From the IMG/VR virus record IMGVR_UViG_3300035232_000745: a stretch of DNA of 64,000 nt; one strand, 5' to 3'. The notes beneath the pieces are model-generated. The model was not told where the DNA came from and ran no database searches. It saw only the letters and a list, made by a program, of their open reading frames with translations. Positions within the stretch are counted from its first letter, which is position 1, and each line of letters starts with the position of its first letter. Positions 1 through 64,000 of the stretch are shown piece after piece. The position numbers and the translations under genes were made by a program. The stretch is from a virus.

Positions 1-1738
1 GAGGTTCAACATCAAGTCTATTAAAGTTTGAAAGCTGTGTAGAGTCACGAAGATATGGAGAACGTCTTAGTAGAGCACCCGGTCTGTAAGCGATAGCAAA
101 ACCACCTTCAGGTTGGTCAAAGTTATCTACCTCAAAGTTCATATAAGAGAAACCTTGGACGTAACAACCAGATCCAACTAAGATACCGTTTGTTCTTTCC
201 CAACCTGGCTTTTTCTGAATTACAGTAGCGTACTGACCAGCAGTTGATGTCATAGAACAATCATCTGGCAACATGACAGGCTCATCTACATAATAAGTAC
301 CTGGACCTACTGAAATGTGAACTGCATCATTAATTGCGTTACGATCATAAGATCCGCCAGCTTTTTCTAAAGCAATTTTCTCAGCACGTTTTAATGTACG
401 AACTGGTTGTAGAATTGTACCAGGATAATCATCGTTACCGTCCGAAGCAACATGTACTTTAAGAGATTTTTCTGTTTTCTTTGAGAATTCGTTGTAAAGT
501 TGACGATAAGTCATTTTCTCTGTATCGCCAGTTTTGACGTTCTTTAGAGCAAAGTAACTATCTTCATCAAGCATAGGCTCGAATGTTCTGGTAATATCCA
601 TATCAAAATCAACAAGAGTGCTTTCCTCGATTGATGAATTAGATACAGTACCATCTTTAAATTCTGAATTTTCAATAACTGATTTTTGTTGACCAAGTCC
701 TTCAGTTGATGAACTTGTGATTGTCATATTCTGAGCAGTTACATTATCAAGTGTACCTTGGAATGATGAGTTGGTAATAACGTTATTAGCAAGTGTACCA
801 TCTTGAATAGTAGTATTGGTAAAGATGTTATTGTTACCAGTTCCATCAGAGAAGTCTGAGTTTGTAATGTTAACATTGTTAGCAGTACTATCATTAAGTG
901 CAGAACTTGATATGATTGAAGATGTCATTACAATGTTATTTGCAGTCGTGTCAATAATAGTTGAGTTGCTTACAGTTGTATCCCAAATTTGACCATTTGA
1001 AAAACGAGAGTTTGTAATATCAACATTATCTAAGTCTGTGTCACGAATGTCGCCATTAGAGAAATTAGCGTCAACGATAGTTGTATTACCAGAAATTGCT
1101 GTGTCACGAATTGTACCATTACTAAAGTCAGTAGTAATGATTACTGAGTTTGACATCAACGCGTCTTCAAGAACGATTTCGTCGATGATAACATTCGTAA
1201 GAGTTAGATTATTAGCAGTACCACCTTCAATTGCAACATTCGCAAAATCAGAGTTATCGATACGTGAATTTGTAAATACGTTATTATTGCCTGTTCCATT
1301 AGAGAAATCAGAGTTATCAATTAACATATTGTTGGCATCACTATCAAGGATGTCTGAGTCAATTAAAGTAGTGTTGGTAAAGATGTTATTGTTACCAGTA
1401 CCATCAGAGAAATCTGAGCTCGTAATAGTAAGATTATTTGCTGTAGAATTAATAATAGATACAGAGCTTAGTGCTGAACCTGTAATCGTTCCGTTATTAT
1501 ATGCTGAGTCATTGATAATAACTGTGTTAAGAGTAGAAGAAGACATCGTAACGTTTGATATCGTCCCGCCAGTAATAGTTATTCTATTGAATATTTCATA
1601 CTGAAGAGCTTGGACCATCTCTTTTCGTGTGATGTTTTTCGTTCCGTCATCACCTTGGATCAAGTTAACAATGACAAACAAGTCCTCGGATCTTGTATTA
1701 GCGCCTTTTATCGGACCTAGTTCTGAAATCAACGACAT
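1..1738 (-). CDS. Large virion structural protein / tail spike-like beta-helix protein (partial, runs off left edge; missing from ORF track)
   Basis: Open frame read manually from ATG at 1738 (MSLISELGPIKGANTRSEDLFVIVN...). It has Ser/Asn/Thr-rich S(D/R)FS(N/D)G repeats followed by a VASDGNDDYPGTILQPVRTLKRA...GPGTY motif typical of parallel beta-helix N-caps. A TATAAATA late promoter lies upstream. Confidence 0.75.
   Translation of the reverse strand, partial: MSLISELGPIKGANTRSEDLFVIVNLIQGDDGTKNITRKEMVQALQYEIFNRITITGGTISNVTMSSSTLNTVIINDSAYNNGTITGSALSSVSIINSTANNLTITSSDFSDGTGNNNIFTNTTLIDSDILDSDANNMLIDNSDFSNGTGNNNVFTNSRIDNSDFANVAIEGGTANNLTLTNVIIDEIVLEDALMSNSVIITTDFSNGTIRDTAISGNTTIVDANFSNGDIRDTDLDNVDITNSRFSNGQIWDTTVSNSTIIDTTANNIVMTSSIISSSALNDSTANNVNITNSDFSDGTGNNNIFTNTTIQDGTLANNVITNSSFQGTLDNVTAQNMTITSSSTEGLGQQKSVIENSEFKDGTVSNSSIEESTLVDFDMDITRTFEPMLDEDSYFALKNVKTGDTEKMTYRQLYNEFSKKTEKSLKVHVASDGNDDYPGTILQPVRTLKRAEKIALEKAGGSYDRNAINDAVHISVGPGTYYVDEPVMLPDDCSMTSTAGQYATVIQKKPGWERTNGILVGSGCYVQGFSYMNFEVDNFDQPEGGFAIAYRPGALLRRSPYLRDSTQLSNFNRLDVEP
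810..1418. repeat. Intragenic direct repeat, 51 bp (810-860 and 1368-1418, 3 mismatches), with a weaker third copy near 1271-1313
   Basis: Both copies encode SDFSDGTGNNNIFTNTT; the third encodes SDFSNGTGNNNVFTN. Confidence 0.85.
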
Positions 1739-1769
1739 TCTCGAGTACCTTTTTAAATCTAATTTCTTT

Positions 1770-1777
1770 TATTTATA
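1770..1777 (-). promoter_or_regulatory. T4-type late promoter TATAAATA
   Basis: Exact consensus about 30 nt upstream of the 1738 start. Confidence 0.8.
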
Positions 1778-1795
1778 TAAATCTGGCTGAGGATG

Positions 1796-2410
1796 TTAGT
1801 CCTGGTGAACAATAAAATAGCCTTGATCTTTGTTTACTTTCTTAGCAAACCCAGTTGAGACACCAGCTTCTACCGCAATATTATAGATTTCTTTAGGACC
1901 GTTCCAGTCTTCATATTCGCCTATAACTTCTCTTTGATCTTCTTTTATTTTATTGCCAGATTTGTCATAATAATCAATTTTGTAACAGCGATCTCGCGAA
2001 CTTCTTATGTAGTGTTTAGTTCCTAAAACTTCATTAGTTTTAGTGTTAATATAATAACCTAAATTTTCATGCCAATCTTCTACATCATCTGTAGCTTCTA
2101 TTCCAGTAGGGATATTTTGTGGTTGGTTTTTATAAACTCTTAATGATTCTGTATCAATACTTTCTAAGTCTACACACATAAATGCAACGTTAATTCTATA
2201 AGCTGCTTTATACCAATCTGCTCCGAGATCATAATTAATTAGTTCTTCAAACTTTTCTCTATATTCATCACCTCTGTAATGCATGATAAGAGCAGCAGTA
2301 AATGAATTTTCTCTTCTTGTAAAAACAAGAGAATGTATCATATTATTCGGAACAATATCTAAAGCTCTATCTAAAGATGGATAAAAGCCTTTGAATTTTT
2401 TCATATCCAT
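1796..2410 (-). CDS. Hypothetical protein
   Basis: 204-aa ORF with GGA SD, in the tail-fibre operon. Confidence 0.75.
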   Translation of the reverse strand: MDMKKFKGFYPSLDRALDIVPNNMIHSLVFTRRENSFTAALIMHYRGDEYREKFEELINYDLGADWYKAAYRINVAFMCVDLESIDTESLRVYKNQPQNIPTGIEATDDVEDWHENLGYYINTKTNEVLGTKHYIRSSRDRCYKIDYYDKSGNKIKEDQREVIGEYEDWNGPKEIYNIAVEAGVSTGFAKKVNKDQGYFIVHQD

Positions 2411-2420
2411 ATCTTATTCC

Positions 2421-3341
2421 TCAAAATACTTTTGTAGTAGTGATATCACCACTATTTGTTAATACAATTTCAAAAACGTGATTTTTTATTCTAAGCGCTT
2501 CAGTTCCAGTCGCTTCTTCTGGAGCGATTACGCCGTCAGCGTTGTTACCTGTTCCTACAAATTGAGGCAACTCATCACTATTAATTCTATATAAAACTGC
2601 TCCAGGATTTCCGTCTCCACCCGCATAGTTTCCACCTGTACCGTTTTGACCACCGCCTCCGATCATTACATAATACTTTACGCCAGCAACTAAATCTAAA
2701 CTTATAGTAATGTTACTACCCTGATTTCCTCCAGTACCGGCTTCACCAGGACTATCGTTGTTATAACCAAGATACGATCCAGAACCGTTATCTCCACCAG
2801 CTCCGCCACCTCCTGAGCCCCAATGTCCCCAAGGTGCATCTCCACCTATATTATTAACAACACCGCCTGCACCACCTTCTCCGAATTCTGTACCTCCACC
2901 TGCAAAACCAGCAGAAGTTCCGTTACTGTTTGCTATAAATCCTCCAGCTCCGCCTGTCGCAATTGCCGCAGCAAGATAATTTCCAGAAGGAACATTTACA
3001 GTTCCTATATTACCATTTGTCACGTATAGATTATATGTTGCTTCTGACATAATACCAGAGCTTCGACCTTGATTGGTTCTTCCAGATCCAGAACCATCTG
3101 CAAAGCCGTTACCTCCACCGCCTCCACCACCGTATGCTAATATTGCAAACTGAACTGAGGCTCTTGCACTATAAAAATCTCCTACCGATATTTCACCGTT
3201 TGTAGGAATGTTTTGATTATACGAGTTGTTAGATACATTATCACCACCACGATAATATTCGTTTAAACTATGAGGTTCGGTACCTCCAAATTCATCAACA
3301 ATATCTTGTATCGATAAAGTGCCAGAAGCCTTGATAGCCAT
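2421..3341 (-). CDS. Glycine-rich tail fibre tip/adhesin-like protein
   Basis: N-terminal MAIKASGTLSIQDIVDEFGG..HSLNEYYRGG motif of phage fibre-tip proteins, many polyglycine (GGGGG, GAGG) segments, directly after a fibre gene. Confidence 0.65.
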   Translation of the reverse strand: MAIKASGTLSIQDIVDEFGGTEPHSLNEYYRGGDNVSNNSYNQNIPTNGEISVGDFYSARASVQFAILAYGGGGGGGNGFADGSGSGRTNQGRSSGIMSEATYNLYVTNGNIGTVNVPSGNYLAAAIATGGAGGFIANSNGTSAGFAGGGTEFGEGGAGGVVNNIGGDAPWGHWGSGGGGAGGDNGSGSYLGYNNDSPGEAGTGGNQGSNITISLDLVAGVKYYVMIGGGGQNGTGGNYAGGDGNPGAVLYRINSDELPQFVGTGNNADGVIAPEEATGTEALRIKNHVFEIVLTNSGDITTTKVF

Positions 3342-3342
3342 A

Positions 3343-4542
3343 TTATTTGCCTACTTTTTCAGTTAATTCCTTAATGGCTTCGATTAGTAGACCAACCAGA
3401 TTTCCGTGCCTTACAGCATAAACTGTTTCTTTTGTATTTGGGTCTTCTATTTCGTAGACAATACCTGGAACAACATCTTTAATTTCTTGAGCCATAACAC
3501 CGCTCATTTGTGTATCATCACCTTTATAATTAAACAAGTAGCCGCCTAATTGTTGTACTTTTTCTAAAGCATTATCAATTGGTGTAATGTTTTCTTTCAT
3601 TGTGATATCTGATACAGTGCCATAAGCAGTAATATTACCAGTTGCAACAACAGAACCATTAACACTAACGCCACCGAATGTAACATCTGAAGTTGTAGCT
3701 ACTGTTTGACCAATAGAAAATTCTCCTGTAGATGAGTCGTAAGACATACCAGTTCCTGCTGAAAGCGAGGATCTAGCTCTAGTATCAGTATACCATAAAT
3801 TTGTTGGTCCACCTAAATTGTCAGGCTTTTCAGCTAGCGCGTCTGTATAATGGTTTGTTAAACTTGATACAGTACCTTGAACGTTACCTGTAAATTGAGC
3901 TACACCAGCAGCAGTACCATTTCCGTTTTCGAATACTTTAGTCGAACCGTTTGAAGCGTAAATATCACCAACATGATCACCAGTAAATGTTCCGCCAGTT
4001 GCAGTAACAAATGATATAGTATTTGCACTTACATTTCCTGTAAAAGTACCGTCAAGATCAATATCTCCTGTTATATTTGTACTTCCTGATACGTTTAAAT
4101 TAATAATATCTAAGGTACCTGCAGTCGATAATTTAAATTTAACATCACCAGAACCAGTATCGATAACGAAATCACCGTCACTAGAGTTATTAATGCCCAT
4201 ATCCCAAGATAATGTTCCATCTGTATATCTAGTTTGTGCTCCAGTATTAAAATTAAATATAGCAACTTGTTTAGAACTACCGTTTATTTTTATTGGTGAG
4301 TTTAGATCAATTCTGTTATTGCTAGAAAAAGATTCAATAGTATCTGATTTTAACAATGTATCGGCAAATATATTATTTGCTGTAAAGTCACCGGCTAATG
4401 AAGCATCTCCAGTTGTAGAATCTCCTAACGCTGTTGCTGTTATAACGGATGATCGCATAAGATCTACCATCTCGTTGGTTTTATCAAACCAATTTTGAAA
4501 TGTTTGTGTAGTGGTAATGTTTTGAATATTAGGTTTTGCCAT
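3343..4542 (-). CDS. Tail fibre protein with C-terminal intramolecular chaperone (peptidase S74) domain
   Basis: SDITMKENITPIDNALEKVQQLGG..F...GVMAQE...LLIEAIKEL is the S74 autocleavage chaperone signature. Confidence 0.85.
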   Translation of the reverse strand: MAKPNIQNITTTQTFQNWFDKTNEMVDLMRSSVITATALGDSTTGDASLAGDFTANNIFADTLLKSDTIESFSSNNRIDLNSPIKINGSSKQVAIFNFNTGAQTRYTDGTLSWDMGINNSSDGDFVIDTGSGDVKFKLSTAGTLDIINLNVSGSTNITGDIDLDGTFTGNVSANTISFVTATGGTFTGDHVGDIYASNGSTKVFENGNGTAAGVAQFTGNVQGTVSSLTNHYTDALAEKPDNLGGPTNLWYTDTRARSSLSAGTGMSYDSSTGEFSIGQTVATTSDVTFGGVSVNGSVVATGNITAYGTVSDITMKENITPIDNALEKVQQLGGYLFNYKGDDTQMSGVMAQEIKDVVPGIVYEIEDPNTKETVYAVRHGNLVGLLIEAIKELTEKVGK

Positions 4543-4544
4543 CT

Positions 4545-4730
4545 CTACTTCTCTATCTTATCTAGTCTATCTGTAACTTGTAATAATAGACTTTTAATAT
4601 CATCAATTTCTTTGCTTAGGTTATTTACTTTTCTATGCAATGCTCGTTCTTGCTTATATTTATTTAAAGCCGCGGCATCGGTATTTAAAATTGCTCGCGT
4701 TTTGTCCCTAATTAACCCCTGATTTATCAT
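4545..4730 (-). CDS. Small coiled-coil virion-associated protein
   Basis: 61-aa ORF coupled to neighbours, heptad pattern. Confidence 0.7.
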   Translation of the reverse strand: MINQGLIRDKTRAILNTDAAALNKYKQERALHRKVNNLSKEIDDIKSLLLQVTDRLDKIEK

Positions 4731-7700
4731 GTCAAAGCTAACGCTCTCATATCCCTAAGAGTTGGTACTTTTGCAATATCTGGTGAAAGCATATCTATAC
4801 GTATAGCAAACTTTCTATATCCTAAGAAAGTTCCACCTGTACTTGTATATTCTATAACTCCGCCATTTTGATTTGCAGCTTTAACTCTATATTTGATTTC
4901 TCTATAATCTTGTAAATTAAGATCTGAGCTAAATGAACTTCCACCTTCAAATGCTTCTAACTCCATCCAAGGTATACTTGCAAATGATGCTGAGTCATAT
5001 ACATTCTGCGGTTTAATATAAACTTTAATATCAGAACCAGATGGTTTATACGCAGTTATAACAACTTCCATATCTTCAGCGTCTAAGTCTTCTGCCAATT
5101 CAATTGTTTTACTAATATATTTAGAAGTAGTATCAGCAGTATTTGTAACTCTATATTGATATGCAAGTAAAGAAGATGTTTCTAAATCAATAACGGGCGA
5201 AGTAGTTTCAGAAGATCCGTTTGCCATATCTACCACAATTTCAAATGGTTTCGATAAAGCGATATCGTTTGATCTTGAAAATACTGTAACACCCTTCTTA
5301 TTAAAAGTGTTCTTAGCACCAAATTGCATTGGCAACGCATAACTAGTTGAAGTATTAGCAGGGTCAGTTACAACACTGCGTAATCCTGTGCTAGTGGTAG
5401 AATCATTTGTTTTCATAATTAAAGGCTGCACATAACTTAGATTAATATTATCTACTGAACCGATCGTTCCTTCTATCGTACTTCTTAAACCTGTAATAGT
5501 TTGACCAGCTAAGAACTTTTTAGAATTAGTAGCAGAACTTTTTACAAGATGCATTATACTTCTTTCTAAAGGATTATAATGCGATATAGTACCAGCTATG
5601 ATAGGTGTACCTACAGTACCAGCTCCAGCTTGATAAGATATTTTCTTAGTCGCAGTCATTTCTGTTGAACTATCAACACTTGCGATTTCAAATATTTCTT
5701 TATTTACTCCAGAAGTGATAAGAATTCTATCACCAGCTGCGTAAGTATCTCCTAAAGCTGTACCACTTATAACATTAGTTCCTGAAATCATTGTTACAGA
5801 TGCGCTTGTCGAACCTGAAAGAGCAAGAGCAGTATATACTTCTTCTCCATCACTAAATCTTCCAGTCCAATCAGATAACGTAAAGAATTCATGATCGTCA
5901 TTAGTCATAGTAACTGCACCGGTTGCAGAGTTAAATTTATGTCTATAAATCGTGAACTTAAGATCTTCGTCTTGGTAAGATTTCCAAGCCATGTTATTTG
6001 TTGATGAGAATAGAACTCCATCACCCCAGTCTTGAACAACAGCTTGTCCTTGCGTTGCACCAGGCGTTAAGTCCGTACCACCAACTTTTGATGTAAATGT
6101 TAGATAGTTTGGATCGTTAGCATCTGGCATGATAACAATAGCGTATTCTTTTTCTATATCTAATCTTACAGGCGCATCGAAATCTATGGTTGTTACTGCG
6201 CTAGCATCATCTGAAACATTAACTGCACTTGCTTGTAAATGTATTTTAGAGAAAGGTAAGATTGCAGATGATGGATAACCGTTTACTACTTCTCTTAACA
6301 TTACAGTAATGCCGTTAACTTCAGATTTACGCTTAAAGTATAAATCAAGCTTTGAAGCAAAGATTGAGTTTGCTCCTCTACCCATACCGCTTTTAACAAA
6401 GAACGTTTGAGCTAAAGGATCGATATTAAATGGTCGACCAGCAACGCTTCTCGTAGTTACAGTCGATGTAATATCGAATTCTGGTACTCTAGTAGAAGTT
6501 GTTAAACTGCTTTTTTCTATAGAGATATTATAAGCGTGATAATCCATAGATGCGCGAGAAGTAGATGCAGATTTAATATCACCGAATGTACTACTATCTG
6601 CAACAGTCAGTGTTCTTTCTCCTACGAAGAATGTATTGCCTGGTAATTCGAATACCGCTCTTAAGATACCATTTGAATCTGTACTAATTTCAGTACTGGA
6701 CAAGGCACCGAACGGTTGAACATCACGTGCTGTTGTAGAGTCAGGATCGCCTGCTCTTACTTTATCAGTAACTGCAACACCGTCAAAATAGAAATAATGC
6801 GGTGTGTCTGGTCTTAAACCAGCAATAAATATTTTAATATCTCTTGCTCTCATGAATGGTGAGAATTGGAAATCTGATACAAAGTCACCTACTGTATTGT
6901 TAACTGGAACAGAATTAGGATCAATACCTAAAGTATTAGTTGTATCTGTAAAATCAGTTACTGTCTGCCAAGTACGACCTCCAAGATGGCTCGTAACTGA
7001 ACCGGTATTTACGGCTGTAGTTTGAGTCAAAGGAATAAATGTTTGTAAATTTTCTATAAAGTCTGTGAATGGTGTTACTAAATCTATATCAAGAGTAACT
7101 GGATTCGATGTAGTATCGTGTGCCATATCGTGGCTAGGTGATAATTGACCAGTTCCGTTATAAGACCAATAGTTACTTACTAAGTTTCTAAAGTTGGTAC
7201 CGTATGGTTGCCCAACGATTTTTGCATGATCATTTCTGCCTAATGTAGCTATCTCGGCATCAGAAGTTGATGGGAAGATACTAGATCCTGTTGCTGATTT
7301 ATATTTTAAATCCAGAGGGAATGTAGTTAAACTTGGAGATAAAATGCTGTCATCTTTTTGAATAGCAGCAGAGAATGTTGCATCCTGCAAGTTAGAAATA
7401 TTTGTATCATTAAAAGGATCTACTAAGAAACCGTTTTTAAATCTTGTTAAACCGTTTTCATCAGTCACAACCATATTTTGTGTACTTTGCTCTAATTGGT
7501 TTAAACTTACATAATATTCTAGATTTTTAATGCGCTTATCAAAGCCAGAAATATCTTTCATAGTATAATTTCTGACACCAGAAGCTTTAGTCTTTACTGC
7601 GTAATAATCTTTATTTTGATCTATCGCCTCTTTGGGTGAAAGCGCAGGAAAACCAGGTACTGTTACTTGTGTTATAACTAATTGATCAGCACCGACTTTT

Positions 7701-10078
7701 GGTGGAACGGGAGATGCTGTTTCCGTACCTTTAATCGTAGCTACTTTACCAAACGAATCGATTGTAACCATGTCAATTCTTGATAGATAATGCTCTATAT
7801 CAGAAGTTAAACTTCCGTTTATTGCTGGAATTTGAAAAGTATAATCTGAGAACGTAGGTTGTTGATCTCCTACGCCGTTTGTAACTACTCCAGCCGAAGC
7901 TTCAACTGAAGCTGTATAACTTGCTCCACCATCTTTATCTCTATAAGGTCTAAAATCAACGCATTCCCTTAATCTATAAACTCTTCCGGTATCTGATGTA
8001 TAAACAGGTATTTGTGTTGAACGAACATAGCCAGAAGGAAGATTAACTGATACATCATCTACTGGATAAGAGTTAATTGCGAAGAAATATTTTCCAGTCG
8101 CATTACTTGGTTTAAATACTTTTAAATTAACAGATATCGTACCAGCTGTAGGCAAAGGTCTGCCAGGAATAACTTCTAAATATGAATGATCATAAAAGTT
8201 ATCTTTTTGGTTTGTAACCAATCTGAAGCTATCTTTGTAGTCAACGTTTGAACTATCTTCAATAGTTAAGATTTCATATACGTCTGGCAACCCAAGATTA
8301 TACTGAGTTGTGCCGTTATTCCAAATAAATTTAGTCCATGTATCGACTGATTGTTTGTTATAAGGCGTTACATTTAATTCTCTTTTATTAAAATAAAGAG
8401 TTCCAGCAGGATCTGAGTTAGCTGCGGGATCTAAATTAACCGTTAAAATCGAGTTGTTAACAGACATTGTATAACTTAAAATAGGAATAACTGTATTAGA
8501 AGCATCTACAAATACCATATCTGAGTTGTCGACACCGAAGTCTGCTCCAACGATAGGTCCTATTGTAATCACATCATTCGTTACACTTACTGAACTATCT
8601 TGTGCTCTTACAGGTAAAGAAATATCAGTTAACTCTTTTAAGCTTTTTGTTCCAGTATTAAATACTAGAGGAGATTTGTTTGTCTGTTTAAGTTTTGATC
8701 CAGCTGCAATCGTAATAACACCAGAAGTACCTACAATACGTGTGACGTCTGCAAATGTATAACTTGATACAGAGATCGAAACACCAAATAAGTATAATCT
8801 AGTAGGAGTAATGTTAGCAACAAAGGCTTGACCAATTGTTTGACCAGTAGATCTTTGTAAAGTTACAGACGAGTAGTCAACGTCTACTGTACCCTGAATT
8901 GCAGTAATGTTAACATAAGAACCGTATTCTAACGAAGTAGATTGATTTTCTTGAATTTCTGTAGTAGTAATTGGATCAATAGTAACGTCCTGGTTACCTC
9001 TGTTTTCTACTCTATATCCTTTAACGTATGCAGTACCTTTACCTACTAAAACTTTTAGATCTGTGCCTCGTCTTTCTGTAGTAGATTTAAAATCACTGAC
9101 AACATAATCACCAGATTCTTCATATGTTCTCTTAGCCATTTCTTCGCTAATAGAGTTAAACTGAGTAACATCGCGAATTGTAACCGGAAATCCGTTTTGA
9201 TAACGAATTAATGTAAAGAAGCCTGAGTCGACGTCTGCAACTGAAGTAGTTTTAACAGTAAGAGTCGGAACCATTTTAAGTCTGTCTGCACCTGGCGCGT
9301 TTTCATTGTTAGATCCGTTTGCGTTATCGAACAATGATGGATCTTGCAACGATGAAACTAAACTTTCAACGACTTCGTAACCAGCAGAAAGATCATTAGG
9401 CTGATTTGTATACTTAGAAACAATTAAAGTTTGAGCATTAGCAAATAAGAAATGACCCTTTTGAAATACAACACCATCAGCAGCTTGTATACCGTAAGAA
9501 CTCCCTGTAGCAGGTGTCAAGTTAGTAACGTTAATAGATGCTACATTAAGCGATGTTTCGATTAATAATGAACCGTTATAACGATATTTGTTAATTGTTA
9601 GATTTTCACCGTCAATAAACTGTGAGTTTCCAGCAGTTGTATTAAGATAGTTAATATAGAATGTATTAAGATCTGGAGGACGTGTTTCAAAACCGCGGGA
9701 TGCCGTAATGATCGATGCCTTTAGACCAGAATTTTCACCAACGATTTCGTATTTTGTATCAACAGAAACAGTTACACCACTAACCAACTCATCTGCTATT
9801 CCTCCGATATAACTTTCAGGATCAAACCCAGTTTTATCAGTTAACTTTACGAATTCTAAATCATCAAGAGTAGTAAAGTTACAACCTTTAACAATACTAC
9901 CTTCTTTATAGATGTTATCTCCAAATTGTTCAACTTGATTTTGAAGTATCGTCTGAAGTTGGGTAAGCTCTCTAGCTTGAACCGCGTACGCAGGCTTAAA
10001 CAAGATTTTATAAAATTGCTTTTCAAGATTAAAATCATCGAAGTAGGGAGCAATATTTAGATTGGTGTTAATAGGCAT
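4727..10078 (-). CDS. Large virion structural protein, VrlC/DUF4815-like
   Basis: N-terminal NLNIAPYFDDF..FYKILFKPAYAVQARELTQLQTILQNQVE and internal RFKNGFLVDPF, DPLAQTF motifs seen in marine T4-like phages. Confidence 0.85.
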   Translation of the reverse strand: MPINTNLNIAPYFDDFNLEKQFYKILFKPAYAVQARELTQLQTILQNQVEQFGDNIYKEGSIVKGCNFTTLDDLEFVKLTDKTGFDPESYIGGIADELVSGVTVSVDTKYEIVGENSGLKASIITASRGFETRPPDLNTFYINYLNTTAGNSQFIDGENLTINKYRYNGSLLIETSLNVASINVTNLTPATGSSYGIQAADGVVFQKGHFLFANAQTLIVSKYTNQPNDLSAGYEVVESLVSSLQDPSLFDNANGSNNENAPGADRLKMVPTLTVKTTSVADVDSGFFTLIRYQNGFPVTIRDVTQFNSISEEMAKRTYEESGDYVVSDFKSTTERRGTDLKVLVGKGTAYVKGYRVENRGNQDVTIDPITTTEIQENQSTSLEYGSYVNITAIQGTVDVDYSSVTLQRSTGQTIGQAFVANITPTRLYLFGVSISVSSYTFADVTRIVGTSGVITIAAGSKLKQTNKSPLVFNTGTKSLKELTDISLPVRAQDSSVSVTNDVITIGPIVGADFGVDNSDMVFVDASNTVIPILSYTMSVNNSILTVNLDPAANSDPAGTLYFNKRELNVTPYNKQSVDTWTKFIWNNGTTQYNLGLPDVYEILTIEDSSNVDYKDSFRLVTNQKDNFYDHSYLEVIPGRPLPTAGTISVNLKVFKPSNATGKYFFAINSYPVDDVSVNLPSGYVRSTQIPVYTSDTGRVYRLRECVDFRPYRDKDGGASYTASVEASAGVVTNGVGDQQPTFSDYTFQIPAINGSLTSDIEHYLSRIDMVTIDSFGKVATIKGTETASPVPPKVGADQLVITQVTVPGFPALSPKEAIDQNKDYYAVKTKASGVRNYTMKDISGFDKRIKNLEYYVSLNQLEQSTQNMVVTDENGLTRFKNGFLVDPFNDTNISNLQDATFSAAIQKDDSILSPSLTTFPLDLKYKSATGSSIFPSTSDAEIATLGRNDHAKIVGQPYGTNFRNLVSNYWSYNGTGQLSPSHDMAHDTTSNPVTLDIDLVTPFTDFIENLQTFIPLTQTTAVNTGSVTSHLGGRTWQTVTDFTDTTNTLGIDPNSVPVNNTVGDFVSDFQFSPFMRARDIKIFIAGLRPDTPHYFYFDGVAVTDKVRAGDPDSTTARDVQPFGALSSTEISTDSNGILRAVFELPGNTFFVGERTLTVADSSTFGDIKSASTSRASMDYHAYNISIEKSSLTTSTRVPEFDITSTVTTRSVAGRPFNIDPLAQTFFVKSGMGRGANSIFASKLDLYFKRKSEVNGITVMLREVVNGYPSSAILPFSKIHLQASAVNVSDDASAVTTIDFDAPVRLDIEKEYAIVIMPDANDPNYLTFTSKVGGTDLTPGATQGQAVVQDWGDGVLFSSTNNMAWKSYQDEDLKFTIYRHKFNSATGAVTMTNDDHEFFTLSDWTGRFSDGEEVYTALALSGSTSASVTMISGTNVISGTALGDTYAAGDRILITSGVNKEIFEIASVDSSTEMTATKKISYQAGAGTVGTPIIAGTISHYNPLERSIMHLVKSSATNSKKFLAGQTITGLRSTIEGTIGSVDNINLSYVQPLIMKTNDSTTSTGLRSVVTDPANTSTSYALPMQFGAKNTFNKKGVTVFSRSNDIALSKPFEIVVDMANGSSETTSPVIDLETSSLLAYQYRVTNTADTTSKYISKTIELAEDLDAEDMEVVITAYKPSGSDIKVYIKPQNVYDSASFASIPWMELEAFEGGSSFSSDLNLQDYREIKYRVKAANQNGGVIEYTSTGGTFLGYRKFAIRIDMLSPDIAKVPTLRDMRALALT

Positions 10079-10090
10079 CTATTGTTTTCC

Positions 10091-11719
10091 TTAAAATTCT
10101 AATACTAACTTGTATTCTTCTCTAGACATAAACGTTCTAGCAAGAGGAACAAAGTCTTCCATGAAGTATACTTGCCCTGTGCGCTGAATGTAGTCAGACT
10201 CTATAATATTATTTGCTGTAGGTGTATTTATGAACATTCTCTGCCCTGTAGAATTCACCAATGCTTTAGTTTGATCTATCGAAACGTCGTTATTAGCAGC
10301 ATTTTGATAAGGTCCCATATAATTAGATAAGAAAACTGTATTTGAGTTGGCATCGACTTCTTGAATTTTAGCTTTAAAAATAACTTCGTTATCTTCGTTA
10401 AATTGTTGAAGTGTATCGCCTGTAGCAGCATATGCTATATCATCAGTTTCTATCTCAATTCTATTATCAAATACATCTGGATATGTTCCGCTTGCAAATG
10501 ATGGGTTTTTTACGACTGCAATATGAGAATATGTACCAGTTTTTCCGATTTGATTGTTATCTGTTTCTGTAATATAACCATAGAATAATATATGTTTACA
10601 ATGTAATTCATCTATAAGATTATAACCGTGTCCACCGACAGGAGATAAGACTGGTCTTAAACTTGCTCTAATATCAATAGAGTTAGGATCTTCTGGATCA
10701 AAATCAAATATCGGATCTATAATTTTAGCAGTGACGTTTGTATAACCAGTGCCAGCATTCAAAATAAGTAGCGTAGATATATTTCCTTCTATAACATTAG
10801 CTACAGCAACAGCACCAGTTCCATCGCCTTCAATAAGGCATGTTGGTGAAATGGTGAAAGTCGCGATATTTGATACTTCGTCACCTAACGGATTGCCTTG
10901 TACTTTTGCTTTACCATATCCTGTTCCAGCTTCGAATACATAAGAATTAATCTTGTATAAGAATGATCTACCGTCAGAGTTGGTCAAGTATATAGACATA
11001 CCATTGTAATAATTTGTTATTTGATTAATACCGTCTGATCTTAAAGTAAGAGTTCCGTCATTACCTGGTGCAGCTGTCAATGTGCCTGATTGAGTTTTAT
11101 AACCGTTATTATCAATAGGGTTCGATACGAAAATATCAGAAATCTCAGAACCGTAAACTATATTGTTAGCATCAGCATTAGGATCTGGGTTTTGTACAAA
11201 ATAAGAACCAATTAATGGAACATAACCTATTGCGTTGTACGCTTCGAACTCTGCAGAACTTATAACATATAAGAACTTCCAAACATAACCGTCAGCAGTT
11301 CTATAAACTTGGCTAATGTTTTCTGGGTTCCAGTTCGGAGGAGCTGTAGATGCAGAACCGTTATTATTTGATAAGCATTTGAATACTCTATAATCGCCGG
11401 TATCATTGTTATTTGGACTTACTATGGCATAAAATCTTTTACCATCCATATCTTCCTGATCATCGTATTGAACATAAACAGCATCTTTTTGCCAATCATA
11501 AAACTTAATCATAAATTTTGTATCTGAGCCTAAGACTTTTTTACCAAACAAAGTATTTTCTAATAATTCGTTTGTATAATACTGAGCGTTCACTGCACTT
11601 TGCCGTGTTGTTCCACTAGTAATTGAAGATACGAGTACATAATAGTTATTAAGTTGAACGTCATCAAAAAACATTCTAGTTGTATCGTTCTTCATTTTTG
11701 AAGTTAATATCTCAGTCAT
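10091..11719 (-). CDS. gp8: Baseplate wedge subunit gp8-like
   Basis: YRVFKCLSNN...TADGYVWKFLY motif and C-terminal EEYKLVLEF; position in baseplate cluster. Confidence 0.8.
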   Translation of the reverse strand: MTEILTSKMKNDTTRMFFDDVQLNNYYVLVSSITSGTTRQSAVNAQYYTNELLENTLFGKKVLGSDTKFMIKFYDWQKDAVYVQYDDQEDMDGKRFYAIVSPNNNDTGDYRVFKCLSNNNGSASTAPPNWNPENISQVYRTADGYVWKFLYVISSAEFEAYNAIGYVPLIGSYFVQNPDPNADANNIVYGSEISDIFVSNPIDNNGYKTQSGTLTAAPGNDGTLTLRSDGINQITNYYNGMSIYLTNSDGRSFLYKINSYVFEAGTGYGKAKVQGNPLGDEVSNIATFTISPTCLIEGDGTGAVAVANVIEGNISTLLILNAGTGYTNVTAKIIDPIFDFDPEDPNSIDIRASLRPVLSPVGGHGYNLIDELHCKHILFYGYITETDNNQIGKTGTYSHIAVVKNPSFASGTYPDVFDNRIEIETDDIAYAATGDTLQQFNEDNEVIFKAKIQEVDANSNTVFLSNYMGPYQNAANNDVSIDQTKALVNSTGQRMFINTPTANNIIESDYIQRTGQVYFMEDFVPLARTFMSREEYKLVLEF

Positions 11720-11743
11720 TTCACCTAACCTGCTCTTTTGTAA

Positions 11744-11751
11744 TATTTATA
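11744..11751 (-). promoter_or_regulatory. T4-type late promoter TATAAATA
   Basis: Exact consensus upstream of gp8. Confidence 0.8.
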
Positions 11752-11761
11752 AACATTTCTA

Positions 11762-13420
11762 TTATCCTCTTGCTCTTACACGAGTTCTAGGATAAGTTTT
11801 ACCTGACGTAGGTCTATTTGCGAAATTTTTCTTAGGAAGCGTTGCTCCTGATAGTGGTCTTTGGTTTATCCATCTTAACATTCTATTTGGAGCACCTTGC
11901 AAACTATTTCTATCAGTTGCATCGTCTGTTCCTGTGTCCGCCATTTCACCTGTATTAGCGTTATCAACTATCCAAGCATGAGCTTGAGCTTGAGTTATAT
12001 TGGGCCAAGACTCTGCAAGCAATGCAACAACTCCTGTCACTTGTGGACCTGACATACTTGTTCCTTGATACTTGGTTAAATCATACGAACCATTCCTAGT
12101 GTCAGCAATACCGCCTGTATGTACGCTACTTTGAATACCTTCTCCACCAGCAAATATATCTACTTGATTACCGCAATTACTAAAGTTAGCTTTATCTTCG
12201 TTGACATCGTTTGATTGTGCACCTACATTGATAAGAGCAGCATATCCTGCAGCTGCACCGGTACCTCTATGTAAGTAACTTGTTTGTGTAAAACCATAAT
12301 ATGTGCATTTATATGTATTATTAAAATCTTGATCAGTAGAGTTTACAGTTTTCCAACTATCATTACCTGCTGAGCATACAACAATAATACCATCATCAAT
12401 GGCATCTTGTATATCCGCTTCACGCGAATTAAAATAATTTGGGATTGATATATCAACAATTGAATCACCAGCCCAAAAACCTCGTGCATTTAACTCTGCT
12501 GAAGTTAAGTCTCTACCAGGTGCAAACGTAACACCTCTATAATTTACTTCTGTCACTGGTCCGTAATTTCCGTAGTTTACTCTTTTAGAACTTCCATAAC
12601 TATTATTAGTTATAGTAGGATTACGTCTACCTGTCTCGGGATTAATTGGCTTTGAATTGTGCCATGCTCTAATATAATCCCAAAATGTACTACTACTAAG
12701 TCCCAAATTACCCCAATTTGGATTAGAACCGTAAGGACTAATGTTATATATATTTGCTTGACGTGCCCAACCTTGAGTATTACCTGCTACTGTTCCTGCG
12801 CAATGGCAACCATGGTTTTGGTCAAGATTATAATTTGCATCAGATACATCTACGTAAGGTGTATAAACGTAAGTTCCAGTTCCGAGTCCTATATTATTTT
12901 GAAACCAATTATATTGAACAACTCTGCTTCCACCTGTGCCATTTGAATTAACAGCAAACTCTGGATGTGCAGGGTCAATGTGGCCATCAATAATAACAAC
13001 ATCAACATTTTTACCTGCCGCAGTCACGGTAACTGTATCTGTTACGTTGCTACTACCGTTTGCACCCCAATTACTTCTGTTTGTTACTTCGGTATGTCTT
13101 AATAATCCCCAGTTTTTATCTGATTCGTCTGTAAACCAATCTTTTGAAAAAGTTCCAGTAGTAGTCCAACCCATTGGCCTTGTTGTTTCTTCTAATTCTA
13201 TCGCAAGATCAACGCCAACAACTCTTTTGTCTGCTCTTACTTCTTCAGCTTCTTCCCACGTCAGCATATAATGTGTATTACGACTAATCATTCTTCGGTT
13301 TACTAGTTCTACTTTACGATCAGGTATAGTTATAGAACCACCTGGTGTTTCCATATCATCGTAAAAATCATTTAGATCTTCTTTACTGCGTAGAGTAACA
13401 ATCCATTCGAACTTTTGCAT
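11762..13420 (-). CDS. Subtilisin-like serine protease (S8)
   Basis: Catalytic motifs VVIIDG, HGCHCAGTVAG, SAGN (oxyanion) and GTSMSGPQVTG; N-terminal prodomain-like segment. Confidence 0.9.
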   Translation of the reverse strand: MQKFEWIVTLRSKEDLNDFYDDMETPGGSITIPDRKVELVNRRMISRNTHYMLTWEEAEEVRADKRVVGVDLAIELEETTRPMGWTTTGTFSKDWFTDESDKNWGLLRHTEVTNRSNWGANGSSNVTDTVTVTAAGKNVDVVIIDGHIDPAHPEFAVNSNGTGGSRVVQYNWFQNNIGLGTGTYVYTPYVDVSDANYNLDQNHGCHCAGTVAGNTQGWARQANIYNISPYGSNPNWGNLGLSSSTFWDYIRAWHNSKPINPETGRRNPTITNNSYGSSKRVNYGNYGPVTEVNYRGVTFAPGRDLTSAELNARGFWAGDSIVDISIPNYFNSREADIQDAIDDGIIVVCSAGNDSWKTVNSTDQDFNNTYKCTYYGFTQTSYLHRGTGAAAGYAALINVGAQSNDVNEDKANFSNCGNQVDIFAGGEGIQSSVHTGGIADTRNGSYDLTKYQGTSMSGPQVTGVVALLAESWPNITQAQAHAWIVDNANTGEMADTGTDDATDRNSLQGAPNRMLRWINQRPLSGATLPKKNFANRPTSGKTYPRTRVRARG

Positions 13421-13421
13421 G

Positions 13422-14405
13422 TTATGCCTCTAGTTTTAAAACATTAAGGGTTATTGTATGCACGGCTGACGAACCATGTTTACTTCTTACCTTAACTGGT
13501 ATGTTTGTTGTCGGTGTTGTTTCTAAATTATAACCTATAGTAGCAGGACCAATAACAACAGTTTCAGCGCCTGCAGTAATTACCTCGGCAATGATGCCGG
13601 CATCTGGTGCAGGATCTTCAGTCTCAAGTCTGGAATTATCTGCTGTTCGAGCTGAGTTACTTGTATAAAGAGTTACCCATGCTGCATGGCTTGTTTCAAT
13701 AGTCATTAATGCGTATGCTTTATGTCCAACAATATCAATGTCAGTTGAAACTCCGTTTGCAATGGATGCTGTGTTCGCAGAAACTTCGGCTCGCGTTTCT
13801 AAAGTACCACCTCCGCCACCGCCACCGATTTCGGAATAATCTGCTAATCTAACCCAAGAACCTGCGTGTGCGTAATATGCTTTACCAGTTCCATGTACGT
13901 GAGCAAACATACCATGATAACTGCTAGCCGAAGGTAAATCGCCTTCTGCGGAATATACATTACTAAATAGTATTTTGTTGCTACCCATATCTAAGTCTGA
14001 ACTAGTTACAACATTTATAACTTCTGTGTTAGATAAACCACCACCACCGCCACCTGATGCAGCGTCAATCCAATCATAGTCTGAGCCATCCCAAGATAAT
14101 ATTTGGTTTGTATTAGCTGTACTTGTATTTAAATGAGTATCAACATCAGAGTTAGCATAACCTGCTGCTTGATCCTGGAATGTGATAACTCCAGCACCGT
14201 TTGTTGTAAGCACTTGCCCGTTAGTACCGTCATTAACCCAATATAATAAACTCGTAGGTCCGCCAGTTAACGAAGCATATGCTCCATCGAATGATGCGTC
14301 GTATAACTCGGTAAAGTTAGCATTGACTTTAACCATAGCATTACGTAACGGATCTCCTGTTCCGTCATTGGCGCTTGCGCCTACTCCGATAATTTGTTTT
14401 GCCAT
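13422..14405 (-). CDS. Baseplate/tail-fibre connector protein with gp9/gp10-type N-terminus
   Basis: MAKQIIGVGASANDGTGDPLRNAMVKVNANFTELY is the gp9/gp10 N-terminal motif. Confidence 0.75.
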   Translation of the reverse strand: MAKQIIGVGASANDGTGDPLRNAMVKVNANFTELYDASFDGAYASLTGGPTSLLYWVNDGTNGQVLTTNGAGVITFQDQAAGYANSDVDTHLNTSTANTNQILSWDGSDYDWIDAASGGGGGGLSNTEVINVVTSSDLDMGSNKILFSNVYSAEGDLPSASSYHGMFAHVHGTGKAYYAHAGSWVRLADYSEIGGGGGGGTLETRAEVSANTASIANGVSTDIDIVGHKAYALMTIETSHAAWVTLYTSNSARTADNSRLETEDPAPDAGIIAEVITAGAETVVIGPATIGYNLETTPTTNIPVKVRSKHGSSAVHTITLNVLKLEA

Positions 14406-14432
14406 TTTCTGCTCCTAAGGTATTTTACCTAT

Positions 14433-16688
14433 TTATCCTGCGGTATCTACTCGCAAATTTATACTGTCTACTGAAATTGTATTTCTATCTGCGCTATAAA
14501 CTATTACGCCTTCTATTCCTGGTTGGTTTGGTCCGACTATAGGATCACCGCCAATTAACGGATCTTCCTTCTTAGCTACAAACATTCTCGCTGATACACC
14601 AACTACAGATTTTTTATTGTAAGTAAATTTACCAAATAATCTTGTACCGGCCAAATGAACGTTTTGTTTAAGTGTATCTCTATATGTTTCTATATCTACA
14701 GTAGATCTAATTTCATAAGAATATTCTTGATAGAAATCTGAATCGTGTAATTTATTTCGCGAATCATAATAAGTTCCATCTGTTTTATAACCGTTTAAGT
14801 GTGATGTTTCTCCACCCCAGAAACCAGCTGAAATACCCTGCGCGTCAGCTGTCATAGTACCTTTAGCAACTATATTACCATCGTCGTCTGTTAAGAAAAC
14901 TGTTTCTCCGTTAATATAGCCGAAACCAGAATTAAGAATTTTAACTTCTGAGACTCTACCAGTAGCAAACAATGTTTTTGATATCATCTTAGCATTTTTA
15001 CCATACTGATTTGAACCGTAGTCTCTTTCAGTAGAAATAATATCGTATGTTGTTCCCTTATGTACGATATCTGTTTCGTCAAATCCGTAATACGCATATG
15101 GTCTCACAGTAATAAAACTATTGTCGGGATTAATACTTGTAATAATACCGTTCACACCAGAACTAGCTTGAGAAATTGGATCTCCAACCGAGAATAAAGC
15201 ACTAAAATTATCGACAATAATAACTTGTTCATATCTTTCAAAAGATATCATAGTCTCATCTCGAACTAATGTAAATACGTCGTTAATATAATCTGATCCA
15301 GGGTTGATGTTCTCGAACGATCCTATAGAACCAATTGTAAACGGTGTTAAATCAAAAGCTGAGTTAAGAGGCGTAGCTAAAGTTACTGGATTTGCTGTAC
15401 CACTCATAGGAGCAGTAGCAGGAGGAACAGTATTGAAATTAGCAGAGTTTAAAGGTACTGATAAGAACCCAGAAATAACGTCAGTAATAAGACTAATTGT
15501 TTGTGAGTTTGAAAGTACTTCTACTTTAACGTCGTTAACATCGCCAGTATCTGGATATAAAAGACCAGGTGAACTGTCATTTTTTGCTGCTATTTTTAAA
15601 ATGTTATTAATAGTTATATTACTCGTTCTATCTACTGTATTAATTATACTATTCTGAACGAATTCATCACCAACATCCATTAGTAAACCAACTGACGAAG
15701 CATTTTGGCCTATAACTTTACCTCTATTTCCGAAATTATCTTCTAAATATTCTAATTCAACAAAAATAGAATTAGGATTTTGTAATATTAAAGACTGGTT
15801 AGAAACAAGAAGTCTTGTATTTTCTATCGTATAACCAAACCCGCCATCTTCTAATGTATAGTTAACTATCCCAGTAAATTCATCTTCAGTATCAGTTACA
15901 ATACACGTGGCGCCTTTTCCGTAAGTAGAAGTAATGTTAAGAATATCACCTATAGAATTACCTGTAGTTCCGCCATAGTTTAAATCTATTTCTACACCAG
16001 AAGCAGAACCGTTTACAATACCGAACGAAACATCTTGGCCATTTATTCTAGCGACGACATCGTCATATCTTTGGAACTTACCTTTAACTTGGTTTATGTA
16101 GATAATCGGAGTTAATGTATTATTTAAAAGAATAAGGTTAATTTTATCTACAGCAGCTTTTGCGTGAGAAGTTGAACCAACAATATTTTTATTTAACAAG
16201 TCTCCGTAATTATAATATGTTACGCCGTCTCTTGCGTAAAACGTACCAGAGTTTGGAATTAATTGTAAGAATTCACCAGTACGCCAATTAGAATCTGATG
16301 GTTTAAATATATTATTAGAAGGATTATAGATTTGAATATCTTCTTGATAGAACATTCTAAAAAAGAGTGTAATACCGTTTTCTGAACCCTTTCTTCTATA
16401 AAGAGCAAGAATATTCTTTACCAATAATCTAACACTTGAATCATCTAATAAAGGTAAATCTACTAAGTATTTCTTCTGAAAGAATATAATCATAGATTGA
16501 AGTGTAGTAGTAATATCGCGGTATTCAAACATTCTTCTGCTATTATAAACAGCTTGGTTTGATTGAGTCTCCATAAACTTATAATAGTCAGTAACTAAAG
16601 ATACTAATTCATTTTGTTCTTCTCTGTATATCGCAGGAAACTGTTGCTCTATTTTAAACGCAATATTCTTTTCTACATCGTAGGCCAT
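14433..16688 (-). CDS. gp7: Baseplate wedge initiator gp7-like
   Basis: LYRRKGSENGITLFFRMFY and LHDSDFYQEYSYEI...HLAGTRLFG motifs; follows gp6. Confidence 0.75.
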   Translation of the reverse strand: MAYDVEKNIAFKIEQQFPAIYREEQNELVSLVTDYYKFMETQSNQAVYNSRRMFEYRDITTTLQSMIIFFQKKYLVDLPLLDDSSVRLLVKNILALYRRKGSENGITLFFRMFYQEDIQIYNPSNNIFKPSDSNWRTGEFLQLIPNSGTFYARDGVTYYNYGDLLNKNIVGSTSHAKAAVDKINLILLNNTLTPIIYINQVKGKFQRYDDVVARINGQDVSFGIVNGSASGVEIDLNYGGTTGNSIGDILNITSTYGKGATCIVTDTEDEFTGIVNYTLEDGGFGYTIENTRLLVSNQSLILQNPNSIFVELEYLEDNFGNRGKVIGQNASSVGLLMDVGDEFVQNSIINTVDRTSNITINNILKIAAKNDSSPGLLYPDTGDVNDVKVEVLSNSQTISLITDVISGFLSVPLNSANFNTVPPATAPMSGTANPVTLATPLNSAFDLTPFTIGSIGSFENINPGSDYINDVFTLVRDETMISFERYEQVIIVDNFSALFSVGDPISQASSGVNGIITSINPDNSFITVRPYAYYGFDETDIVHKGTTYDIISTERDYGSNQYGKNAKMISKTLFATGRVSEVKILNSGFGYINGETVFLTDDDGNIVAKGTMTADAQGISAGFWGGETSHLNGYKTDGTYYDSRNKLHDSDFYQEYSYEIRSTVDIETYRDTLKQNVHLAGTRLFGKFTYNKKSVVGVSARMFVAKKEDPLIGGDPIVGPNQPGIEGVIVYSADRNTISVDSINLRVDTAG

Positions 16689-18478
16689 TATTTAGACTCT
16701 ATTAAATTAATTGTTACATCTGAATTTTTGATTGCGAATATTCTACCGTTAGGTGTAGTAATATCTTTCTTTAAAGTTGTAGCCATAAATTTAATTCCAG
16801 AACCAACATAACCATCTGTAATAAATCCAACAAGATTAACTTCTCCTGTTATATAATTTACACTACCAACTTTAGGTTTAACAACTTTTGGATTTGCGAT
16901 ATCGTCTGCGATAACTTGCATGTTCCCTCTACCATCGTCTTGTAAATAAACATTAGAACCGTTCATAGAGTATACACCGCTTTTAATAGCAGGCTTATAA
17001 TTAGTAAATCCGTCTTCTTCATCGAAAGGATAAGGTTTAACCAGCTCAGCTACAAATTTAAATGAAGGATTTAAAGATATATTTAAGTTTGGTGAAAATT
17101 CAATATAAGGCATTACTGTTATACTTGAACTTACGACAGAAATATCTGTTGCGTCTACCGCAGCAGCAAGTTTAGATATTCTTAATGTTTTATTAAAGTC
17201 ATCTAAATAAGTATCGGAATAAAGTTTAACAGCGTCTCTTACTAATGTATCGATATCGCCAGAAGATTTACGAGTAAGTTTAGGATTGTAATACACATCG
17301 ACAGTAGTACAACCATATAAAAATTCAGAAGTTACAAAAACAGGCTCAATAGCTAGAGGAGATCTTTCTTTTAAAAACTGTATATAAGTATTTGATAAAG
17401 TAGTTGATAAAGATTCTTGACCCTGACCTAAATAAACAGAAATGGCTACCTTACCAAATTGAGGAGGTTCTAAATCTTCTCCACCATAAGCAGCTACAGA
17501 TTGAATTTCTGGATAGTTTTGTTTTAATAAGATTTCGTAATCTGAAGTAGTTACTGCTCTTTCTTGTATTTGTAATGACTTAGGTGCAAAGTAACGAATG
17601 CTTTCCATCGTTTCTCTTTCAGATCCACCTGCAGCGTTTTGTATAGTTTCTACTACAGCAGCGCCATAGTTTGTAGCTAATGAGAAAGCAAAAGCTCCGT
17701 TACCTTCAGTTCCAGAAGTAATTCTATAACGTACTCTTACATCTTCGAATTCTTGTGGTTGGAAACCAAATACGTTATTACCAAAATAAACTGTATAACG
17801 ACCATCTACATAAGGCTCTATATAGAAAACTTTATCTGTGGCTCCAACTCCAAAAATATCATTTTTTCTTGCAAATACGTTTTCATCTTCAGTAGCTTCA
17901 GCGTCAACGAAAACTGCTATTGAATCAGTATCTGCGTTTTCGTTTGAAAGAGTAACTCTTAATATGCCATCTTCATCAACAAAGAAACCTTCTCGTTCAA
18001 AGCTTGCTAACATTTGACCTTCAAAAATTTCTACATTTTCAGCAACAAAAGTATTAGGTGCAGTTTTCTTAGCTACGTAAGTTTCATTAGTAACAAACTC
18101 AAAGTTCTCTCCGTTATAATTTGAAGTAAACGGTGAATATTGAGGTATAGTAATCGTTTGGCCTGTGACTGTGCTATCTGTAAAAGTTACTTTAACGATA
18201 GCTTTAGCGGATTTTCTTGAACCAGGTAAATAGTTTAATTCTTTAGCATGAGAAACAATCGAGTTTCTTAATACCGCAGAGTCAAGAAACATTTCGTTAA
18301 TTGCCATATTTGAATAAAAGTTATTCTGATAAGTGTTATAAGCTAAAACATCTAACAATACAGACATGTTAGAACCTTCGAAGTTATAATCTTTAAACTG
18401 CGTCTGAGATTGCAGATATGTTTTAAATTGTGATTTTACTGCTTCAAAGTCAAGCTCTGAAATATTTAGTTTAACCAT
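16688..18478 (-). CDS. gp6: Baseplate wedge subunit gp6
   Basis: LDFEAVKSQFKTYL..DYNFEGSNMSVLLDVLAYNT, QERAVTTSDYE. Confidence 0.92.
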   Translation of the reverse strand: MVKLNISELDFEAVKSQFKTYLQSQTQFKDYNFEGSNMSVLLDVLAYNTYQNNFYSNMAINEMFLDSAVLRNSIVSHAKELNYLPGSRKSAKAIVKVTFTDSTVTGQTITIPQYSPFTSNYNGENFEFVTNETYVAKKTAPNTFVAENVEIFEGQMLASFEREGFFVDEDGILRVTLSNENADTDSIAVFVDAEATEDENVFARKNDIFGVGATDKVFYIEPYVDGRYTVYFGNNVFGFQPQEFEDVRVRYRITSGTEGNGAFAFSLATNYGAAVVETIQNAAGGSERETMESIRYFAPKSLQIQERAVTTSDYEILLKQNYPEIQSVAAYGGEDLEPPQFGKVAISVYLGQGQESLSTTLSNTYIQFLKERSPLAIEPVFVTSEFLYGCTTVDVYYNPKLTRKSSGDIDTLVRDAVKLYSDTYLDDFNKTLRISKLAAAVDATDISVVSSSITVMPYIEFSPNLNISLNPSFKFVAELVKPYPFDEEDGFTNYKPAIKSGVYSMNGSNVYLQDDGRGNMQVIADDIANPKVVKPKVGSVNYITGEVNLVGFITDGYVGSGIKFMATTLKKDITTPNGRIFAIKNSDVTINLIESK

Positions 18479-18479
18479 C

Positions 18480-18896
18480 TTATCTGGTCCTCTCTAGAAA
18501 TACGTCAACAGAAATTGGTTGTTGGTTGTTCCTTATATAAAAATGAACCGCGATTTTAACTACGTTATCATCAATATTAGAAGTTACTATTACATCGATT
18601 ATTTCTGCTCTTGGCTCGTATAAGTTTACGCAAGTTCTTACTTGATCTTCGATCATTGTTAAAACGCCAGGCGAAATATTTTCAAAGAGCATAGCTCTTA
18701 TATTACCACCTAAGTTAGGTTGCATAAGTCTTTCACCTCTGTCGGTGAGTAATAAATTCTTAATAGATTCTTTTACTGCGTCTTCATCTTTATGTAATGT
18801 TAAATCGTCTGACACAGGACTTATCTCAAGACTTTTCTTAAAGTCAGAATAAATCGCAATCTTTTTTGTTTTTGCTGTAACTAATGCTACTACCAT
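18480..18896 (-). CDS. gp25: Baseplate wedge subunit gp25
   Basis: AVKESIKNLLLTDRGERLMQPNLG...YEPR. Confidence 0.92.
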   Translation of the reverse strand: MVVALVTAKTKKIAIYSDFKKSLEISPVSDDLTLHKDEDAVKESIKNLLLTDRGERLMQPNLGGNIRAMLFENISPGVLTMIEDQVRTCVNLYEPRAEIIDVIVTSNIDDNVVKIAVHFYIRNNQQPISVDVFLERTR

Positions 18897-18905
18897 TTGT
18901 TTTTC

Positions 18906-20468
18906 CTATAAACCCCAGCTTCTGGGTCGACCGACGTCTACGTGTATAAATCTGTTATAATAACCAATACCACCGAAACCCATCTCTCTTGCTAGCTTAA
19001 CAAAGTTATTTGTATTATCACTAACTTTAACAAAACCAGGCCATTTTAAATCAGCAGCCTTACCTAGTAAGTGCATACTTTTCTTTGCGGAACCGTTTAA
19101 ACCAGCGTTATACTGTTGGCTTCTCCATCCGCTATTTAAAGTCATTGGTCCGTTAATAATCTCTCTTTCTATCATTTTTGCATGTAATCTCATAAGTAAA
19201 ACTCTAAAATCCATATCCATTTTATTCCAGCCATCTTCTTTGAGTATATTAACCCAACCACCTTCGATTCTTATCTTATCATGAGTATTATCTTTTATTT
19301 CATCCCATTTTGGTACATTTTTATATTCTTGTATAGTACCAGTTTGAACATTACCAGCTTCTACAAAAAGTTCCTTAGATCTATTTATTAGAATCATGCG
19401 AGCCGTCTCGTCAAAACGTATAGCTCCGGCTCTTAAAGTTTCTGCTTGAGCTATGCCAGATGCATTTTTAAGAGTATTAACGGTATTAATAAATCTATCT
19501 ACAGCGTTATCTACTGGCTTTTTTAGTCCGCTAACAATTGACTCGATACCAGCTGCAAATCCACAAATTCTTGCAATAAGAAATTGTATTTCAGAAATAG
19601 ATGGATTATCAAATAATGAAACAGAGTAATCAATCATACCTTTAATTTTATTTTCAATTTTTTCCATGTTTTCTTTTGAGAAAAATTTTGTGATAGACTC
19701 TTGTAATTCACTTATTTTTTTACCGGCTTTATTTTGTATTGAAGTAACTACATCTGATAATGCTTCAGCCACATCAAAGTTTTTTATTGCATCTTTTATT
19801 TTATTAACTGCACCCATAACTGCTTTAGTTACTTTTTCTTTGATCGCCTCAATAAGAGCTTTAACTTTAATCGCATCAAATAGAGCTTTAAGCGGATCTT
19901 TAATATTTCTAATCTTTGATATAAATGATAAAGCATCACCGATTAATCCTCCGACTTCTCCAATTAAAAAGAAGAAACCTCCTATTGCACCAAATACATT
20001 TGGCATTAAAGAACAAAAACCTCCCATGACTGAGTCTGCAAACGATTCTGTATAAAAATCATCTAAGGATTTTAAAAACTTAGGTGTTTCAGTACTCGCA
20101 CGATAATTCGCACCAGTAGGAGATGTACTATAATCTGAAAGATATTGCGCAAACTCAAACGGTGTTATAGGTCCAACCTTAAGTCTTTCATTTAAAGTTG
20201 TATAATTTGGTACTTGTAAAACAATTCCTGTATTAGTTAGCGTACTGTTTAGGATATTAAGATTATCATAAAAAGTAGATGAACCATGTTTTTTAACAGC
20301 TGCAGAGATAGGATCATCTTGCGCAGTAACTGTCATGTTTTCCTTAAACCCAGCTTCGAATATAGCAATCTGAGAAAGAGTAAATTCTCCGTTTTGATTA
20401 GAAGAAGCGGTTGAAGATGATATTTCAACGCGTCCTTCATCAGGTGTTAAACAATTGTCGATACTCAT
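18906..20468 (-). CDS. Virion-associated protein with C-terminal M15 (D-Ala-D-Ala-type) Zn peptidase domain
   Basis: SGWRS..YN...SMHLLGKAAD...GIGYYNRFIHVDV motif after a long helical N-terminal region. Confidence 0.82.
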   Translation of the reverse strand: MSIDNCLTPDEGRVEISSSTASSNQNGEFTLSQIAIFEAGFKENMTVTAQDDPISAAVKKHGSSTFYDNLNILNSTLTNTGIVLQVPNYTTLNERLKVGPITPFEFAQYLSDYSTSPTGANYRASTETPKFLKSLDDFYTESFADSVMGGFCSLMPNVFGAIGGFFFLIGEVGGLIGDALSFISKIRNIKDPLKALFDAIKVKALIEAIKEKVTKAVMGAVNKIKDAIKNFDVAEALSDVVTSIQNKAGKKISELQESITKFFSKENMEKIENKIKGMIDYSVSLFDNPSISEIQFLIARICGFAAGIESIVSGLKKPVDNAVDRFINTVNTLKNASGIAQAETLRAGAIRFDETARMILINRSKELFVEAGNVQTGTIQEYKNVPKWDEIKDNTHDKIRIEGGWVNILKEDGWNKMDMDFRVLLMRLHAKMIEREIINGPMTLNSGWRSQQYNAGLNGSAKKSMHLLGKAADLKWPGFVKVSDNTNNFVKLAREMGFGGIGYYNRFIHVDVGRPRSWGL

Positions 20469-22483
20469 TGCGGTCCTCCGCTAAATATTGCTTGTCTTAT
20501 TTTTATATCGTCTAGTACACTAACAAATCTTTGAACCATGTTTGGTTTTGCAGCGTTTAAACCATCACCATCATAAGCACTTTTACCAGTATTAGGTCCT
20601 GTAACTAACGGTAAACCTGCCCATTCATGAGCAAGATTATTTGCAAAGTTTTCTAAAGACAACTTACCTTCCATAAATCTATTTAATCCGCGACCTTCAA
20701 TTAAAGCAATAGCAAGCTTGTCTTGATTTTCTGGAGTAAACAAATCTGAAGCTGATAGACCAGCCCTCGTATAAAGCGGTGTTCCTTTAGGAGAATTAGG
20801 ATCGTTATTATTTGTATTTCTTAACGTATCTTCTATAATTTGATATCTTCCTACTGCCTCAGAGCCAACATCTGCATCTATTGACTCTTGCCAATCTAAT
20901 ATTTCTTGAATAGTCATCTTAGTAATAGCTTGAACAGGATGCATGCTTGTTGGTATTTCTCCGTATATAGAATCATAGCCGTAAGCTTTAGATTCTACTT
21001 CATTAATTAAATCTAATAATGGAGACAACGCGGTTTTAGTAACAGTAGTTTGCGGTGTTTTTGAGTCATAAATTTGTGCTGAACTTTGATTTTCGGCATC
21101 ATCGTCTTGAGAAGCAAGACCACTAGAACCCATAGAACCAGTTTCTGTTACTGGCATAATGCTTGTATTTTGTACTACTGGCTCTGGAGCTTCGATTGCA
21201 GATGCATCTTTTGATGCTTCAGCTTCGGCGGCATCATCTGGAGAAGACGCTCCTCCATTAGCCATACTAACATAATCGTCAATATAAACTGTTTGGCCTC
21301 TTACGTGTACATTGCCATCAGAACCTAAAATTAACTCAGCATCTCCTTTAATATTAAATGCATCTGTTCCTTTAATCGCGATATCAGCACCGAATATATC
21401 AATTTCAGAAGTACCTTTAATCAATGTTTGATCACCCAATATATTTAAAGTGCTTAATGCTTCTAACCAAACTTTATCAGATTTAACGTATAGCCCTTCA
21501 CCAGAAGAAACTTGCATTTCTTTTCCAGCTTTAATAGACATAGTACCTACATTCGCTTCTAATTTAAGATCAGCTGATCTCATTTGAGCTTGTACACCAG
21601 CAACCATCGTGTATTGATTACCAACTGAATGCAAATGGTTTCCATGAACTAATGTCTGTAAGTCACCAGTAATCTCTTCTGTTTTATCACCGTTTACTTT
21701 TACATAAGCATTACCGTTAATAGTTACTGTACTAAAACCAGATCCTGCTCCGCCAATAACAACATGAGAGTTTTTATCTATGACGTCGAATTGATCTGAA
21801 GTGCTTTTATTAGTTACAGTACCTCTTGAATCAATTTGAATATAAGAGCCTTCGTTATGATATATCATAATTCTTTCGTGACCAGGCGTATCATCCAATT
21901 CTATACTATGTCTGCCTGATTTAAATACTCTATTAAATGGATATTGAGCATCATATGCGGCTGTTGGTTCTGACCAAGTTCGTTCTTCATCTCCTGCAAA
22001 TTGCACATCTTCAATTTTATTTGACTCTTGATCTACTATATACGTTTCATCTATATTTTCACCACGAGATAGTCTATCGTTTTGCGGTTGACCAAAGTCT
22101 TCAGGCGCAGCTCCGCGCGCAAGCAATTCTCCGTTTCTTCTAGGAATTTTGCCATATCCATCTGCTTCTGGATCTATAATTTGTGTAGGCTGTGTAGGTA
22201 TTAAACCTAAAATCATTGGTTGTTGTGCGCCTCTACCGTCTAAGAACACACCAAATACCCACGAATTTACTGCAGGTAAACCTAAACCCGGCGTACCGTT
22301 TGGATCATAGTCACCTTTTACTATTAACGCCCAAGGCAATTCATCTGTAGGTATATCTTTATTTGTTCCATGTATACCAAACGCACGAACTCTCGCTCTA
22401 CCTTCGGCTCTAGGATCTACTATATCCTCAATAATACCCATAAAAAATAGCGGGTCTCTAATTCCTGCACCATAATTACTCAT
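20465..22483 (-). CDS. gp5: Baseplate central spike gp5 with C-terminal lambda-type (GH104-like) lysozyme
   Basis: OB-fold DPRAEGRARVRAFGIH, YPFNRV..SGRHSIELDDTPGHERI, beta-repeat region, then AVGRYQII...FTPENQDKLA...EWAGLP. Confidence 0.88.
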   Translation of the reverse strand: MSNYGAGIRDPLFFMGIIEDIVDPRAEGRARVRAFGIHGTNKDIPTDELPWALIVKGDYDPNGTPGLGLPAVNSWVFGVFLDGRGAQQPMILGLIPTQPTQIIDPEADGYGKIPRRNGELLARGAAPEDFGQPQNDRLSRGENIDETYIVDQESNKIEDVQFAGDEERTWSEPTAAYDAQYPFNRVFKSGRHSIELDDTPGHERIMIYHNEGSYIQIDSRGTVTNKSTSDQFDVIDKNSHVVIGGAGSGFSTVTINGNAYVKVNGDKTEEITGDLQTLVHGNHLHSVGNQYTMVAGVQAQMRSADLKLEANVGTMSIKAGKEMQVSSGEGLYVKSDKVWLEALSTLNILGDQTLIKGTSEIDIFGADIAIKGTDAFNIKGDAELILGSDGNVHVRGQTVYIDDYVSMANGGASSPDDAAEAEASKDASAIEAPEPVVQNTSIMPVTETGSMGSSGLASQDDDAENQSSAQIYDSKTPQTTVTKTALSPLLDLINEVESKAYGYDSIYGEIPTSMHPVQAITKMTIQEILDWQESIDADVGSEAVGRYQIIEDTLRNTNNNDPNSPKGTPLYTRAGLSASDLFTPENQDKLAIALIEGRGLNRFMEGKLSLENFANNLAHEWAGLPLVTGPNTGKSAYDGDGLNAAKPNMVQRFVSVLDDIKIRQAIFSGGPQ

Positions 22484-23852
22484 TGGCTATACCCTTACTC
22501 CATCCGTATTTAATTAGTTTTAAAGCACAACCTAGAGTACCGCTGTCATCTCTTGAATGCCTTACCGTATGTACTAAATATTTACCAGATAATGTTTTAT
22601 TAGATTCAGGAGCATCCAACCCATCTAAACCTTTAATAGATAAATTAACTACCATTCCTGGAGCAATATCTAGTCTACCCTTCATCGAAGCAGCCACAGT
22701 TGTTTGATTTAAATGGTGCTGATAAGATAACTTATTAGATACAATAGTTGGAATAAATCTATCAACGTGCAATGAACCTGGAATATCACCGTTTTGATTA
22801 TAATTTTTAAACACAAAAAAGTTTCTTGCATTTTCTTCAGTAAATGTTTCTTTTCTAAACACTTCTGAATGAGGATCATCTTGTAAATCTACACTATTAC
22901 CAGACATATCTATAAAGCCTGCGTTCTTATCATAATTAAAATTATTAGGCACAATCTTTTTTCTTATCAAATCTATTTCAGTTACTTTGCTGGTATAACC
23001 ACCACTAATAATATCAGAAGCGGTATTTAAACCTTTAGAAGCAACTTCTAATTTTTCAATTCTATTAACCTGATCGTTAGGTTTTCTCGGATCAATAGAA
23101 GATGCAGGACTATAAAATAAATCTACCAAATCTTTTCTTCTTGCAGACTTGATTAGATATTCGTCAGTTACATAATAAAAGTTATCTAAGGTTTCGAAAA
23201 ATTTAAAAGAAGCAGAAGGTGTTTCAGGCTGAAAACTAAGATTTTGTATAAACTGCATTGCTTCAGTCGGCATATAGTCAGGAATAATTATATCAGTCAA
23301 ATTAGCTGTTGGTTGTATGTAAAAGCTTCTGTCAGGTTCGTCTATAATAGGCATTCTATAAGCTGCATAACTCAAAGTTTTAGTTCTATCGTTTTTATCT
23401 AAATAATCTTTTTCGCCAAGTTTAGAGAAATAAGTATCGAATATAATTTTAGCAATTTGATCCATACTCTTTTTGCTATAAGATTTGGTAATTTTTCTCT
23501 TAAAAGCGTTATAACTAATTTTTGAAATAAAATGCATTGTATACAATACTTGACCTCCAGATTCTGAAGGAACAATGCTATCAATTCTAAATACTTGAGC
23601 CTTTAGATTTTTTTCAGTGCCAAGATCCATACTACTTATTTTTAAATCTATCTGCTCTTCACCTCGCAAAGGAAATGTTTCCATAAAACCTATACCGTCT
23701 AAAATCTTTAATTTACCAGAATAACTCATAAGATCTAACGATTGTTCTAATTCAAAGCTAACAATTATAGAAGCTATATCTTTAGACTTGCCACTTGCGT
23801 TTGTAACAAGTGCCTTACTAATATCTGCCGAACCTGGATTAAACTCTGCCAT
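22476..23852 (-). CDS. Baseplate hub protein, gp27-like
   Basis: Position just upstream of gp5; FPLRGEEQI, FKFFET and LSGKYLVHTVRH motifs typical of hub proteins. Confidence 0.6.
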   Translation of the reverse strand: MAEFNPGSADISKALVTNASGKSKDIASIIVSFELEQSLDLMSYSGKLKILDGIGFMETFPLRGEEQIDLKISSMDLGTEKNLKAQVFRIDSIVPSESGGQVLYTMHFISKISYNAFKRKITKSYSKKSMDQIAKIIFDTYFSKLGEKDYLDKNDRTKTLSYAAYRMPIIDEPDRSFYIQPTANLTDIIIPDYMPTEAMQFIQNLSFQPETPSASFKFFETLDNFYYVTDEYLIKSARRKDLVDLFYSPASSIDPRKPNDQVNRIEKLEVASKGLNTASDIISGGYTSKVTEIDLIRKKIVPNNFNYDKNAGFIDMSGNSVDLQDDPHSEVFRKETFTEENARNFFVFKNYNQNGDIPGSLHVDRFIPTIVSNKLSYQHHLNQTTVAASMKGRLDIAPGMVVNLSIKGLDGLDAPESNKTLSGKYLVHTVRHSRDDSGTLGCALKLIKYGWSKGIANE

Positions 23853-24110
23853 TTATTTGCTTCTTGAACTTTTCTTAAAAGACTCTGTTACTTGCGGTAA
23901 ATAAGCGCGGTCAACAAGGAATATTTCTTTTTTATTATTATTCTCTACGAGTTCTTGATCGTAAATTCTCCAAGGTTTCCATTCATCAGGAATAATACGT
24001 TTAATAATAATTTTACGGCCTTGCTCTGTACGCAAGATAACACGATCTTCTTTACGAAGATAAATCGTTCTAAACGATTCTGGTGCTAATTTAACAATAT
24101 CAACTGCCAT
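23853..24110 (-). CDS. gp53 C-terminal part (separate ORF)
   Basis: IYDQELVENNNKKEIFLVDRAYL resembles the gp53 C-terminal YE...NE.KR.I.LL motif; own GAGGT SD. Confidence 0.6.
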   Translation of the reverse strand: MAVDIVKLAPESFRTIYLRKEDRVILRTEQGRKIIIKRIIPDEWKPWRIYDQELVENNNKKEIFLVDRAYLPQVTESFKKSSRSK

Positions 24111-24112
24111 TC

Positions 24113-24487
24113 TTATACCTCTTTATAATAGTACAGGATATTTTCATCGTTATCATCTCTTGCCCAATCAACGATATCGTCACCAACAAGTCCTGATTGC
24201 TCGCCGTATTTTTCTTTTAAGTAGTTGTTAAAATCGGCTTCTGATTTAGGCCAATCGTGATATGGATCAATTATATGGTTTGAAAAATACACCACCCAAG
24301 TAAAATCAGTACTACCGTAATAGAATTCTGCAATATCCTCTGGTCTTTCACCTTCTTTAACTGTATAAGGCATGTAAAGCATAGGATTATTCGATACTTC
24401 TTTAGTAAAATTAGTACGTCTTGTAATGTCTCTTACTAATTTACCTTCATAATTTATTAAAGGAAATTGTTCAAAATACTTTGTCAT
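24113..24487 (-). CDS. gp53: Baseplate wedge gp53 N-terminal part (LysM-like)
   Basis: YFEQFPLINY...YTVKEGERPEDIAEFYYGS...IDPYHDWP. Confidence 0.85.
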   Translation of the reverse strand: MTKYFEQFPLINYEGKLVRDITRRTNFTKEVSNNPMLYMPYTVKEGERPEDIAEFYYGSTDFTWVVYFSNHIIDPYHDWPKSEADFNNYLKEKYGEQSGLVGDDIVDWARDDNDENILYYYKEV

Positions 24488-25527
24488 TATTTACCTCCTC
24501 CACCTTTACTTACAACAGGATCAAAGTCTGCTAAGTCAACTTGTGAAACGTAAGGTTCATTACCTGCTTCGCCGTAATCATGCGCTGTTTCAATTTCTAG
24601 TTCTGTTAGATTTAACGCCAAGTTTACTCCGTTAGGTTTACCACCTTTCATAATAGCAACTCCGCCTCCTGCACCATAATCAACAGAAAATTCTGTTATC
24701 ATTGATGTTTTATACTTAATAAAGTGTTCGCTATTGACACCTATTAAATAAATATCTACAACTGATGGATACTGCAAGAATGCTTTTGGAACGCCATCAA
24801 TATCAGTAACTTCTGGCAAAGACTTTCTTTTAATCATATCAACAATGTTTTTAATTCTAAGAGAGTCTGCTTTTGAATTTGGAAACAAATCCCAATTAAA
24901 CTGATGTGTTCTTAAATTAACACCTTCAAATGATAGAGTTTCTCTAGGGTTTATTGTTTGTCCTGTCACGAGATCAATAGATCTACTAATATCACCAGGA
25001 ATGGTTTTCCTTAAAAGGTATTGTGCCGCAGTTGCAACATCTTTTATATCCGACCCTAAGAATTTACTTGCAAGATCGTTAATGTTTTGACCTAAACTAT
25101 CACCGCCCATTGCTGCACCCATAGAAGCACCCATGCCTTGCAATAATTTTGGTAAATCGGCTGTAGTAGCACCTGCGTTTTCTCCATCCATAAACGCTTT
25201 AACTTTTCCTGCAATACTTTCAGTAAAAGGATCTCTTTCAAACGAGTTAATTCTTAAGTTTGTATTATCAACAAGAGCTTTAGGAAACGGTAATTCAATT
25301 GCTTGAGCTGATCTTAAACCAACACCAGATGATCTTTCTCCAAAAGCGCTCTGAAATATAGTGCGTAGTCCAGTTGGACTAGAGCCTTCTTTGATGGGAG
25401 AATAATCGAATTCTTTAAAAACTAAAAGACAGCTATGTGGGTGTGGTTGTTCAGGAAAACACTGATAAGAGTTTGCAAACTTAGATTCTTTTCTACGTCT
25501 GTAAAGCTCTACTCTACTACTTGCCAT
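24487..25527 (-). CDS. gp48: Baseplate tail-tube cap gp48-like
   Basis: INPRETLSFEGVNLRTHQFNWDLFP...FLQYPS...LNLTELE motif. Confidence 0.75.
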   Translation of the reverse strand: MASSRVELYRRRKESKFANSYQCFPEQPHPHSCLLVFKEFDYSPIKEGSSPTGLRTIFQSAFGERSSGVGLRSAQAIELPFPKALVDNTNLRINSFERDPFTESIAGKVKAFMDGENAGATTADLPKLLQGMGASMGAAMGGDSLGQNINDLASKFLGSDIKDVATAAQYLLRKTIPGDISRSIDLVTGQTINPRETLSFEGVNLRTHQFNWDLFPNSKADSLRIKNIVDMIKRKSLPEVTDIDGVPKAFLQYPSVVDIYLIGVNSEHFIKYKTSMITEFSVDYGAGGGVAIMKGGKPNGVNLALNLTELEIETAHDYGEAGNEPYVSQVDLADFDPVVSKGGGGK

Positions 25528-25546
25528 GGTAATCCATCTCTTTCTT

Positions 25547-25554
25547 TATAAATA
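25547..25554 (+). promoter_or_regulatory. Late promoter TATAAATA for the gp4-gp2-gp54 operon
   Basis: Exact consensus. Confidence 0.8.
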
Positions 25555-25566
25555 GGTGTATAATTC

Positions 25567-25574
25567 TATTTATA
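25567..25574 (-). promoter_or_regulatory. Late promoter TATAAATA for the gp48-gp53-gp5 operon
   Basis: Exact consensus on the minus strand. Confidence 0.8.
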
Positions 25575-25593
25575 CTAAATTATGGAGTACGTT

Positions 25594-26049
25594 TTGGCAT
25601 ATAGTGGTAGGTTTAAACCTAAGAACCCTTCTAAGTATAAGGGAGATCCCACACGGATAATTTATAGATCTATGTGGGAATTTAAGTTCTTTAGATGGGT
25701 TGATGAACATTCAGACGTTATATGGTGGGCAAGTGAAGAATACGTGGTTCCTTATGTTTCTCCAATAGATGGAAGAAAGCATAGGTATTTTCCTGATGTA
25801 GTTTTGCATAGAAAACTTGCGAATGGTGAACAAAAGACATTGATGATTGAAATTAAACCAAAGGCACAAACTAAACCGCCTGATAGAAGTAAGAAAAACA
25901 CTGCTACTGGCAGATTATCGAGAAGGTACCTCAACGAGGTAAAAACGTATGGAATTAACGAAGCTAAATGGAAGGCTGCAAGAGCGTTTTGTGCTCAAAG
26001 AAATTGGCAGTTTGACATTTACACAGAAGCAGAATTGGGCTTGAAGTAA
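25594..26049 (+). CDS. gp4: Head completion nuclease gp4 (TnsA-like)
   Basis: AYSGRFKPKNPSKYKGD...YRSMWE...YFPD...EIKP. Likely TTG start at 25594 with GGAG SD; the ORF track starts at 25582. Confidence 0.9.
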   Translation: MAYSGRFKPKNPSKYKGDPTRIIYRSMWEFKFFRWVDEHSDVIWWASEEYVVPYVSPIDGRKHRYFPDVVLHRKLANGEQKTLMIEIKPKAQTKPPDRSKKNTATGRLSRRYLNEVKTYGINEAKWKAARAFCAQRNWQFDIYTEAELGLK

Positions 26050-26654
26050 TGGTAGCTAAAGTATTTGATGATATTCTTTTAAAGGGTGTACGTTCTGGGC
26101 AAATGCCAGCTAGAACTACTGAAGCTCGTGAATGGTACAGAGAACAAGCTAAAGGCATAACTAAGTCTAAAGCAGATCCTACAAAAATTATAAAAGAGAT
26201 GGGTAGAGATCGATACGAAAATAGATTTAGACTTGGGAATATGTATATGTTCCAGTATGATCCAAAACATAAAGCTACTCTTCCATATTATGACAGTTTT
26301 CCTCTGATTTTTCCGATAAATAGAGCTAAGGGTGGTTTTCTTGGTATAAACATGCATTATTTACCTCCTCCTCTGAGAGCGAAGTTAATGGATGCACTAT
26401 ATGAAACTACTAATAACAAATACTATAATGAAACAACGAAACTAAAATTAAATTATGATATTCTGAATAGCGCATCTAAATTTAGAATGTTTAAACCATG
26501 CGTTAAACATTATTTGACAGGACAATTAAAAACACGTTTAGTGTACATCAATCCAACAGAATGGGATGTTGCATTATTCTTACCAACTGCACGCTTTGTT
26601 GGTGCTACTCAAGCTCAAGTCTTCAAAGACTCAAGAAAGATCATAAGAGGATAA
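26049..26654 (+). CDS. gp2: DNA end protector gp2
   Basis: YDPKHKATLPYYDSFPLIF...GFLGINMHYLPP...CVKHYL. Confidence 0.92.
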   Translation: MVAKVFDDILLKGVRSGQMPARTTEAREWYREQAKGITKSKADPTKIIKEMGRDRYENRFRLGNMYMFQYDPKHKATLPYYDSFPLIFPINRAKGGFLGINMHYLPPPLRAKLMDALYETTNNKYYNETTKLKLNYDILNSASKFRMFKPCVKHYLTGQLKTRLVYINPTEWDVALFLPTARFVGATQAQVFKDSRKIIRG

Positions 26655-26655
26655 T

Positions 26656-27435
26656 ATGACATTTAAAATATCAGATTTTAAATCACAAATAGATCGCCTT
26701 GGTGGTCCGATGCGGCAATCGCTATTTGAAGTTCAAATCGTTAACTTTCCGGTTAATACTTCTTCGGTTACAACAAGAGACCTTTCGTTCTTTTGTAAAA
26801 ACGTAGCGATACCAGGAATTACCATGGGTTTAAATTCTTATGAAGCAGTAGGTCAACAACGAAGAATGTATCCTACATCTCTTAATCCAGAGCCTGTTCA
26901 AGCTATTTTTATGTTAGACTCAGATCATCAAATTTTAAGTTTCTTTCATTCTTGGGCTCAAAGAGTTGTAAACTATTCTACTGCAGGCGGTAATTTTTCT
27001 GAAGTAGATGGCATGTTACCGTTTGAAATTGGATATAAAAACGAATACTCATGCAGAATTATAATAAAAGCTTATTCTACTGATTACCTTACTACTGGAA
27101 AATACTACGAAACTATTTTAGATGGTGGATTTCCAGGTATGATGGGAGACGTTGACCTAGCTTGGGAAGCGAATGATAGTTATTCTACATTGCCTGTTAG
27201 TTTCCAATACGACAGAATACAATTCAGTGGTGAAAGAGTTGGTAATCCAACTTCACGGTACGGTAGAGGAAACGGAATACTTGGACTTATTGACGCAATT
27301 GGAGATTTTGGTCAGTTGATAGGGCAGGATTTAGTTCCTAGAAGTATTTCTGACGCAGTAAACAAATACACGAAAGTTACTAATAACTTTGACAACATTA
27401 GTAATAGAATTAATGAATTAAAAAATATATTTTAA
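26656..27435 (+). CDS. gp54: Baseplate tail-tube initiator gp54 / tube-fold protein
   Basis: gp19-like tube fold pattern; synteny gp2-gp54-gp26. Confidence 0.65.
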   Translation: MTFKISDFKSQIDRLGGPMRQSLFEVQIVNFPVNTSSVTTRDLSFFCKNVAIPGITMGLNSYEAVGQQRRMYPTSLNPEPVQAIFMLDSDHQILSFFHSWAQRVVNYSTAGGNFSEVDGMLPFEIGYKNEYSCRIIIKAYSTDYLTTGKYYETILDGGFPGMMGDVDLAWEANDSYSTLPVSFQYDRIQFSGERVGNPTSRYGRGNGILGLIDAIGDFGQLIGQDLVPRSISDAVNKYTKVTNNFDNISNRINELKNIF

Positions 27436-27448
27436 AGGATGATAGATT

Positions 27449-28150
27449 ATGGGTTTACCAAAAATTGAATTACCGATACGCGAGATGATTCTTCCTTCTA
27501 CAGGAAAGCCTATCAAGTATAGACCATTTACTGTTAAAGAAGAAAAAATATTATTAGTTGCACAAGAATCTGATGATGGTATGCAAGAAATAATTGCTGC
27601 AAGACAAGTTGTTAACAATTGTTTACTTGACGTTGATGTTGATCAGATAGCAATGTTTGATTTAGAATTTATTATTCTGATGATTAGATCTGTTTCTGTT
27701 GATAACCAAATTGATTTTAATATAAACGATCCTGATACAGATGAAGAAGTAGAACTAAAACTTGATTTAAACGACGTACAAGTTATGAAAGATGATGGAC
27801 ATACTAATAAAATACAGATCAACGATCAATATACTTTGTTTTTAAAATACCCGTCTATTGATGAGTACATTAAAATCCAACAATTGGCTCCAAATGATCC
27901 GTTAGCAAGTTACTTTGTTATGACAGCTTGTTTAGAACGTATCGCATCAGAAGACGAAGTACATTGGTTTAAAGATTATACCGAGCAAGATATTGATAAC
28001 TTTATGGACGGCGTATCGAGCGACGTTGTTGCAGGAATTCAAAAATTCTTTGAGACAATGCCAATAATGAGACACGAAATGAAATATACTAATAAAGAAG
28101 GTAAAGAACAAACCTTCGTAATGGAGGGTATGAAGACTTTTTTTATGTAA
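27449..28150 (+). CDS. gp26: Baseplate hub assembly protein gp26
   Basis: LPSTGKPIKYRPFTVKEEKILL...FDLEFI...FFETMP. Confidence 0.88.
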   Translation: MGLPKIELPIREMILPSTGKPIKYRPFTVKEEKILLVAQESDDGMQEIIAARQVVNNCLLDVDVDQIAMFDLEFIILMIRSVSVDNQIDFNINDPDTDEEVELKLDLNDVQVMKDDGHTNKIQINDQYTLFLKYPSIDEYIKIQQLAPNDPLASYFVMTACLERIASEDEVHWFKDYTEQDIDNFMDGVSSDVVAGIQKFFETMPIMRHEMKYTNKEGKEQTFVMEGMKTFFM

Positions 28151-28311
28151 TGCTGCTCCACAATACTCTTCAAGAGTATTACAAAGTTATATTCATGTTG
28201 GCGCAGCACCATAAATATTCAATAGCTGAAATAGAAAGTATGATACCTTATGAACGTGATTTATATTTTGGAATGTTAGTTGATTATATAGAACAACAAA
28301 ACGAAAAGTAA
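28150..28311 (+). CDS. gp51: Baseplate hub assembly catalyst gp51-like (53 aa, missing from ORF track)
   Basis: Manual translation MLLHNTLQEYYKVIFMLAQHHKYSIAEIESMIPYERDLYFGMLVDYIEQQNEK; QHHKYS..EIE.MIPYER motif. Confidence 0.85.
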   Translation: MLLHNTLQEYYKVIFMLAQHHKYSIAEIESMIPYERDLYFGMLVDYIEQQNEK

Positions 28312-28322
28312 AGGCTTAAAAC

Positions 28323-30335
28323 ATGGCTCAGATGTCAGAAGAAACATTAGCAATTATTGACAGGTTAAAAGCTGAAGGTCAATTAATTCGTAACTCAGGT
28401 ACGAATTCGCTTCGTTCTGTTAAAGTAGAATTAAGAAAGTTTGATAAAGTATTCGATACTATAGCTAGAAACTCTACAGCACAAAGAGAAATGTTAGCAA
28501 TCCAAACTAATATGATCGAACAGAATGCAGAAAGAGCTAAACAAGACGCTGACTTTGCTGACTTAGAACGAAAAGAGAAAGTTGTAGCAGTAAAAGAAAC
28601 TGGTGAAAGAACAGATAAAGCCATTGAAAAGATGGGCGATAGACTTGAAAAGATTACATTAGGCGGAATGTTGGGCGGAGCTGCAAAATTGGGTGGCGGT
28701 TTGCTTGCAGCTGGAGCTGGTTATAACGTTCTCAAAGGTTTTGTTGATGAAAGATATCAGGGATCATTCTCAGAACTTGAGTCAAAGATAGGTGAAATGG
28801 GTAAATCTCTAAGAGGCTTTGATCCAAACACACTTAAAACAAGTCTCGAGACAATGAACGCAAACATCGCAGAGATGAATAAAACTTTTAAATCGTTAAA
28901 AGAAGATATTGATAATGTTCGTAATAGTGTTATTACTAAAATACTTATTGCAGTAGCGTCAATTCCCTTTAGCTTAGCTATAACAATGGCTGGTATTAGA
29001 ATCTCTAATGCAATCATGAAAAGAAATAATAAACTTCTTACTGATACTGAGATCGACTCTAGTAAAATGTCTGAAAATCAAAAGAAAATCATAAAACAAC
29101 AGGCTGATATTGTAAAAGCAAACCAAAAATTACTCGACAATTTAAATAAACCAAAGATTGTTACAAGTATTGATGATTTAGGTCCAGGCGCCAAATTCAA
29201 CATGGATTCTGGATTTAATGCAAGGACAAATGGTTTTGATACACCTGTTAATACGGACTTACCTCCTAAAATAAACCAACCACAGGGGCCTTTCAGATTT
29301 AACTTTAATACAACATCACCAGAGCCGCCATATAGACCTAACGCAAATCAAAAAGTACAAAACGGAATGGGAAATTCTTTTAATAGAACACCAACAACAT
29401 CTGTAATTGGTCGAGGAGATCCACGTAAATTTGGAGAGTTAAATAGAGGAGCTTATATGGCTGCTAACTCTAACTCAGCTCCTGATCCTAACGCAAAAGT
29501 CAAAGCTTCTGATATCCAAGAAGCTCTTAAAAAACTTAATAGCCCAAGGATGAGAAAGTTATTAACTAGACTTTTTGATTTCTTAGCTAAATTAAATGTA
29601 GCTTTTAAAGTTGCAGATTTAATTATTTTAATGACGATGATGCAGGCTGATGTTAGTGAAGATGAAAGATTAGCATTAATAGGCGGTCACATTGGTGGAA
29701 TTATTGGTGCAGGAGGTGGAGCTGTAGCTGGTGCCGCTGCCGGTTTATTAGGTGGACCATTTGCTTGGTTGACTGTTCCAGCAGGTGGTTTAGTAGGTTC
29801 TATTTTAGGTGGTTTCAGCGGAGACTATTTAGGTTATATTGTATGTAAATGGTTACTACAAGAAGAAATATCTCCAGCGGAAAAGAAAGTCGGACAAGCA
29901 ACAGTAGATACAATTTTAACAGGAAGTGTTAACCCTGTAGCGTATGGCTCTGGTAGATTGCGTGGCATGATGGGTAATGTTCCTACTGGACACGAAATGA
30001 ATGCGTTAGATGCAATATCAGATACTCAGCACTTGTTTAGAGGTGGAGATATGGGTAGTTATGACTATAATGCTAAACGCGCTATGAAAAACTTTAACAT
30101 ATTACCGTTTAAACCAGGTGGTCCAGGTTCTATTGATCCGAATACATTTAAAATTATACAAGATGCTGGTAGTACACATCCTTTACATTTAAGTATTAAT
30201 GCTCCAACAAACGTGTCTCCTAACATGACAACAATTCAAGGTGCTAAAACAAAGACAGATCTTAATGTTGTGAATGTAGGTGGCGGTTTTAGTGGTGATC
30301 CTGCGATAACTGGTATGCCACATATGCTAAGCTAA
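28323..30335 (+). CDS. Tail tape-measure / hub protein gp29-like
   Basis: Long helical protein with Gly/Ala-rich hydrophobic segments directly after gp26/gp51. Confidence 0.6.
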   Translation: MAQMSEETLAIIDRLKAEGQLIRNSGTNSLRSVKVELRKFDKVFDTIARNSTAQREMLAIQTNMIEQNAERAKQDADFADLERKEKVVAVKETGERTDKAIEKMGDRLEKITLGGMLGGAAKLGGGLLAAGAGYNVLKGFVDERYQGSFSELESKIGEMGKSLRGFDPNTLKTSLETMNANIAEMNKTFKSLKEDIDNVRNSVITKILIAVASIPFSLAITMAGIRISNAIMKRNNKLLTDTEIDSSKMSENQKKIIKQQADIVKANQKLLDNLNKPKIVTSIDDLGPGAKFNMDSGFNARTNGFDTPVNTDLPPKINQPQGPFRFNFNTTSPEPPYRPNANQKVQNGMGNSFNRTPTTSVIGRGDPRKFGELNRGAYMAANSNSAPDPNAKVKASDIQEALKKLNSPRMRKLLTRLFDFLAKLNVAFKVADLIILMTMMQADVSEDERLALIGGHIGGIIGAGGGAVAGAAAGLLGGPFAWLTVPAGGLVGSILGGFSGDYLGYIVCKWLLQEEISPAEKKVGQATVDTILTGSVNPVAYGSGRLRGMMGNVPTGHEMNALDAISDTQHLFRGGDMGSYDYNAKRAMKNFNILPFKPGGPGSIDPNTFKIIQDAGSTHPLHLSINAPTNVSPNMTTIQGAKTKTDLNVVNVGGGFSGDPAITGMPHMLS

Positions 30336-30362
30336 AAAAGGGAGCCGAAGCTCCCTAATTTT
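30334..30362. terminator. Bidirectional intrinsic terminator (UUCG loop on minus strand)
   Basis: AAAAAAGGGAGC-CGAA-GCTCCCTAATTTT between convergent genes. Confidence 0.9.
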
Positions 30363-30699
30363 ATGTTGATTTTTTTATATGAGCTTTAAGTCTTTCTGCG
30401 ACTTTAGCAAAGTATTTTCCACCAGCTACGATATCGGGTTCATCGTCCCAATGTCCTTCTCTATAATCGATATCGGCTCGATTATCTAGATCGGCTCTAA
30501 AGGTTTCTAGCACTTCAACGTCTACCAATGTAGAGCGCTTAACCTTACCTGCTAGTATATTCTCTAAAAAAGAAACGTAATCTTTTTCAAGAGATTTTGG
30601 CTCAATGCCCTCTGCACATTCAACGAAGTTACACAACTCAGAATAAGTATACTCTGCTTTGCCTGACAGGCTGATGCCGAATGGGATTTGATTACTCAT
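30361..30699 (-). CDS. Hypothetical early protein
   Basis: 112-aa ORF with AGGA SD and sigma70 promoter. Confidence 0.75.
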   Translation of the reverse strand: MSNQIPFGISLSGKAEYTYSELCNFVECAEGIEPKSLEKDYVSFLENILAGKVKRSTLVDVEVLETFRADLDNRADIDYREGHWDDEPDIVAGGKYFAKVAERLKAHIKKST

Positions 30700-30730
30700 A
30701 TTATAGTCCTTTCTAATTAACTATAAAGCT

Positions 30731-30758
30731 ATTATACCGTATTGATTCTAAATGTCAA
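30731..30758 (-). promoter_or_regulatory. Sigma70-type early promoter TTGACA-N16-TATAAT
   Basis: Perfect hexamers; GANTC site in spacer. Confidence 0.85.
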
Positions 30759-30767
30759 CCGTTATAT

Positions 30768-30983
30768 TTAAAATTCTTCTACCTCATATCTAATAGTATA
30801 ATCTGAACCGTACTCATCACAAACTGTTTTATGAATGTTATTGAATTTCATAGCTAATTTCTTAGCCGAAAAATAACCGTCGTAAGTAGCAATAATTTTA
30901 GGTACTGTAATATCAACGCCGTTAATACGACCTTCTGCTATCGCTGCTCTTGAGAACTTTTCGATTTTTAAAACGTTGTACAT
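30768..30983 (-). CDS. Hypothetical early protein
   Basis: 71-aa ORF with GAGG SD. Confidence 0.7.
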   Translation of the reverse strand: MYNVLKIEKFSRAAIAEGRINGVDITVPKIIATYDGYFSAKKLAMKFNNIHKTVCDEYGSDYTIRYEVEEF

Positions 30984-31012
30984 TTCGTGTTCCTCTGTTT
31001 TTAACTAGAATC

Positions 31013-31041
31013 AATATAGCATAAAAAAAGAGGGCTGTAAA
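31013..31041 (-). promoter_or_regulatory. Early promoter TTTACA-N17-TATATT overlapping a terminator-like hairpin (about 31023-31051)
   Basis: Hexamers with extended -10 TG; A-run/AGGG...CCCC/T-run hairpin. Confidence 0.65.
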
Positions 31042-31075
31042 CCCCCTTTTTAAATTAGTTTGATTTAATTTAGAA

Positions 31076-31294
31076 TTAATCTTTGTTAGAAACGAAGCTA
31101 TACATTTCTTTAGCTTTTTCCATTAGATCATCCATTGAATACATTTGGTAAGAAGATTGGACGTCTTCAATAGTTTTCTTACCCTGTTCCATCATGCTTT
31201 CAGCAAATTGAACATTCATATGGTATTGTTGATCCATGTATTCTTTAGCAAGCTGTAACATTTCAGCTCTAATTTCGAATGGGTTTTTACTCAT
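31076..31294 (-). CDS. Conserved hypothetical protein of marine T4-like phages
   Basis: MSKNPFEIRAEMLQLAKEY...KAKEMYSFV pattern; AGGAG SD. Confidence 0.75.
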   Translation of the reverse strand: MSKNPFEIRAEMLQLAKEYMDQQYHMNVQFAESMMEQGKKTIEDVQSSYQMYSMDDLMEKAKEMYSFVSNKD

Positions 31295-31341
31295 TTTATT
31301 CTCCTGTGTTGTGTGTGATGTTACTTAATGTAACGTTATAT

Positions 31342-31560
31342 TTATCCGCCTGGTACAAAGCCCTTTGGCTTATAAAAATTCTTTTGAGCATGTATTCTGC
31401 CGAGAAGAGATTGTATCTCGTGCATTTCGTCTTTTAATTTTAATGAAGTTTCACCGTTTGCAATAGCCATGCCTCTACGACCTGCTTTCGCTCTTAATGC
31501 TTCTTCAATAATTTCAATATCTCTTATATCGAGATTAAACTTTGTATTTGGTTTTATCAT
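31342..31560 (-). CDS. Hypothetical protein
   Basis: Likely start MIKPNTKF at 31560 (AAGGA SD); the upstream extension in the ORF track overlaps a terminator. Confidence 0.7.
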   Translation of the reverse strand: MIKPNTKFNLDIRDIEIIEEALRAKAGRRGMAIANGETSLKLKDEMHEIQSLLGRIHAQKNFYKPKGFVPGG

Positions 31561-31573
31561 GTTATAAATCCTT

Positions 31574-31605
31574 AAAAGCGATAGCAAGAATTAACTCGCT
31601 ATCGC
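31574..31605 (-). terminator. Intrinsic terminator after the NCS1 gene
   Basis: GCGATAGCGAG-TTAATT-CTTGCTATCGC followed by TTTT on the minus strand. Confidence 0.8.
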
Positions 31606-31612
31606 ATATTCT

Positions 31613-33022
31613 TTATTTTTTAGTAATTGCGTAATAAACTAAACCACCAAGTGCAGCGCCAATTACCCAAGAGAAACCTGACAAGAATGCCAATGAACCT
31701 ACCCAGACAGTCGCTACTGAGAAAATAGCAGGTACAACAAAAGCGATCATAGCTTTTTTGTTCCAACCATTATCGTAGTAATACTCACCATCTTCAGATG
31801 CCGAGAATAATTGTTCTACGTTTAATTTGCCTTTCTTAAGCATGTAGTAATCAACCATCATAATACCGTAGATAGGTGCAAGTACAGCTCCTAAAGTATT
31901 AACAAACCCGAAGATACCGAGCTGTGAAATAGTTGATACCCATAATCCACCAATGATAAGAGCAAAACCTGATGTAATCAAACCACCGAGTTTAAAATCG
32001 ATTTTTGAAGGCATTAGATTAGCGATATCATACGCTGGAGGGATAAAGTTTGCAACGATATTAATACCGATAGTTGCTACGAAAAACATAATCGCTGCAA
32101 CGACAGTCAATGGTAAAGAATCTACCATCGCAATAATATCAGTTGGACTTGTAACCGCTTCACCCCAGATTGCAATAGTACCTGAAGTAACGATAAGTGT
32201 AATCAATGAAAAGAATGCAATATTCAATGGCAAACCAATCAAGTTACCTTTTTTCATTGCAGCTTGTGTTTTAACGTTACGTGAGAAGTCACCATAGTTA
32301 ATTACAACTGCTGCGAAATAAGCGATCATTGTTCCTACAATAGCTACGAATGCTGAGAAAGATGTACCTACGTATTCGCCTGTACCTTCAAAGATTGTAC
32401 CCATTTCTGTAGTAAGTCCTGAACCTGCTTTTACCCAAATAGTGAGAGCCAAAGCAATCATTACTGCGTAAACAAAAGGACCTGCGAAATTTAGGAATTT
32501 AGTAATCCAAGGGATACCTTTCCAGAACAGATATACTTGAAATGCCCAAACGAATAGGAACGATACCCAATCGATTGTACTCATACCTAGCATTACTGCT
32601 TCCCCATTTCCACCTGCTAATGCCGAAATTAATAGCGATACTGCGGTTGATGCGAAATAAGTTTGTGCACCATACCAAAAGATTGCTACAATTCCGCGGG
32701 CCACAGCCGGGAAGTTAGCACCTCTTACCCCCATACTCGAACGAGCCATAACAGGGAATGGGATACCGTACTTAACGCTTGGCTCACCCATCAAATTGAC
32801 TAACCACATTACAAAAAGACCGGCCAACATGATGGCAGCAAATACTGTCCAACCGTTTAAACCAAATGAGATGAATAGAGATGCTGCTAGCGTATAACCA
32901 AACAAACTTTGAATGTCGTTAGACCATACGTTAAAAATCTCGAACGCACCCCATGTACGTTTCTTTTCTGGAATGGGAGCCAAGTCTTCATTATATAAAC
33001 TTGGGTCTTTGTTTTTTAACAT
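31613..33022 (-). CDS. NCS1 family nucleobase:cation symporter (uracil/allantoin/purine permease)
   Basis: LYNEDLAP..RTW, KYGIPFPVMARSSMGVRGA, NYGDFSR, MMVDYY; about 12 hydrophobic helices. Confidence 0.93.
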   Translation of the reverse strand: MLKNKDPSLYNEDLAPIPEKKRTWGAFEIFNVWSNDIQSLFGYTLAASLFISFGLNGWTVFAAIMLAGLFVMWLVNLMGEPSVKYGIPFPVMARSSMGVRGANFPAVARGIVAIFWYGAQTYFASTAVSLLISALAGGNGEAVMLGMSTIDWVSFLFVWAFQVYLFWKGIPWITKFLNFAGPFVYAVMIALALTIWVKAGSGLTTEMGTIFEGTGEYVGTSFSAFVAIVGTMIAYFAAVVINYGDFSRNVKTQAAMKKGNLIGLPLNIAFFSLITLIVTSGTIAIWGEAVTSPTDIIAMVDSLPLTVVAAIMFFVATIGINIVANFIPPAYDIANLMPSKIDFKLGGLITSGFALIIGGLWVSTISQLGIFGFVNTLGAVLAPIYGIMMVDYYMLKKGKLNVEQLFSASEDGEYYYDNGWNKKAMIAFVVPAIFSVATVWVGSLAFLSGFSWVIGAALGGLVYYAITKK

Positions 33023-33058
33023 TATATACTCCTTTTAATATGTTAATGCCCAATTACT

Positions 33059-33086
33059 ATTCTAACATAATTGGGCAAAATGTCAA
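33059..33086 (-). promoter_or_regulatory. Sigma70-type promoter TTGACA-N16-TAGAAT for NCS1
   Basis: Consensus hexamers with extended -10 TG. Confidence 0.75.
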
Positions 33087-33096
33087 CCTTTTTTGA

Positions 33097-33960
33097 TTAT
33101 CCTGACGTTGCGTCAACAATCATTCTAATGTTCTGAGATATTTTAGCATTAAACTCAGCATCAGTTTGATTATGATTCAAACCTTCACTTAAAGCTCTAC
33201 TAAAACTTGCAGTGACATCATGATTCATCGATAATCTACGACACGCTTCAGCTGTTGCGTATCCTCCACTAAGAAACACAATACGGTTTACACTATGGTT
33301 TGCTGTAAGATTGTGATATAGGTTGGGTACTTCTGGAGGCGTCAGCTTTAAAATAACTTGGTAATCTTTTCCAATTAAGTATTTTTGTAACGCGTCGTAT
33401 AACTCGTGTTCTATTAATTCTTTTTCTTCGTGATCAATAGGAACTTCGGGTTCTACTATTGGCATAAGTCCGTATTCTTGGATTGTATGTGCCAAAGTAA
33501 ATTGCTGCTTTAGAATAGGCTCAACCATATCTATACTTTTAATAATGCTTCGCATCTTAGTTCCGTATATAGGTTCACCTAATCCGTCAGTAGCAAATTC
33601 TAATATTTGTTTTACAGGAAACTGTTTAAGCATCCCGCTTTCTTCACAGCCATCATCTATCTTTAAAAAGGAGTCGATACCTTTATTTGCGAGTTCATTA
33701 ACCATTCCTCGAGTAACTGTATCTTTATAAAGAATTGCGGCCCAAACATTTGTATCGTTGAAATCAGGAGAATTAACCATTCTCATTCTCATTTCGTGTA
33801 CACGATCCATCTTGTTTTCTTCGGTGTATTCACGACCATAACGTTCTAATACACCGCCAGTCGAACCACCGCTGTGGTCCATTGCCGCTATGAATCTTGC
33901 ATCATAGCGGGTTTGGCTTTCTAAAAAATCACCTGCTGTTGTGAATTTTAAATCGCTCAT
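33097..33960 (-). CDS. fda: Class I fructose-1,6-bisphosphate aldolase (bacterial Fda type)
   Basis: FIAAMDHSGGST, FLKIDDG, GTKMRS, PIVEPEV, LKLT (Schiff-base Lys), FLSGGY, ASFSRALSEGL. Confidence 0.9.
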   Translation of the reverse strand: MSDLKFTTAGDFLESQTRYDARFIAAMDHSGGSTGGVLERYGREYTEENKMDRVHEMRMRMVNSPDFNDTNVWAAILYKDTVTRGMVNELANKGIDSFLKIDDGCEESGMLKQFPVKQILEFATDGLGEPIYGTKMRSIIKSIDMVEPILKQQFTLAHTIQEYGLMPIVEPEVPIDHEEKELIEHELYDALQKYLIGKDYQVILKLTPPEVPNLYHNLTANHSVNRIVFLSGGYATAEACRRLSMNHDVTASFSRALSEGLNHNQTDAEFNAKISQNIRMIVDATSG

Positions 33961-34130
33961 TTACCTAATCCAAAACATGGTAAAATATTTAAATTACAAT
34001 AACGGCCGTAATCTTCGAGACCAACCATTGCCATTAACATTAATACCGGTAAAACACCAATAATAAAGAATATGACTAAGAAAGCCCAACCAAGTCCTTT
34101 AGTTGTGCAATATTGTGTTTGTTCACTCAT
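33957..34130 (-). CDS. Small membrane protein
   Basis: Likely start MSEQTQYC at 34130; one long hydrophobic helix. Confidence 0.6.
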   Translation of the reverse strand: MSEQTQYCTTKGLGWAFLVIFFIIGVLPVLMLMAMVGLEDYGRYCNLNILPCFGLGK

Positions 34131-34419
34131 GCTCGCCACCATTTGCGCGACCACTGTAATTACCAAATATGTTTGGTTTACGTTGAGCAGTTTCAAATGT
34201 TGCTACTGTAATAGCAATAGCGCCTAATAACAACGTATGCAATATCATACTAAATACGCCGGCCCACATACTTCCTACAATAATTGCGAATACAATACAC
34301 CACATCCAAGCAAGAACTTGCATAATCATATGTCGTGTACTAAAATCTGGAATATTGCTTAATGGATTTTTTTCGTGATCCATTACTACATTCCAACAGT
34401 CTACAATCCATCTATTCAT
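34123..34419 (-). CDS. Small membrane protein
   Basis: Two hydrophobic segments; C-terminal RANGGEHE. Confidence 0.7.
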   Translation of the reverse strand: MNRWIVDCWNVVMDHEKNPLSNIPDFSTRHMIMQVLAWMWCIVFAIIVGSMWAGVFSMILHTLLLGAIAITVATFETAQRKPNIFGNYSGRANGGEHE

Positions 34420-34606
34420 AGTCTTTTACTCCGTGTTTATCAATATCGTTAAGAATCATTTGTATAGATTCTTTTATATCCTGAACCGAATCACCAGAAA
34501 TGTCAACAGGTTTTTCAGTCCAAGATCCTCCATCATCTGATGGATAAAATTCATGCACTGCATAATAACCATCATGCTTCATTAATTGGTAATGCCATTT
34601 ATTCAT
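34412..34606 (-). CDS. Hypothetical protein
   Basis: Likely start MNKWHYQL at 34606, overlapping the upstream stop. Confidence 0.65.
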   Translation of the reverse strand: MNKWHYQLMKHDGYYAVHEFYPSDDGGSWTEKPVDISGDSVQDIKESIQMILNDIDKHGVKDYE

Positions 34607-34937
34607 AGCTTTCGCCAGTTTCACGAAAGAAGTTTTCTGACCAAAAAGCTTTATCATCGATCCAAATATCGTAGTTTTCTTTTTCGCCTACGCTGAGTTC
34701 GTGATATTTCGCACCCCATTCAACGAGTTGATTATTAGTTAGTCTCCAATAATCTATACCGCTTACGCATCCGCGTGCAGTCATGTATTTAATAGTATGA
34801 CCTGCGTCGTATAAAGCATTTACTTTAGCAATTCGATCATACATCGGAATATGATTAGCATAATCCTTTTTACCACTTCCATCCATAAAATAGACTTCTT
34901 GGCATATAGTTCCGTCAATATCAATTATATATTTCAT
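34599..34937 (-). CDS. HAD-superfamily phosphatase (capsule-biosynthesis phosphatase-like)
   Basis: IDIDGT, TARG, K..YDIWIDDK motifs; GGAG SD before ATG at 34937. Confidence 0.85.
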   Translation of the reverse strand: MKYIIDIDGTICQEVYFMDGSGKKDYANHIPMYDRIAKVNALYDAGHTIKYMTARGCVSGIDYWRLTNNQLVEWGAKYHELSVGEKENYDIWIDDKAFWSENFFRETGESYE

Positions 34938-34951
34938 TTTATCTCCATTAT

Positions 34952-34978
34952 AAAAAAGGGAGGCCAAGAAAGCCTCCC
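34952..34978 (-). terminator. Intrinsic terminator after hsp20
   Basis: GGGAGGC-N7-GCCTCCC followed by a T-run on the minus strand. Confidence 0.85.
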
Positions 34979-34995
34979 AATCACAGTAAAATAAG

Positions 34996-35439
34996 TTAAC
35001 CTTTTAGAAGTTCTGGTTCTCTTCGGTTAATTTCAATTGTACGTGGTTTCTTCTCGTCTGGAATTACATTCTCTAGATGCACGCTAAGAATGCCTGCATC
35101 AAGATCAGCGCCGTTCACTACGATAGTGTCCATTAAAGTAAACGTACGATTGAAAGATCGAGCTGAAATACCTTTATGAATGTAGTTCTTCTCGTCATCT
35201 GTATTTTGGTTACCCTCAATAGTCAAAGTTCCATCTTTCAAAGTAATGTCTAAATCGTCGTAATTAAAACCTGCGATAGCCAATTGTAATTCGTACTGGT
35301 CTTCGCCCGTTTTGATAATATTATAAGGTGGGTAATTTGCCTGGTTAGGCGTTGCTGTTCTCATTCTATCTACCATGCGGTCAAAACCGATGAAGAATGG
35401 ATCGTTAAGCATAGTCGTATCTAATCTGCGAGTATTCAT
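34996..35439 (-). CDS. hsp20: Small heat shock protein Hsp20 (IbpA-like)
   Basis: YPPYNI, LAIAGF, YIHKGISARSFNRTFTL, GILSVHL. Confidence 0.95.
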   Translation of the reverse strand: MNTRRLDTTMLNDPFFIGFDRMVDRMRTATPNQANYPPYNIIKTGEDQYELQLAIAGFNYDDLDITLKDGTLTIEGNQNTDDEKNYIHKGISARSFNRTFTLMDTIVVNGADLDAGILSVHLENVIPDEKKPRTIEINRREPELLKG

Positions 35440-35496
35440 TTTGTTTCTCCTTAAATAAGCAAGATTAATGTAAGGAACCCATTATGGCATTCCTAC
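35440..35496 (-). promoter_or_regulatory. ROSE-like RNA thermometer in the hsp20 5'UTR
   Basis: UCUU-G-CUU-AUUU-AAG-GAGA hairpin, with UUGCU and a bulged G pairing with the SD; a second hairpin lies upstream. Confidence 0.7.
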
Positions 35497-35499
35497 TAT

Positions 35500-35507
35500 T
35501 ATTTATA
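35500..35507 (-). promoter_or_regulatory. Late promoter TATAAATA upstream of hsp20
   Basis: Exact consensus. Confidence 0.75.
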
Positions 35508-35533
35508 CACCGTTTATGATCAAAAGTACAACT

Positions 35534-35842
35534 TTATTCTACATAAGGCTCAAAATCACTGCCGTTAGCTACCATACAAGCCCATCCATTTGGGAACAGC
35601 GAAACTAAAGTCCATGAGCCTGTATCTTGATTTGTCATAAAAACCATTTCAGTTTTAATCATTTGGCCGCTTATGTGCTGTTGTAAGATTTCACCTTTAA
35701 ACAAAATCTGTTCGTCATACTTTTTAGTTTGTTCTGCCATAAGGGCAAAAGTACCGCAAGATTGTGATGCTTGAAACGGCGGTACTTGTTGAGCAGCTAA
35801 AGGTGTAGCTGTTAATGATAGTGCTAGTAAATATTTAAACAT
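35534..35842 (-). CDS. Exported hypothetical protein
   Basis: Signal peptide MFKYLLALSLTATPLAA; two Cys. Confidence 0.7.
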   Translation of the reverse strand: MFKYLLALSLTATPLAAQQVPPFQASQSCGTFALMAEQTKKYDEQILFKGEILQQHISGQMIKTEMVFMTNQDTGSWTLVSLFPNGWACMVANGSDFEPYVE

Positions 35843-35851
35843 TTTATTGTC

Positions 35852-36367
35852 CTATTCTCCAGTACTACCAAATCCTCCATCTCGATCTGTTTTCTGGTTA
35901 GGTTGAGTTTTGGTTTCAGATATTTTTACCTGTTGAGTTTTTTCTAATACACATTGTGCAAGACGTTCTCCGTCTGAAATAACTGCTAACGAATCTGTTT
36001 CGTTGTTTATCATAATATAAGTTTGTTCTACATAATCAGAATCTATAATTCCTGTACCATTTGCTAATACTAAACCTCTTTTTAACGCGACGCTTGACCT
36101 AATAAACATTTTAAGTACGTGCTTATCCGGTACATCAAAAATTAATCCAGTAGGAATAAGTATTCTTGTATCTGGTGGTAGCTGAAAAGAGTTTGGATTT
36201 TGACCTACACCCTTTACAGTGATGAATACTTCTTTATTCCAGTTATTATACGCTCGAAGTTTATCACCTCTTTTAAAACATGATTTAATATCAAAGGCTG
36301 CTGAACCTTCAGTTGCGTAAGTTGGTAATTCAGCGTTTTCATTCATTCTATAAATTTTCATTTTCAC
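35852..36367 (-). CDS. dut: Trimeric dUTPase
   Basis: AAFD, IRSS, GIIDSDY, ERLAQ, RDGGFGSTG motifs. Confidence 0.95.
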   Translation of the reverse strand: MKMKIYRMNENAELPTYATEGSAAFDIKSCFKRGDKLRAYNNWNKEVFITVKGVGQNPNSFQLPPDTRILIPTGLIFDVPDKHVLKMFIRSSVALKRGLVLANGTGIIDSDYVEQTYIMINNETDSLAVISDGERLAQCVLEKTQQVKISETKTQPNQKTDRDGGFGSTGE

Positions 36368-36777
36368 TTCTTTCCAATGTTATACTTTGCTTCCAGAATC
36401 CAATTTTGTTTTTCTTTATGAGATATAATCTTAATTTGATTAAGCTGAGCAATCGGTGATTGAGCTTTTTCAGTATTTACGACAGATAATAAATCCCATT
36501 CTTCTAGTAAATTAACTATAGTATTTCTTCTTGCTTCATCTTCTTCTACAAATGTATCTTTTTTACCGTCTAAAATAAACAATTCTTTAAAATGCAAAAT
36601 CGCATATTTACCTTGTTTATGTAGTATATGGCAAGTTTGGTAAAGCTTTTTCTCTTTACGAGACGAAATACCAATACGAGTAAGTGTTTCTTTTACTTTA
36701 AGGAAACTGTCTGGTGTTGGTAAAGAAATCTCTACTCCTACACCTTTAAAAATATCTTCTTCTGAGTTCATAACCAC
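36364..36777 (-). CDS. regA: Translational repressor RegA
   Basis: FLKVKETLTRIGISSRKEKKLYQTCHILHKQGKYAILHFKELF. Confidence 0.95.
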   Translation of the reverse strand: MVMNSEEDIFKGVGVEISLPTPDSFLKVKETLTRIGISSRKEKKLYQTCHILHKQGKYAILHFKELFILDGKKDTFVEEDEARRNTIVNLLEEWDLLSVVNTEKAQSPIAQLNQIKIISHKEKQNWILEAKYNIGKK

Positions 36778-36858
36778 ATCGCCTTCTTTTTATTATTATT
36801 ATGTATGGTACGGCTTCAAATTGCTCAACCGTTGTAATTATTTATCAGAAGTAAGTAT

Positions 36859-37263
36859 TCACCTGGTAGACCCGCCAATCTCAAGGCGTGAATGAACTGA
36901 TTTAAGATCATCTGCGCTCAAGGCTTTTAAATATTGTTTAGCAACTGTTCTATTGCATTGGTAAACTTCTTGTATTGCATCGAGATCTTTACTCTTATCG
37001 GCCTTAGGCCATTTACTAAAGCGTTTACGTTTACGTAGCGCTGTTCTATAGTAATCAAATTGCGCTTTAGCTGGTAGATGAGATCTCATATTCATTTCAT
37101 TAGCATGTAGGATAGTATCTTCAAAGTTTGTAAAACCTCTATTTACGATATAAGCTGAGTACAAATTCTCTGCTATTTCAGGATTATCATTATTAGATAT
37201 GATATCGTCCTTAGAGAAAGACGCAGCATTCATAAAATCAAAGGGTGTTATTTCTTTGGGCAT
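36859..37263 (-). CDS. gp62: Clamp loader small subunit gp62
   Basis: YIVNRGF...HANEMN...QFDYY..LRKRKRFSKW. Confidence 0.9.
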   Translation of the reverse strand: MPKEITPFDFMNAASFSKDDIISNNDNPEIAENLYSAYIVNRGFTNFEDTILHANEMNMRSHLPAKAQFDYYRTALRKRKRFSKWPKADKSKDLDAIQEVYQCNRTVAKQYLKALSADDLKSVHSRLEIGGSTR

Positions 37264-37447
37264 CTAAATTCTCCTCTAAATCTTTCATCATATCATCAAA
37301 ATCACCAGAACAATCTTGACATAGCTTAAGATGTAACGGTCCTTCCATAGTGTCAACGTCTACACTATAAACTTGCTTCTTTGTGATATACTTGTTACAG
37401 TTAAAACACTCTTGCATACCAACTAACTTTTTAATCCAATCACTCAT
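37238..37447 (-). CDS. Small zinc-binding hypothetical protein
   Basis: CFNC...CQDC. Confidence 0.65.
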   Translation of the reverse strand: MSDWIKKLVGMQECFNCNKYITKKQVYSVDVDTMEGPLHLKLCQDCSGDFDDMMKDLEENLDAQRNNTL

Positions 37448-38397
37448 TTATACTCTGCTTCCATCATTACTTCTGTTAAGAAAGCAACCATGTTAACTTC
37501 TAAGTCAGCTACGAAGTTAGCTTTGTACATGTAATCAGCAAGAGTAACTACGAAACCTGGTAATGAACGCAATTCAATCTTTTCAGAAGCCATATCATAT
37601 ATACGCCTAAACATTTCATTCATATCTTGATCTGAATTGTTTGCAACCCATTTTCTCATGTTAGTAAAGTCTTTAGCTTTAAGTAGCCTGAATATTTCAT
37701 CCATTGAATCTTGTTTTAGATTAACAAATATGCCTTCATCAATACGACCTGAAGCTGCATATGATTGTAGCTCAGTAAGTACACGACGGAAATCAGGGAA
37801 GTGGCGCTCAATAACTTTAGCAACTACTTTTTTATCAAAATCTACCTGTTCTAACTCAAGTATTTGTAGCACGCGTTTATAGAATTGTGCTGCCATAGAT
37901 GGTCTATCAGTTGTTTCTATAGTGAAATCAACTTCACTCAAACGAGAGCGGAGAGGTGCAATGATACGGTTTTTAAAGTTACACGTAAATATAAATCCGC
38001 AATTAGATGAATATTCTTCGATAAAGTTACGTAAAGCTGGTTGAACATTTGCAGCGTTTAGGTAGTCAGCTTCATCAAAGATAACATATTTACGACCACC
38101 ACTAAGGGATACAGCCGAGGCATATGTTGAAATATCATAACGAAGAGTATCAATGTTAACATTCAATGAACCATTCTTTACAATATAATCACAACCCATT
38201 TCTTCAAGCATGGCTTTTGCGATAGTTGTTTTACCTACACCTGGACCACCAGACAACAATAAGTTTGGAATGCTATCATCAGCTACAAACTTTTTAAACA
38301 TTGCTTTGGTGTTTTCTGGTAGAATTGTATCGTTTATTTTTTGTGGTCGATACTTTTCAACCCACAGTACTTCATTTGCTTTAGCATCAATAGACAT
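37444..38397 (-). CDS. gp44: Clamp loader large subunit gp44 (AAA+)
   Basis: WVEKYRP, GPGVGKT, DEAD, LRSRL, FPDFR. Confidence 0.96.
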   Translation of the reverse strand: MSIDAKANEVLWVEKYRPQKINDTILPENTKAMFKKFVADDSIPNLLLSGGPGVGKTTIAKAMLEEMGCDYIVKNGSLNVNIDTLRYDISTYASAVSLSGGRKYVIFDEADYLNAANVQPALRNFIEEYSSNCGFIFTCNFKNRIIAPLRSRLSEVDFTIETTDRPSMAAQFYKRVLQILELEQVDFDKKVVAKVIERHFPDFRRVLTELQSYAASGRIDEGIFVNLKQDSMDEIFRLLKAKDFTNMRKWVANNSDQDMNEMFRRIYDMASEKIELRSLPGFVVTLADYMYKANFVADLEVNMVAFLTEVMMEAEYK

Positions 38398-38459
38398 ATA
38401 ATCACCATTTCATAATATATAAATTGCAGGTTTATAACGAGAGCCTGCGTCGTTTAGTA

Positions 38460-38723
38460 TTACTGAACCTTGTCAGCAAGCGGTGCATCTTCAGGTACAG
38501 CTGCTGGTGCGTCTACCGGCATACTACCTTCTGGTGCTTCACCTTGCGGTGCATTTTGCTGCAAGAAAACTTCGAATTTATTACGAAGCATTCCAATGCC
38601 TGCAAGTTCTCGGCCTTCAATACCACCGCGGCGACTGACTACGTCAATCAATTGTACGACGGTTGCGATATCTTGAAGAGACAGATTTACTGGCTCTTGT
38701 TGTGGTTGTTCTTGATCGCTCAT
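38460..38723 (-). CDS. Conserved hypothetical protein
   Basis: LSLQDI...IDVVSRRGG..GREL..G.LR pattern; AGGA SD. Confidence 0.75.
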   Translation of the reverse strand: MSDQEQPQQEPVNLSLQDIATVVQLIDVVSRRGGIEGRELAGIGMLRNKFEVFLQQNAPQGEAPEGSMPVDAPAAVPEDAPLADKVQ

Positions 38724-38726
38724 ATT

Positions 38727-39389
38727 TTATCCTTTCTGATAAGTCGACTTAGTATCAATTGCTACATAATAAGTAGCGGTTTCCCCTTTAAACTCAGAGA
38801 TACCCTTTGCGCAAAGGGTAACATGATAGTTCTGAGGTAGGAGCTTAAGATTATCAGTTTTGATAATAACCTTAAATTCGTCTTGTGTTGTGCCAATTTC
38901 AACACCATAATCATCGGCGCTTGTATCTGCGCTATTAATAGCTTTCAGGTATACTTTACCTTCACTACCAACAAATGCAACTTCATTAAACTGAAGAACA
39001 CCAGCAGCTTTGATTACAGATTGCATGTCGTCCCAAAGAACATCAACAATAACATCTGATGATGGCAATTCGATATCTTTTTCTGGGGCTGCATGTATCA
39101 TTGAAATATCGGCAAACGCGTATTTTGTACGTTGTTTACCTTCAGCAATAGTGAAGTATTTATCATGAAACTCAACGTCAGGGTCCTTATAAAGGCCTAA
39201 AATTGAAAGAAATCTTGATAAATCATATACACATGCTTCAGAAGGTAAGCTTTCAGAGATGGTTGCTTTAGCAACTAATGTTTTCTCTGGTGTGATTGTT
39301 TTAAGTGTATTGCCAGGTTTCAACAAGATAGACTTGTTGATAGTAGAGAAACTCTTAAGTATTGTAAGAGTATTTTCAGAAAATTTCAT
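38727..39389 (-). CDS. gp45: Sliding clamp gp45
   Basis: MKFSENTLTILKSFSTINKSI...VYDLSRFL. Confidence 0.95.
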   Translation of the reverse strand: MKFSENTLTILKSFSTINKSILLKPGNTLKTITPEKTLVAKATISESLPSEACVYDLSRFLSILGLYKDPDVEFHDKYFTIAEGKQRTKYAFADISMIHAAPEKDIELPSSDVIVDVLWDDMQSVIKAAGVLQFNEVAFVGSEGKVYLKAINSADTSADDYGVEIGTTQDEFKVIIKTDNLKLLPQNYHVTLCAKGISEFKGETATYYVAIDTKSTYQKG

Positions 39390-39421
39390 TATATAGTCTC
39401 CTATTGTATTATATAGATTGT

Positions 39422-39450
39422 ATCTTACTTTAATATTGCGAAAATGTCAA
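39422..39450 (-). promoter_or_regulatory. Sigma70-type promoter TTGACA-N17-TAAGAT for gp45
   Basis: Hexamer match. Confidence 0.65.
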
Positions 39451-40316
39451 CTTTTTTTGTTTTTCTTGTAGCTTCGTTTAGAAGATGACTTATCTGCTGT
39501 CGCTGATACGCCAAGTGATCCTATAGCTCCCATATTTCCCTTGAAGATGTAAGTACCTATATGGTTTATCTTCATCCAAGGACACATCCAAACTTTCATT
39601 CCAGCTTTACGAGATTGTCTGCAAAAGAAGTAATCTTCACTTAGATATCTTTTTGATCCTGCATCAATAACACAATCGAAGTAAGCCATAATCTCATTCG
39701 TGCCGTCAAAGTTTTCAGTGCGGGCATGATCTGGTTTGTATGAATATTCTGGGTAAGCTTTTTTGTATGTTTCAAAAGTTTCTCTTGGAATACACATAAA
39801 TCCTGTACCGCCTTCACCGATTTCTAAAGGTTCTGCCATATTAAAACTTTTAAGTTTATTGACTGGATTAAACACATAATCAGCAGTGTATTGGTCAAGT
39901 TCAAAGGGCGATTCATCTGCTTTACCTTGATCTGCCGCGGCTTTTACTTTTTCCCAAGCTATAGTTTTCTTTGGATATGGTCCAGTAACAATATTATATT
40001 TTTTAGGATCTGCTACTTGTATGGCAAGCATGCCAAGAACATCTCTTGGATCAAAAGCAATATCGCTATCTATGAATATTAGATGCGTACAATCAGATCT
40101 CATAAATTCATCTACCACGTAATTTCTTGCTCTTTGAATTAAGCTTTCATTAAACAAATAATAAAACTTAATCGTAATGCCATTAGCAGCGCATATCATC
40201 GCTAAGTCTGTGCATGATTTAGTATAAGAACCAGTGCAATTACCACCGTACATTGGGGTACCTACAAATATCTTGTATTTTCTAAGTTCTTCCACTGAAA
40301 TTTGTAAATTAGCCAT
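39447..40316 (-). CDS. GT-A fold glycosyltransferase-like protein
   Basis: GTPMYG, SLIQRARN, FIDSD (DxD), GTGFM, LSEDYFFC, H.G motifs. Confidence 0.78.
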   Translation of the reverse strand: MANLQISVEELRKYKIFVGTPMYGGNCTGSYTKSCTDLAMICAANGITIKFYYLFNESLIQRARNYVVDEFMRSDCTHLIFIDSDIAFDPRDVLGMLAIQVADPKKYNIVTGPYPKKTIAWEKVKAAADQGKADESPFELDQYTADYVFNPVNKLKSFNMAEPLEIGEGGTGFMCIPRETFETYKKAYPEYSYKPDHARTENFDGTNEIMAYFDCVIDAGSKRYLSEDYFFCRQSRKAGMKVWMCPWMKINHIGTYIFKGNMGAIGSLGVSATADKSSSKRSYKKNKKS

Positions 40317-40947
40317 TAGGTAACTCCATATCTAATTCTGCTCGAGTGATTGCCTGTAATCTCATGATATCAGCCGCTACATCATGTTTTGCATCGTGAG
40401 CGTTAAATGTAATTTCCCATTTTTCTTCGTCAGGAAACGGACAAAATCCGTTGTTTCCTGGAAAGTTGAACTTTGCATCGATATAAGTTCTCGTATCTCT
40501 TACTTTCCAATAAGGCAAGTAAGCACTTAATTGGTTCTTTTTGTTTGAGATCTCTGCCATTCTATCGAGAATAATGGGATCGAATGTGTTTGACCTACTC
40601 CACCAATAAGAAATCTTATTAGAGCTTAATAAGTAGTCAAGTAGTTTTGCCATGAATTGATTTGGGTTTAAATCGTCTTCGCTTGGTTTTAAGTCAACTC
40701 TTAGTGCAGCAGGTTTATCAAGCCACCATTGCAAATCTGCGCTAGTATACTTACAACCGTGATTCTGCATCTGGTCTTTAATGTCAAGTTTAGATTTCTG
40801 CATTGTAGCTACTAACTCTTGGAAAGAGTAAGGGTTATCGGATTCAAACCTATCCCATTCAAATGTAGTGTAAGCACAATTAATAACTGGTATTACTTTT
40901 GCATCACTACCGATGGTTTCGAAATCTAAAATAAAATCTTTTCTCAT
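40309..40947 (-). CDS. dexA: DEDDh 3'-5' exonuclease, DexA-like
   Basis: ILDFET, WSRSNTFD, RDTRT, HDAKHDVAAD. Confidence 0.88.
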   Translation of the reverse strand: MRKDFILDFETIGSDAKVIPVINCAYTTFEWDRFESDNPYSFQELVATMQKSKLDIKDQMQNHGCKYTSADLQWWLDKPAALRVDLKPSEDDLNPNQFMAKLLDYLLSSNKISYWWSRSNTFDPIILDRMAEISNKKNQLSAYLPYWKVRDTRTYIDAKFNFPGNNGFCPFPDEEKWEITFNAHDAKHDVAADIMRLQAITRAELDMELPNG

Positions 40948-40972
40948 ATTCTCACTTTCGTTACATAGTCGT

Positions 40973-41000
40973 ATTGTATATTGTATTGATAAAATGTCAA
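40973..41000 (-). promoter_or_regulatory. Sigma70-type promoter TTGACA-N16-TACAAT
   Basis: Hexamer match upstream of dexA. Confidence 0.7.
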
Positions 41001-42211
41001 CCGAAAAAGCTTTCGAGGTTATTTTCAGTTACATTCCATTGTTCTGTTGTTTCATCTATATTCGTTTGAAACAAAAAGTCTGTATCTGACCAAGGTCTAT
41101 TTCCTTCGAATACGTGTTTAATCTCAGTAGCCATATCCTTTGCTGTTTCGTAAGGAACGTTTTGGCAGATGTGATTGATAGAATTCTTTGGATCTAACAA
41201 CTCAAAGTCTTGAGGCAAACCCATAATAGTCATTGCTTCTCGAATAGTTATATATCTATCTTCGTATGGATGAGTTAACATTTTTGGGTAATGACCAACG
41301 AAAGCTCCAATATAATCTTTAGGAACCATTGTTCCTCTTCTCATAAGATTGCCTCCAGCCTGAAGCTTTTCATATTTACGTTCACATTTTGGAACTTCTC
41401 TATGATATCCGTTATCACCCATCCATTTAGCTATTCTTTTATAGTCATGACCTGCACGTTCAATCGCGCATTCAGCGTCATTTGCCCTTACGTTTTTTGT
41501 TACCATTATATCATGATATTCTCTATGAGTAATCCCACCATGAACTTCTTCTAAAAGGTAACGATAGTAAGGATCATCCTTAGAAGGAATTTTCTTATTG
41601 ATCACATCCATTTGAGTATTTGATGTTACACCGTTAATAATATCTTCTATTTTCTTGTGAGGTTTATTATAAAAGTGCAGAACAGGAGTTTTTTCACCGA
41701 ACATGTCTTTCTTCCAAAAGAAATAAAATGTACGCTTTCTGAACTGAGGAACACCATGTTTAATATTTTTAGTAAGATATAAAGACATCGAATAACCATT
41801 ATCTAATCCGATTTGTCTAAGCTTATTAAGCATAAACTCGCCTATCTTTCCAGATAGTGATGCAGCGTTCTCTCCCCAAAATACGTTTGGCTTTACGTTA
41901 GAAAGAATATACTCTGCGCTTAGCTCCATCCATTGGTTATTCTCGTTTGTTTCGCCGTGAGCATGATGCATAGTACTTAAACCTGCACACGGACAAACAC
42001 TTGATACAACATCTATTTTCTGGTTTAAGTCAGGAGATTGGCCCTTATCGAGAATATAATAAGGAACTTTATTTTCCCAATAATTCAAAAGATGTTGTTC
42101 ATTATCTTTAAATGCTTCATACGATAAAATATACTCTGGCTTTGAACCAAATACTTCTGTAGATGCAAGAGCTTCACCACCTATTAAGGGTATAATAGTG
42201 GCGTGCTTCAC
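40997..42211 (-). CDS. C5-cytosine methyltransferase-fold protein with atypical SAM motif I
   Basis: CPCAGLS (IV), ENA (VI), GVPQFRKRTF (VIII), RYITIREAMTIMGLP (IX), QNVP (X); motif I reads PLIGG. Confidence 0.8.
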   Translation of the reverse strand: MKHATIIPLIGGEALASTEVFGSKPEYILSYEAFKDNEQHLLNYWENKVPYYILDKGQSPDLNQKIDVVSSVCPCAGLSTMHHAHGETNENNQWMELSAEYILSNVKPNVFWGENAASLSGKIGEFMLNKLRQIGLDNGYSMSLYLTKNIKHGVPQFRKRTFYFFWKKDMFGEKTPVLHFYNKPHKKIEDIINGVTSNTQMDVINKKIPSKDDPYYRYLLEEVHGGITHREYHDIMVTKNVRANDAECAIERAGHDYKRIAKWMGDNGYHREVPKCERKYEKLQAGGNLMRRGTMVPKDYIGAFVGHYPKMLTHPYEDRYITIREAMTIMGLPQDFELLDPKNSINHICQNVPYETAKDMATEIKHVFEGNRPWSDTDFLFQTNIDETTEQWNVTENNLESFFG

Positions 42212-43314
42212 GAAAAGAAATCTTCTATAGTATTTTCTTCGATATCATTATATTCTTTGCCTTGCCAATGTGGATAAAACTCTCTAGAAAGATGGACAGA
42301 CTTTGGACTTTCCATTGCTTTAAAATCAAGTTCTCCTATGCCATTATAGAAATGTGGTGTAATCCATTCCTTAAATTGTACATCTGTTCCTTGAACCTTA
42401 CTCATAGCATATTCTTTAAAATATAAGCGTGCATCATTACGCTCAGCCCAAGAGCCGAAGAACTTTGTGCCTTTATACATGCCAGATTTTGGCAAGTTGC
42501 GGCGTTCATTTTCGATTGGTAATAACTCACAAATCACTTTACTTTCCATATCCAAAGAGTCTACAGCTTCAACATAACGGTCAACAAGAGTTCTTATCGC
42601 TTGTTTAGTATCGTCTTGTCTGCAAAGATGGTGTCTAATATCGATGTTACCAAAGTAACACTCAATATGTTTAACATTATCTCTATTTATGAAACTTTCA
42701 AGGCCCATTTCTAACGCACCATATAAAGTTTTAAATTGAACTGAATTGACATTGTAACCAGGTCTATACATTGAAATAGCATGACTATCTCCAATAACCA
42801 TTCGATCCCAAGTAGGATGTTGTGGTTTGATAGTGATAGCGTTCTTCTGCATTTCTCTTAGATTATCTAAATCTACTTCTCTAAACTCTGGAACTACAGA
42901 ATCAAGATTACCTTCTTTTGCTTTCATAGCGTTAAGCTTATATTCTAACATTGATGCATAATCTGGCATATCATATTCTAATGAATAGACTTGACCTTTA
43001 AATCTGGAAATATTACGAATGTTATATGCATGAGGAAAACCTTTTGTTCCTCCAAAGAAATTAATATCTGTTGCACCTTCTTTACGATCATTACCATGAT
43101 AGATATAAAGATTGTCGTATTGATTAAAATCTTCTTGTTTAGCTGCTTCTTTTGCGGCCGCACCCTGAACAGAAGATTTAGACATAATAATTTTCATTTC
43201 ACCAACATCAAGGTAATGACTAATCATATCCGCATAAATTACACCTTGCGCAGCTCTATGGTTTGGCAATTGAAAAGATATGGGAACAAAAGGCGATGCC
43301 ATTGCTGATTTCAT
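42208..43314 (-). CDS. SGNH/GDSL-hydrolase-like protein of the DNA-modification locus
   Basis: IGDSH, FGNID and SVHL blocks in SGNH order. Confidence 0.55.
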   Translation of the reverse strand: MKSAMASPFVPISFQLPNHRAAQGVIYADMISHYLDVGEMKIIMSKSSVQGAAAKEAAKQEDFNQYDNLYIYHGNDRKEGATDINFFGGTKGFPHAYNIRNISRFKGQVYSLEYDMPDYASMLEYKLNAMKAKEGNLDSVVPEFREVDLDNLREMQKNAITIKPQHPTWDRMVIGDSHAISMYRPGYNVNSVQFKTLYGALEMGLESFINRDNVKHIECYFGNIDIRHHLCRQDDTKQAIRTLVDRYVEAVDSLDMESKVICELLPIENERRNLPKSGMYKGTKFFGSWAERNDARLYFKEYAMSKVQGTDVQFKEWITPHFYNGIGELDFKAMESPKSVHLSREFYPHWQGKEYNDIEENTIEDFFS

Positions 43315-43323
43315 AATATTCTC

Positions 43324-43959
43324 CTAAACAGTTTTTCTAAATTCTTCGTATTCATTTTCTAGAGTAACCCATTGCATTTTAGTAAGGCCCGACCAAGAAT
43401 GTCTTCTATCCCATACTATCCACATATAAGCAATCATACCACCTATCTGATCTTCTTTTTCGATAGGTTCTATATGATCTGAACTGAATTTAACTCTATC
43501 AGATAAAAAGATTATATCACTAGGAGGATTATTTGTAAACAATTTCTTTCTCTTCTTACCCTCTAAAAATGTAATACGTAAAAACATTGCAGTATAGTCA
43601 TATTCAGATATGAATTTCTCTGCTAGTTTTCTTGGTAAATCTTTGTGATAAGGAGGATTTGTCACAACACCATCTGCAAATTGCGGTTGCAGTTCCATTG
43701 CATCATAAGGTGTGTGGACTTCAGTCAAGCAATTATCATAAGAGTTTAAATCATAACTAGTTACGCTGTGACCCATTCTTTGAAGTTGCTTAGATATATT
43801 ACCACGGCCAGCACAAGGCTCAACAATATTTTTTGGCGGTTTACAATACTTTCCTAGAACGAATGTTGCCAAAGGAGGTGTTGGATAAAAATCATTCTGT
43901 CTTCTATTAGCATCGTCCTTTTTTACTCCGGTGTAAATATCAGTTAAATTAGTTGCCAT
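43324..43959 (-). CDS. DNA amino-methyltransferase (N6-adenine type)
   Basis: DFYPTP, EPCAGRG, TNPPY. Confidence 0.88.
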   Translation of the reverse strand: MATNLTDIYTGVKKDDANRRQNDFYPTPPLATFVLGKYCKPPKNIVEPCAGRGNISKQLQRMGHSVTSYDLNSYDNCLTEVHTPYDAMELQPQFADGVVTNPPYHKDLPRKLAEKFISEYDYTAMFLRITFLEGKKRKKLFTNNPPSDIIFLSDRVKFSSDHIEPIEKEDQIGGMIAYMWIVWDRRHSWSGLTKMQWVTLENEYEEFRKTV

Positions 43960-43964
43960 CGATA

Positions 43965-44486
43965 CTACATTCTAATTTCAATAATGTCATTCCAAAACTC
44001 TTTCTTCTTTTTTCCGTGTATTATCAAATGCAATCTTTCTTCGTCAGATTTATTTTCGACCCAATGAGAATAGTGTACATTCAAAACAAATGCTGCACCT
44101 TTATGGTATGGTACTTCTTCTCCATTCAGAATGAACTTACTTCCATTAGGATATGAAATTGACATATTAAGAGTATCTAGCCAATTGTGTTCTGGAACAT
44201 CGCTGTGTTCAGCAATATATCCCTCAGGTTTTATAACTAAAAATCTAACGTCATCTAGTCTATCATATGGTAATGATTTGATGAACTCTACGGTCTTAGT
44301 ACATTTTAATCCTACCTCTGTAATATTGTCTTTAATGAATAAAGATGCTGCAAACCAGTCCTTATGACCATCTTGCGGTCTATTGATAACTAATTCTTCT
44401 TTGACTGATAGGTATTCTTGTTCTATATCGTAACAAGGAATATCGAAATTCATCTTTACCCATTGAGCATCGCTATTTCGGTGCAT
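43965..44486 (-). CDS. 2OG-Fe(II) oxygenase, aspartyl/asparaginyl beta-hydroxylase-like
   Basis: IAEHSD...HWVENKSDEERLHLII (HxD...H...R). Confidence 0.8.
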   Translation of the reverse strand: MHRNSDAQWVKMNFDIPCYDIEQEYLSVKEELVINRPQDGHKDWFAASLFIKDNITEVGLKCTKTVEFIKSLPYDRLDDVRFLVIKPEGYIAEHSDVPEHNWLDTLNMSISYPNGSKFILNGEEVPYHKGAAFVLNVHYSHWVENKSDEERLHLIIHGKKKKEFWNDIIEIRM

Positions 44487-45031
44487 TAAACCAATTCTTC
44501 TTCTTTCAAGCCATAGATATCTACACCAGCTTCCATTAGCATCGGCCTAGATTGTTTATTCCACATATCAGTCCATGTTTCGGGGGTAGAGTCTGTAGGT
44601 AACATTATCCAGAGAGATTTTACACCAGCTTGAATAACACATTTAGTACAGTCTGAACAGACCGGTAATCCATAAACATAAAGAGTTGCTCCTTTTAATG
44701 ATACGCCATTATATAAAGCATTCATCAAAGCATTCATTTCTGCATGAACAATACGAGGATATTTCTCAGCTCTGTTATTTAATCTATCATCAGTATCAGC
44801 AATACCCTTTGGAAACCCGTTATATCCTGTCGCTAGAATATTTCTTTCATCGTTTACTGCTACAGCACCGATTTTACTAGAAGGGTCCTTACTCCACGTA
44901 GAAACCATTTTGGCCATATTCATGAAACGAATTGGCCATTTAGTTGTACTAGGATCTAAGAAACTATCTACGGGGTATTGTTTGTACATTCTTTTCATAT
45001 ATTGATCGTATGGTTCGTAATCATCAATCAT
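44486..45031 (-). CDS. cd: dCMP deaminase
   Basis: SKDPSSKIGAV, TGYNG, HAEMNA, PVCSDC. Confidence 0.93.
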   Translation of the reverse strand: MIDDYEPYDQYMKRMYKQYPVDSFLDPSTTKWPIRFMNMAKMVSTWSKDPSSKIGAVAVNDERNILATGYNGFPKGIADTDDRLNNRAEKYPRIVHAEMNALMNALYNGVSLKGATLYVYGLPVCSDCTKCVIQAGVKSLWIMLPTDSTPETWTDMWNKQSRPMLMEAGVDIYGLKEEELV

Positions 45032-45242
45032 CGGATATCATCCTTGTTTCCATTTTTTCTTTTATATCGTAAACTTTTTCTTTCTCAATAATAGATATTA
45101 TGAGCTTTGTTAAGTCTAGGTCCTTTTGTAAGAACATCATTTTCTGTCGAATTTTTTTAATTTCACCTTCGTAAAATTCTATTTCTTTTTCTTTACGAAG
45201 TTTGGTTTCTAGTATGTCTGTAATTTTTATTAGTTTGCTCAC
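45024..45242 (-). CDS. Small coiled-coil hypothetical protein
   Basis: 72-aa ORF, GTG start with GGAG SD. Confidence 0.7.
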   Translation of the reverse strand: MSKLIKITDILETKLRKEKEIEFYEGEIKKIRQKMMFLQKDLDLTKLIISIIEKEKVYDIKEKMETRMISDD

Positions 45243-45244
45243 GT

Positions 45245-45922
45245 TTACTCCACTAAATTAAAGTGACGCTCGTACACGTGCAAGTTCATTACTTGCCAAG
45301 TAAGATCACCTTTTGTAAGGTTATGTCCTTCTTCATTTAGATTATCAATAGCTCTATCCATAAGGTGTTGAGCCCACGCATAATCATTCTTGTAACCAAA
45401 GACTACATCGTTTGAACGCATTTGTGATACCATATGCAACTTATTATCGCGAATATAGAACGTTTGCGCATTAGTACAAATGAAATCTGATTTACCATTC
45501 TCGTTGTATTCAACCCAAATAGATGGACGATTATAAACCATCTGAGCACGACGGCTATCTGGATTAGCAATCAACTCTTCAATTGCACTATAATATTGAT
45601 TATAAAACTTTGGAGAGTCTACAAGATGTCCGTAGTTTGAATTGATTTCACCGTTTTCATTAGCAGCATATTGCCAAGCAGCAGGCGGATCTTTATCTAA
45701 ACCATGAATATCCATAATATTAGTAGAACCGCTTTCATACCAAGCTAGCTCTGCATCAATATAAGATTTAACAGGTGTGCCAAAGATAGCTGGTTCATCA
45801 GCAATAAATGATGCACCTAACATTTCAATTGTTTTAGCACCGGTTTTGTCGATGGTAAAATTCTTATCGCTTAGTTCGTTAAAGAAGTATTCACGAATAT
45901 TACTTACATTATTTTGTTTCAT
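45245..45922 (-). CDS. gp42: dCMP hydroxymethylase (T4 gp42-type thymidylate-synthase homolog)
   Basis: ELAWY, INSNYG, DFICTN, MRSNDVVFGYKNDYAW, NLHVYERHF. Asp at the position of E. coli ThyA Asn177 indicates dCMP specificity. Likely start 45922; the ORF track gives 45952. Confidence 0.88.
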   Translation of the reverse strand: MKQNNVSNIREYFFNELSDKNFTIDKTGAKTIEMLGASFIADEPAIFGTPVKSYIDAELAWYESGSTNIMDIHGLDKDPPAAWQYAANENGEINSNYGHLVDSPKFYNQYYSAIEELIANPDSRRAQMVYNRPSIWVEYNENGKSDFICTNAQTFYIRDNKLHMVSQMRSNDVVFGYKNDYAWAQHLMDRAIDNLNEEGHNLTKGDLTWQVMNLHVYERHFNLVE

Positions 45923-46217
45923 ATCTATCATCCATATCTTTGCCTTCATCATAAGCTACGCGAAGGATCATTAGCTGAGTTAATGCATGGTCTAAATGAA
46001 GAAGACCAGATTCTGGATCAATATCTTCTTTATCCCAATAGGCCATGAGGTGACGCTGAAGAGAAGAATAAGATCTGCCCCATTCAGTAGTATTAATATC
46101 ATCACGCCAATTGTTTTCAGAATATTTGGCTGCACCAAAAGCAAATACCTTAGCTGCAGCTTCAATAGCTACTGTAGGTACAAGATGAATTGGTGGTTTG
46201 TTATTGTCGTATTTCAT
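45909..46217 (-). CDS. DUF5664 (dNTP diphosphohydrolase-like) protein
   Basis: KYDNNKP..LVP...FGAAKYSENNW...DPESGLLHLDHA. Confidence 0.82.
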   Translation of the reverse strand: MKYDNNKPPIHLVPTVAIEAAAKVFAFGAAKYSENNWRDDINTTEWGRSYSSLQRHLMAYWDKEDIDPESGLLHLDHALTQLMILRVAYDEGKDMDDRYETK

Positions 46218-46250
46218 TATATAAAGTCTCCGTGTGTATTACATTGATAT

Positions 46251-46279
46251 ATTCTATCATGTAATTCTTCAAATGTATA
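46251..46279 (-). promoter_or_regulatory. Sigma70-type promoter TATACA-N17-TAGAAT upstream of DUF5664/gp42
   Basis: Extended -10 TG-n-TAGAAT. Confidence 0.55.
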
Positions 46280-46369
46280 CTAAGTTTTTTCTTTTTGTGC
46301 TTTTAATGCTGCAAGAATATAACGTCTATGCTGTCTATATTCTAATACTATTTGTGCAAATGTTTTCAT
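46280..46369 (-). CDS. 29-aa basic peptide (MKTFAQIVLEYRQHRRYILAALKAQKEKT)
   Basis: ATGA overlap with upstream stop; manual translation. Confidence 0.45.
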   Translation of the reverse strand: MKTFAQIVLEYRQHRRYILAALKAQKEKT

Positions 46370-47442
46370 GCTAGAAACTCCATTACTGAGTGTGAACTAC
46401 TTACTTTCTTTTCTAATGCAGCAGGCCTCCATATATCTGGATACATTGGCTTGTCGTCTTTATCCATCATATAATATCCAGAAGCATTTCTTAAGCCTCT
46501 GCCTGAGCGATCAAGATTATTTAAAAACCTTACGTAAATACATAAAGTATCTTCATGCGCAACAGCACTTGTACCAAGCTTTTCTGTAAGATCTGCAAGT
46601 GCTAAATCGTGATATTCTACTTGACTCATTCCTTTAGGTTTATGAAACATTTGTTCAATTGCTTGTCTTGCGTTATTACCACAATATAAACTAGAATTTG
46701 GATCAACGTATTCTGGGTGGTATGTAGCAATATCAGCAATCATTTGAGCATAAGGAAAGTTCCAACGACGAATACCTCTATCTATATTCTTCTGATTAAG
46801 TCTATCAGTTAATTCTTTCTGATCTAAAGGAGCACCATTATTCATAGCTAAATTTTCTTTTAGCCATTCAGTTAATTGTTTCATAAGATCTAAACCGAAG
46901 CTCGTAATGTGTTCTGGTAAATTCATTCCTTTTATCGGAGTTGGGTTTTGGTTACCAATAGTAGAAAACATTTTTCTATCAGCAGCTTTCCAAACCTTCA
47001 TTAGATCTGCCATTTCATCTGCAGTTTCTAATAAACCAAAATGAGATACAATAGAATGATGATATCCATGCCAATCCTTGCCGGCATAAAAACCAGAGCC
47101 AGTACTACGATGAACATAATAGGCGTAAACATATTCGAGTAAAGACCATTTGTCTGTTACATAATTTTTAACACGTTCTTGTACATCTACTGGTCTTTTC
47201 TTAAATACTATTTGGTTTGTTCCATAATTTATATCTTGATTAACATTATTAAAGCCTTCGTATGTACGAGACACACAATTATAAGCTGGAATATTTTGCA
47301 TTAATGGATCATTGATATTTTTATCGGCCTCGGGCCCAAGATAATCGAGATCACCGATTAAACAATTTTCTTCTAACCATTTAGATTTAGGCCAGAAGTA
47401 ATCTACGTAACAATCATAATTTGGTCTTGTTTCAAGTTGCAC
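46366..47442 (-). CDS. aGPT-pyrophosphorylase / amino-acid:DNA transferase-like protein (HhH-glycosylase-related fold)
   Basis: FPYAQMIADIA...YCGNNARQAI...HEDTLCIYVRF matches the family's F..Q...D / G..A / E..LC layout; located in the modification cluster. Confidence 0.65.
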   Translation of the reverse strand: MQLETRPNYDCYVDYFWPKSKWLEENCLIGDLDYLGPEADKNINDPLMQNIPAYNCVSRTYEGFNNVNQDINYGTNQIVFKKRPVDVQERVKNYVTDKWSLLEYVYAYYVHRSTGSGFYAGKDWHGYHHSIVSHFGLLETADEMADLMKVWKAADRKMFSTIGNQNPTPIKGMNLPEHITSFGLDLMKQLTEWLKENLAMNNGAPLDQKELTDRLNQKNIDRGIRRWNFPYAQMIADIATYHPEYVDPNSSLYCGNNARQAIEQMFHKPKGMSQVEYHDLALADLTEKLGTSAVAHEDTLCIYVRFLNNLDRSGRGLRNASGYYMMDKDDKPMYPDIWRPAALEKKVSSSHSVMEFLA

Positions 47443-47453
47443 GTCTGACTCCT

Positions 47454-48065
47454 TTATAAGTTATGATTATATATACAACGGGTTTCTTTTCTGTGGTTAT
47501 AGAAGAATTTAAGTTTCTTAGATCCATCAACTTCTTCTGTCCAATTGTTATCGTAATCTGGATTACAAGGAGCAAGCGTTTCACGTATAGTATCAAAAGG
47601 TGCTACACATCTCCAACGTACATCATAAGTATTTTCTGCTACCTTTGAATAACAACCAAATATCACTACATCAACACATTCTGGATATAGCTTACGATTA
47701 CGTGCCAACTTATTACCCATATAATTAGACATAGTTAACCATTTCATTTCAAAACCTTCAGGCATTTTACCTGGATCTTGTGCATTCTTTACTTCACACC
47801 GCATACCATTCCACTCAACATCCCAATTATGTGAGTCTGGTATAGTATGATCAAATTCTGCTGTATTTTTTACTGCACCTTGACGTTCTAATGCGAACTC
47901 AAGTATAACACCTGCAGTCGTGTGTGCCATCACTGTTTCAAGAGTGCGGCCTCGTCTTTTTGCAGGGACATCATAAATGTCCTGTGCCATTGTTTTAATG
48001 TAAGAAAGCTCGTCATCGTTTAGTTCGATAACGAGCGCTTCAGGTAATTTTAAATTAGATATCAT
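47454..48065 (-). CDS. Putative PD-(D/E)XK nuclease
   Basis: G..LEFA...WDVEWNGMRCEVKN (E...D...EVK). Confidence 0.5.
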   Translation of the reverse strand: MISNLKLPEALVIELNDDELSYIKTMAQDIYDVPAKRRGRTLETVMAHTTAGVILEFALERQGAVKNTAEFDHTIPDSHNWDVEWNGMRCEVKNAQDPGKMPEGFEMKWLTMSNYMGNKLARNRKLYPECVDVVIFGCYSKVAENTYDVRWRCVAPFDTIRETLAPCNPDYDNNWTEEVDGSKKLKFFYNHRKETRCIYNHNL

Positions 48066-48298
48066 GCTGTGTTATAATGCTTTTTCCAAGCGGAACCAAT
48101 CGTGCCGAGTCCTGTACCAGAAAGATAAACCTGCCACATAATGCGAGATACTTCAACTGAAGTCGGTGCATTTTGAATGTCCAACTTCAGTTGTTGTAAT
48201 ACTAAAGGTTTAGTCTTTTTACCTAGCATGGAAATTGCTACTTCGCGTGCTTGGTTGATTTCGAGCTTATCAAGTGTTTGGAGTTTTTCTAGATTCAT
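48062..48298 (-). CDS. Hypothetical early protein
   Basis: ORF with AGGA SD and promoter. Confidence 0.7.
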   Translation of the reverse strand: MNLEKLQTLDKLEINQAREVAISMLGKKTKPLVLQQLKLDIQNAPTSVEVSRIMWQVYLSGTGLGTIGSAWKKHYNTA

Positions 48299-48325
48299 TA
48301 TACAATTCCTTTGTTTGATGATTCT

Positions 48326-48354
48326 ATTCTAACACGTATAAGCTCAAATGTCAA
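48326..48354 (-). promoter_or_regulatory. Early promoter TTGACA-N17-TAGAAT
   Basis: Consensus with extended -10; adjacent GANTC. Confidence 0.8.
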
Positions 48355-48359
48355 CCTTT

Positions 48360-48650
48360 TTATCGCGCGTACACGTACACATCTGCATGCGTAGCATAAG
48401 CTAATGGAAGAGAACAATCATAACCGCGACGATAACCTTTTACTTTTTCAGAGATATTTGCACGAGGTCCACGACCCTGAAGTTTAACTCGTTGAGGAGC
48501 ATCAGTGTCATATGCAAGATTACCCATCTTGACTACGAGCTTCAACCCATCAATAGCTGCCTGGTGTTCAGGTGCAACTTTACCGTTAATCATGTTAACA
48601 GTAAACTGATAAGCAGTTGATTGTCTTTCTGAATTGAATTGCGTTTTCAT
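48360..48650 (-). CDS. Conserved hypothetical protein
   Basis: RVKLQGRGPR...ADVYVY pattern. Confidence 0.7.
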   Translation of the reverse strand: MKTQFNSERQSTAYQFTVNMINGKVAPEHQAAIDGLKLVVKMGNLAYDTDAPQRVKLQGRGPRANISEKVKGYRRGYDCSLPLAYATHADVYVYAR

Positions 48651-48686
48651 AATATTATTTCCTTTGTTAAAGTTGATGTAGTTGTT

Positions 48687-49049
48687 CTACACTGATTCTG
48701 TTAAAGTGTCAACAGTGTTTTGAAACACTTTTAAAGCTTCTTCAAATGAAGCATAAGAGTTACTTGATAAGCCTTCTAGGCTTTTTGGATATTGAACATA
48801 TTCGTTATCGTATTTTCCGATTTGATAATGTTGCTTTACACAGTCATCATCTTCGTATATATCGTTTACTAAAGAATAACCTTTATATTCCATTATAAAC
48901 TCGTCAAAATATGATTTGTGATAAACGTCTTTTATCTGATAAGTGCCTGTCGGTTCCTTATCATTTGCTGTTATCAGTGCTAAAGCATCTTCTATACGAG
49001 ATGCAATAGCTACTGACTCTCTGCCAATCGATCTAATAATTGTAAACAT
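48687..49049 (-). CDS. Hypothetical protein
   Basis: 120-aa ORF coupled to upstream gene. Confidence 0.65.
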   Translation of the reverse strand: MFTIIRSIGRESVAIASRIEDALALITANDKEPTGTYQIKDVYHKSYFDEFIMEYKGYSLVNDIYEDDDCVKQHYQIGKYDNEYVQYPKSLEGLSSNSYASFEEALKVFQNTVDTLTESV

Positions 49050-49405
49050 TATGAGATTATTCCCTGTTCTTTAGCTGCAGCCATAACGATTGGTGTGAAA
49101 GCTTCTTCGATCAAATGCTCTACTTGATCCCAATTACCTTTGTTATAATATCCATAAGGTAAAGCTAAGTCACGCTTTTTAACGCCAAGAACTCTGCCGA
49201 TTTCTGAACCGCGATTACATAGAGCGTTATTGAATACATCATAGACAACATTCTGAGCTTTACGAAATTTCTCAAGAGCACGATTTTTACGAGGCGATTC
49301 AACTTGACCTTCGAATGGGACAAGTTCACCAAGCATATCTACGAGAGGCTTAGTTTCTGAAGTACATCCCCATGATGATTTATTTGGGTTCCACATGATT
49401 TTCAT
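49049..49405 (-). CDS. Hypothetical protein
   Basis: 118-aa ORF with AAGGA SD (start may be the second Met). Confidence 0.7.
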   Translation of the reverse strand: MKIMWNPNKSSWGCTSETKPLVDMLGELVPFEGQVESPRKNRALEKFRKAQNVVYDVFNNALCNRGSEIGRVLGVKKRDLALPYGYYNKGNWDQVEHLIEEAFTPIVMAAAKEQGIIS

Positions 49406-49427
49406 TCCTTTTTTATATTATAGAATC

Positions 49428-49456
49428 AGTATAATATATATTTAAGGTGATGTAAA
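49428..49456 (-). promoter_or_regulatory. Early promoter TTTACA-N17-TATACT followed by GATTCTA
   Basis: Hexamer match; same downstream motif as 31013-31041. Confidence 0.75.
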
Positions 49457-49460
49457 CCCT

Positions 49461-49706
49461 TTAATCGTAACCTCTATGTGCAACGTAATATAGTTCTTCG
49501 TTTAGTACTTCTGCTTCGCGAGCTTTATATGCTTGTTCAAATCCAATCATACCATACTCACTTCTTTCTGTATTATTCCAAAGTCTTTTGAAGTAACTAT
49601 CATAAAGTTGTTCTACAGTCTTATCACTTTCGGATTTATTAATTAGCTGACCTTTAATTAACCAGTTAAGACGATTGGCTTCTTTACGTACAAACGGTGT
49701 GCACAT
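49461..49706 (-). CDS. Hypothetical protein
   Basis: 81-aa ORF with strong GGAGG SD. Confidence 0.75.
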   Translation of the reverse strand: MCTPFVRKEANRLNWLIKGQLINKSESDKTVEQLYDSYFKRLWNNTERSEYGMIGFEQAYKAREAEVLNEELYYVAHRGYD

Positions 49707-49785
49707 TGTGGGACCTCCTGTAAACTATACAAGAGTATTTATCTTGATAAAGCCAATTTGTCACACCCTGTATGGCGCTAACATG

Positions 49786-50196
49786 CTATACTGCCTTATT
49801 TAAATCTCCGTGATTACCATCGTGATTAGGTGCTTCCCAACCTTCAGGCTTAATAAGATCTGGTAATCCGAAAGGGTTCGGCCTACCTTCTTTAACACCG
49901 ACATCTTTCGATACATTAGCTTTGTATACACGATCCCATGCTTCGTTTGCATCTACGCCGAATACATCTAATGTACCAATAGCAAATACACACATATCAA
50001 TTAAGCCGTCTACGATTTCTTCTGGATCTTTTGCTTCAACTGCATCGAGTGTTTCATCAAGTTCTTCTTTACACATAGACAAACGAAACTTAAGGTACTT
50101 ATCCATCAAGTCTTTATTATCTTTGTTTTCATCAAACCATTTGCGTACACCAAACCGGTTATGCATCATATAGATGTCGTTTACCCAATCGCTCAT
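49786..50196 (-). CDS. MazG-like / all-alpha NTP pyrophosphohydrolase
   Basis: EELDE...EIVDGLIDM...AWDRVYKANVSK...KPEGW. Confidence 0.85.
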   Translation of the reverse strand: MSDWVNDIYMMHNRFGVRKWFDENKDNKDLMDKYLKFRLSMCKEELDETLDAVEAKDPEEIVDGLIDMCVFAIGTLDVFGVDANEAWDRVYKANVSKDVGVKEGRPNPFGLPDLIKPEGWEAPNHDGNHGDLNKAV

Positions 50197-50223
50197 AGTA
50201 TATTCCTTTCATAACTTATTAGT

Positions 50224-50252
50224 ATTCTAACATGCGTAAGATCAAATGTCAA
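50224..50252 (-). promoter_or_regulatory. Early promoter TTGACA-N17-TAGAAT
   Basis: Consensus with extended -10. Confidence 0.8.
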
Positions 50253-50419
50253 TCATTTAGCTTATACAGATACTCTAACTCATCCTTAAGTTTTAGTTTA
50301 ACAATCTTAGCTTTTGTTATTGTTTCTTCTGGTGCTTTTTCGGCTTCTAATGTTTCAACAATAGAGTGCTGATGTTTGTGAGCCTTAGTAACTTCTTCTA
50401 TTCTGGTTTTGGTATTCAT
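50249..50419 (-). CDS. DUF465/YdcH-like small coiled-coil protein (56 aa, missing from ORF track)
   Basis: MNTKTRIEEVTKAHKHQH...AKIVKLKLKDEL; AGGAG SD. Confidence 0.65.
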   Translation of the reverse strand: MNTKTRIEEVTKAHKHQHSIVETLEAEKAPEETITKAKIVKLKLKDELEYLYKLND

Positions 50420-50427
50420 GATTACTC

Positions 50428-52968
50428 CTAAGCAAAAAAATCTTCTAACGTATTGACGTGTTCAGCATTCCAACCAACTGCTTCTAGAATAGCTTGCAAA
50501 GGGCTTAAGAATACTTTGTCGAATTGTTTTTCGTAATCGATATATTTGTTTAACCCAAGTTCTGGAGGTAAGACACCAGGGAAAGATATGATGTTCTCTC
50601 GTATTGGATTAGGCGTTTTTAGATATACGAACTTTATTTTGTCTCCACCTTTAATACTATCATACTTTTTATCTAAGCCGTTTTGTCTAAGATAGTGGTT
50701 ATAAAGTATCGAACCACGAACATGCATAGGACAGCCTTTTTTGTATAGAGATCCTGATCCTCTATCACGATATTTATCTATGTTGTCTGTGCCTGAATTC
50801 TTTGCAATGTCTTCAGCAGGAAGATTAAAGAACTTTGCTTTAAAGTCTGCGATAAATTCTTGAGTTTTTGTTTCACCTTCGTTCATAATAACCTTGAAAG
50901 ATTCTTTAAGTTTATCACGACATACTTCAGGCGTCGAAGACCTTACTGACTCTAAACCAGTAACTGATATCTTTGGCTCTTCATAGTGTACACCTTCTGA
51001 GTTAAGAGTATTCATAATGTAACGCTTCTTAGCGATGAAGACAGATTTATCAGTAATCTTTTCTCGTGCCATTTGCATAGCTTGACGATACGCACCCATC
51101 TTCTTTGCGAGTTCGATATAACCAGCTTCTAACACTGGTTCAATCTTCATCTGGCAAACTTTGTCAAGAAACTCTTCACCTTTCTTGCGGTCAACATCAA
51201 CAGTACCAAAGGCATTCTCTACGATTGGTGCCATATCAACATAGATAGAGTCTGTATCGATATAAACGATATAGTCTTTATCAGTCTTTAATATTTTATT
51301 TAGATAGTCATTAACTGCTTTCTGTCCATAACGAATAGACAATTGACCAGATGTAGTAATAGCTTCGGCCATGTCGTTAATATAGTATAGAAAGTAGATA
51401 TTTGCTGTAGCACCATACAAACTGTTCATAGCAATTTTGATAGCCATTTGAGAGTTATGTAATTGGTTTGCTTCACGCTTTAACAATTCTTTCTGTGCAG
51501 GATCAGTAGCATCTTCAAGATCTTGCTCTACTTTAAGCATTTTCTTCTTGATGATCTTACGATTACCGTAGTATTCATCAATGATGCTAGGAATTACACC
51601 TTGGAATTGATTAGTAAAACAAGCACCATTAGCACATACAGACATATCTTCTCTATTACTTTGGTACTGACCATTCAATACCATATCTTGTGTAACATGA
51701 TCTCGTTCTTCTGACAAATAAGTTTCGGGAGACATATTATATTGTAACATTAAGTGCGGATACAGAGAGTTAAGATCAAATGATACGATCCAAGGATGCA
51801 TACCTACACGTGGATCTTTAACATAACCACCTACAAGATCGCCAGCTCTTTGACCTGGGCCACCTTTGACTGGTGGAACACGGCCTTCGCTCATAAGTTT
51901 GCGATATAAAGTTGTTTCCCAAATACCAACTGTACCAAACGCATCGTTATAGTTTACACCACCGCCATATGCGACAGTCATAACGAGTTGGAGTAATGAG
52001 GTTTCATCTTCAAATCTTTGGATTAACCACGTGTCTTTAAGGTTATAGTCAAGATATAGTTGTGGATTTTGTTCGTATAACGCGTTAAGGTTACCATACT
52101 CAGAGTAATCTAATTTCTTTTCACCTAATACAACGTTAGCAATATGATCAAGCTTCCAAGACTCTTGCGGACCATACTTATAGCCAAACTTCTTAAAGCA
52201 ATCCATATAGTCAATGATAGAGACACCAGAAATCTCATATGTGTTTTGCATTTTACCATAGAACTCTCGGCCTGTTGGTCTAATGCTACGCCAAGGTGAT
52301 AGATCTTTTACCCATTCTTCACCGAATAAGTTCTTCATGCGAGTTATAAGATATTGTATATCAAAGTATTCTACGTTCCAACCAGTAACGATATCAGGAT
52401 AATTATTGATCCACAACTCTTTGAAGCGCTTAAGTAAAGCATGCTCAGTATCAAATTCCATGAAATGAATGTTATCTGGATCAAGATCTAGTAAAGTCTT
52501 ACTTTTGTCATAACCCTTGCGGCCAAGCAAGTGGTAATCAGAAGACTTCGAAGATTTGTAAGCTATAGATGTAATTTCTTTGTCAGCAGTATTAACATCT
52601 GGGTATCCTGTAGCGATATCAACCTCAATATCAAATGATACGATATTGATCAATGAAGGATCATATTTGATTTCACCTGGGTAATTTTCTTGAATAAACT
52701 GAGCTACATAGTTACTAGACCCTGCTATTTCAAAACCATGCACATCTTTATATTGTTCAATGTAATCCTTTGCATCACGCATCGAGTCCATCTTAGTGGG
52801 CTCTAGATATTTTCCAGAACTAAGAGACTTGTATTTAGTATCGTGCCTTACTCCTGTAAATAGTGTTGGTTGATACTTAACTCTGCGAGAAAAGCTTTTG
52901 CCATTCTCATAACCTCGCCAAAGGATATTGTTGCCGAAACGTTCGACTGATGTGTAAAATTTAGACAT
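50428..52968 (-). CDS. gp43: Family B DNA polymerase gp43
   Basis: [33 protein letters not shown]; uninterrupted. Confidence 0.98.
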
Positions 52969-52995
52969 GGGATTCCTTATTCATAATATAGAATG

Positions 52996-53024
52996 ATAGT
53001 ACCATTAAAGCACGAGTTTGTAAA
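52996..53024 (-). promoter_or_regulatory. Promoter TTTACA-N17-TACTAT for gp43
   Basis: Hexamer match with extended -10 TG. Confidence 0.7.
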
Positions 53025-53027
53025 CAA

Positions 53028-53249
53028 TTACTTCTTGTATTCCATCTCTGTAATGATTTCGTCGCCCTCTTTATCATTTGCGATACTTAGGGCCATAGCT
53101 TGTATGTCTTCTATCAATGCATTACAAGCTGCGTGGTCGTATTCTTTATAAGAAATCTCAGCAAATTCGTTTCTAACACGGTGTAACAGTATTGCTTTGT
53201 CTTTCATTACACCTATTCTTTTAATTAGATCTTCGATAGAATGACGCAT
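53028..53249 (-). CDS. Hypothetical protein
   Basis: 73-aa ORF with AGGAG SD. Confidence 0.75.
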   Translation of the reverse strand: MRHSIEDLIKRIGVMKDKAILLHRVRNEFAEISYKEYDHAACNALIEDIQAMALSIANDKEGDEIITEMEYKK

Positions 53250-53257
53250 TTTTTCTC

Positions 53258-54970
53258 CTAGCTTGATATCTCACTAAAGTTCTTAACCTTTTTGAAGTTA
53301 AGGTGATGATCAAATTTGTCACCGAACTGATCACCTCTATGTGATATTACAAAAATATTATCATCTGAATTTAGGTTATGTAATGTATCTATAAGATTTT
53401 CAATACCCACACCATCCAATGCACCATCTAAAGTTTCATCTAACAATAATAAATTTGTCGCTACAGAATTACGAAGCTTTGCAACTGCTCTCCATGCTAA
53501 CATGATTGATAATGAAATTCTAAGTTTCTCTCCTTCTGAGAATGATGCATAAGAAAAAGTGTCACGAAATCTAGACTTAATCGTTTCATTGAAGTTTTCA
53601 TCTAATTGGAAATCAACAAACAAGTCAAAAGCACCGAGGTACTTATTGATTAACTTATTCATTACGGGTATATATTGACGAATAATACGTGTTTTAATAC
53701 CACCATCTTTCAACATAGCAGATACAACAGTTAAGATCTCTTTATGATTAAACAATTCTTGTTGGTCTACTTCAAATTTCTTAAGATTAGTAGCATGAGT
53801 TTCAATTGTAGAAGCATCTACTGCTTGAACTTCTTCTTCAGCTTTATCTAGTTCATTCTTATATGAAACTAAAGCATTCTTAGCAACCTTGATTGTCGCA
53901 CGTTGGTCACCGATAGCAAGATTAATATCTCTCATTTGATCTTCAAGTACCGATATAGACTCGAGACGATCATCATAAGTCTTTGCTTTTGCAGCAAGCT
54001 TTTCTAATCCTTCTTCTAATTCAATAATTTTCTCATCCTTCTCAACAATGATACTAGCTTTAAAAGAATGTTCAATACCTTGTTTACATGTAGGACAATC
54101 ATCATTATCGTGGTAGAATGATACTTCTTTTTTATGAGAACGAATTTGGCTTTCAATATCTCTACGTAATGATTTAGCTTTTTCGGATTTTGCTTTCATT
54201 TCGGGTTTATCTTCAATGTCATCTAAAATGATATCTAAAGTAGCGTTTTGAGCTTTCATAATAGTTTTTGCTTTTTCAATAGCATCAATATGTACAGACA
54301 TTTTTTCTTTAATCTTATCAACCTCTTCGGTCTTAATAGCACGAATAGACTTGTTATGTTCTTTTGCAGACTCAAGCTTAGATTCCGTAAGATCCATCTG
54401 ATAACTATTTTCGTTAATTGAGTCCTTATTACTAGATACTCTATCTTTAAGTAATGTATTCATTGTACTAAAGACTTGAATGTCAAGCAGGTCTTCAATG
54501 ATATCTCGTCTTGTTCCAGTTGGTAATTCCATAAAAGGTACATAAGTTGCAGAACCGAGAATAACAATCTGGTTAAAAGATTTAAAGTTTAAGTTAAGAA
54601 TGTTTTGTTCAAGATAAGCTTGATAATCCTTTGAAGCTGCATCTTGATTTAAGAGTTCTCCATTCTTCCATATCTCAAATACGTTTGGTTTAATGCCTCG
54701 ACGTATCATGAAAGTATTTTTACCTATCTTAAAGTTAACTTCAACTAAGGTTTCTTTTGCGTTTATCGTATTAATCAACTGGTTCTTATTAACCTTACGA
54801 AATGCTTTACCGTAAAGGGCAAATACTATGGCATCTAAAAGAGTAGATTTACCACTGCCATTAGTACCGGAAATAAGAGTTGTTCTATTCTTATCAAGTT
54901 CAACCTTTGTCCAAGCATTGCCAGAAGATAACAGGTTTTTATACTTAATATTTTGAAATAATATTTTCAT
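53258..54970 (-). CDS. gp46: Recombination endonuclease subunit gp46 (Rad50/SbcC)
   Basis: GTNGSGKS, CPTC hook, FSEGE, LLDE. Confidence 0.96.
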   Translation of the reverse strand: MKILFQNIKYKNLLSSGNAWTKVELDKNRTTLISGTNGSGKSTLLDAIVFALYGKAFRKVNKNQLINTINAKETLVEVNFKIGKNTFMIRRGIKPNVFEIWKNGELLNQDAASKDYQAYLEQNILNLNFKSFNQIVILGSATYVPFMELPTGTRRDIIEDLLDIQVFSTMNTLLKDRVSSNKDSINENSYQMDLTESKLESAKEHNKSIRAIKTEEVDKIKEKMSVHIDAIEKAKTIMKAQNATLDIILDDIEDKPEMKAKSEKAKSLRRDIESQIRSHKKEVSFYHDNDDCPTCKQGIEHSFKASIIVEKDEKIIELEEGLEKLAAKAKTYDDRLESISVLEDQMRDINLAIGDQRATIKVAKNALVSYKNELDKAEEEVQAVDASTIETHATNLKKFEVDQQELFNHKEILTVVSAMLKDGGIKTRIIRQYIPVMNKLINKYLGAFDLFVDFQLDENFNETIKSRFRDTFSYASFSEGEKLRISLSIMLAWRAVAKLRNSVATNLLLLDETLDGALDGVGIENLIDTLHNLNSDDNIFVISHRGDQFGDKFDHHLNFKKVKNFSEISS

Positions 54971-56031
54971 TAGATATTTTGTGCTTCCGAATATAGTTCA
55001 TCAATCAATTCTTTGATCCTTACTTTGTCTGCTTTAGTGTCTATCGATCTAACATAATCATGTAGAATATCTTTGGTATCTTTAGTTTCATCCAAGATAT
55101 CATCTACACCACTATCTTCTAAATCTAACGAATCGTCAACAGATTTTACGTCTGCAGCACCTCCGTCTGTTAACTTATTAATGAACAAATCATATATGTA
55201 AGGATTAGTTCTATTTTTAACTATGACTTTGATATAAGCATCTTTGATGTTAGTCATATCAAGATTAGCTATATCTTCGATAGTCATGTCCTTATCGTCA
55301 TAATCAATCTTATGATATATCGCAAATGGATTTAGAACCCAATTAAGATTGCGAGTTTCAGTATCAAGAACTCTAAACCCACGTTTACCTTGATAATCTG
55401 ACCATGTCATTTCATAAGGTGCACCTAAATAATTAATATTACCATATTCAGATGGGTGATGGAAGTGTCCAGAATAAACTTGTTCATAAGAAGTAAACAA
55501 CTCTTTAGATAAGCCGTGATCACATATAGCACCTTTCAACATTTCAAATCCAACGATATCAAAGTGGCCCATACATATATGAGCGTTAGAATTTCGTATA
55601 GCTTCCAAAGATGTTTCTGAGTTTGTTTTCGTGATCCACGGTACCATAATAACATTAGTTGATCCAAATGTCAATTCTACTGGTTCATCTCTGTATATAT
55701 TAAAGTTTTCATACTCTTGAAGTAGTAAATCCATTGAGTTTACTTCATTTGTGTTCGTATAATAAACTGAGTGATTACCTACTACAGCATGATATTCTAT
55801 ACCCCGTGATTGAAGCTGATCAAAGAAAAACTTCTTTGCTCTTCCGAGTGTTACGTAGTTAATATACTTTCTTCTATCAAATGTATCTCCTAGATCTAAC
55901 ACCGTATCGATTTCGTGTTTATCTAAATACGGAAAGAATATCTCATTAAAGAAACGTTCTTGATGATCTAAGAATATCTTTGAATCACCTCTTACTCCGA
56001 GGTGCATATCTGTGATGATAGCTATCTTCAT
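54970..56031 (-). CDS. gp47: Recombination endonuclease subunit gp47 (Mre11/SbcD)
   Basis: TDMHLG, GDTFD, GNH, SGHFH. Confidence 0.96.
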   Translation of the reverse strand: MKIAIITDMHLGVRGDSKIFLDHQERFFNEIFFPYLDKHEIDTVLDLGDTFDRRKYINYVTLGRAKKFFFDQLQSRGIEYHAVVGNHSVYYTNTNEVNSMDLLLQEYENFNIYRDEPVELTFGSTNVIMVPWITKTNSETSLEAIRNSNAHICMGHFDIVGFEMLKGAICDHGLSKELFTSYEQVYSGHFHHPSEYGNINYLGAPYEMTWSDYQGKRGFRVLDTETRNLNWVLNPFAIYHKIDYDDKDMTIEDIANLDMTNIKDAYIKVIVKNRTNPYIYDLFINKLTDGGAADVKSVDDSLDLEDSGVDDILDETKDTKDILHDYVRSIDTKADKVRIKELIDELYSEAQNI

Positions 56032-56588
56032 TTTTCATCGATCTCGTCAATTACTTCTTGAATATCAACTTCTTCATCTGCATTCTTTTTCTTTGCTTTA
56101 TCTCTTGCAATCTTATCTTCATAATCTTGAACAAAGGAATTCATATAATCTGCAGAAGTTGTTAAGTTAAGAGTAACGTCTTCTCCACCAGCATAAGTTC
56201 CACCAGTTGCAATCATCTGTTGCGAAGATTTAAAACGAATATACATTTGTTTCTTTTCTTTTTGAATGCGACGTAAGAAAGCAAACCAAATAATTTGTGT
56301 AAAATACGCAAAAGGATTTTGAGATTTTTCAGGATTAAAGTTACCCATATATAATAGGCAATTTTCAATTCCGTCTGATATCATATCATCTTTATATGAG
56401 TAACCACTGAAATTTGGTTTTGTTGCAAGTCTTGTTGCAATCTGATAGATGCACTTACCAATGTAGTCAGGACATCTTGGTTTCTCGTCACCAGCATCTT
56501 CTGCTTCAACGCATAATTTTTTGTATTGTATTAATGCTTCAAGAAAGTCTGCATTATTAACATAGTTCTTCTTCGCTCTTTTAGCCAT
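56028..56588 (-). CDS. gp55: Late-transcription sigma factor gp55
   Basis: YVNNADF...NFSGYSYKDDMISDGIENC...NPFAYFTQI..AFLRRIQKEKKQ. Confidence 0.96.
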   Translation of the reverse strand: MAKRAKKNYVNNADFLEALIQYKKLCVEAEDAGDEKPRCPDYIGKCIYQIATRLATKPNFSGYSYKDDMISDGIENCLLYMGNFNPEKSQNPFAYFTQIIWFAFLRRIQKEKKQMYIRFKSSQQMIATGGTYAGGEDVTLNLTTSADYMNSFVQDYEDKIARDKAKKKNADEEVDIQEVIDEIDEK

Positions 56589-56631
56589 TTTAGAACACTA
56601 GCCTCCTCCGTATATTTGGGTTGTTATATAA

Positions 56632-56660
56632 AATGTACAGCGAAATTGTTAATTTGTACA
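56632..56660 (-). promoter_or_regulatory. Putative promoter TGTACA-N17-TACATT for gp55
   Basis: Hexamer spacing; extended -10 TG absent. Confidence 0.45.
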
Positions 56661-56675
56661 CTTTTTATTTTTTTG

Positions 56676-56703
56676 TTGACATTTTTGGAATGCCGAGTAT
56701 AAT
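56676..56703 (+). promoter_or_regulatory. Orphan perfect sigma70 promoter TTGACA-N16-TATAAT facing the uvsW 3' end
   Basis: Exact hexamers with an upstream T-tract; no sense ORF downstream. Confidence 0.7.
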
Positions 56704-56727
56704 AGGCTTATCGCCTTTAAAATAATA

Positions 56728-58218
56728 TTATATATCTATGGTATAGATCTTCATTGCGAATTGCTCTTGGCCGTAAATCTCAACTCTTTTTCTAAAGTGT
56801 GTTAAGGTATAGTTAGAATATGCTCCAACGCTAAGATCGTCGGCAATATCGTATAGAGTTGCTTTATCAGCATCATTACCCTTTCTCAAGGTTCTTCCTA
56901 TCGATTGCAAAACCTTAACTTCAGATTTAGATCCTGAAGCAAAGATAACATTATCAAGCTTTTTTAAGTTTACACCAGTCGAAAACACACCATAAGATGC
57001 AAGAATATCGTGTTGTTTAATAGGATCATTTTCTATTAAATGACGTATACGTTCTCTTTCGTCGCCCTTAGTTGCACCATATATGAAGTGTAATTGACGA
57101 TCATCTTTGCGAAGCATAGGTTCAAGTATTTTACCATGCTTTTCTACTAAATCAAATAATACTAAATTATTCTGATCTTTTAAAGACCAAAGAAGATTAC
57201 GAATGAATAAGTTTCTCTTCTCGTGGTTTACCAAATATTCGCGCTCTGCCGGATATTTCTTACTAGCACTATCTATCTTAGATATAGCTTTCTTAAATGC
57301 TTTACGATTTTCTGCACTATGAGATAATACAATTGCTTTAATATTAAAGTCGGCAACAGTACCAGCATCCATTAAATCTTTAGTTGTAACATGTTTTCTT
57401 ACAGAACCAAAACAACCTTCAAGAACTAATCTATGAGTTTTACTCTCTTCTGATTTAAGAGTACCAGTAAATCCATGTCTATAATAACATTCGTCTAACG
57501 ATTCCATAATTTTTTGTAATGATTTTGCTTGGAATAGATGCGCCTCATCTCCTAATACAACTTTAAACTGAGAGAACCAATCTTTATTTAGTTTTATCAA
57601 TGATTGCCAAGTGCTAATAACGATAGGAGCATCAGTATTCTTATCAATTCCACCTTGGATTTTATACATCATTGATGGATCACATCCATAATCAACGAAA
57701 TCGCCATACATCTGATGTACCAATCCAATCGTTGGAACAATAATAAGAGTTCTATGGTCGTAATTTCTAAAGTAATGTTGTTGTATTAAGTAGATTATAA
57801 GTGATTTACCAGAAGAAGTAGGAGATAAAGAAAGCGATCTACTATCTCTTAACGCATCTACAATATATTTGTTTTGATAATCTCTTGGTTCAAATTTGCA
57901 ATTTATTTCTTTTGCAATTTCATATCCATAATTTTCTGGTATATCTTCGCCAAAAAGTAAATGATCAGAAGCCCGCAATTCGTAACCTCTATCTTCACAG
58001 AATTTTTTTAATTTATGAAATAATCCTACATATAGAATAGGTTTCATGGCATTGAATATTCTTATCCAACCATCCCAAACTCTATTCTTAAATGCAGGTG
58101 AGAACTGATAATTATTAGGTTGAAATCTGAAATACTGCTCAAGCTCCATCTTAATACCTGAGTCGGCAGTAATCCGAAGATGAACAGCATTAATCTGTTC
58201 TACATTCACAATTTCCAT
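56728..58218 (-). CDS. uvsW: SF2 helicase UvsW
   Basis: PRDYQ, PTSSGKS, DEAH, TGT, QSIGRTLR. Confidence 0.95.
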   Translation of the reverse strand: MEIVNVEQINAVHLRITADSGIKMELEQYFRFQPNNYQFSPAFKNRVWDGWIRIFNAMKPILYVGLFHKLKKFCEDRGYELRASDHLLFGEDIPENYGYEIAKEINCKFEPRDYQNKYIVDALRDSRSLSLSPTSSGKSLIIYLIQQHYFRNYDHRTLIIVPTIGLVHQMYGDFVDYGCDPSMMYKIQGGIDKNTDAPIVISTWQSLIKLNKDWFSQFKVVLGDEAHLFQAKSLQKIMESLDECYYRHGFTGTLKSEESKTHRLVLEGCFGSVRKHVTTKDLMDAGTVADFNIKAIVLSHSAENRKAFKKAISKIDSASKKYPAEREYLVNHEKRNLFIRNLLWSLKDQNNLVLFDLVEKHGKILEPMLRKDDRQLHFIYGATKGDERERIRHLIENDPIKQHDILASYGVFSTGVNLKKLDNVIFASGSKSEVKVLQSIGRTLRKGNDADKATLYDIADDLSVGAYSNYTLTHFRKRVEIYGQEQFAMKIYTIDI

Positions 58219-58279
58219 AATAAAAAATCTCCAATTCGTATACTATAGTCCTATTTATGTGTATACGCCAGGCTGGAAA

Positions 58280-58543
58280 TTAAACCTCGATATCTACAAA
58301 CTCACCTTCTGAATAAGCAACATCAACAGCATTGCCGTTAGGATCATAGCGTAAAACTGCTTGTTGTCTTAATGTGTTTATTTCTTCGATACGTTCTTCA
58401 ATTTCCTTGACTTGATTAAGTCTTATTTCTGCACGAGTAGCTTGTTCAACCACACGAATTCGTGCTTTCTCCATAGGAGGTTTAATAAATTCAGAGTTAG
58501 GATATACCATAGGATGTCCATATATGTTATTTACTTCTGTCAT
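58280..58543 (-). CDS. Hypothetical protein
   Basis: 87-aa ORF coupled to uvsY. Confidence 0.65.
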   Translation of the reverse strand: MTEVNNIYGHPMVYPNSEFIKPPMEKARIRVVEQATRAEIRLNQVKEIEERIEEINTLRQQAVLRYDPNGNAVDVAYSEGEFVDIEV

Positions 58544-58980
58544 TAGTATTCTCCTGCTTGAAACTTCATAATATCAATCATAGATTTGATTATAAAGTTA
58601 CGACCATGAATAGTCTTAACGATGTCTTCTAAAAACTTTGCTCTTTCAGTATGATAGTCTATCTTGAGACTAATTCGTATAATATCTTTATCTGCCTGGA
58701 TATACTTGTCCATATCTTGGCGCATTACTTTCTTTTGATAAGGTTTCCAACCACGTTCGCGCAAATCCTCTTCGGCCATATCGCCGTTAAACCATTCACG
58801 CTTATCGTATTCCATTTCTTTGTAATCGTATTTTAATTTCTTTACAGTAAGAGCTTCTCTGTAATACATATTATAATACTTAGAATGTAGTTGTGGAATT
58901 TTCTTAGCTTCATTACCCAAGTTAGTTTCGTCAATGACTGCGTCTGCAGCCCAAACTTCGCTAATATCATCAGTGCTCAT
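58543..58980 (-). CDS. uvsY: Recombination mediator UvsY
   Basis: W..DAVID..L..EA.KIPQLHSKY...RNFIIKSMID..KFQAG. Confidence 0.9.
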   Translation of the reverse strand: MSTDDISEVWAADAVIDETNLGNEAKKIPQLHSKYYNMYYREALTVKKLKYDYKEMEYDKREWFNGDMAEEDLRERGWKPYQKKVMRQDMDKYIQADKDIIRISLKIDYHTERAKFLEDIVKTIHGRNFIIKSMIDIMKFQAGEY

Positions 58981-59016
58981 AGATAAACCTTCTCAAATCA
59001 GAATCATATAAGAGTT

Positions 59017-59045
59017 ATTCTACACTGTTATGAAGAAAATGTCAA
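59017..59045 (-). promoter_or_regulatory. Promoter TTGACA-N17-TAGAAT for uvsY
   Basis: Consensus hexamers. Confidence 0.8.
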
Positions 59046-59530
59046 CCTAATTTTTCGAACTTAAATCTATCGTATCTAAAAGTCATCGATGCTTCTGGAT
59101 ATATGACGTCATCTGCAGCAGCATCCAAATTAACTCCAGTTAAGTTTGTAGGGAAGCAATTTAAGAACGTAAACTTTATATTAGGGTTCTTATGCGAGTT
59201 AAGTATTGTAATCGTAATATCTGATACAATACCATCATCAGATTTAGCTAGTCTAGAAAATTGTGCTAGGTCTTCTGTTGAAGTAAGACTTTCCATCCAT
59301 GATAGACACTCATAATAATTAGCCATCGATTCATCAACTATAAAAGAAAGATCTAATTCTTGGTATAAAAGTCTATCGCTTGTATTATAATAATTAGAAA
59401 GTGGTGTCGGTGTTTCAATTGTACCAGATGAAACTCCAGGTATCAATACCCTTTGAGTAAAGAACTCTACGTTAGGCAAACGCTTCACATTGATTTTAAA
59501 CCCAACGGGCGACAAGTAATTTGTAATCAT
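59042..59530 (-). CDS. gp3: Tail tube terminator / sheath stabilizer gp3
   Basis: NYLSPVGF...FIVDESMANY.E...W...FPTNL motif; GATAAATA late-promoter variant at 59570-59577. Confidence 0.8.
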   Translation of the reverse strand: MITNYLSPVGFKINVKRLPNVEFFTQRVLIPGVSSGTIETPTPLSNYYNTSDRLLYQELDLSFIVDESMANYYECLSWMESLTSTEDLAQFSRLAKSDDGIVSDITITILNSHKNPNIKFTFLNCFPTNLTGVNLDAAADDVIYPEASMTFRYDRFKFEKLG

Positions 59531-59597
59531 GATTATTTTCCTGTGTACAGTAATGATTTAGTATGATAGTATTTATCAGAATGTGGTATTTTGATTC

Positions 59598-59605
59598 TAT
59601 AAATA
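59598..59605 (+). promoter_or_regulatory. Late promoter TATAAATA
   Basis: Exact consensus upstream of a micro-ORF and the topoisomerase gene. Confidence 0.7.
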
Positions 59606-59634
59606 TGCCACCTACAACAATAAGGACGATCCTA

Positions 59635-59685
59635 ATGATCGACGACCCATGTGACGATTGCTCACACTGGCTTGGTAAAATATAA
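59635..59685 (+). CDS. Candidate 16-aa peptide MIDDPCDDCSHWLGKI
   Basis: AAGGA SD, late promoter upstream, CxxCxH motif. Confidence 0.4.
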   Translation: MIDDPCDDCSHWLGKI

Positions 59686-59697
59686 TGGAGTTTTGAA

Positions 59698-61518
59698 ATG
59701 GCAAACGACTTTCGAATTTTAACAGCAAGACAACACGTGAGAGAACGTATAGGAATGTACCTTGGTTCAAGCTCGCAAGAAGTTGTTGAACGCTTTGTTA
59801 AGGGAGAATGGAAAACAGCACAGTATGTTCCTGCGCTTTCTAAAATGATTGACGAAATACTCGACAACTCTATTGATGAAGCTATAAGAACTAACTTTAA
59901 ACATGCCAATAAGATTGATGTCTCTATTAATCTAGACCAAGTTACAGTAACTGATAATGGTAGAGGTATTCCTCAAGATGAAATTTACGATGAAACTAGT
60001 AAAGAAAAAATACTACGCCCTGTTGCTGCATGGACTCGCGTAAATGCTGGTACTAGCTTTGACGACGAGAGAGTAACAATTGGTACAAACGGTGTCGGTT
60101 CATCTGCTACTAATTTCTTATCATCTAAATTCGTTGGTAAAACTTGGTCAAATGGGAATATGATTTCTGTTACTTGTAAAAACGGTGGCGAAGAAATTAA
60201 AGTTAGCACCAGGGATAAAGAAGGATCAGGCACAGAGGTTTCATTTGTAGCAGACTTCGATTGCTTTGAAACAAATTCATTATCAAACCTAGATACGATT
60301 GAGTTATTAGAAGATCGTTTAATGAGTTTGCAAATGGCTTTCCCTGAAATACGTTTCTCTTTTAATAAAAGAAAGATACAAGTTTCTGATCTTAAAAAAT
60401 ATTCTGCTTTATTTAATGATACAGTAGTAATAGAAAAATCAGAAAATGTGTCGTTTTTCTTTACATCATCTGAAGATGGTTTCAGAACTAACTCTTTTGT
60501 TAACGGTGTTAATACACGTATGGGTGGTACTTATGTAGACTACATCGTAAATAATATTGTAGACGAATTGATGGTTATGATTAAGCGCAAATTTAAAGTA
60601 GAGGTAGCGAAGAACACAATTAAAGGTGGACTCACTTTCGTATTGTTTGCACGTAATTTTGTTAATCCTAAATTCGACTCACAAACCAAAGAGCGTTTAA
60701 CTAATCCTATGAGTAATGTGCGTGAGCATTTTGAAACAGCGGAATGTAAAGACTTTGCAACTTACGCTCGTAAGATTATCAATACACCAGATCTTATTGA
60801 TCCAATTATTGAAGCACAATTAGCAAAGAAGATTGCCGCTGATAAACGTGCAGCTACTCTTGCTCAGAAAAATCTTCGTAAAGTAAAGGTCGCAAAGCAC
60901 ATCGCTGCTTCTCGTCAAGATGCAACTCTCAAGATTGTTGAAGGTGACTCAGCTATGGGTTTCTTACTTAAAGTAAGAGATGCTCAAAAGGTTGGAGCAT
61001 ATCCATTGCGAGGTGTTATTATGAATACTTGGGATATGAAACCAGCTGATGTTCTTAAGAATAAAGAATTATCAGAACTCGTAGCTGTTCTTGGTTTAGA
61101 TATTAATAATCCTAATTCTGTAGACAACGCTACGTATGATAACATAGCTACACTTACAGATGCAGATCACGATGGCATTGGTCATATTAGTCCATTGCTA
61201 ATTGCATTCTTCTATAAATTCTGGCCACGTCTTTTAAGTGAAAAACGCGTTAAGATTACACGTACACCGATTATGATTTCTCGTAGTGGTGATAAAGTTA
61301 AGTGGTTCTACACATATGAAGAAGCATCTGCTTTTAAATCAAATCAATCTGGTTGGAAGCATCGCTACATTAAAGGTTTAGGATCGTTGACTGAAGAGGA
61401 ATACGATGTGATTATTAATCAACCTCAGTATGATACTGTAACTGTTGATGATGCATCTATGTTTCAGATGATGTTTGGTAAAGAAAGTCAACTTCGTAAA
61501 GATTATATGTTTGCATGA
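59698..61518 (+). CDS. gp39: Type II DNA topoisomerase large subunit (gp39+60 fused)
   Basis: EILDNSIDE, DNGRGIP, GTNGVG, VEGDSA, PLRG, TDADHDG, YIKGLGS. Confidence 0.96.
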   Translation: MANDFRILTARQHVRERIGMYLGSSSQEVVERFVKGEWKTAQYVPALSKMIDEILDNSIDEAIRTNFKHANKIDVSINLDQVTVTDNGRGIPQDEIYDETSKEKILRPVAAWTRVNAGTSFDDERVTIGTNGVGSSATNFLSSKFVGKTWSNGNMISVTCKNGGEEIKVSTRDKEGSGTEVSFVADFDCFETNSLSNLDTIELLEDRLMSLQMAFPEIRFSFNKRKIQVSDLKKYSALFNDTVVIEKSENVSFFFTSSEDGFRTNSFVNGVNTRMGGTYVDYIVNNIVDELMVMIKRKFKVEVAKNTIKGGLTFVLFARNFVNPKFDSQTKERLTNPMSNVREHFETAECKDFATYARKIINTPDLIDPIIEAQLAKKIAADKRAATLAQKNLRKVKVAKHIAASRQDATLKIVEGDSAMGFLLKVRDAQKVGAYPLRGVIMNTWDMKPADVLKNKELSELVAVLGLDINNPNSVDNATYDNIATLTDADHDGIGHISPLLIAFFYKFWPRLLSEKRVKITRTPIMISRSGDKVKWFYTYEEASAFKSNQSGWKHRYIKGLGSLTEEEYDVIINQPQYDTVTVDDASMFQMMFGKESQLRKDYMFA

Positions 61519-61521
61519 TGG

Positions 61522-61550
61522 TTTACATTTTATGAAAATCGTGGTATTAT
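61522..61550 (+). promoter_or_regulatory. Promoter TTTACA-N17-TATTAT for gp52
   Basis: Hexamers with extended -10 TG; TAGAATCA just downstream. Confidence 0.7.
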
Positions 61551-61582
61551 GTATAGAATCATAAAGATGGGAATTATTATAA

Positions 61583-62926
61583 ATGAGCGTACTTGAATTT
61601 ACAAAAGAAGACGGAACTAGAGATTATCCAATCTCTGCTGTGGCTAAAAACGAATGGTTAAGCTTTGCCATGTATACAGTCGAGTCACGTGCCATTCCAA
61701 ACATGATCGATGGTTTGAAGCCAGTGCAGAGATTTTATCTATACTCTTCTCTCCTCAATTCAAAGAAAGACTTTAAGAAAGTATCTGCTGTAGCTGGTAT
61801 CATTTCAGATTACGGTTACAATCACGGTGAAACATCAGCTGCTGGTGCTGGCCAACTTATGGCCGCAACATGGAATAACAACGTTTGTTTAGTTGAAGGT
61901 CGTGGATCATTTGGTACTCGTTTAGTACAAGAACCAGGTGCAGCTCGTTACGTATATACAAGAGTTCATTCGAACTTTGAAAAGTACGTTAAAGATACTG
62001 ATCTTTCTCCAGTACACGATGATCCAGAGCATCAGCCTCCAATGTTTTATCTACCAGTTATTCCTTTGGTATTAGCCAACGGAACTAAGGGTATTGCTAC
62101 TGGATTTGCTACAAACATACTTCCTCGTTCCGAAGAAGCGCTCTCTGATGCTGTTCGTGAATATTTAACGAGTGGTACTATATCGCAAAGACTCCAGGTT
62201 AAGTTCCCAGAGTTTAATGGTACAGTTACTTACGATAATGAAGAAGAACGTTATAGTGTTAAAGGTATATTTGAACGTACAAGTAAAACAGTTGTTACGA
62301 TTACTGAAGTACCTTATGGCTATGATCGTGAAGCATACGTAAAAGTATTAGATGCTCTTGAAGATAATAACGATATAGTATCATACGAAGATCTTTGCGA
62401 CAAACAAGGTTTTAGGTTTGAAGTTAAGTTAAAGCTTGCGTCAGCTAATGCATGGACTGATGAGCGTATTATGCGTAAGTTCAAACTTAGCAAACCGTTA
62501 AGTGAAAACCTTACTGTGATCGATCATAAAGGTAAGCTCCGTCAATATAAAGATGAGCGCGAACTGATTAAGGATTTCTGTGAATTCAGACTTACAGTTC
62601 TTGATAAGCGTATTGCTCTACGTAAAGTAGAAGCACACGAAGCTATTCGTTGGTTGAGAGTTAAGATGGAATTTATTCAATCTGTACTTGACGATAAGAT
62701 CGTATTCAAAAATCGTAAGAAGAAAGATGTAGCTAGTCAAATTCTTAGTGGTACATCAGCATTACAAGAAGATACTGATAGGTTACTTAGAATTAACATC
62801 ATGAGTTTGACAGACGAGATGGTTAAGGAACTTGCTAAAGATATTAAGTCTGCAGAAAAAGATGTACGTTATTGGGAGTCAACTACTCCTAAGAAACAAT
62901 TCATTCTAGATCTCGAAGGGATTTAA
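61583..62926 (+). CDS. gp52: Type II DNA topoisomerase medium subunit gp52
   Basis: RAIPNMIDGLKPVQR, YNHGE, AARY (catalytic Tyr), GIATGF. Confidence 0.96.
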   Translation: MSVLEFTKEDGTRDYPISAVAKNEWLSFAMYTVESRAIPNMIDGLKPVQRFYLYSSLLNSKKDFKKVSAVAGIISDYGYNHGETSAAGAGQLMAATWNNNVCLVEGRGSFGTRLVQEPGAARYVYTRVHSNFEKYVKDTDLSPVHDDPEHQPPMFYLPVIPLVLANGTKGIATGFATNILPRSEEALSDAVREYLTSGTISQRLQVKFPEFNGTVTYDNEEERYSVKGIFERTSKTVVTITEVPYGYDREAYVKVLDALEDNNDIVSYEDLCDKQGFRFEVKLKLASANAWTDERIMRKFKLSKPLSENLTVIDHKGKLRQYKDERELIKDFCEFRLTVLDKRIALRKVEAHEAIRWLRVKMEFIQSVLDDKIVFKNRKKKDVASQILSGTSALQEDTDRLLRINIMSLTDEMVKELAKDIKSAEKDVRYWESTTPKKQFILDLEGI

Positions 62927-62978
62927 CGGTGTACATACATCTTGAATCAGTATAGATGTATGTTAAAGGAGATTACTA

Positions 62979-63398
62979 ATGTACTACTCAACTTATGGCA
63001 AACCTTCAAAAGTATCAAATCCATTAATGGATAAGATGGTTATATTTGCTTCAGATTTCTTAGAGATTGACGAGACAATTGAAATTGATTTTGAAGATCA
63101 CGAAGATGGAACTTGTGGCTTTTGTGATTACGACTCTGAAGAAGGTATTACGATTGGTATTAATCCAAAGTTAAGTAGAACAGAAATCTGCAAAACTTTA
63201 TTCCACGAAATGGTACACGCAAAGCAGTATATCAGAGGTGAACTTATTTCTGGAGTAGGAAAAGCTCCATCACGTTGGTTAGGTAAAGAAGTCACTGGTA
63301 ATTATATGGATTTACCATGGGAACGTGAAGCGTATGATACTGAAGCAGCAATGTGGGCAATATTCTCAACTGAAATTTTAAAGAAGCCTCTAAAATGA
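62979..63398 (+). CDS. Zincin-type metallopeptidase-like protein
   Basis: HEMVHAKQY...PWEREA. Confidence 0.75.
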   Translation: MYYSTYGKPSKVSNPLMDKMVIFASDFLEIDETIEIDFEDHEDGTCGFCDYDSEEGITIGINPKLSRTEICKTLFHEMVHAKQYIRGELISGVGKAPSRWLGKEVTGNYMDLPWEREAYDTEAAMWAIFSTEILKKPLK

Positions 63399-63784
63399 TT
63401 ATCGATGTGCATATAGACGAAGACGATCAGTTGAATGCTTTAGCTGAAAAGTTTATTAAATTTATATGTAAAGAATATGGTATACTTCCTAGAAAGATAT
63501 CGGTTGAAGCACACGATATAGTTGGCAACAACGGCATGTGTTTCGATGAACCAGATGGACAATATACTATTCTTATAAAAGATAACAGAGATTTGGGTCA
63601 CATATTCACAACGTTAGCTCATGAAATGATACACGTCAAACAATATATGACTCAAAATTTAGGTACTCTATTGGACGATAATAGAGAACTACCTTATATG
63701 GAAAGATGGTGGGAAGAAGAAGCATTTAGTGATGCTATACCGCTTGTTGAAAAGTTTGCAAAACAAATAAACATTAATTACTAA
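63395..63784 (+). CDS. Zincin-type metallopeptidase-like protein (paralog of the previous gene)
   Basis: HEMIHVKQY...WWEEEA. Confidence 0.75.
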   Translation: MIIDVHIDEDDQLNALAEKFIKFICKEYGILPRKISVEAHDIVGNNGMCFDEPDGQYTILIKDNRDLGHIFTTLAHEMIHVKQYMTQNLGTLLDDNRELPYMERWWEEEAFSDAIPLVEKFAKQININY

Positions 63785-63852
63785 TTAACCGTTTACTTGC
63801 CTAAAGAATCACTGTAGGTTATTCTTACAAACAAAAAAAGAAAGAAATAAAA

Positions 63853-64000
63853 ATGTCGTTCAAAGTATATCAAGTTTACGGTTCAGAAGATGGAACAACT
63901 GGAATTTTTTCATCTAAAAAAAGAGCAATGGCTTCTGCTATCGATTATGTTAAAAACGCAGGTGATGAAACTCCAGAAGTAGATGACTCTATGGATTGGA
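63853..64000 (+). CDS. Hypothetical protein (partial, runs off right edge)
   Basis: Open frame MSFKVYQVYGSEDGTTGIFSSKKRA... Confidence 0.6.
   Translation, partial: MSFKVYQVYGSEDGTTGIFSSKKRAMASAIDYVKNAGDETPEVDDSMDW

Follow-up and report, generated by a model that had tools for sequence, protein, structure and literature searches.

New DNA bases influence the evasion of restriction and CRISPR, they bias virome sequencing, and the enzymes that make them are now biotechnology tools. Thymidine hypermodification in phages M6, ViI, PaMx11, PhiW-14 and SP10 depends on a 5-hmdU DNA kinase and amino-acid:DNA transferases (AADTs) (PMC8989533, PMC11472151). The locus described here resembles this system in that a thymidylate-synthase homologue supplies the hydroxymethylpyrimidine, there is a post-replicative helical enzyme of glycosylase fold with an E-x3-C motif (here predicted), this enzyme is accompanied by a second enzyme family, as a fusion or as a neighbour, and variable PLP or other tailoring genes lie alongside. 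It differs in that the base appears to be cytosine rather than uracil, a chimera of a BGT-like N-terminal domain and an SGNH domain takes the place of the P-loop DNA kinase, no AADT or PF18723 profile picks up the helical protein, and clamp-type tails are present.

In the T-even phages hmC is glucosylated, by a system comprising gp42, gp56 and the alpha- and beta-glucosyltransferases. The gp42 homologue at this locus is 48% identical to that of T4 (tblastn) with the same signature residues, the core pair lies in relatives between gp42 and uvsX, which is the b-gt slot of T4, and the N-terminal domain of the chimera appears to resemble the acceptor domain of BGT; unlike the T-even phages, there is no alpha- or beta-gt, and the SGNH domain replaces the UDP-glucose-binding half of BGT. 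Phages RB69, DLP3 and RL38J1, with glycosylated 5-hydroxycytosine (PMC13326640), are likewise T4-like, lack a glucosyltransferase while having a gp42 homologue, have gene clusters adjoining the polymerase, and share with some relatives of this locus nearby nucleotide-sugar genes, but theirs are D169N synthases with GT-B arabinosyl or hexosyl transferases, whereas the present synthase retains D169 and no GT-B is apparent. Genes for a C5-methyltransferase-like protein, a 2OG oxygenase and a putative glycosyltransferase in one block also recall the phage route to hypermodified 5hmC through C5-methyltransferase, TET/5mYOX and glycosyltransferase (PMC8256090), although the oxygenase here is of the Asp/Asn beta-hydroxylase type rather than TET/JBP, is not conserved, and hmC would be made before replication by gp42. 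We found no description of such a cassette in the literature. Genes 42 and 56 occur without a glucosyltransferase in Aeromonas phages 44RR, 31 and 25, a puzzle dating from 2010 (PMC2993671). If the reading proposed below is true, the cassette would explain these phages, and AADT-type hypermodification, so far of thymine, would reach cytosine as well, through an activation step that needs no kinase.

Gene order and the gp42 homologue

The window (the whole stretch of 64,000 nucleotides that was analysed) comes from an uncultured marine T4-like phage and contains a cassette of ten genes between those for the gp45 sliding clamp and the gp43 DNA polymerase (Table 1). The preliminary description had listed ten co-oriented genes here, and all were found on the minus strand; it had also reported no recognisable T4 alpha- or beta-glucosyltransferase in the window, in agreement with our tblastn searches, which found none (best E about 0.08). 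No P-loop DNA kinase was found in the block. The start of the C5-methyltransferase-like gene overlaps the end of the chimera gene, and the end of the PF18909 gene overlaps the start of the gp42 gene.

Table 1. Genes of the cassette and its flanks, with window coordinates and the main evidence for each.
Gene product	Coordinates	Strand	Evidence or features
gp45 sliding clamp	38727..39389	-	phrog_223 1.1e-69; presumed docking site for common tails
GT-A-like putative glycosyltransferase (P0026)	39447..40316	-	phrog_1574 2.8e-60; weak GT matches
Rv2179c-like DEDD 3'-5' exonuclease	40309..40947	-	PF16473 8e-11; phrog_255 8.9e-23
C5-cytosine methyltransferase-like protein (P0027)	40997..42211	-	PF00145 4.5e-20; tail NNLESFFG
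Chimera of BGT-like N-domain and SGNH Ser-His domain (P0025)	42208..43314	-	tail NTIEDFFS
Small NPPY methyltransferase (P0293)	43324..43959	-	phrog_799 1.1e-38; TNPPY and EPCAGRG motifs
2OG-Fe(II) oxygenase, Asp/Asn beta-hydroxylase type (P0294)	43965..44486	-	PF05118 1e-15
dCMP deaminase	44486..45031	-	PF00383 4.9e-19; phrog_174 7.8e-43
gp42-type 5-hydroxymethyl-dCMP synthase (P0001)	45245..45952	-	T4 dCH 1b49 E 3.4e-65
PF18909 (dGTP_diPhyd_N, formerly DUF5664) domain protein	45909..46217	-	PF18909 2e-28
AADT/aGPT-Pplase-like helical protein (P0002), 358 aa	46366..47442	-	predicted fold; E297-D298-x-x-C301
203-aa protein, possibly nuclease (P0024)	47454..48065	-	no Pfam or PHROG match
MazG-like all-alpha NTP pyrophosphohydrolase, candidate dCTPase	49786..50196	-	PF01503 1.4e-10
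gp43 DNA polymerase	50428..52968	-	phrog_262 4e-294; tail NTLEDFFA

The gp42 homologue has a thymidylate-synthase fold and is a close homologue of the T4 dCMP hydroxymethylase, the match to structure 1b49 covering residues 16-235. Its motif MRSNDVVFGYKNDYAW places an Asp at the position of ThyA N177, which bears out the dCMP-specifying Asp noted in the preliminary description; Asp is also present at the positions of ThyA L143 and D169 and Cys in SDFICTN, and the segments SDFICTN and KNDYAW align with SDFMCTN and RNDYAW of T4, such that the T4 signature residues are kept. The diagnostic-residue rule for gp42 homologues identifies 5hoC synthases by Asn at ThyA D169 (PMC13326640), and this marker is not in the window protein, where MRSND keeps the Asp. 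Assignment of the window gp42 to the cytosine-specific, hydroxymethylating type, with the full 5-hydroxymethyl-dCMP synthase signature, is thus well supported by these residues. Genes that may shape the nucleotide pool are found nearby: the PF18909 gene also lies directly upstream of gp42 in the related loci L092, L099 and L100, and the MazG-like gene, whose product matches the DR2231 MazG-like NTPase (E 1.8e-4), adjoins gp43 and occurs in 36 of the 45 informative loci.

The helical protein, the chimera and their linkage

The helical protein has no Pfam or PHROG match, and ten of its relatives likewise have none in Pfam. Its AF2 model (pLDDT 84) shows the all-alpha, glycosylase-like fold of PaMx11 gp46; Foldseek searches of BFVD return AADT-domain proteins (E 2.5e-14, TM 0.77), and gp46 (8z2m_A) is the best of 48,161 PDB chains, with an rmsd of 4.4 over 210 residues and a Z of 8.6 that is modest for a helical protein. 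In gp46, Glu243 binds metal and Cys247 is the proposed C6 nucleophile (PMC11472151). E297 and C301 are present in all 84 of 84 family members examined, with EDTLC invariant, and this E-x3-C may be equivalent to ETILC in gp46, the two being paired by motif and helix position only. Profile comparisons gave no sequence link to the AADT or PF18723 families (hhalign probability 0.9% with gp46, and 0.1% with PF18723-type neighbours). The predicted structure nonetheless supports an AADT/aGPT-Pplase-like protein, as the preliminary description had proposed for this gene. Known AADTs work on hmU DNA alongside a P-loop 5-hmdU DNA kinase; here the conserved partner is the SGNH chimera and gp42 appears cytosine-specific.

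The C-terminal part of the chimera (about residues 163-351) has an SGNH fold (best match 2hsj, Z 15.2) with block I GDS(H), block III GxND and the block V His; G175-D-S-H178, G222-N-I-D225 and H341 are invariant in 25 of 25 family members. The N-terminus aligns with residues 28-100 of T4 BGT (hhalign probability 75%, E 2.5e-5, 63 columns or ~70 residues), the two have NFFGG in common, and T4 BGT finds the same stretch by tblastn (E 0.087). The UDP-glucose-binding C-terminal half of BGT is not in the protein, the SGNH fold being found there, and there is no match to the Pfam T4 glucosyltransferases. The protein resembles a chimera of a BGT acceptor domain and an intact SGNH Ser-His domain. The BGT-like domain had been missed in the preliminary description.

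We surveyed the neighbourhoods of 80 IMG/VR loci. Among 45 informative viral contigs, the SGNH gene is present in 44 and adjacent to the AADT-like gene in 43, gp42 is present in 43 and dCMP deaminase in 41, so that the expected co-occurrence of these four genes in relatives is borne out almost without exception. The association of the core pair with gp42 persists at identities as low as 35%, and seven metagenomic proteins are fusions of the two families. The SGNH-like protein of the preliminary description is a core partner of the AADT-like family rather than the tailoring enzyme suggested there. In sister phages a PF18723 HMUDK_hel protein replaces the helical partner, and in both partner types E-x3-C and many polar residues are invariant. 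Both families are large, with 122 clusters at 50% identity for the AADT-like protein and >815 clusters at 90% identity for the chimera, cultured carriers of which are Aeromonas phages 31, 44RR2.8t, 25 and phiAS4.

Clamp-type C-terminal tails are present in only three of the 189 ORFs, those of gp43, the chimera and the C5-methyltransferase-like protein. In relatives the tail pattern is found in 59 of 80 AADT-like, 22 of 64 SGNH and 17 of 23 gp43 proteins, and in zero to three members of each of eight other families. The gp45 clamp is presumed to be the docking site.

A possible route to substituted methylcytosines and its alternatives

The DNA of this phage probably carries a chemically undescribed cytosine decoration. 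Our preferred reading, to which we give somewhat less than an even chance, is that the block represents one version of an uncharacterised cassette, widespread in T4-like phages, that hypermodifies hmC after replication, acting by acyl activation followed by AADT-like substitution. Synthesis of 5hm-dCMP by gp42, in pools shaped by the deaminase and NTP pyrophosphatases, and its incorporation by gp43 to give hmC DNA, is the well-supported step. The chimera would then dock on gp45 through its gp43-like tail and hold a flipped hmC in its glucosyltransferase-derived N-domain while the 5-CH2OH is acylated by the Ser177-His341 centre, the ester standing in for the DNA-kinase phosphate of thymidine hypermodification. 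Cys301 of the AADT-like protein may next attack C6, such that the ester is expelled and an amine, amino acid or other nucleophile is added to give a 5-(X-methyl)cytosine. More speculatively, the C5-methyltransferase-like, GT-A-like and exonuclease genes could tailor or accompany the modification. A broader proposition, possible but doubtful, is that clamp-tethered chimeras esterify hmC at the replication fork in oceanic, freshwater and Aeromonas T4-like phages, that a Cys-dependent glycosylase-fold transferase replaces the ester, and that lineage-specific donors yield a family of undescribed 5-(X-methyl)cytosines. Several points count against acyl activation and substitution: SGNH enzymes are for the most part hydrolases, no cytoplasmic acyl donor for the chimera is evident, the genes for the helical protein and the chimera are ~3 kb apart in the window rather than adjacent, and the similarities of these two proteins to AADTs and BGT have the limits given above.

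An alternative is that the chimera alone makes a final, stable 5-acyloxymethylcytosine without nucleophilic substitution, and that the helical protein is a base-flipping or DNA-binding helper, as is the helical domain of 5-hmdU DNA kinase. SP10-type kinases fuse helical and catalytic domains much as SGNH-helical fusions occur here, and the sister-phage partner is a PF18723 kinase-helical-domain protein; however, a putative hmC-binding, BGT-like domain is already part of the chimera, and the invariant residues of both partner types suit a catalyst better than a scaffold, and we consider a stable ester unlikely. Simple glycosylation of hmC retains some probability because a GT-A-like gene is present in the window. 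A T-even-style pathway could use this protein, with sugars in relatives supplied by nearby UDP-sugar enzymes and the SGNH and AADT-like proteins tailoring the sugar, for example by O-acetylation. Conservation of the GT-A-like gene in the subclade, the occurrence next to the core pair of UDP-glucose dehydrogenase-like and epimerase genes (15 of 45 loci) and, in Aeromonas phage phiAS4, of a UDP-galactopyranose mutase gene, and the frequency of sugar O-acetyl groups as substrates of SGNH enzymes are all consistent with this. Yet none of the 80 IMG/VR loci has a GT-A-like homologue within 10 kb, the chimera appears to keep the hmC-DNA-binding half of BGT without the UDP-glucose half, and a sugar offers no obvious task for an AADT-like enzyme that bears a Cys, which makes such glycosylation improbable.

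The same distribution data bear on whether there is a pathway at all, or only unrelated auxiliary or nucleotide-level enzymes clustered in a hyperplastic region of T4-like genomes, with plain hmC in the DNA. The lack of conservation of the 2OG oxygenase and NPPY methyltransferase, and the homologues of the C5-methyltransferase-like protein that stand alone in cyanophage S-TIM5, fit this interpretation, but the fusions, adjacency and gp42 linkage of the core families and the restriction of clamp-type tails to gp43 and cassette proteins do not, and we regard it as quite implausible. Finally, the acceptor might be a base other than hmC, if the gp42 homologue made 5-hydroxy-dCMP or hydroxymethyl-dUMP; in RB69 and DLP3 the T4-like gp42 homologue turned out to be a 5hoC synthase (PMC13326640), and dCMP deaminase is also carried by hmU phages (PMC8989533). 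This seems very improbable given that the ThyA-169 and -177 positions are both Asp, not Asn, in the window protein, in the relative L001 and in Aeromonas phage 31 gp42.

Genes outside the conserved core

The ten genes do not form a single conserved pathway. The NPPY methyltransferase is present in only one of the 80 loci, and the 2OG oxygenase in none of these nor in L090, L092 or L100; neither is a conserved neighbour. The 203-aa protein has homologues in L099 and L100 (37% identity in the latter), and a precomputed weak match of the L100 homologue to T4 endonuclease IV was not reproduced on re-search. The C5-methyltransferase-like, GT-A-like and exonuclease genes are conserved only within the subclade of the window, the exonuclease having homologues in L090, L092 and L099. 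Evidence that the GT-A-like protein is a glycosyltransferase is weak (Glyco_transf_21 E 0.0049, below cutoff; PHROG glycosyltransferase 3.4e-5); it has a DSD motif, its Atlas neighbour cluster carries Anp1, and homologues 55-74% identical are present in L090, L092, L099 and L100. The PF00145 match of the C5-methyltransferase-like protein covers HMM positions 45-323 only, and the SAM-binding motif I FxGxG is not present, the sequence there being IIPLIGG in each of the five homologues, with IIPLVGG as the S-TIM5 version. Motifs IV (PC), VI (ENV), VIII (QxRxR) and IX are kept in the five homologues (VCPCAGLS, GENA, QFRKR and REAMTIMGLP), and those in L090, L092, L099 and L100 are 56-74% identical and occupy the same position.

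Gene block and gp42-type enzyme

The window covers part of the genome of an uncultured marine T4-like myophage. Its genes include those for gp43 polymerase, gp46/47, gp55, a gp41-type helicase, gp45 clamp, gp44/62, RegA, UvsY and topoisomerase II, and the nearest cultured polymerase to its gp43 is from cyanomyophages (44.5% identity). The block of interest lies between the genes for gp45 and gp43, and each gene listed in the preliminary description proved to be real, the GT-A call being the weakest of the assignments. The same description recognized no T4 glucosyltransferase, and tblastn searches of the window with T4 alpha-gt and beta-gt agree (best E 0.08). The 44-base overlap of the PF18909 gene with gene 42, and the 4-base overlap of the SGNH and C5-MTase-like genes, suggest that each pair may be translationally coupled.

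Coordinates of features in the window and in related phage sequences
Feature	Sequence	Coordinates	Strand	C-terminal tail
gp45	window	38727-39389	-	
GT-A-like (P0026)	window	39447-40316	-	
Exonuclease	window	40309-40947	-	
C5-MTase-like (P0027)	window	40997-42211	-	NNLESFFG
BGT-N/SGNH chimera (P0025)	window	42208-43314	-	NTIEDFFS
NPPY methyltransferase	window	43324-43959	-	
2OG oxygenase	window	43965-44486	-	
gp42-type enzyme (P0001)	window	45245-45952	-	
PF18909 gene	window	45909-46217	-	
PF18909/gp42 overlap	window	45909-45952	-	
AADT-like protein (P0002)	window	46366-47442	-	
P0024	window	47454-48065	-	
MazG-like	window	49786-50196	-	
gp43	window	50428-52968	-	NTLEDFFA
dUTPase-family protein	window	35852-36367		
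NCS1 permease and 287-aa protein	window	31613-33022 / 33097-33960		
Sodium:solute symporter	phage 31 (L005)	7408-8931		
UDP-galactopyranose mutase	phiAS4 (L008)	2775-3839		
141-aa P-loop kinase	L021	4964-5386		
Inositol-phosphate-synthase-like	L090	7212-8489		
Inositol-phosphate-synthase-like	L092	6425-7705		
Inositol-phosphate-synthase-like, ferredoxin and radical-SAM genes	L099	1-331 / 6617-8366		
Thymidylate-synthase and C5-MTase-like homologues	S-TIM5 (L103, NC_019516)	3766-4602 and 6986-8203		

The gp42-type enzyme P0001 is a homologue of T4 dCMP hydroxymethylase (E 3.4e-65). The gp42 homologues of RB69 and DLP3 produce 5-hydroxy-dCMP, an activity marked by ThyA D169N (Lee et al. 2026, PMC13326640). 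P0001 reads MRSND, and so retains Asp169 (ThyA numbering), and has Asp at the L143 (SDFICTN) and N177 (KNDYAW) positions; from these three residues its predicted product is 5hm-dCMP. The same signature is present in the gp42 homologues of one relative (L001) and of Aeromonas phages 31 and phiAS4. Conserved alongside gp42 are a MazG-like pyrophosphatase adjoining gp43 and the PF18909 protein overlapping the gp42 start, both with putative roles. A 171-aa dUTPase-family protein was considered as a gp56 dCTPase and rejected, since it resembles ordinary dUTPase instead. The window also encodes a full-length NCS1 cytosine/purine/uracil permease (PF02133, 1.7e-83), beside which lies a protein of 287 aa that matches class-I aldolase weakly (3.1e-6); both are uncommon as phage auxiliary genes, and the permease could be a nucleobase importer feeding a modified-pyrimidine pathway.

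The helical protein and the SGNH chimera

P0002, a 358-aa protein, has no sequence match in Pfam, PHROG or PDB, including PDB searches with its profile, and neither near-identity DNA search nor tblastn across the phage collection gave a match. We modeled its structure from 21 homologues (pLDDT 84, pTM 0.83). The model resembles viral proteins carrying an annotated amino-acid:DNA-transferase (AADT) domain (E 2.5e-14, TM 0.77) and, more weakly, the SP10 5-hmdU DNA kinase and Pplase1 proteins. Foldseek found nothing in PDB under E 0.1; among 48,161 PDB representatives the top chain is PaMx11 gp46, a 5-PmdU glycinyltransferase (Z 8.6), followed by HhH glycosylases and DUF2419. The aGPT-PPlase/AADT-like similarity proposed for this gene is thus found by structure, while hhalign of the broad P0002 family against gp46 gives a probability of 0.9%. 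Of the 93 sequences in the family alignment, all those ungapped at the site have E297 and C301, and 78 of 84 have D298. PaMx11 gp46 has the motif V-E243-T-I-L-C247, whose Glu243 binds metal at O4 and whose Cys247 has been proposed to attack C6 (PMC11472151). From the motif and its position in the last helix of the shared core, we infer that E297 and C301 may be equivalent to E243 and C247.

P0025 (model pLDDT 88), from the same block, is a probable chimera. Residues 165–351 match SGNH esterases and O-acetyltransferases (Z up to 15.2), with GDSH, GNID and His341 invariant in the family. Its residues 29–115 align by hhalign with T4 BGT residues 28–100 (probability 75%, E 2.5e-5), a stretch that belongs to the acceptor (DNA) domain of BGT; the alignment places DINFFGG opposite SINFFGG, and N85, G88 and G89 are invariant. 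The SGNH domain stands in for the UDP-glucose-binding half of BGT.

Linkage of the two families in relatives

Profile search of 1.84 billion representatives gave 122 relatives of P0002, of which seven (639–790 aa) are fusions, resembling P0025 N-terminally (BLAST E 1e-28 to 1e-48) and P0002 C-terminally (2e-12 to 5e-31). Neighbors were counted at the 45 of 80 IMG/VR loci with a P0002 relative that have at least 4 kb upstream. Among these the SGNH chimera is present at 44 loci (directly upstream in 43), gp42 at 43 and dCMP deaminase at 41; MazG-like genes are found at 36, PLP-like genes (a weak match) at 24 and UDP-glucose-dehydrogenase-like genes at 15. The commonest order is gp43, MazG, gp42, deaminase, SGNH, (PLP), AADT-like, UvsX, gp41, and that of T4 is 41-40-uvsX-segA-b-gt-42-imm-43, so that the P0002/P0025 pair occupies the b-gt slot. 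In 15 relatives a 141-aa P-loop kinase (APS-kinase/AAA_18-like, 1.4e-7), possibly acting on nucleotides as RB69p045 does, lies between UvsX and gp41; it is not next to the core pair and is missing from the window. Fragments of P0002 at 98–99% identity, and two more copies at 36–37%, occur in a prokaryote-labelled assembly of 3.6 Mb and 270 contigs (G001; contigs C166, C108, C69 and C93, L094–L097); given these several copies, the assembly has more than one phage contig in its bin and is uninformative on host.

The chimera of the window is of a subtype about 30% identical to that of most loci, shared at 63–78% identity by L090, L092, L099 and L100, in all of which the C5-MTase-like gene overlaps the chimera end and is followed by GT-A-like, exonuclease and gp45 genes. 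The gene upstream of the chimera encodes a P0002-type protein in L100 (75% identical), but in the other three a PF18723 protein (5-hmdU DNA kinase helical domain) takes its place. Family HMM comparison detects no sequence similarity between the two partner types, and E-x3-C is kept in both; displacement within one fold class argues that the role of the partner is conserved.

Chimera homologues are found in 43 phage records, 38 from Aeromonas, two from Stenotrophomonas (phage IME13) and three from Tenacibaculum; Tenacibaculum phage PTm5, one of the chimera carriers, gave no match in a gp42 search. Petrov et al. 2010 (PMC2993671) noted genes 42 and 56, without any glucosyltransferase, in phages 44RR, 31 and 25. 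ORF233c of phage 31 (795 aa) is the chimera N-terminally, with a weak PF18723 match at its C-terminus (E 0.0036); we do not claim a P0002-type domain there, as the P0002 family HMM is not significant against ORF233c, phiAS4 ORF25/26 or the PF18723-type neighbors. A sodium:solute symporter adjoins this fused form. The phiAS4 chimera has a gene of its own, with a UDP-galactopyranose mutase (PF03275, 5.9e-54) two genes upstream.

Candidate pathway and accessory genes

T4-type gp43 binds the gp45 clamp through its C-terminal tail. A terminal hydrophobic-polar-x-F-F pattern is present in only three of the 189 window ORFs: gp43, the chimera and the C5-MTase-like protein. Among relatives, 59 of the 80 AADT-like proteins have a looser form of it, with tails such as L-x-E-F-M/L, as do 22 of the 64 chimeras and 17 of the 23 gp43 proteins, against zero to three members of each of eight other neighboring families. 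This confinement to gp43 and cassette proteins points to replication-coupled action on DNA.

The first step would be formation of 5-hydroxymethylcytosine (hmC) DNA from the gp42 product, on strong homology. The chimera and the helical enzyme probably act together on this hmC in DNA, judging from their fusion and adjacency, their genomic position, the similarity to BGT-N and the tails, and it is against this combination that the less likely alternative of genes without joint function has to be weighed. Taking the kinase/AADT route and the mechanism of gp46 as models, we tentatively propose, at rather less than even chance, that the chimera would activate hmC by acylation and the AADT-like enzyme would then substitute Cys-dependently. 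A less likely alternative is acyl-hmC as the final base, which the fused forms and the PF18723 partner would suit and the invariant E-x3-C of both partner types would suit less well. Glycosylation of hmC, with the sugar then tailored, is also less likely; it would suit the GT-A-like and UDP-glucose-dehydrogenase-like genes, and sits less easily with the SGNH replacement in the chimera. Full-text literature search for SGNH, hydroxymethylcytosine and phage found no paper, and search for AADT and hmC yielded papers on thymidine pathways, and reviews, but nothing else.

The preliminary description includes in the block an NPPY methyltransferase and a 2OG oxygenase; neither is conserved in relatives, and the oxygenase is not of TET/JBP type. 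The C5-MTase-like protein keeps PC, ENA, QxRxR and motif IX, but its motif I is atypical (IIPLIGG), as it is when a homologue stands alone, in cyanophage S-TIM5, so that its role is putative. This IIPLxGG homologue lies 2.4 kb from a thymidylate-synthase homologue reading ARSND...PLDMF, whose Asp at the ThyA N177 position suggests that it may be dCMP-directed. P0024 matches neither the DenB-like protein of phage 31 nor Pfam, and endonuclease IV is only a lead. In sister cassettes a myo-inositol-1-phosphate-synthase-like gene (PF01658, 3.4e-9) lies between deaminase and helical partner, and L099 additionally has ferredoxin and radical-SAM genes, a hint that donor groups differ between lineages.
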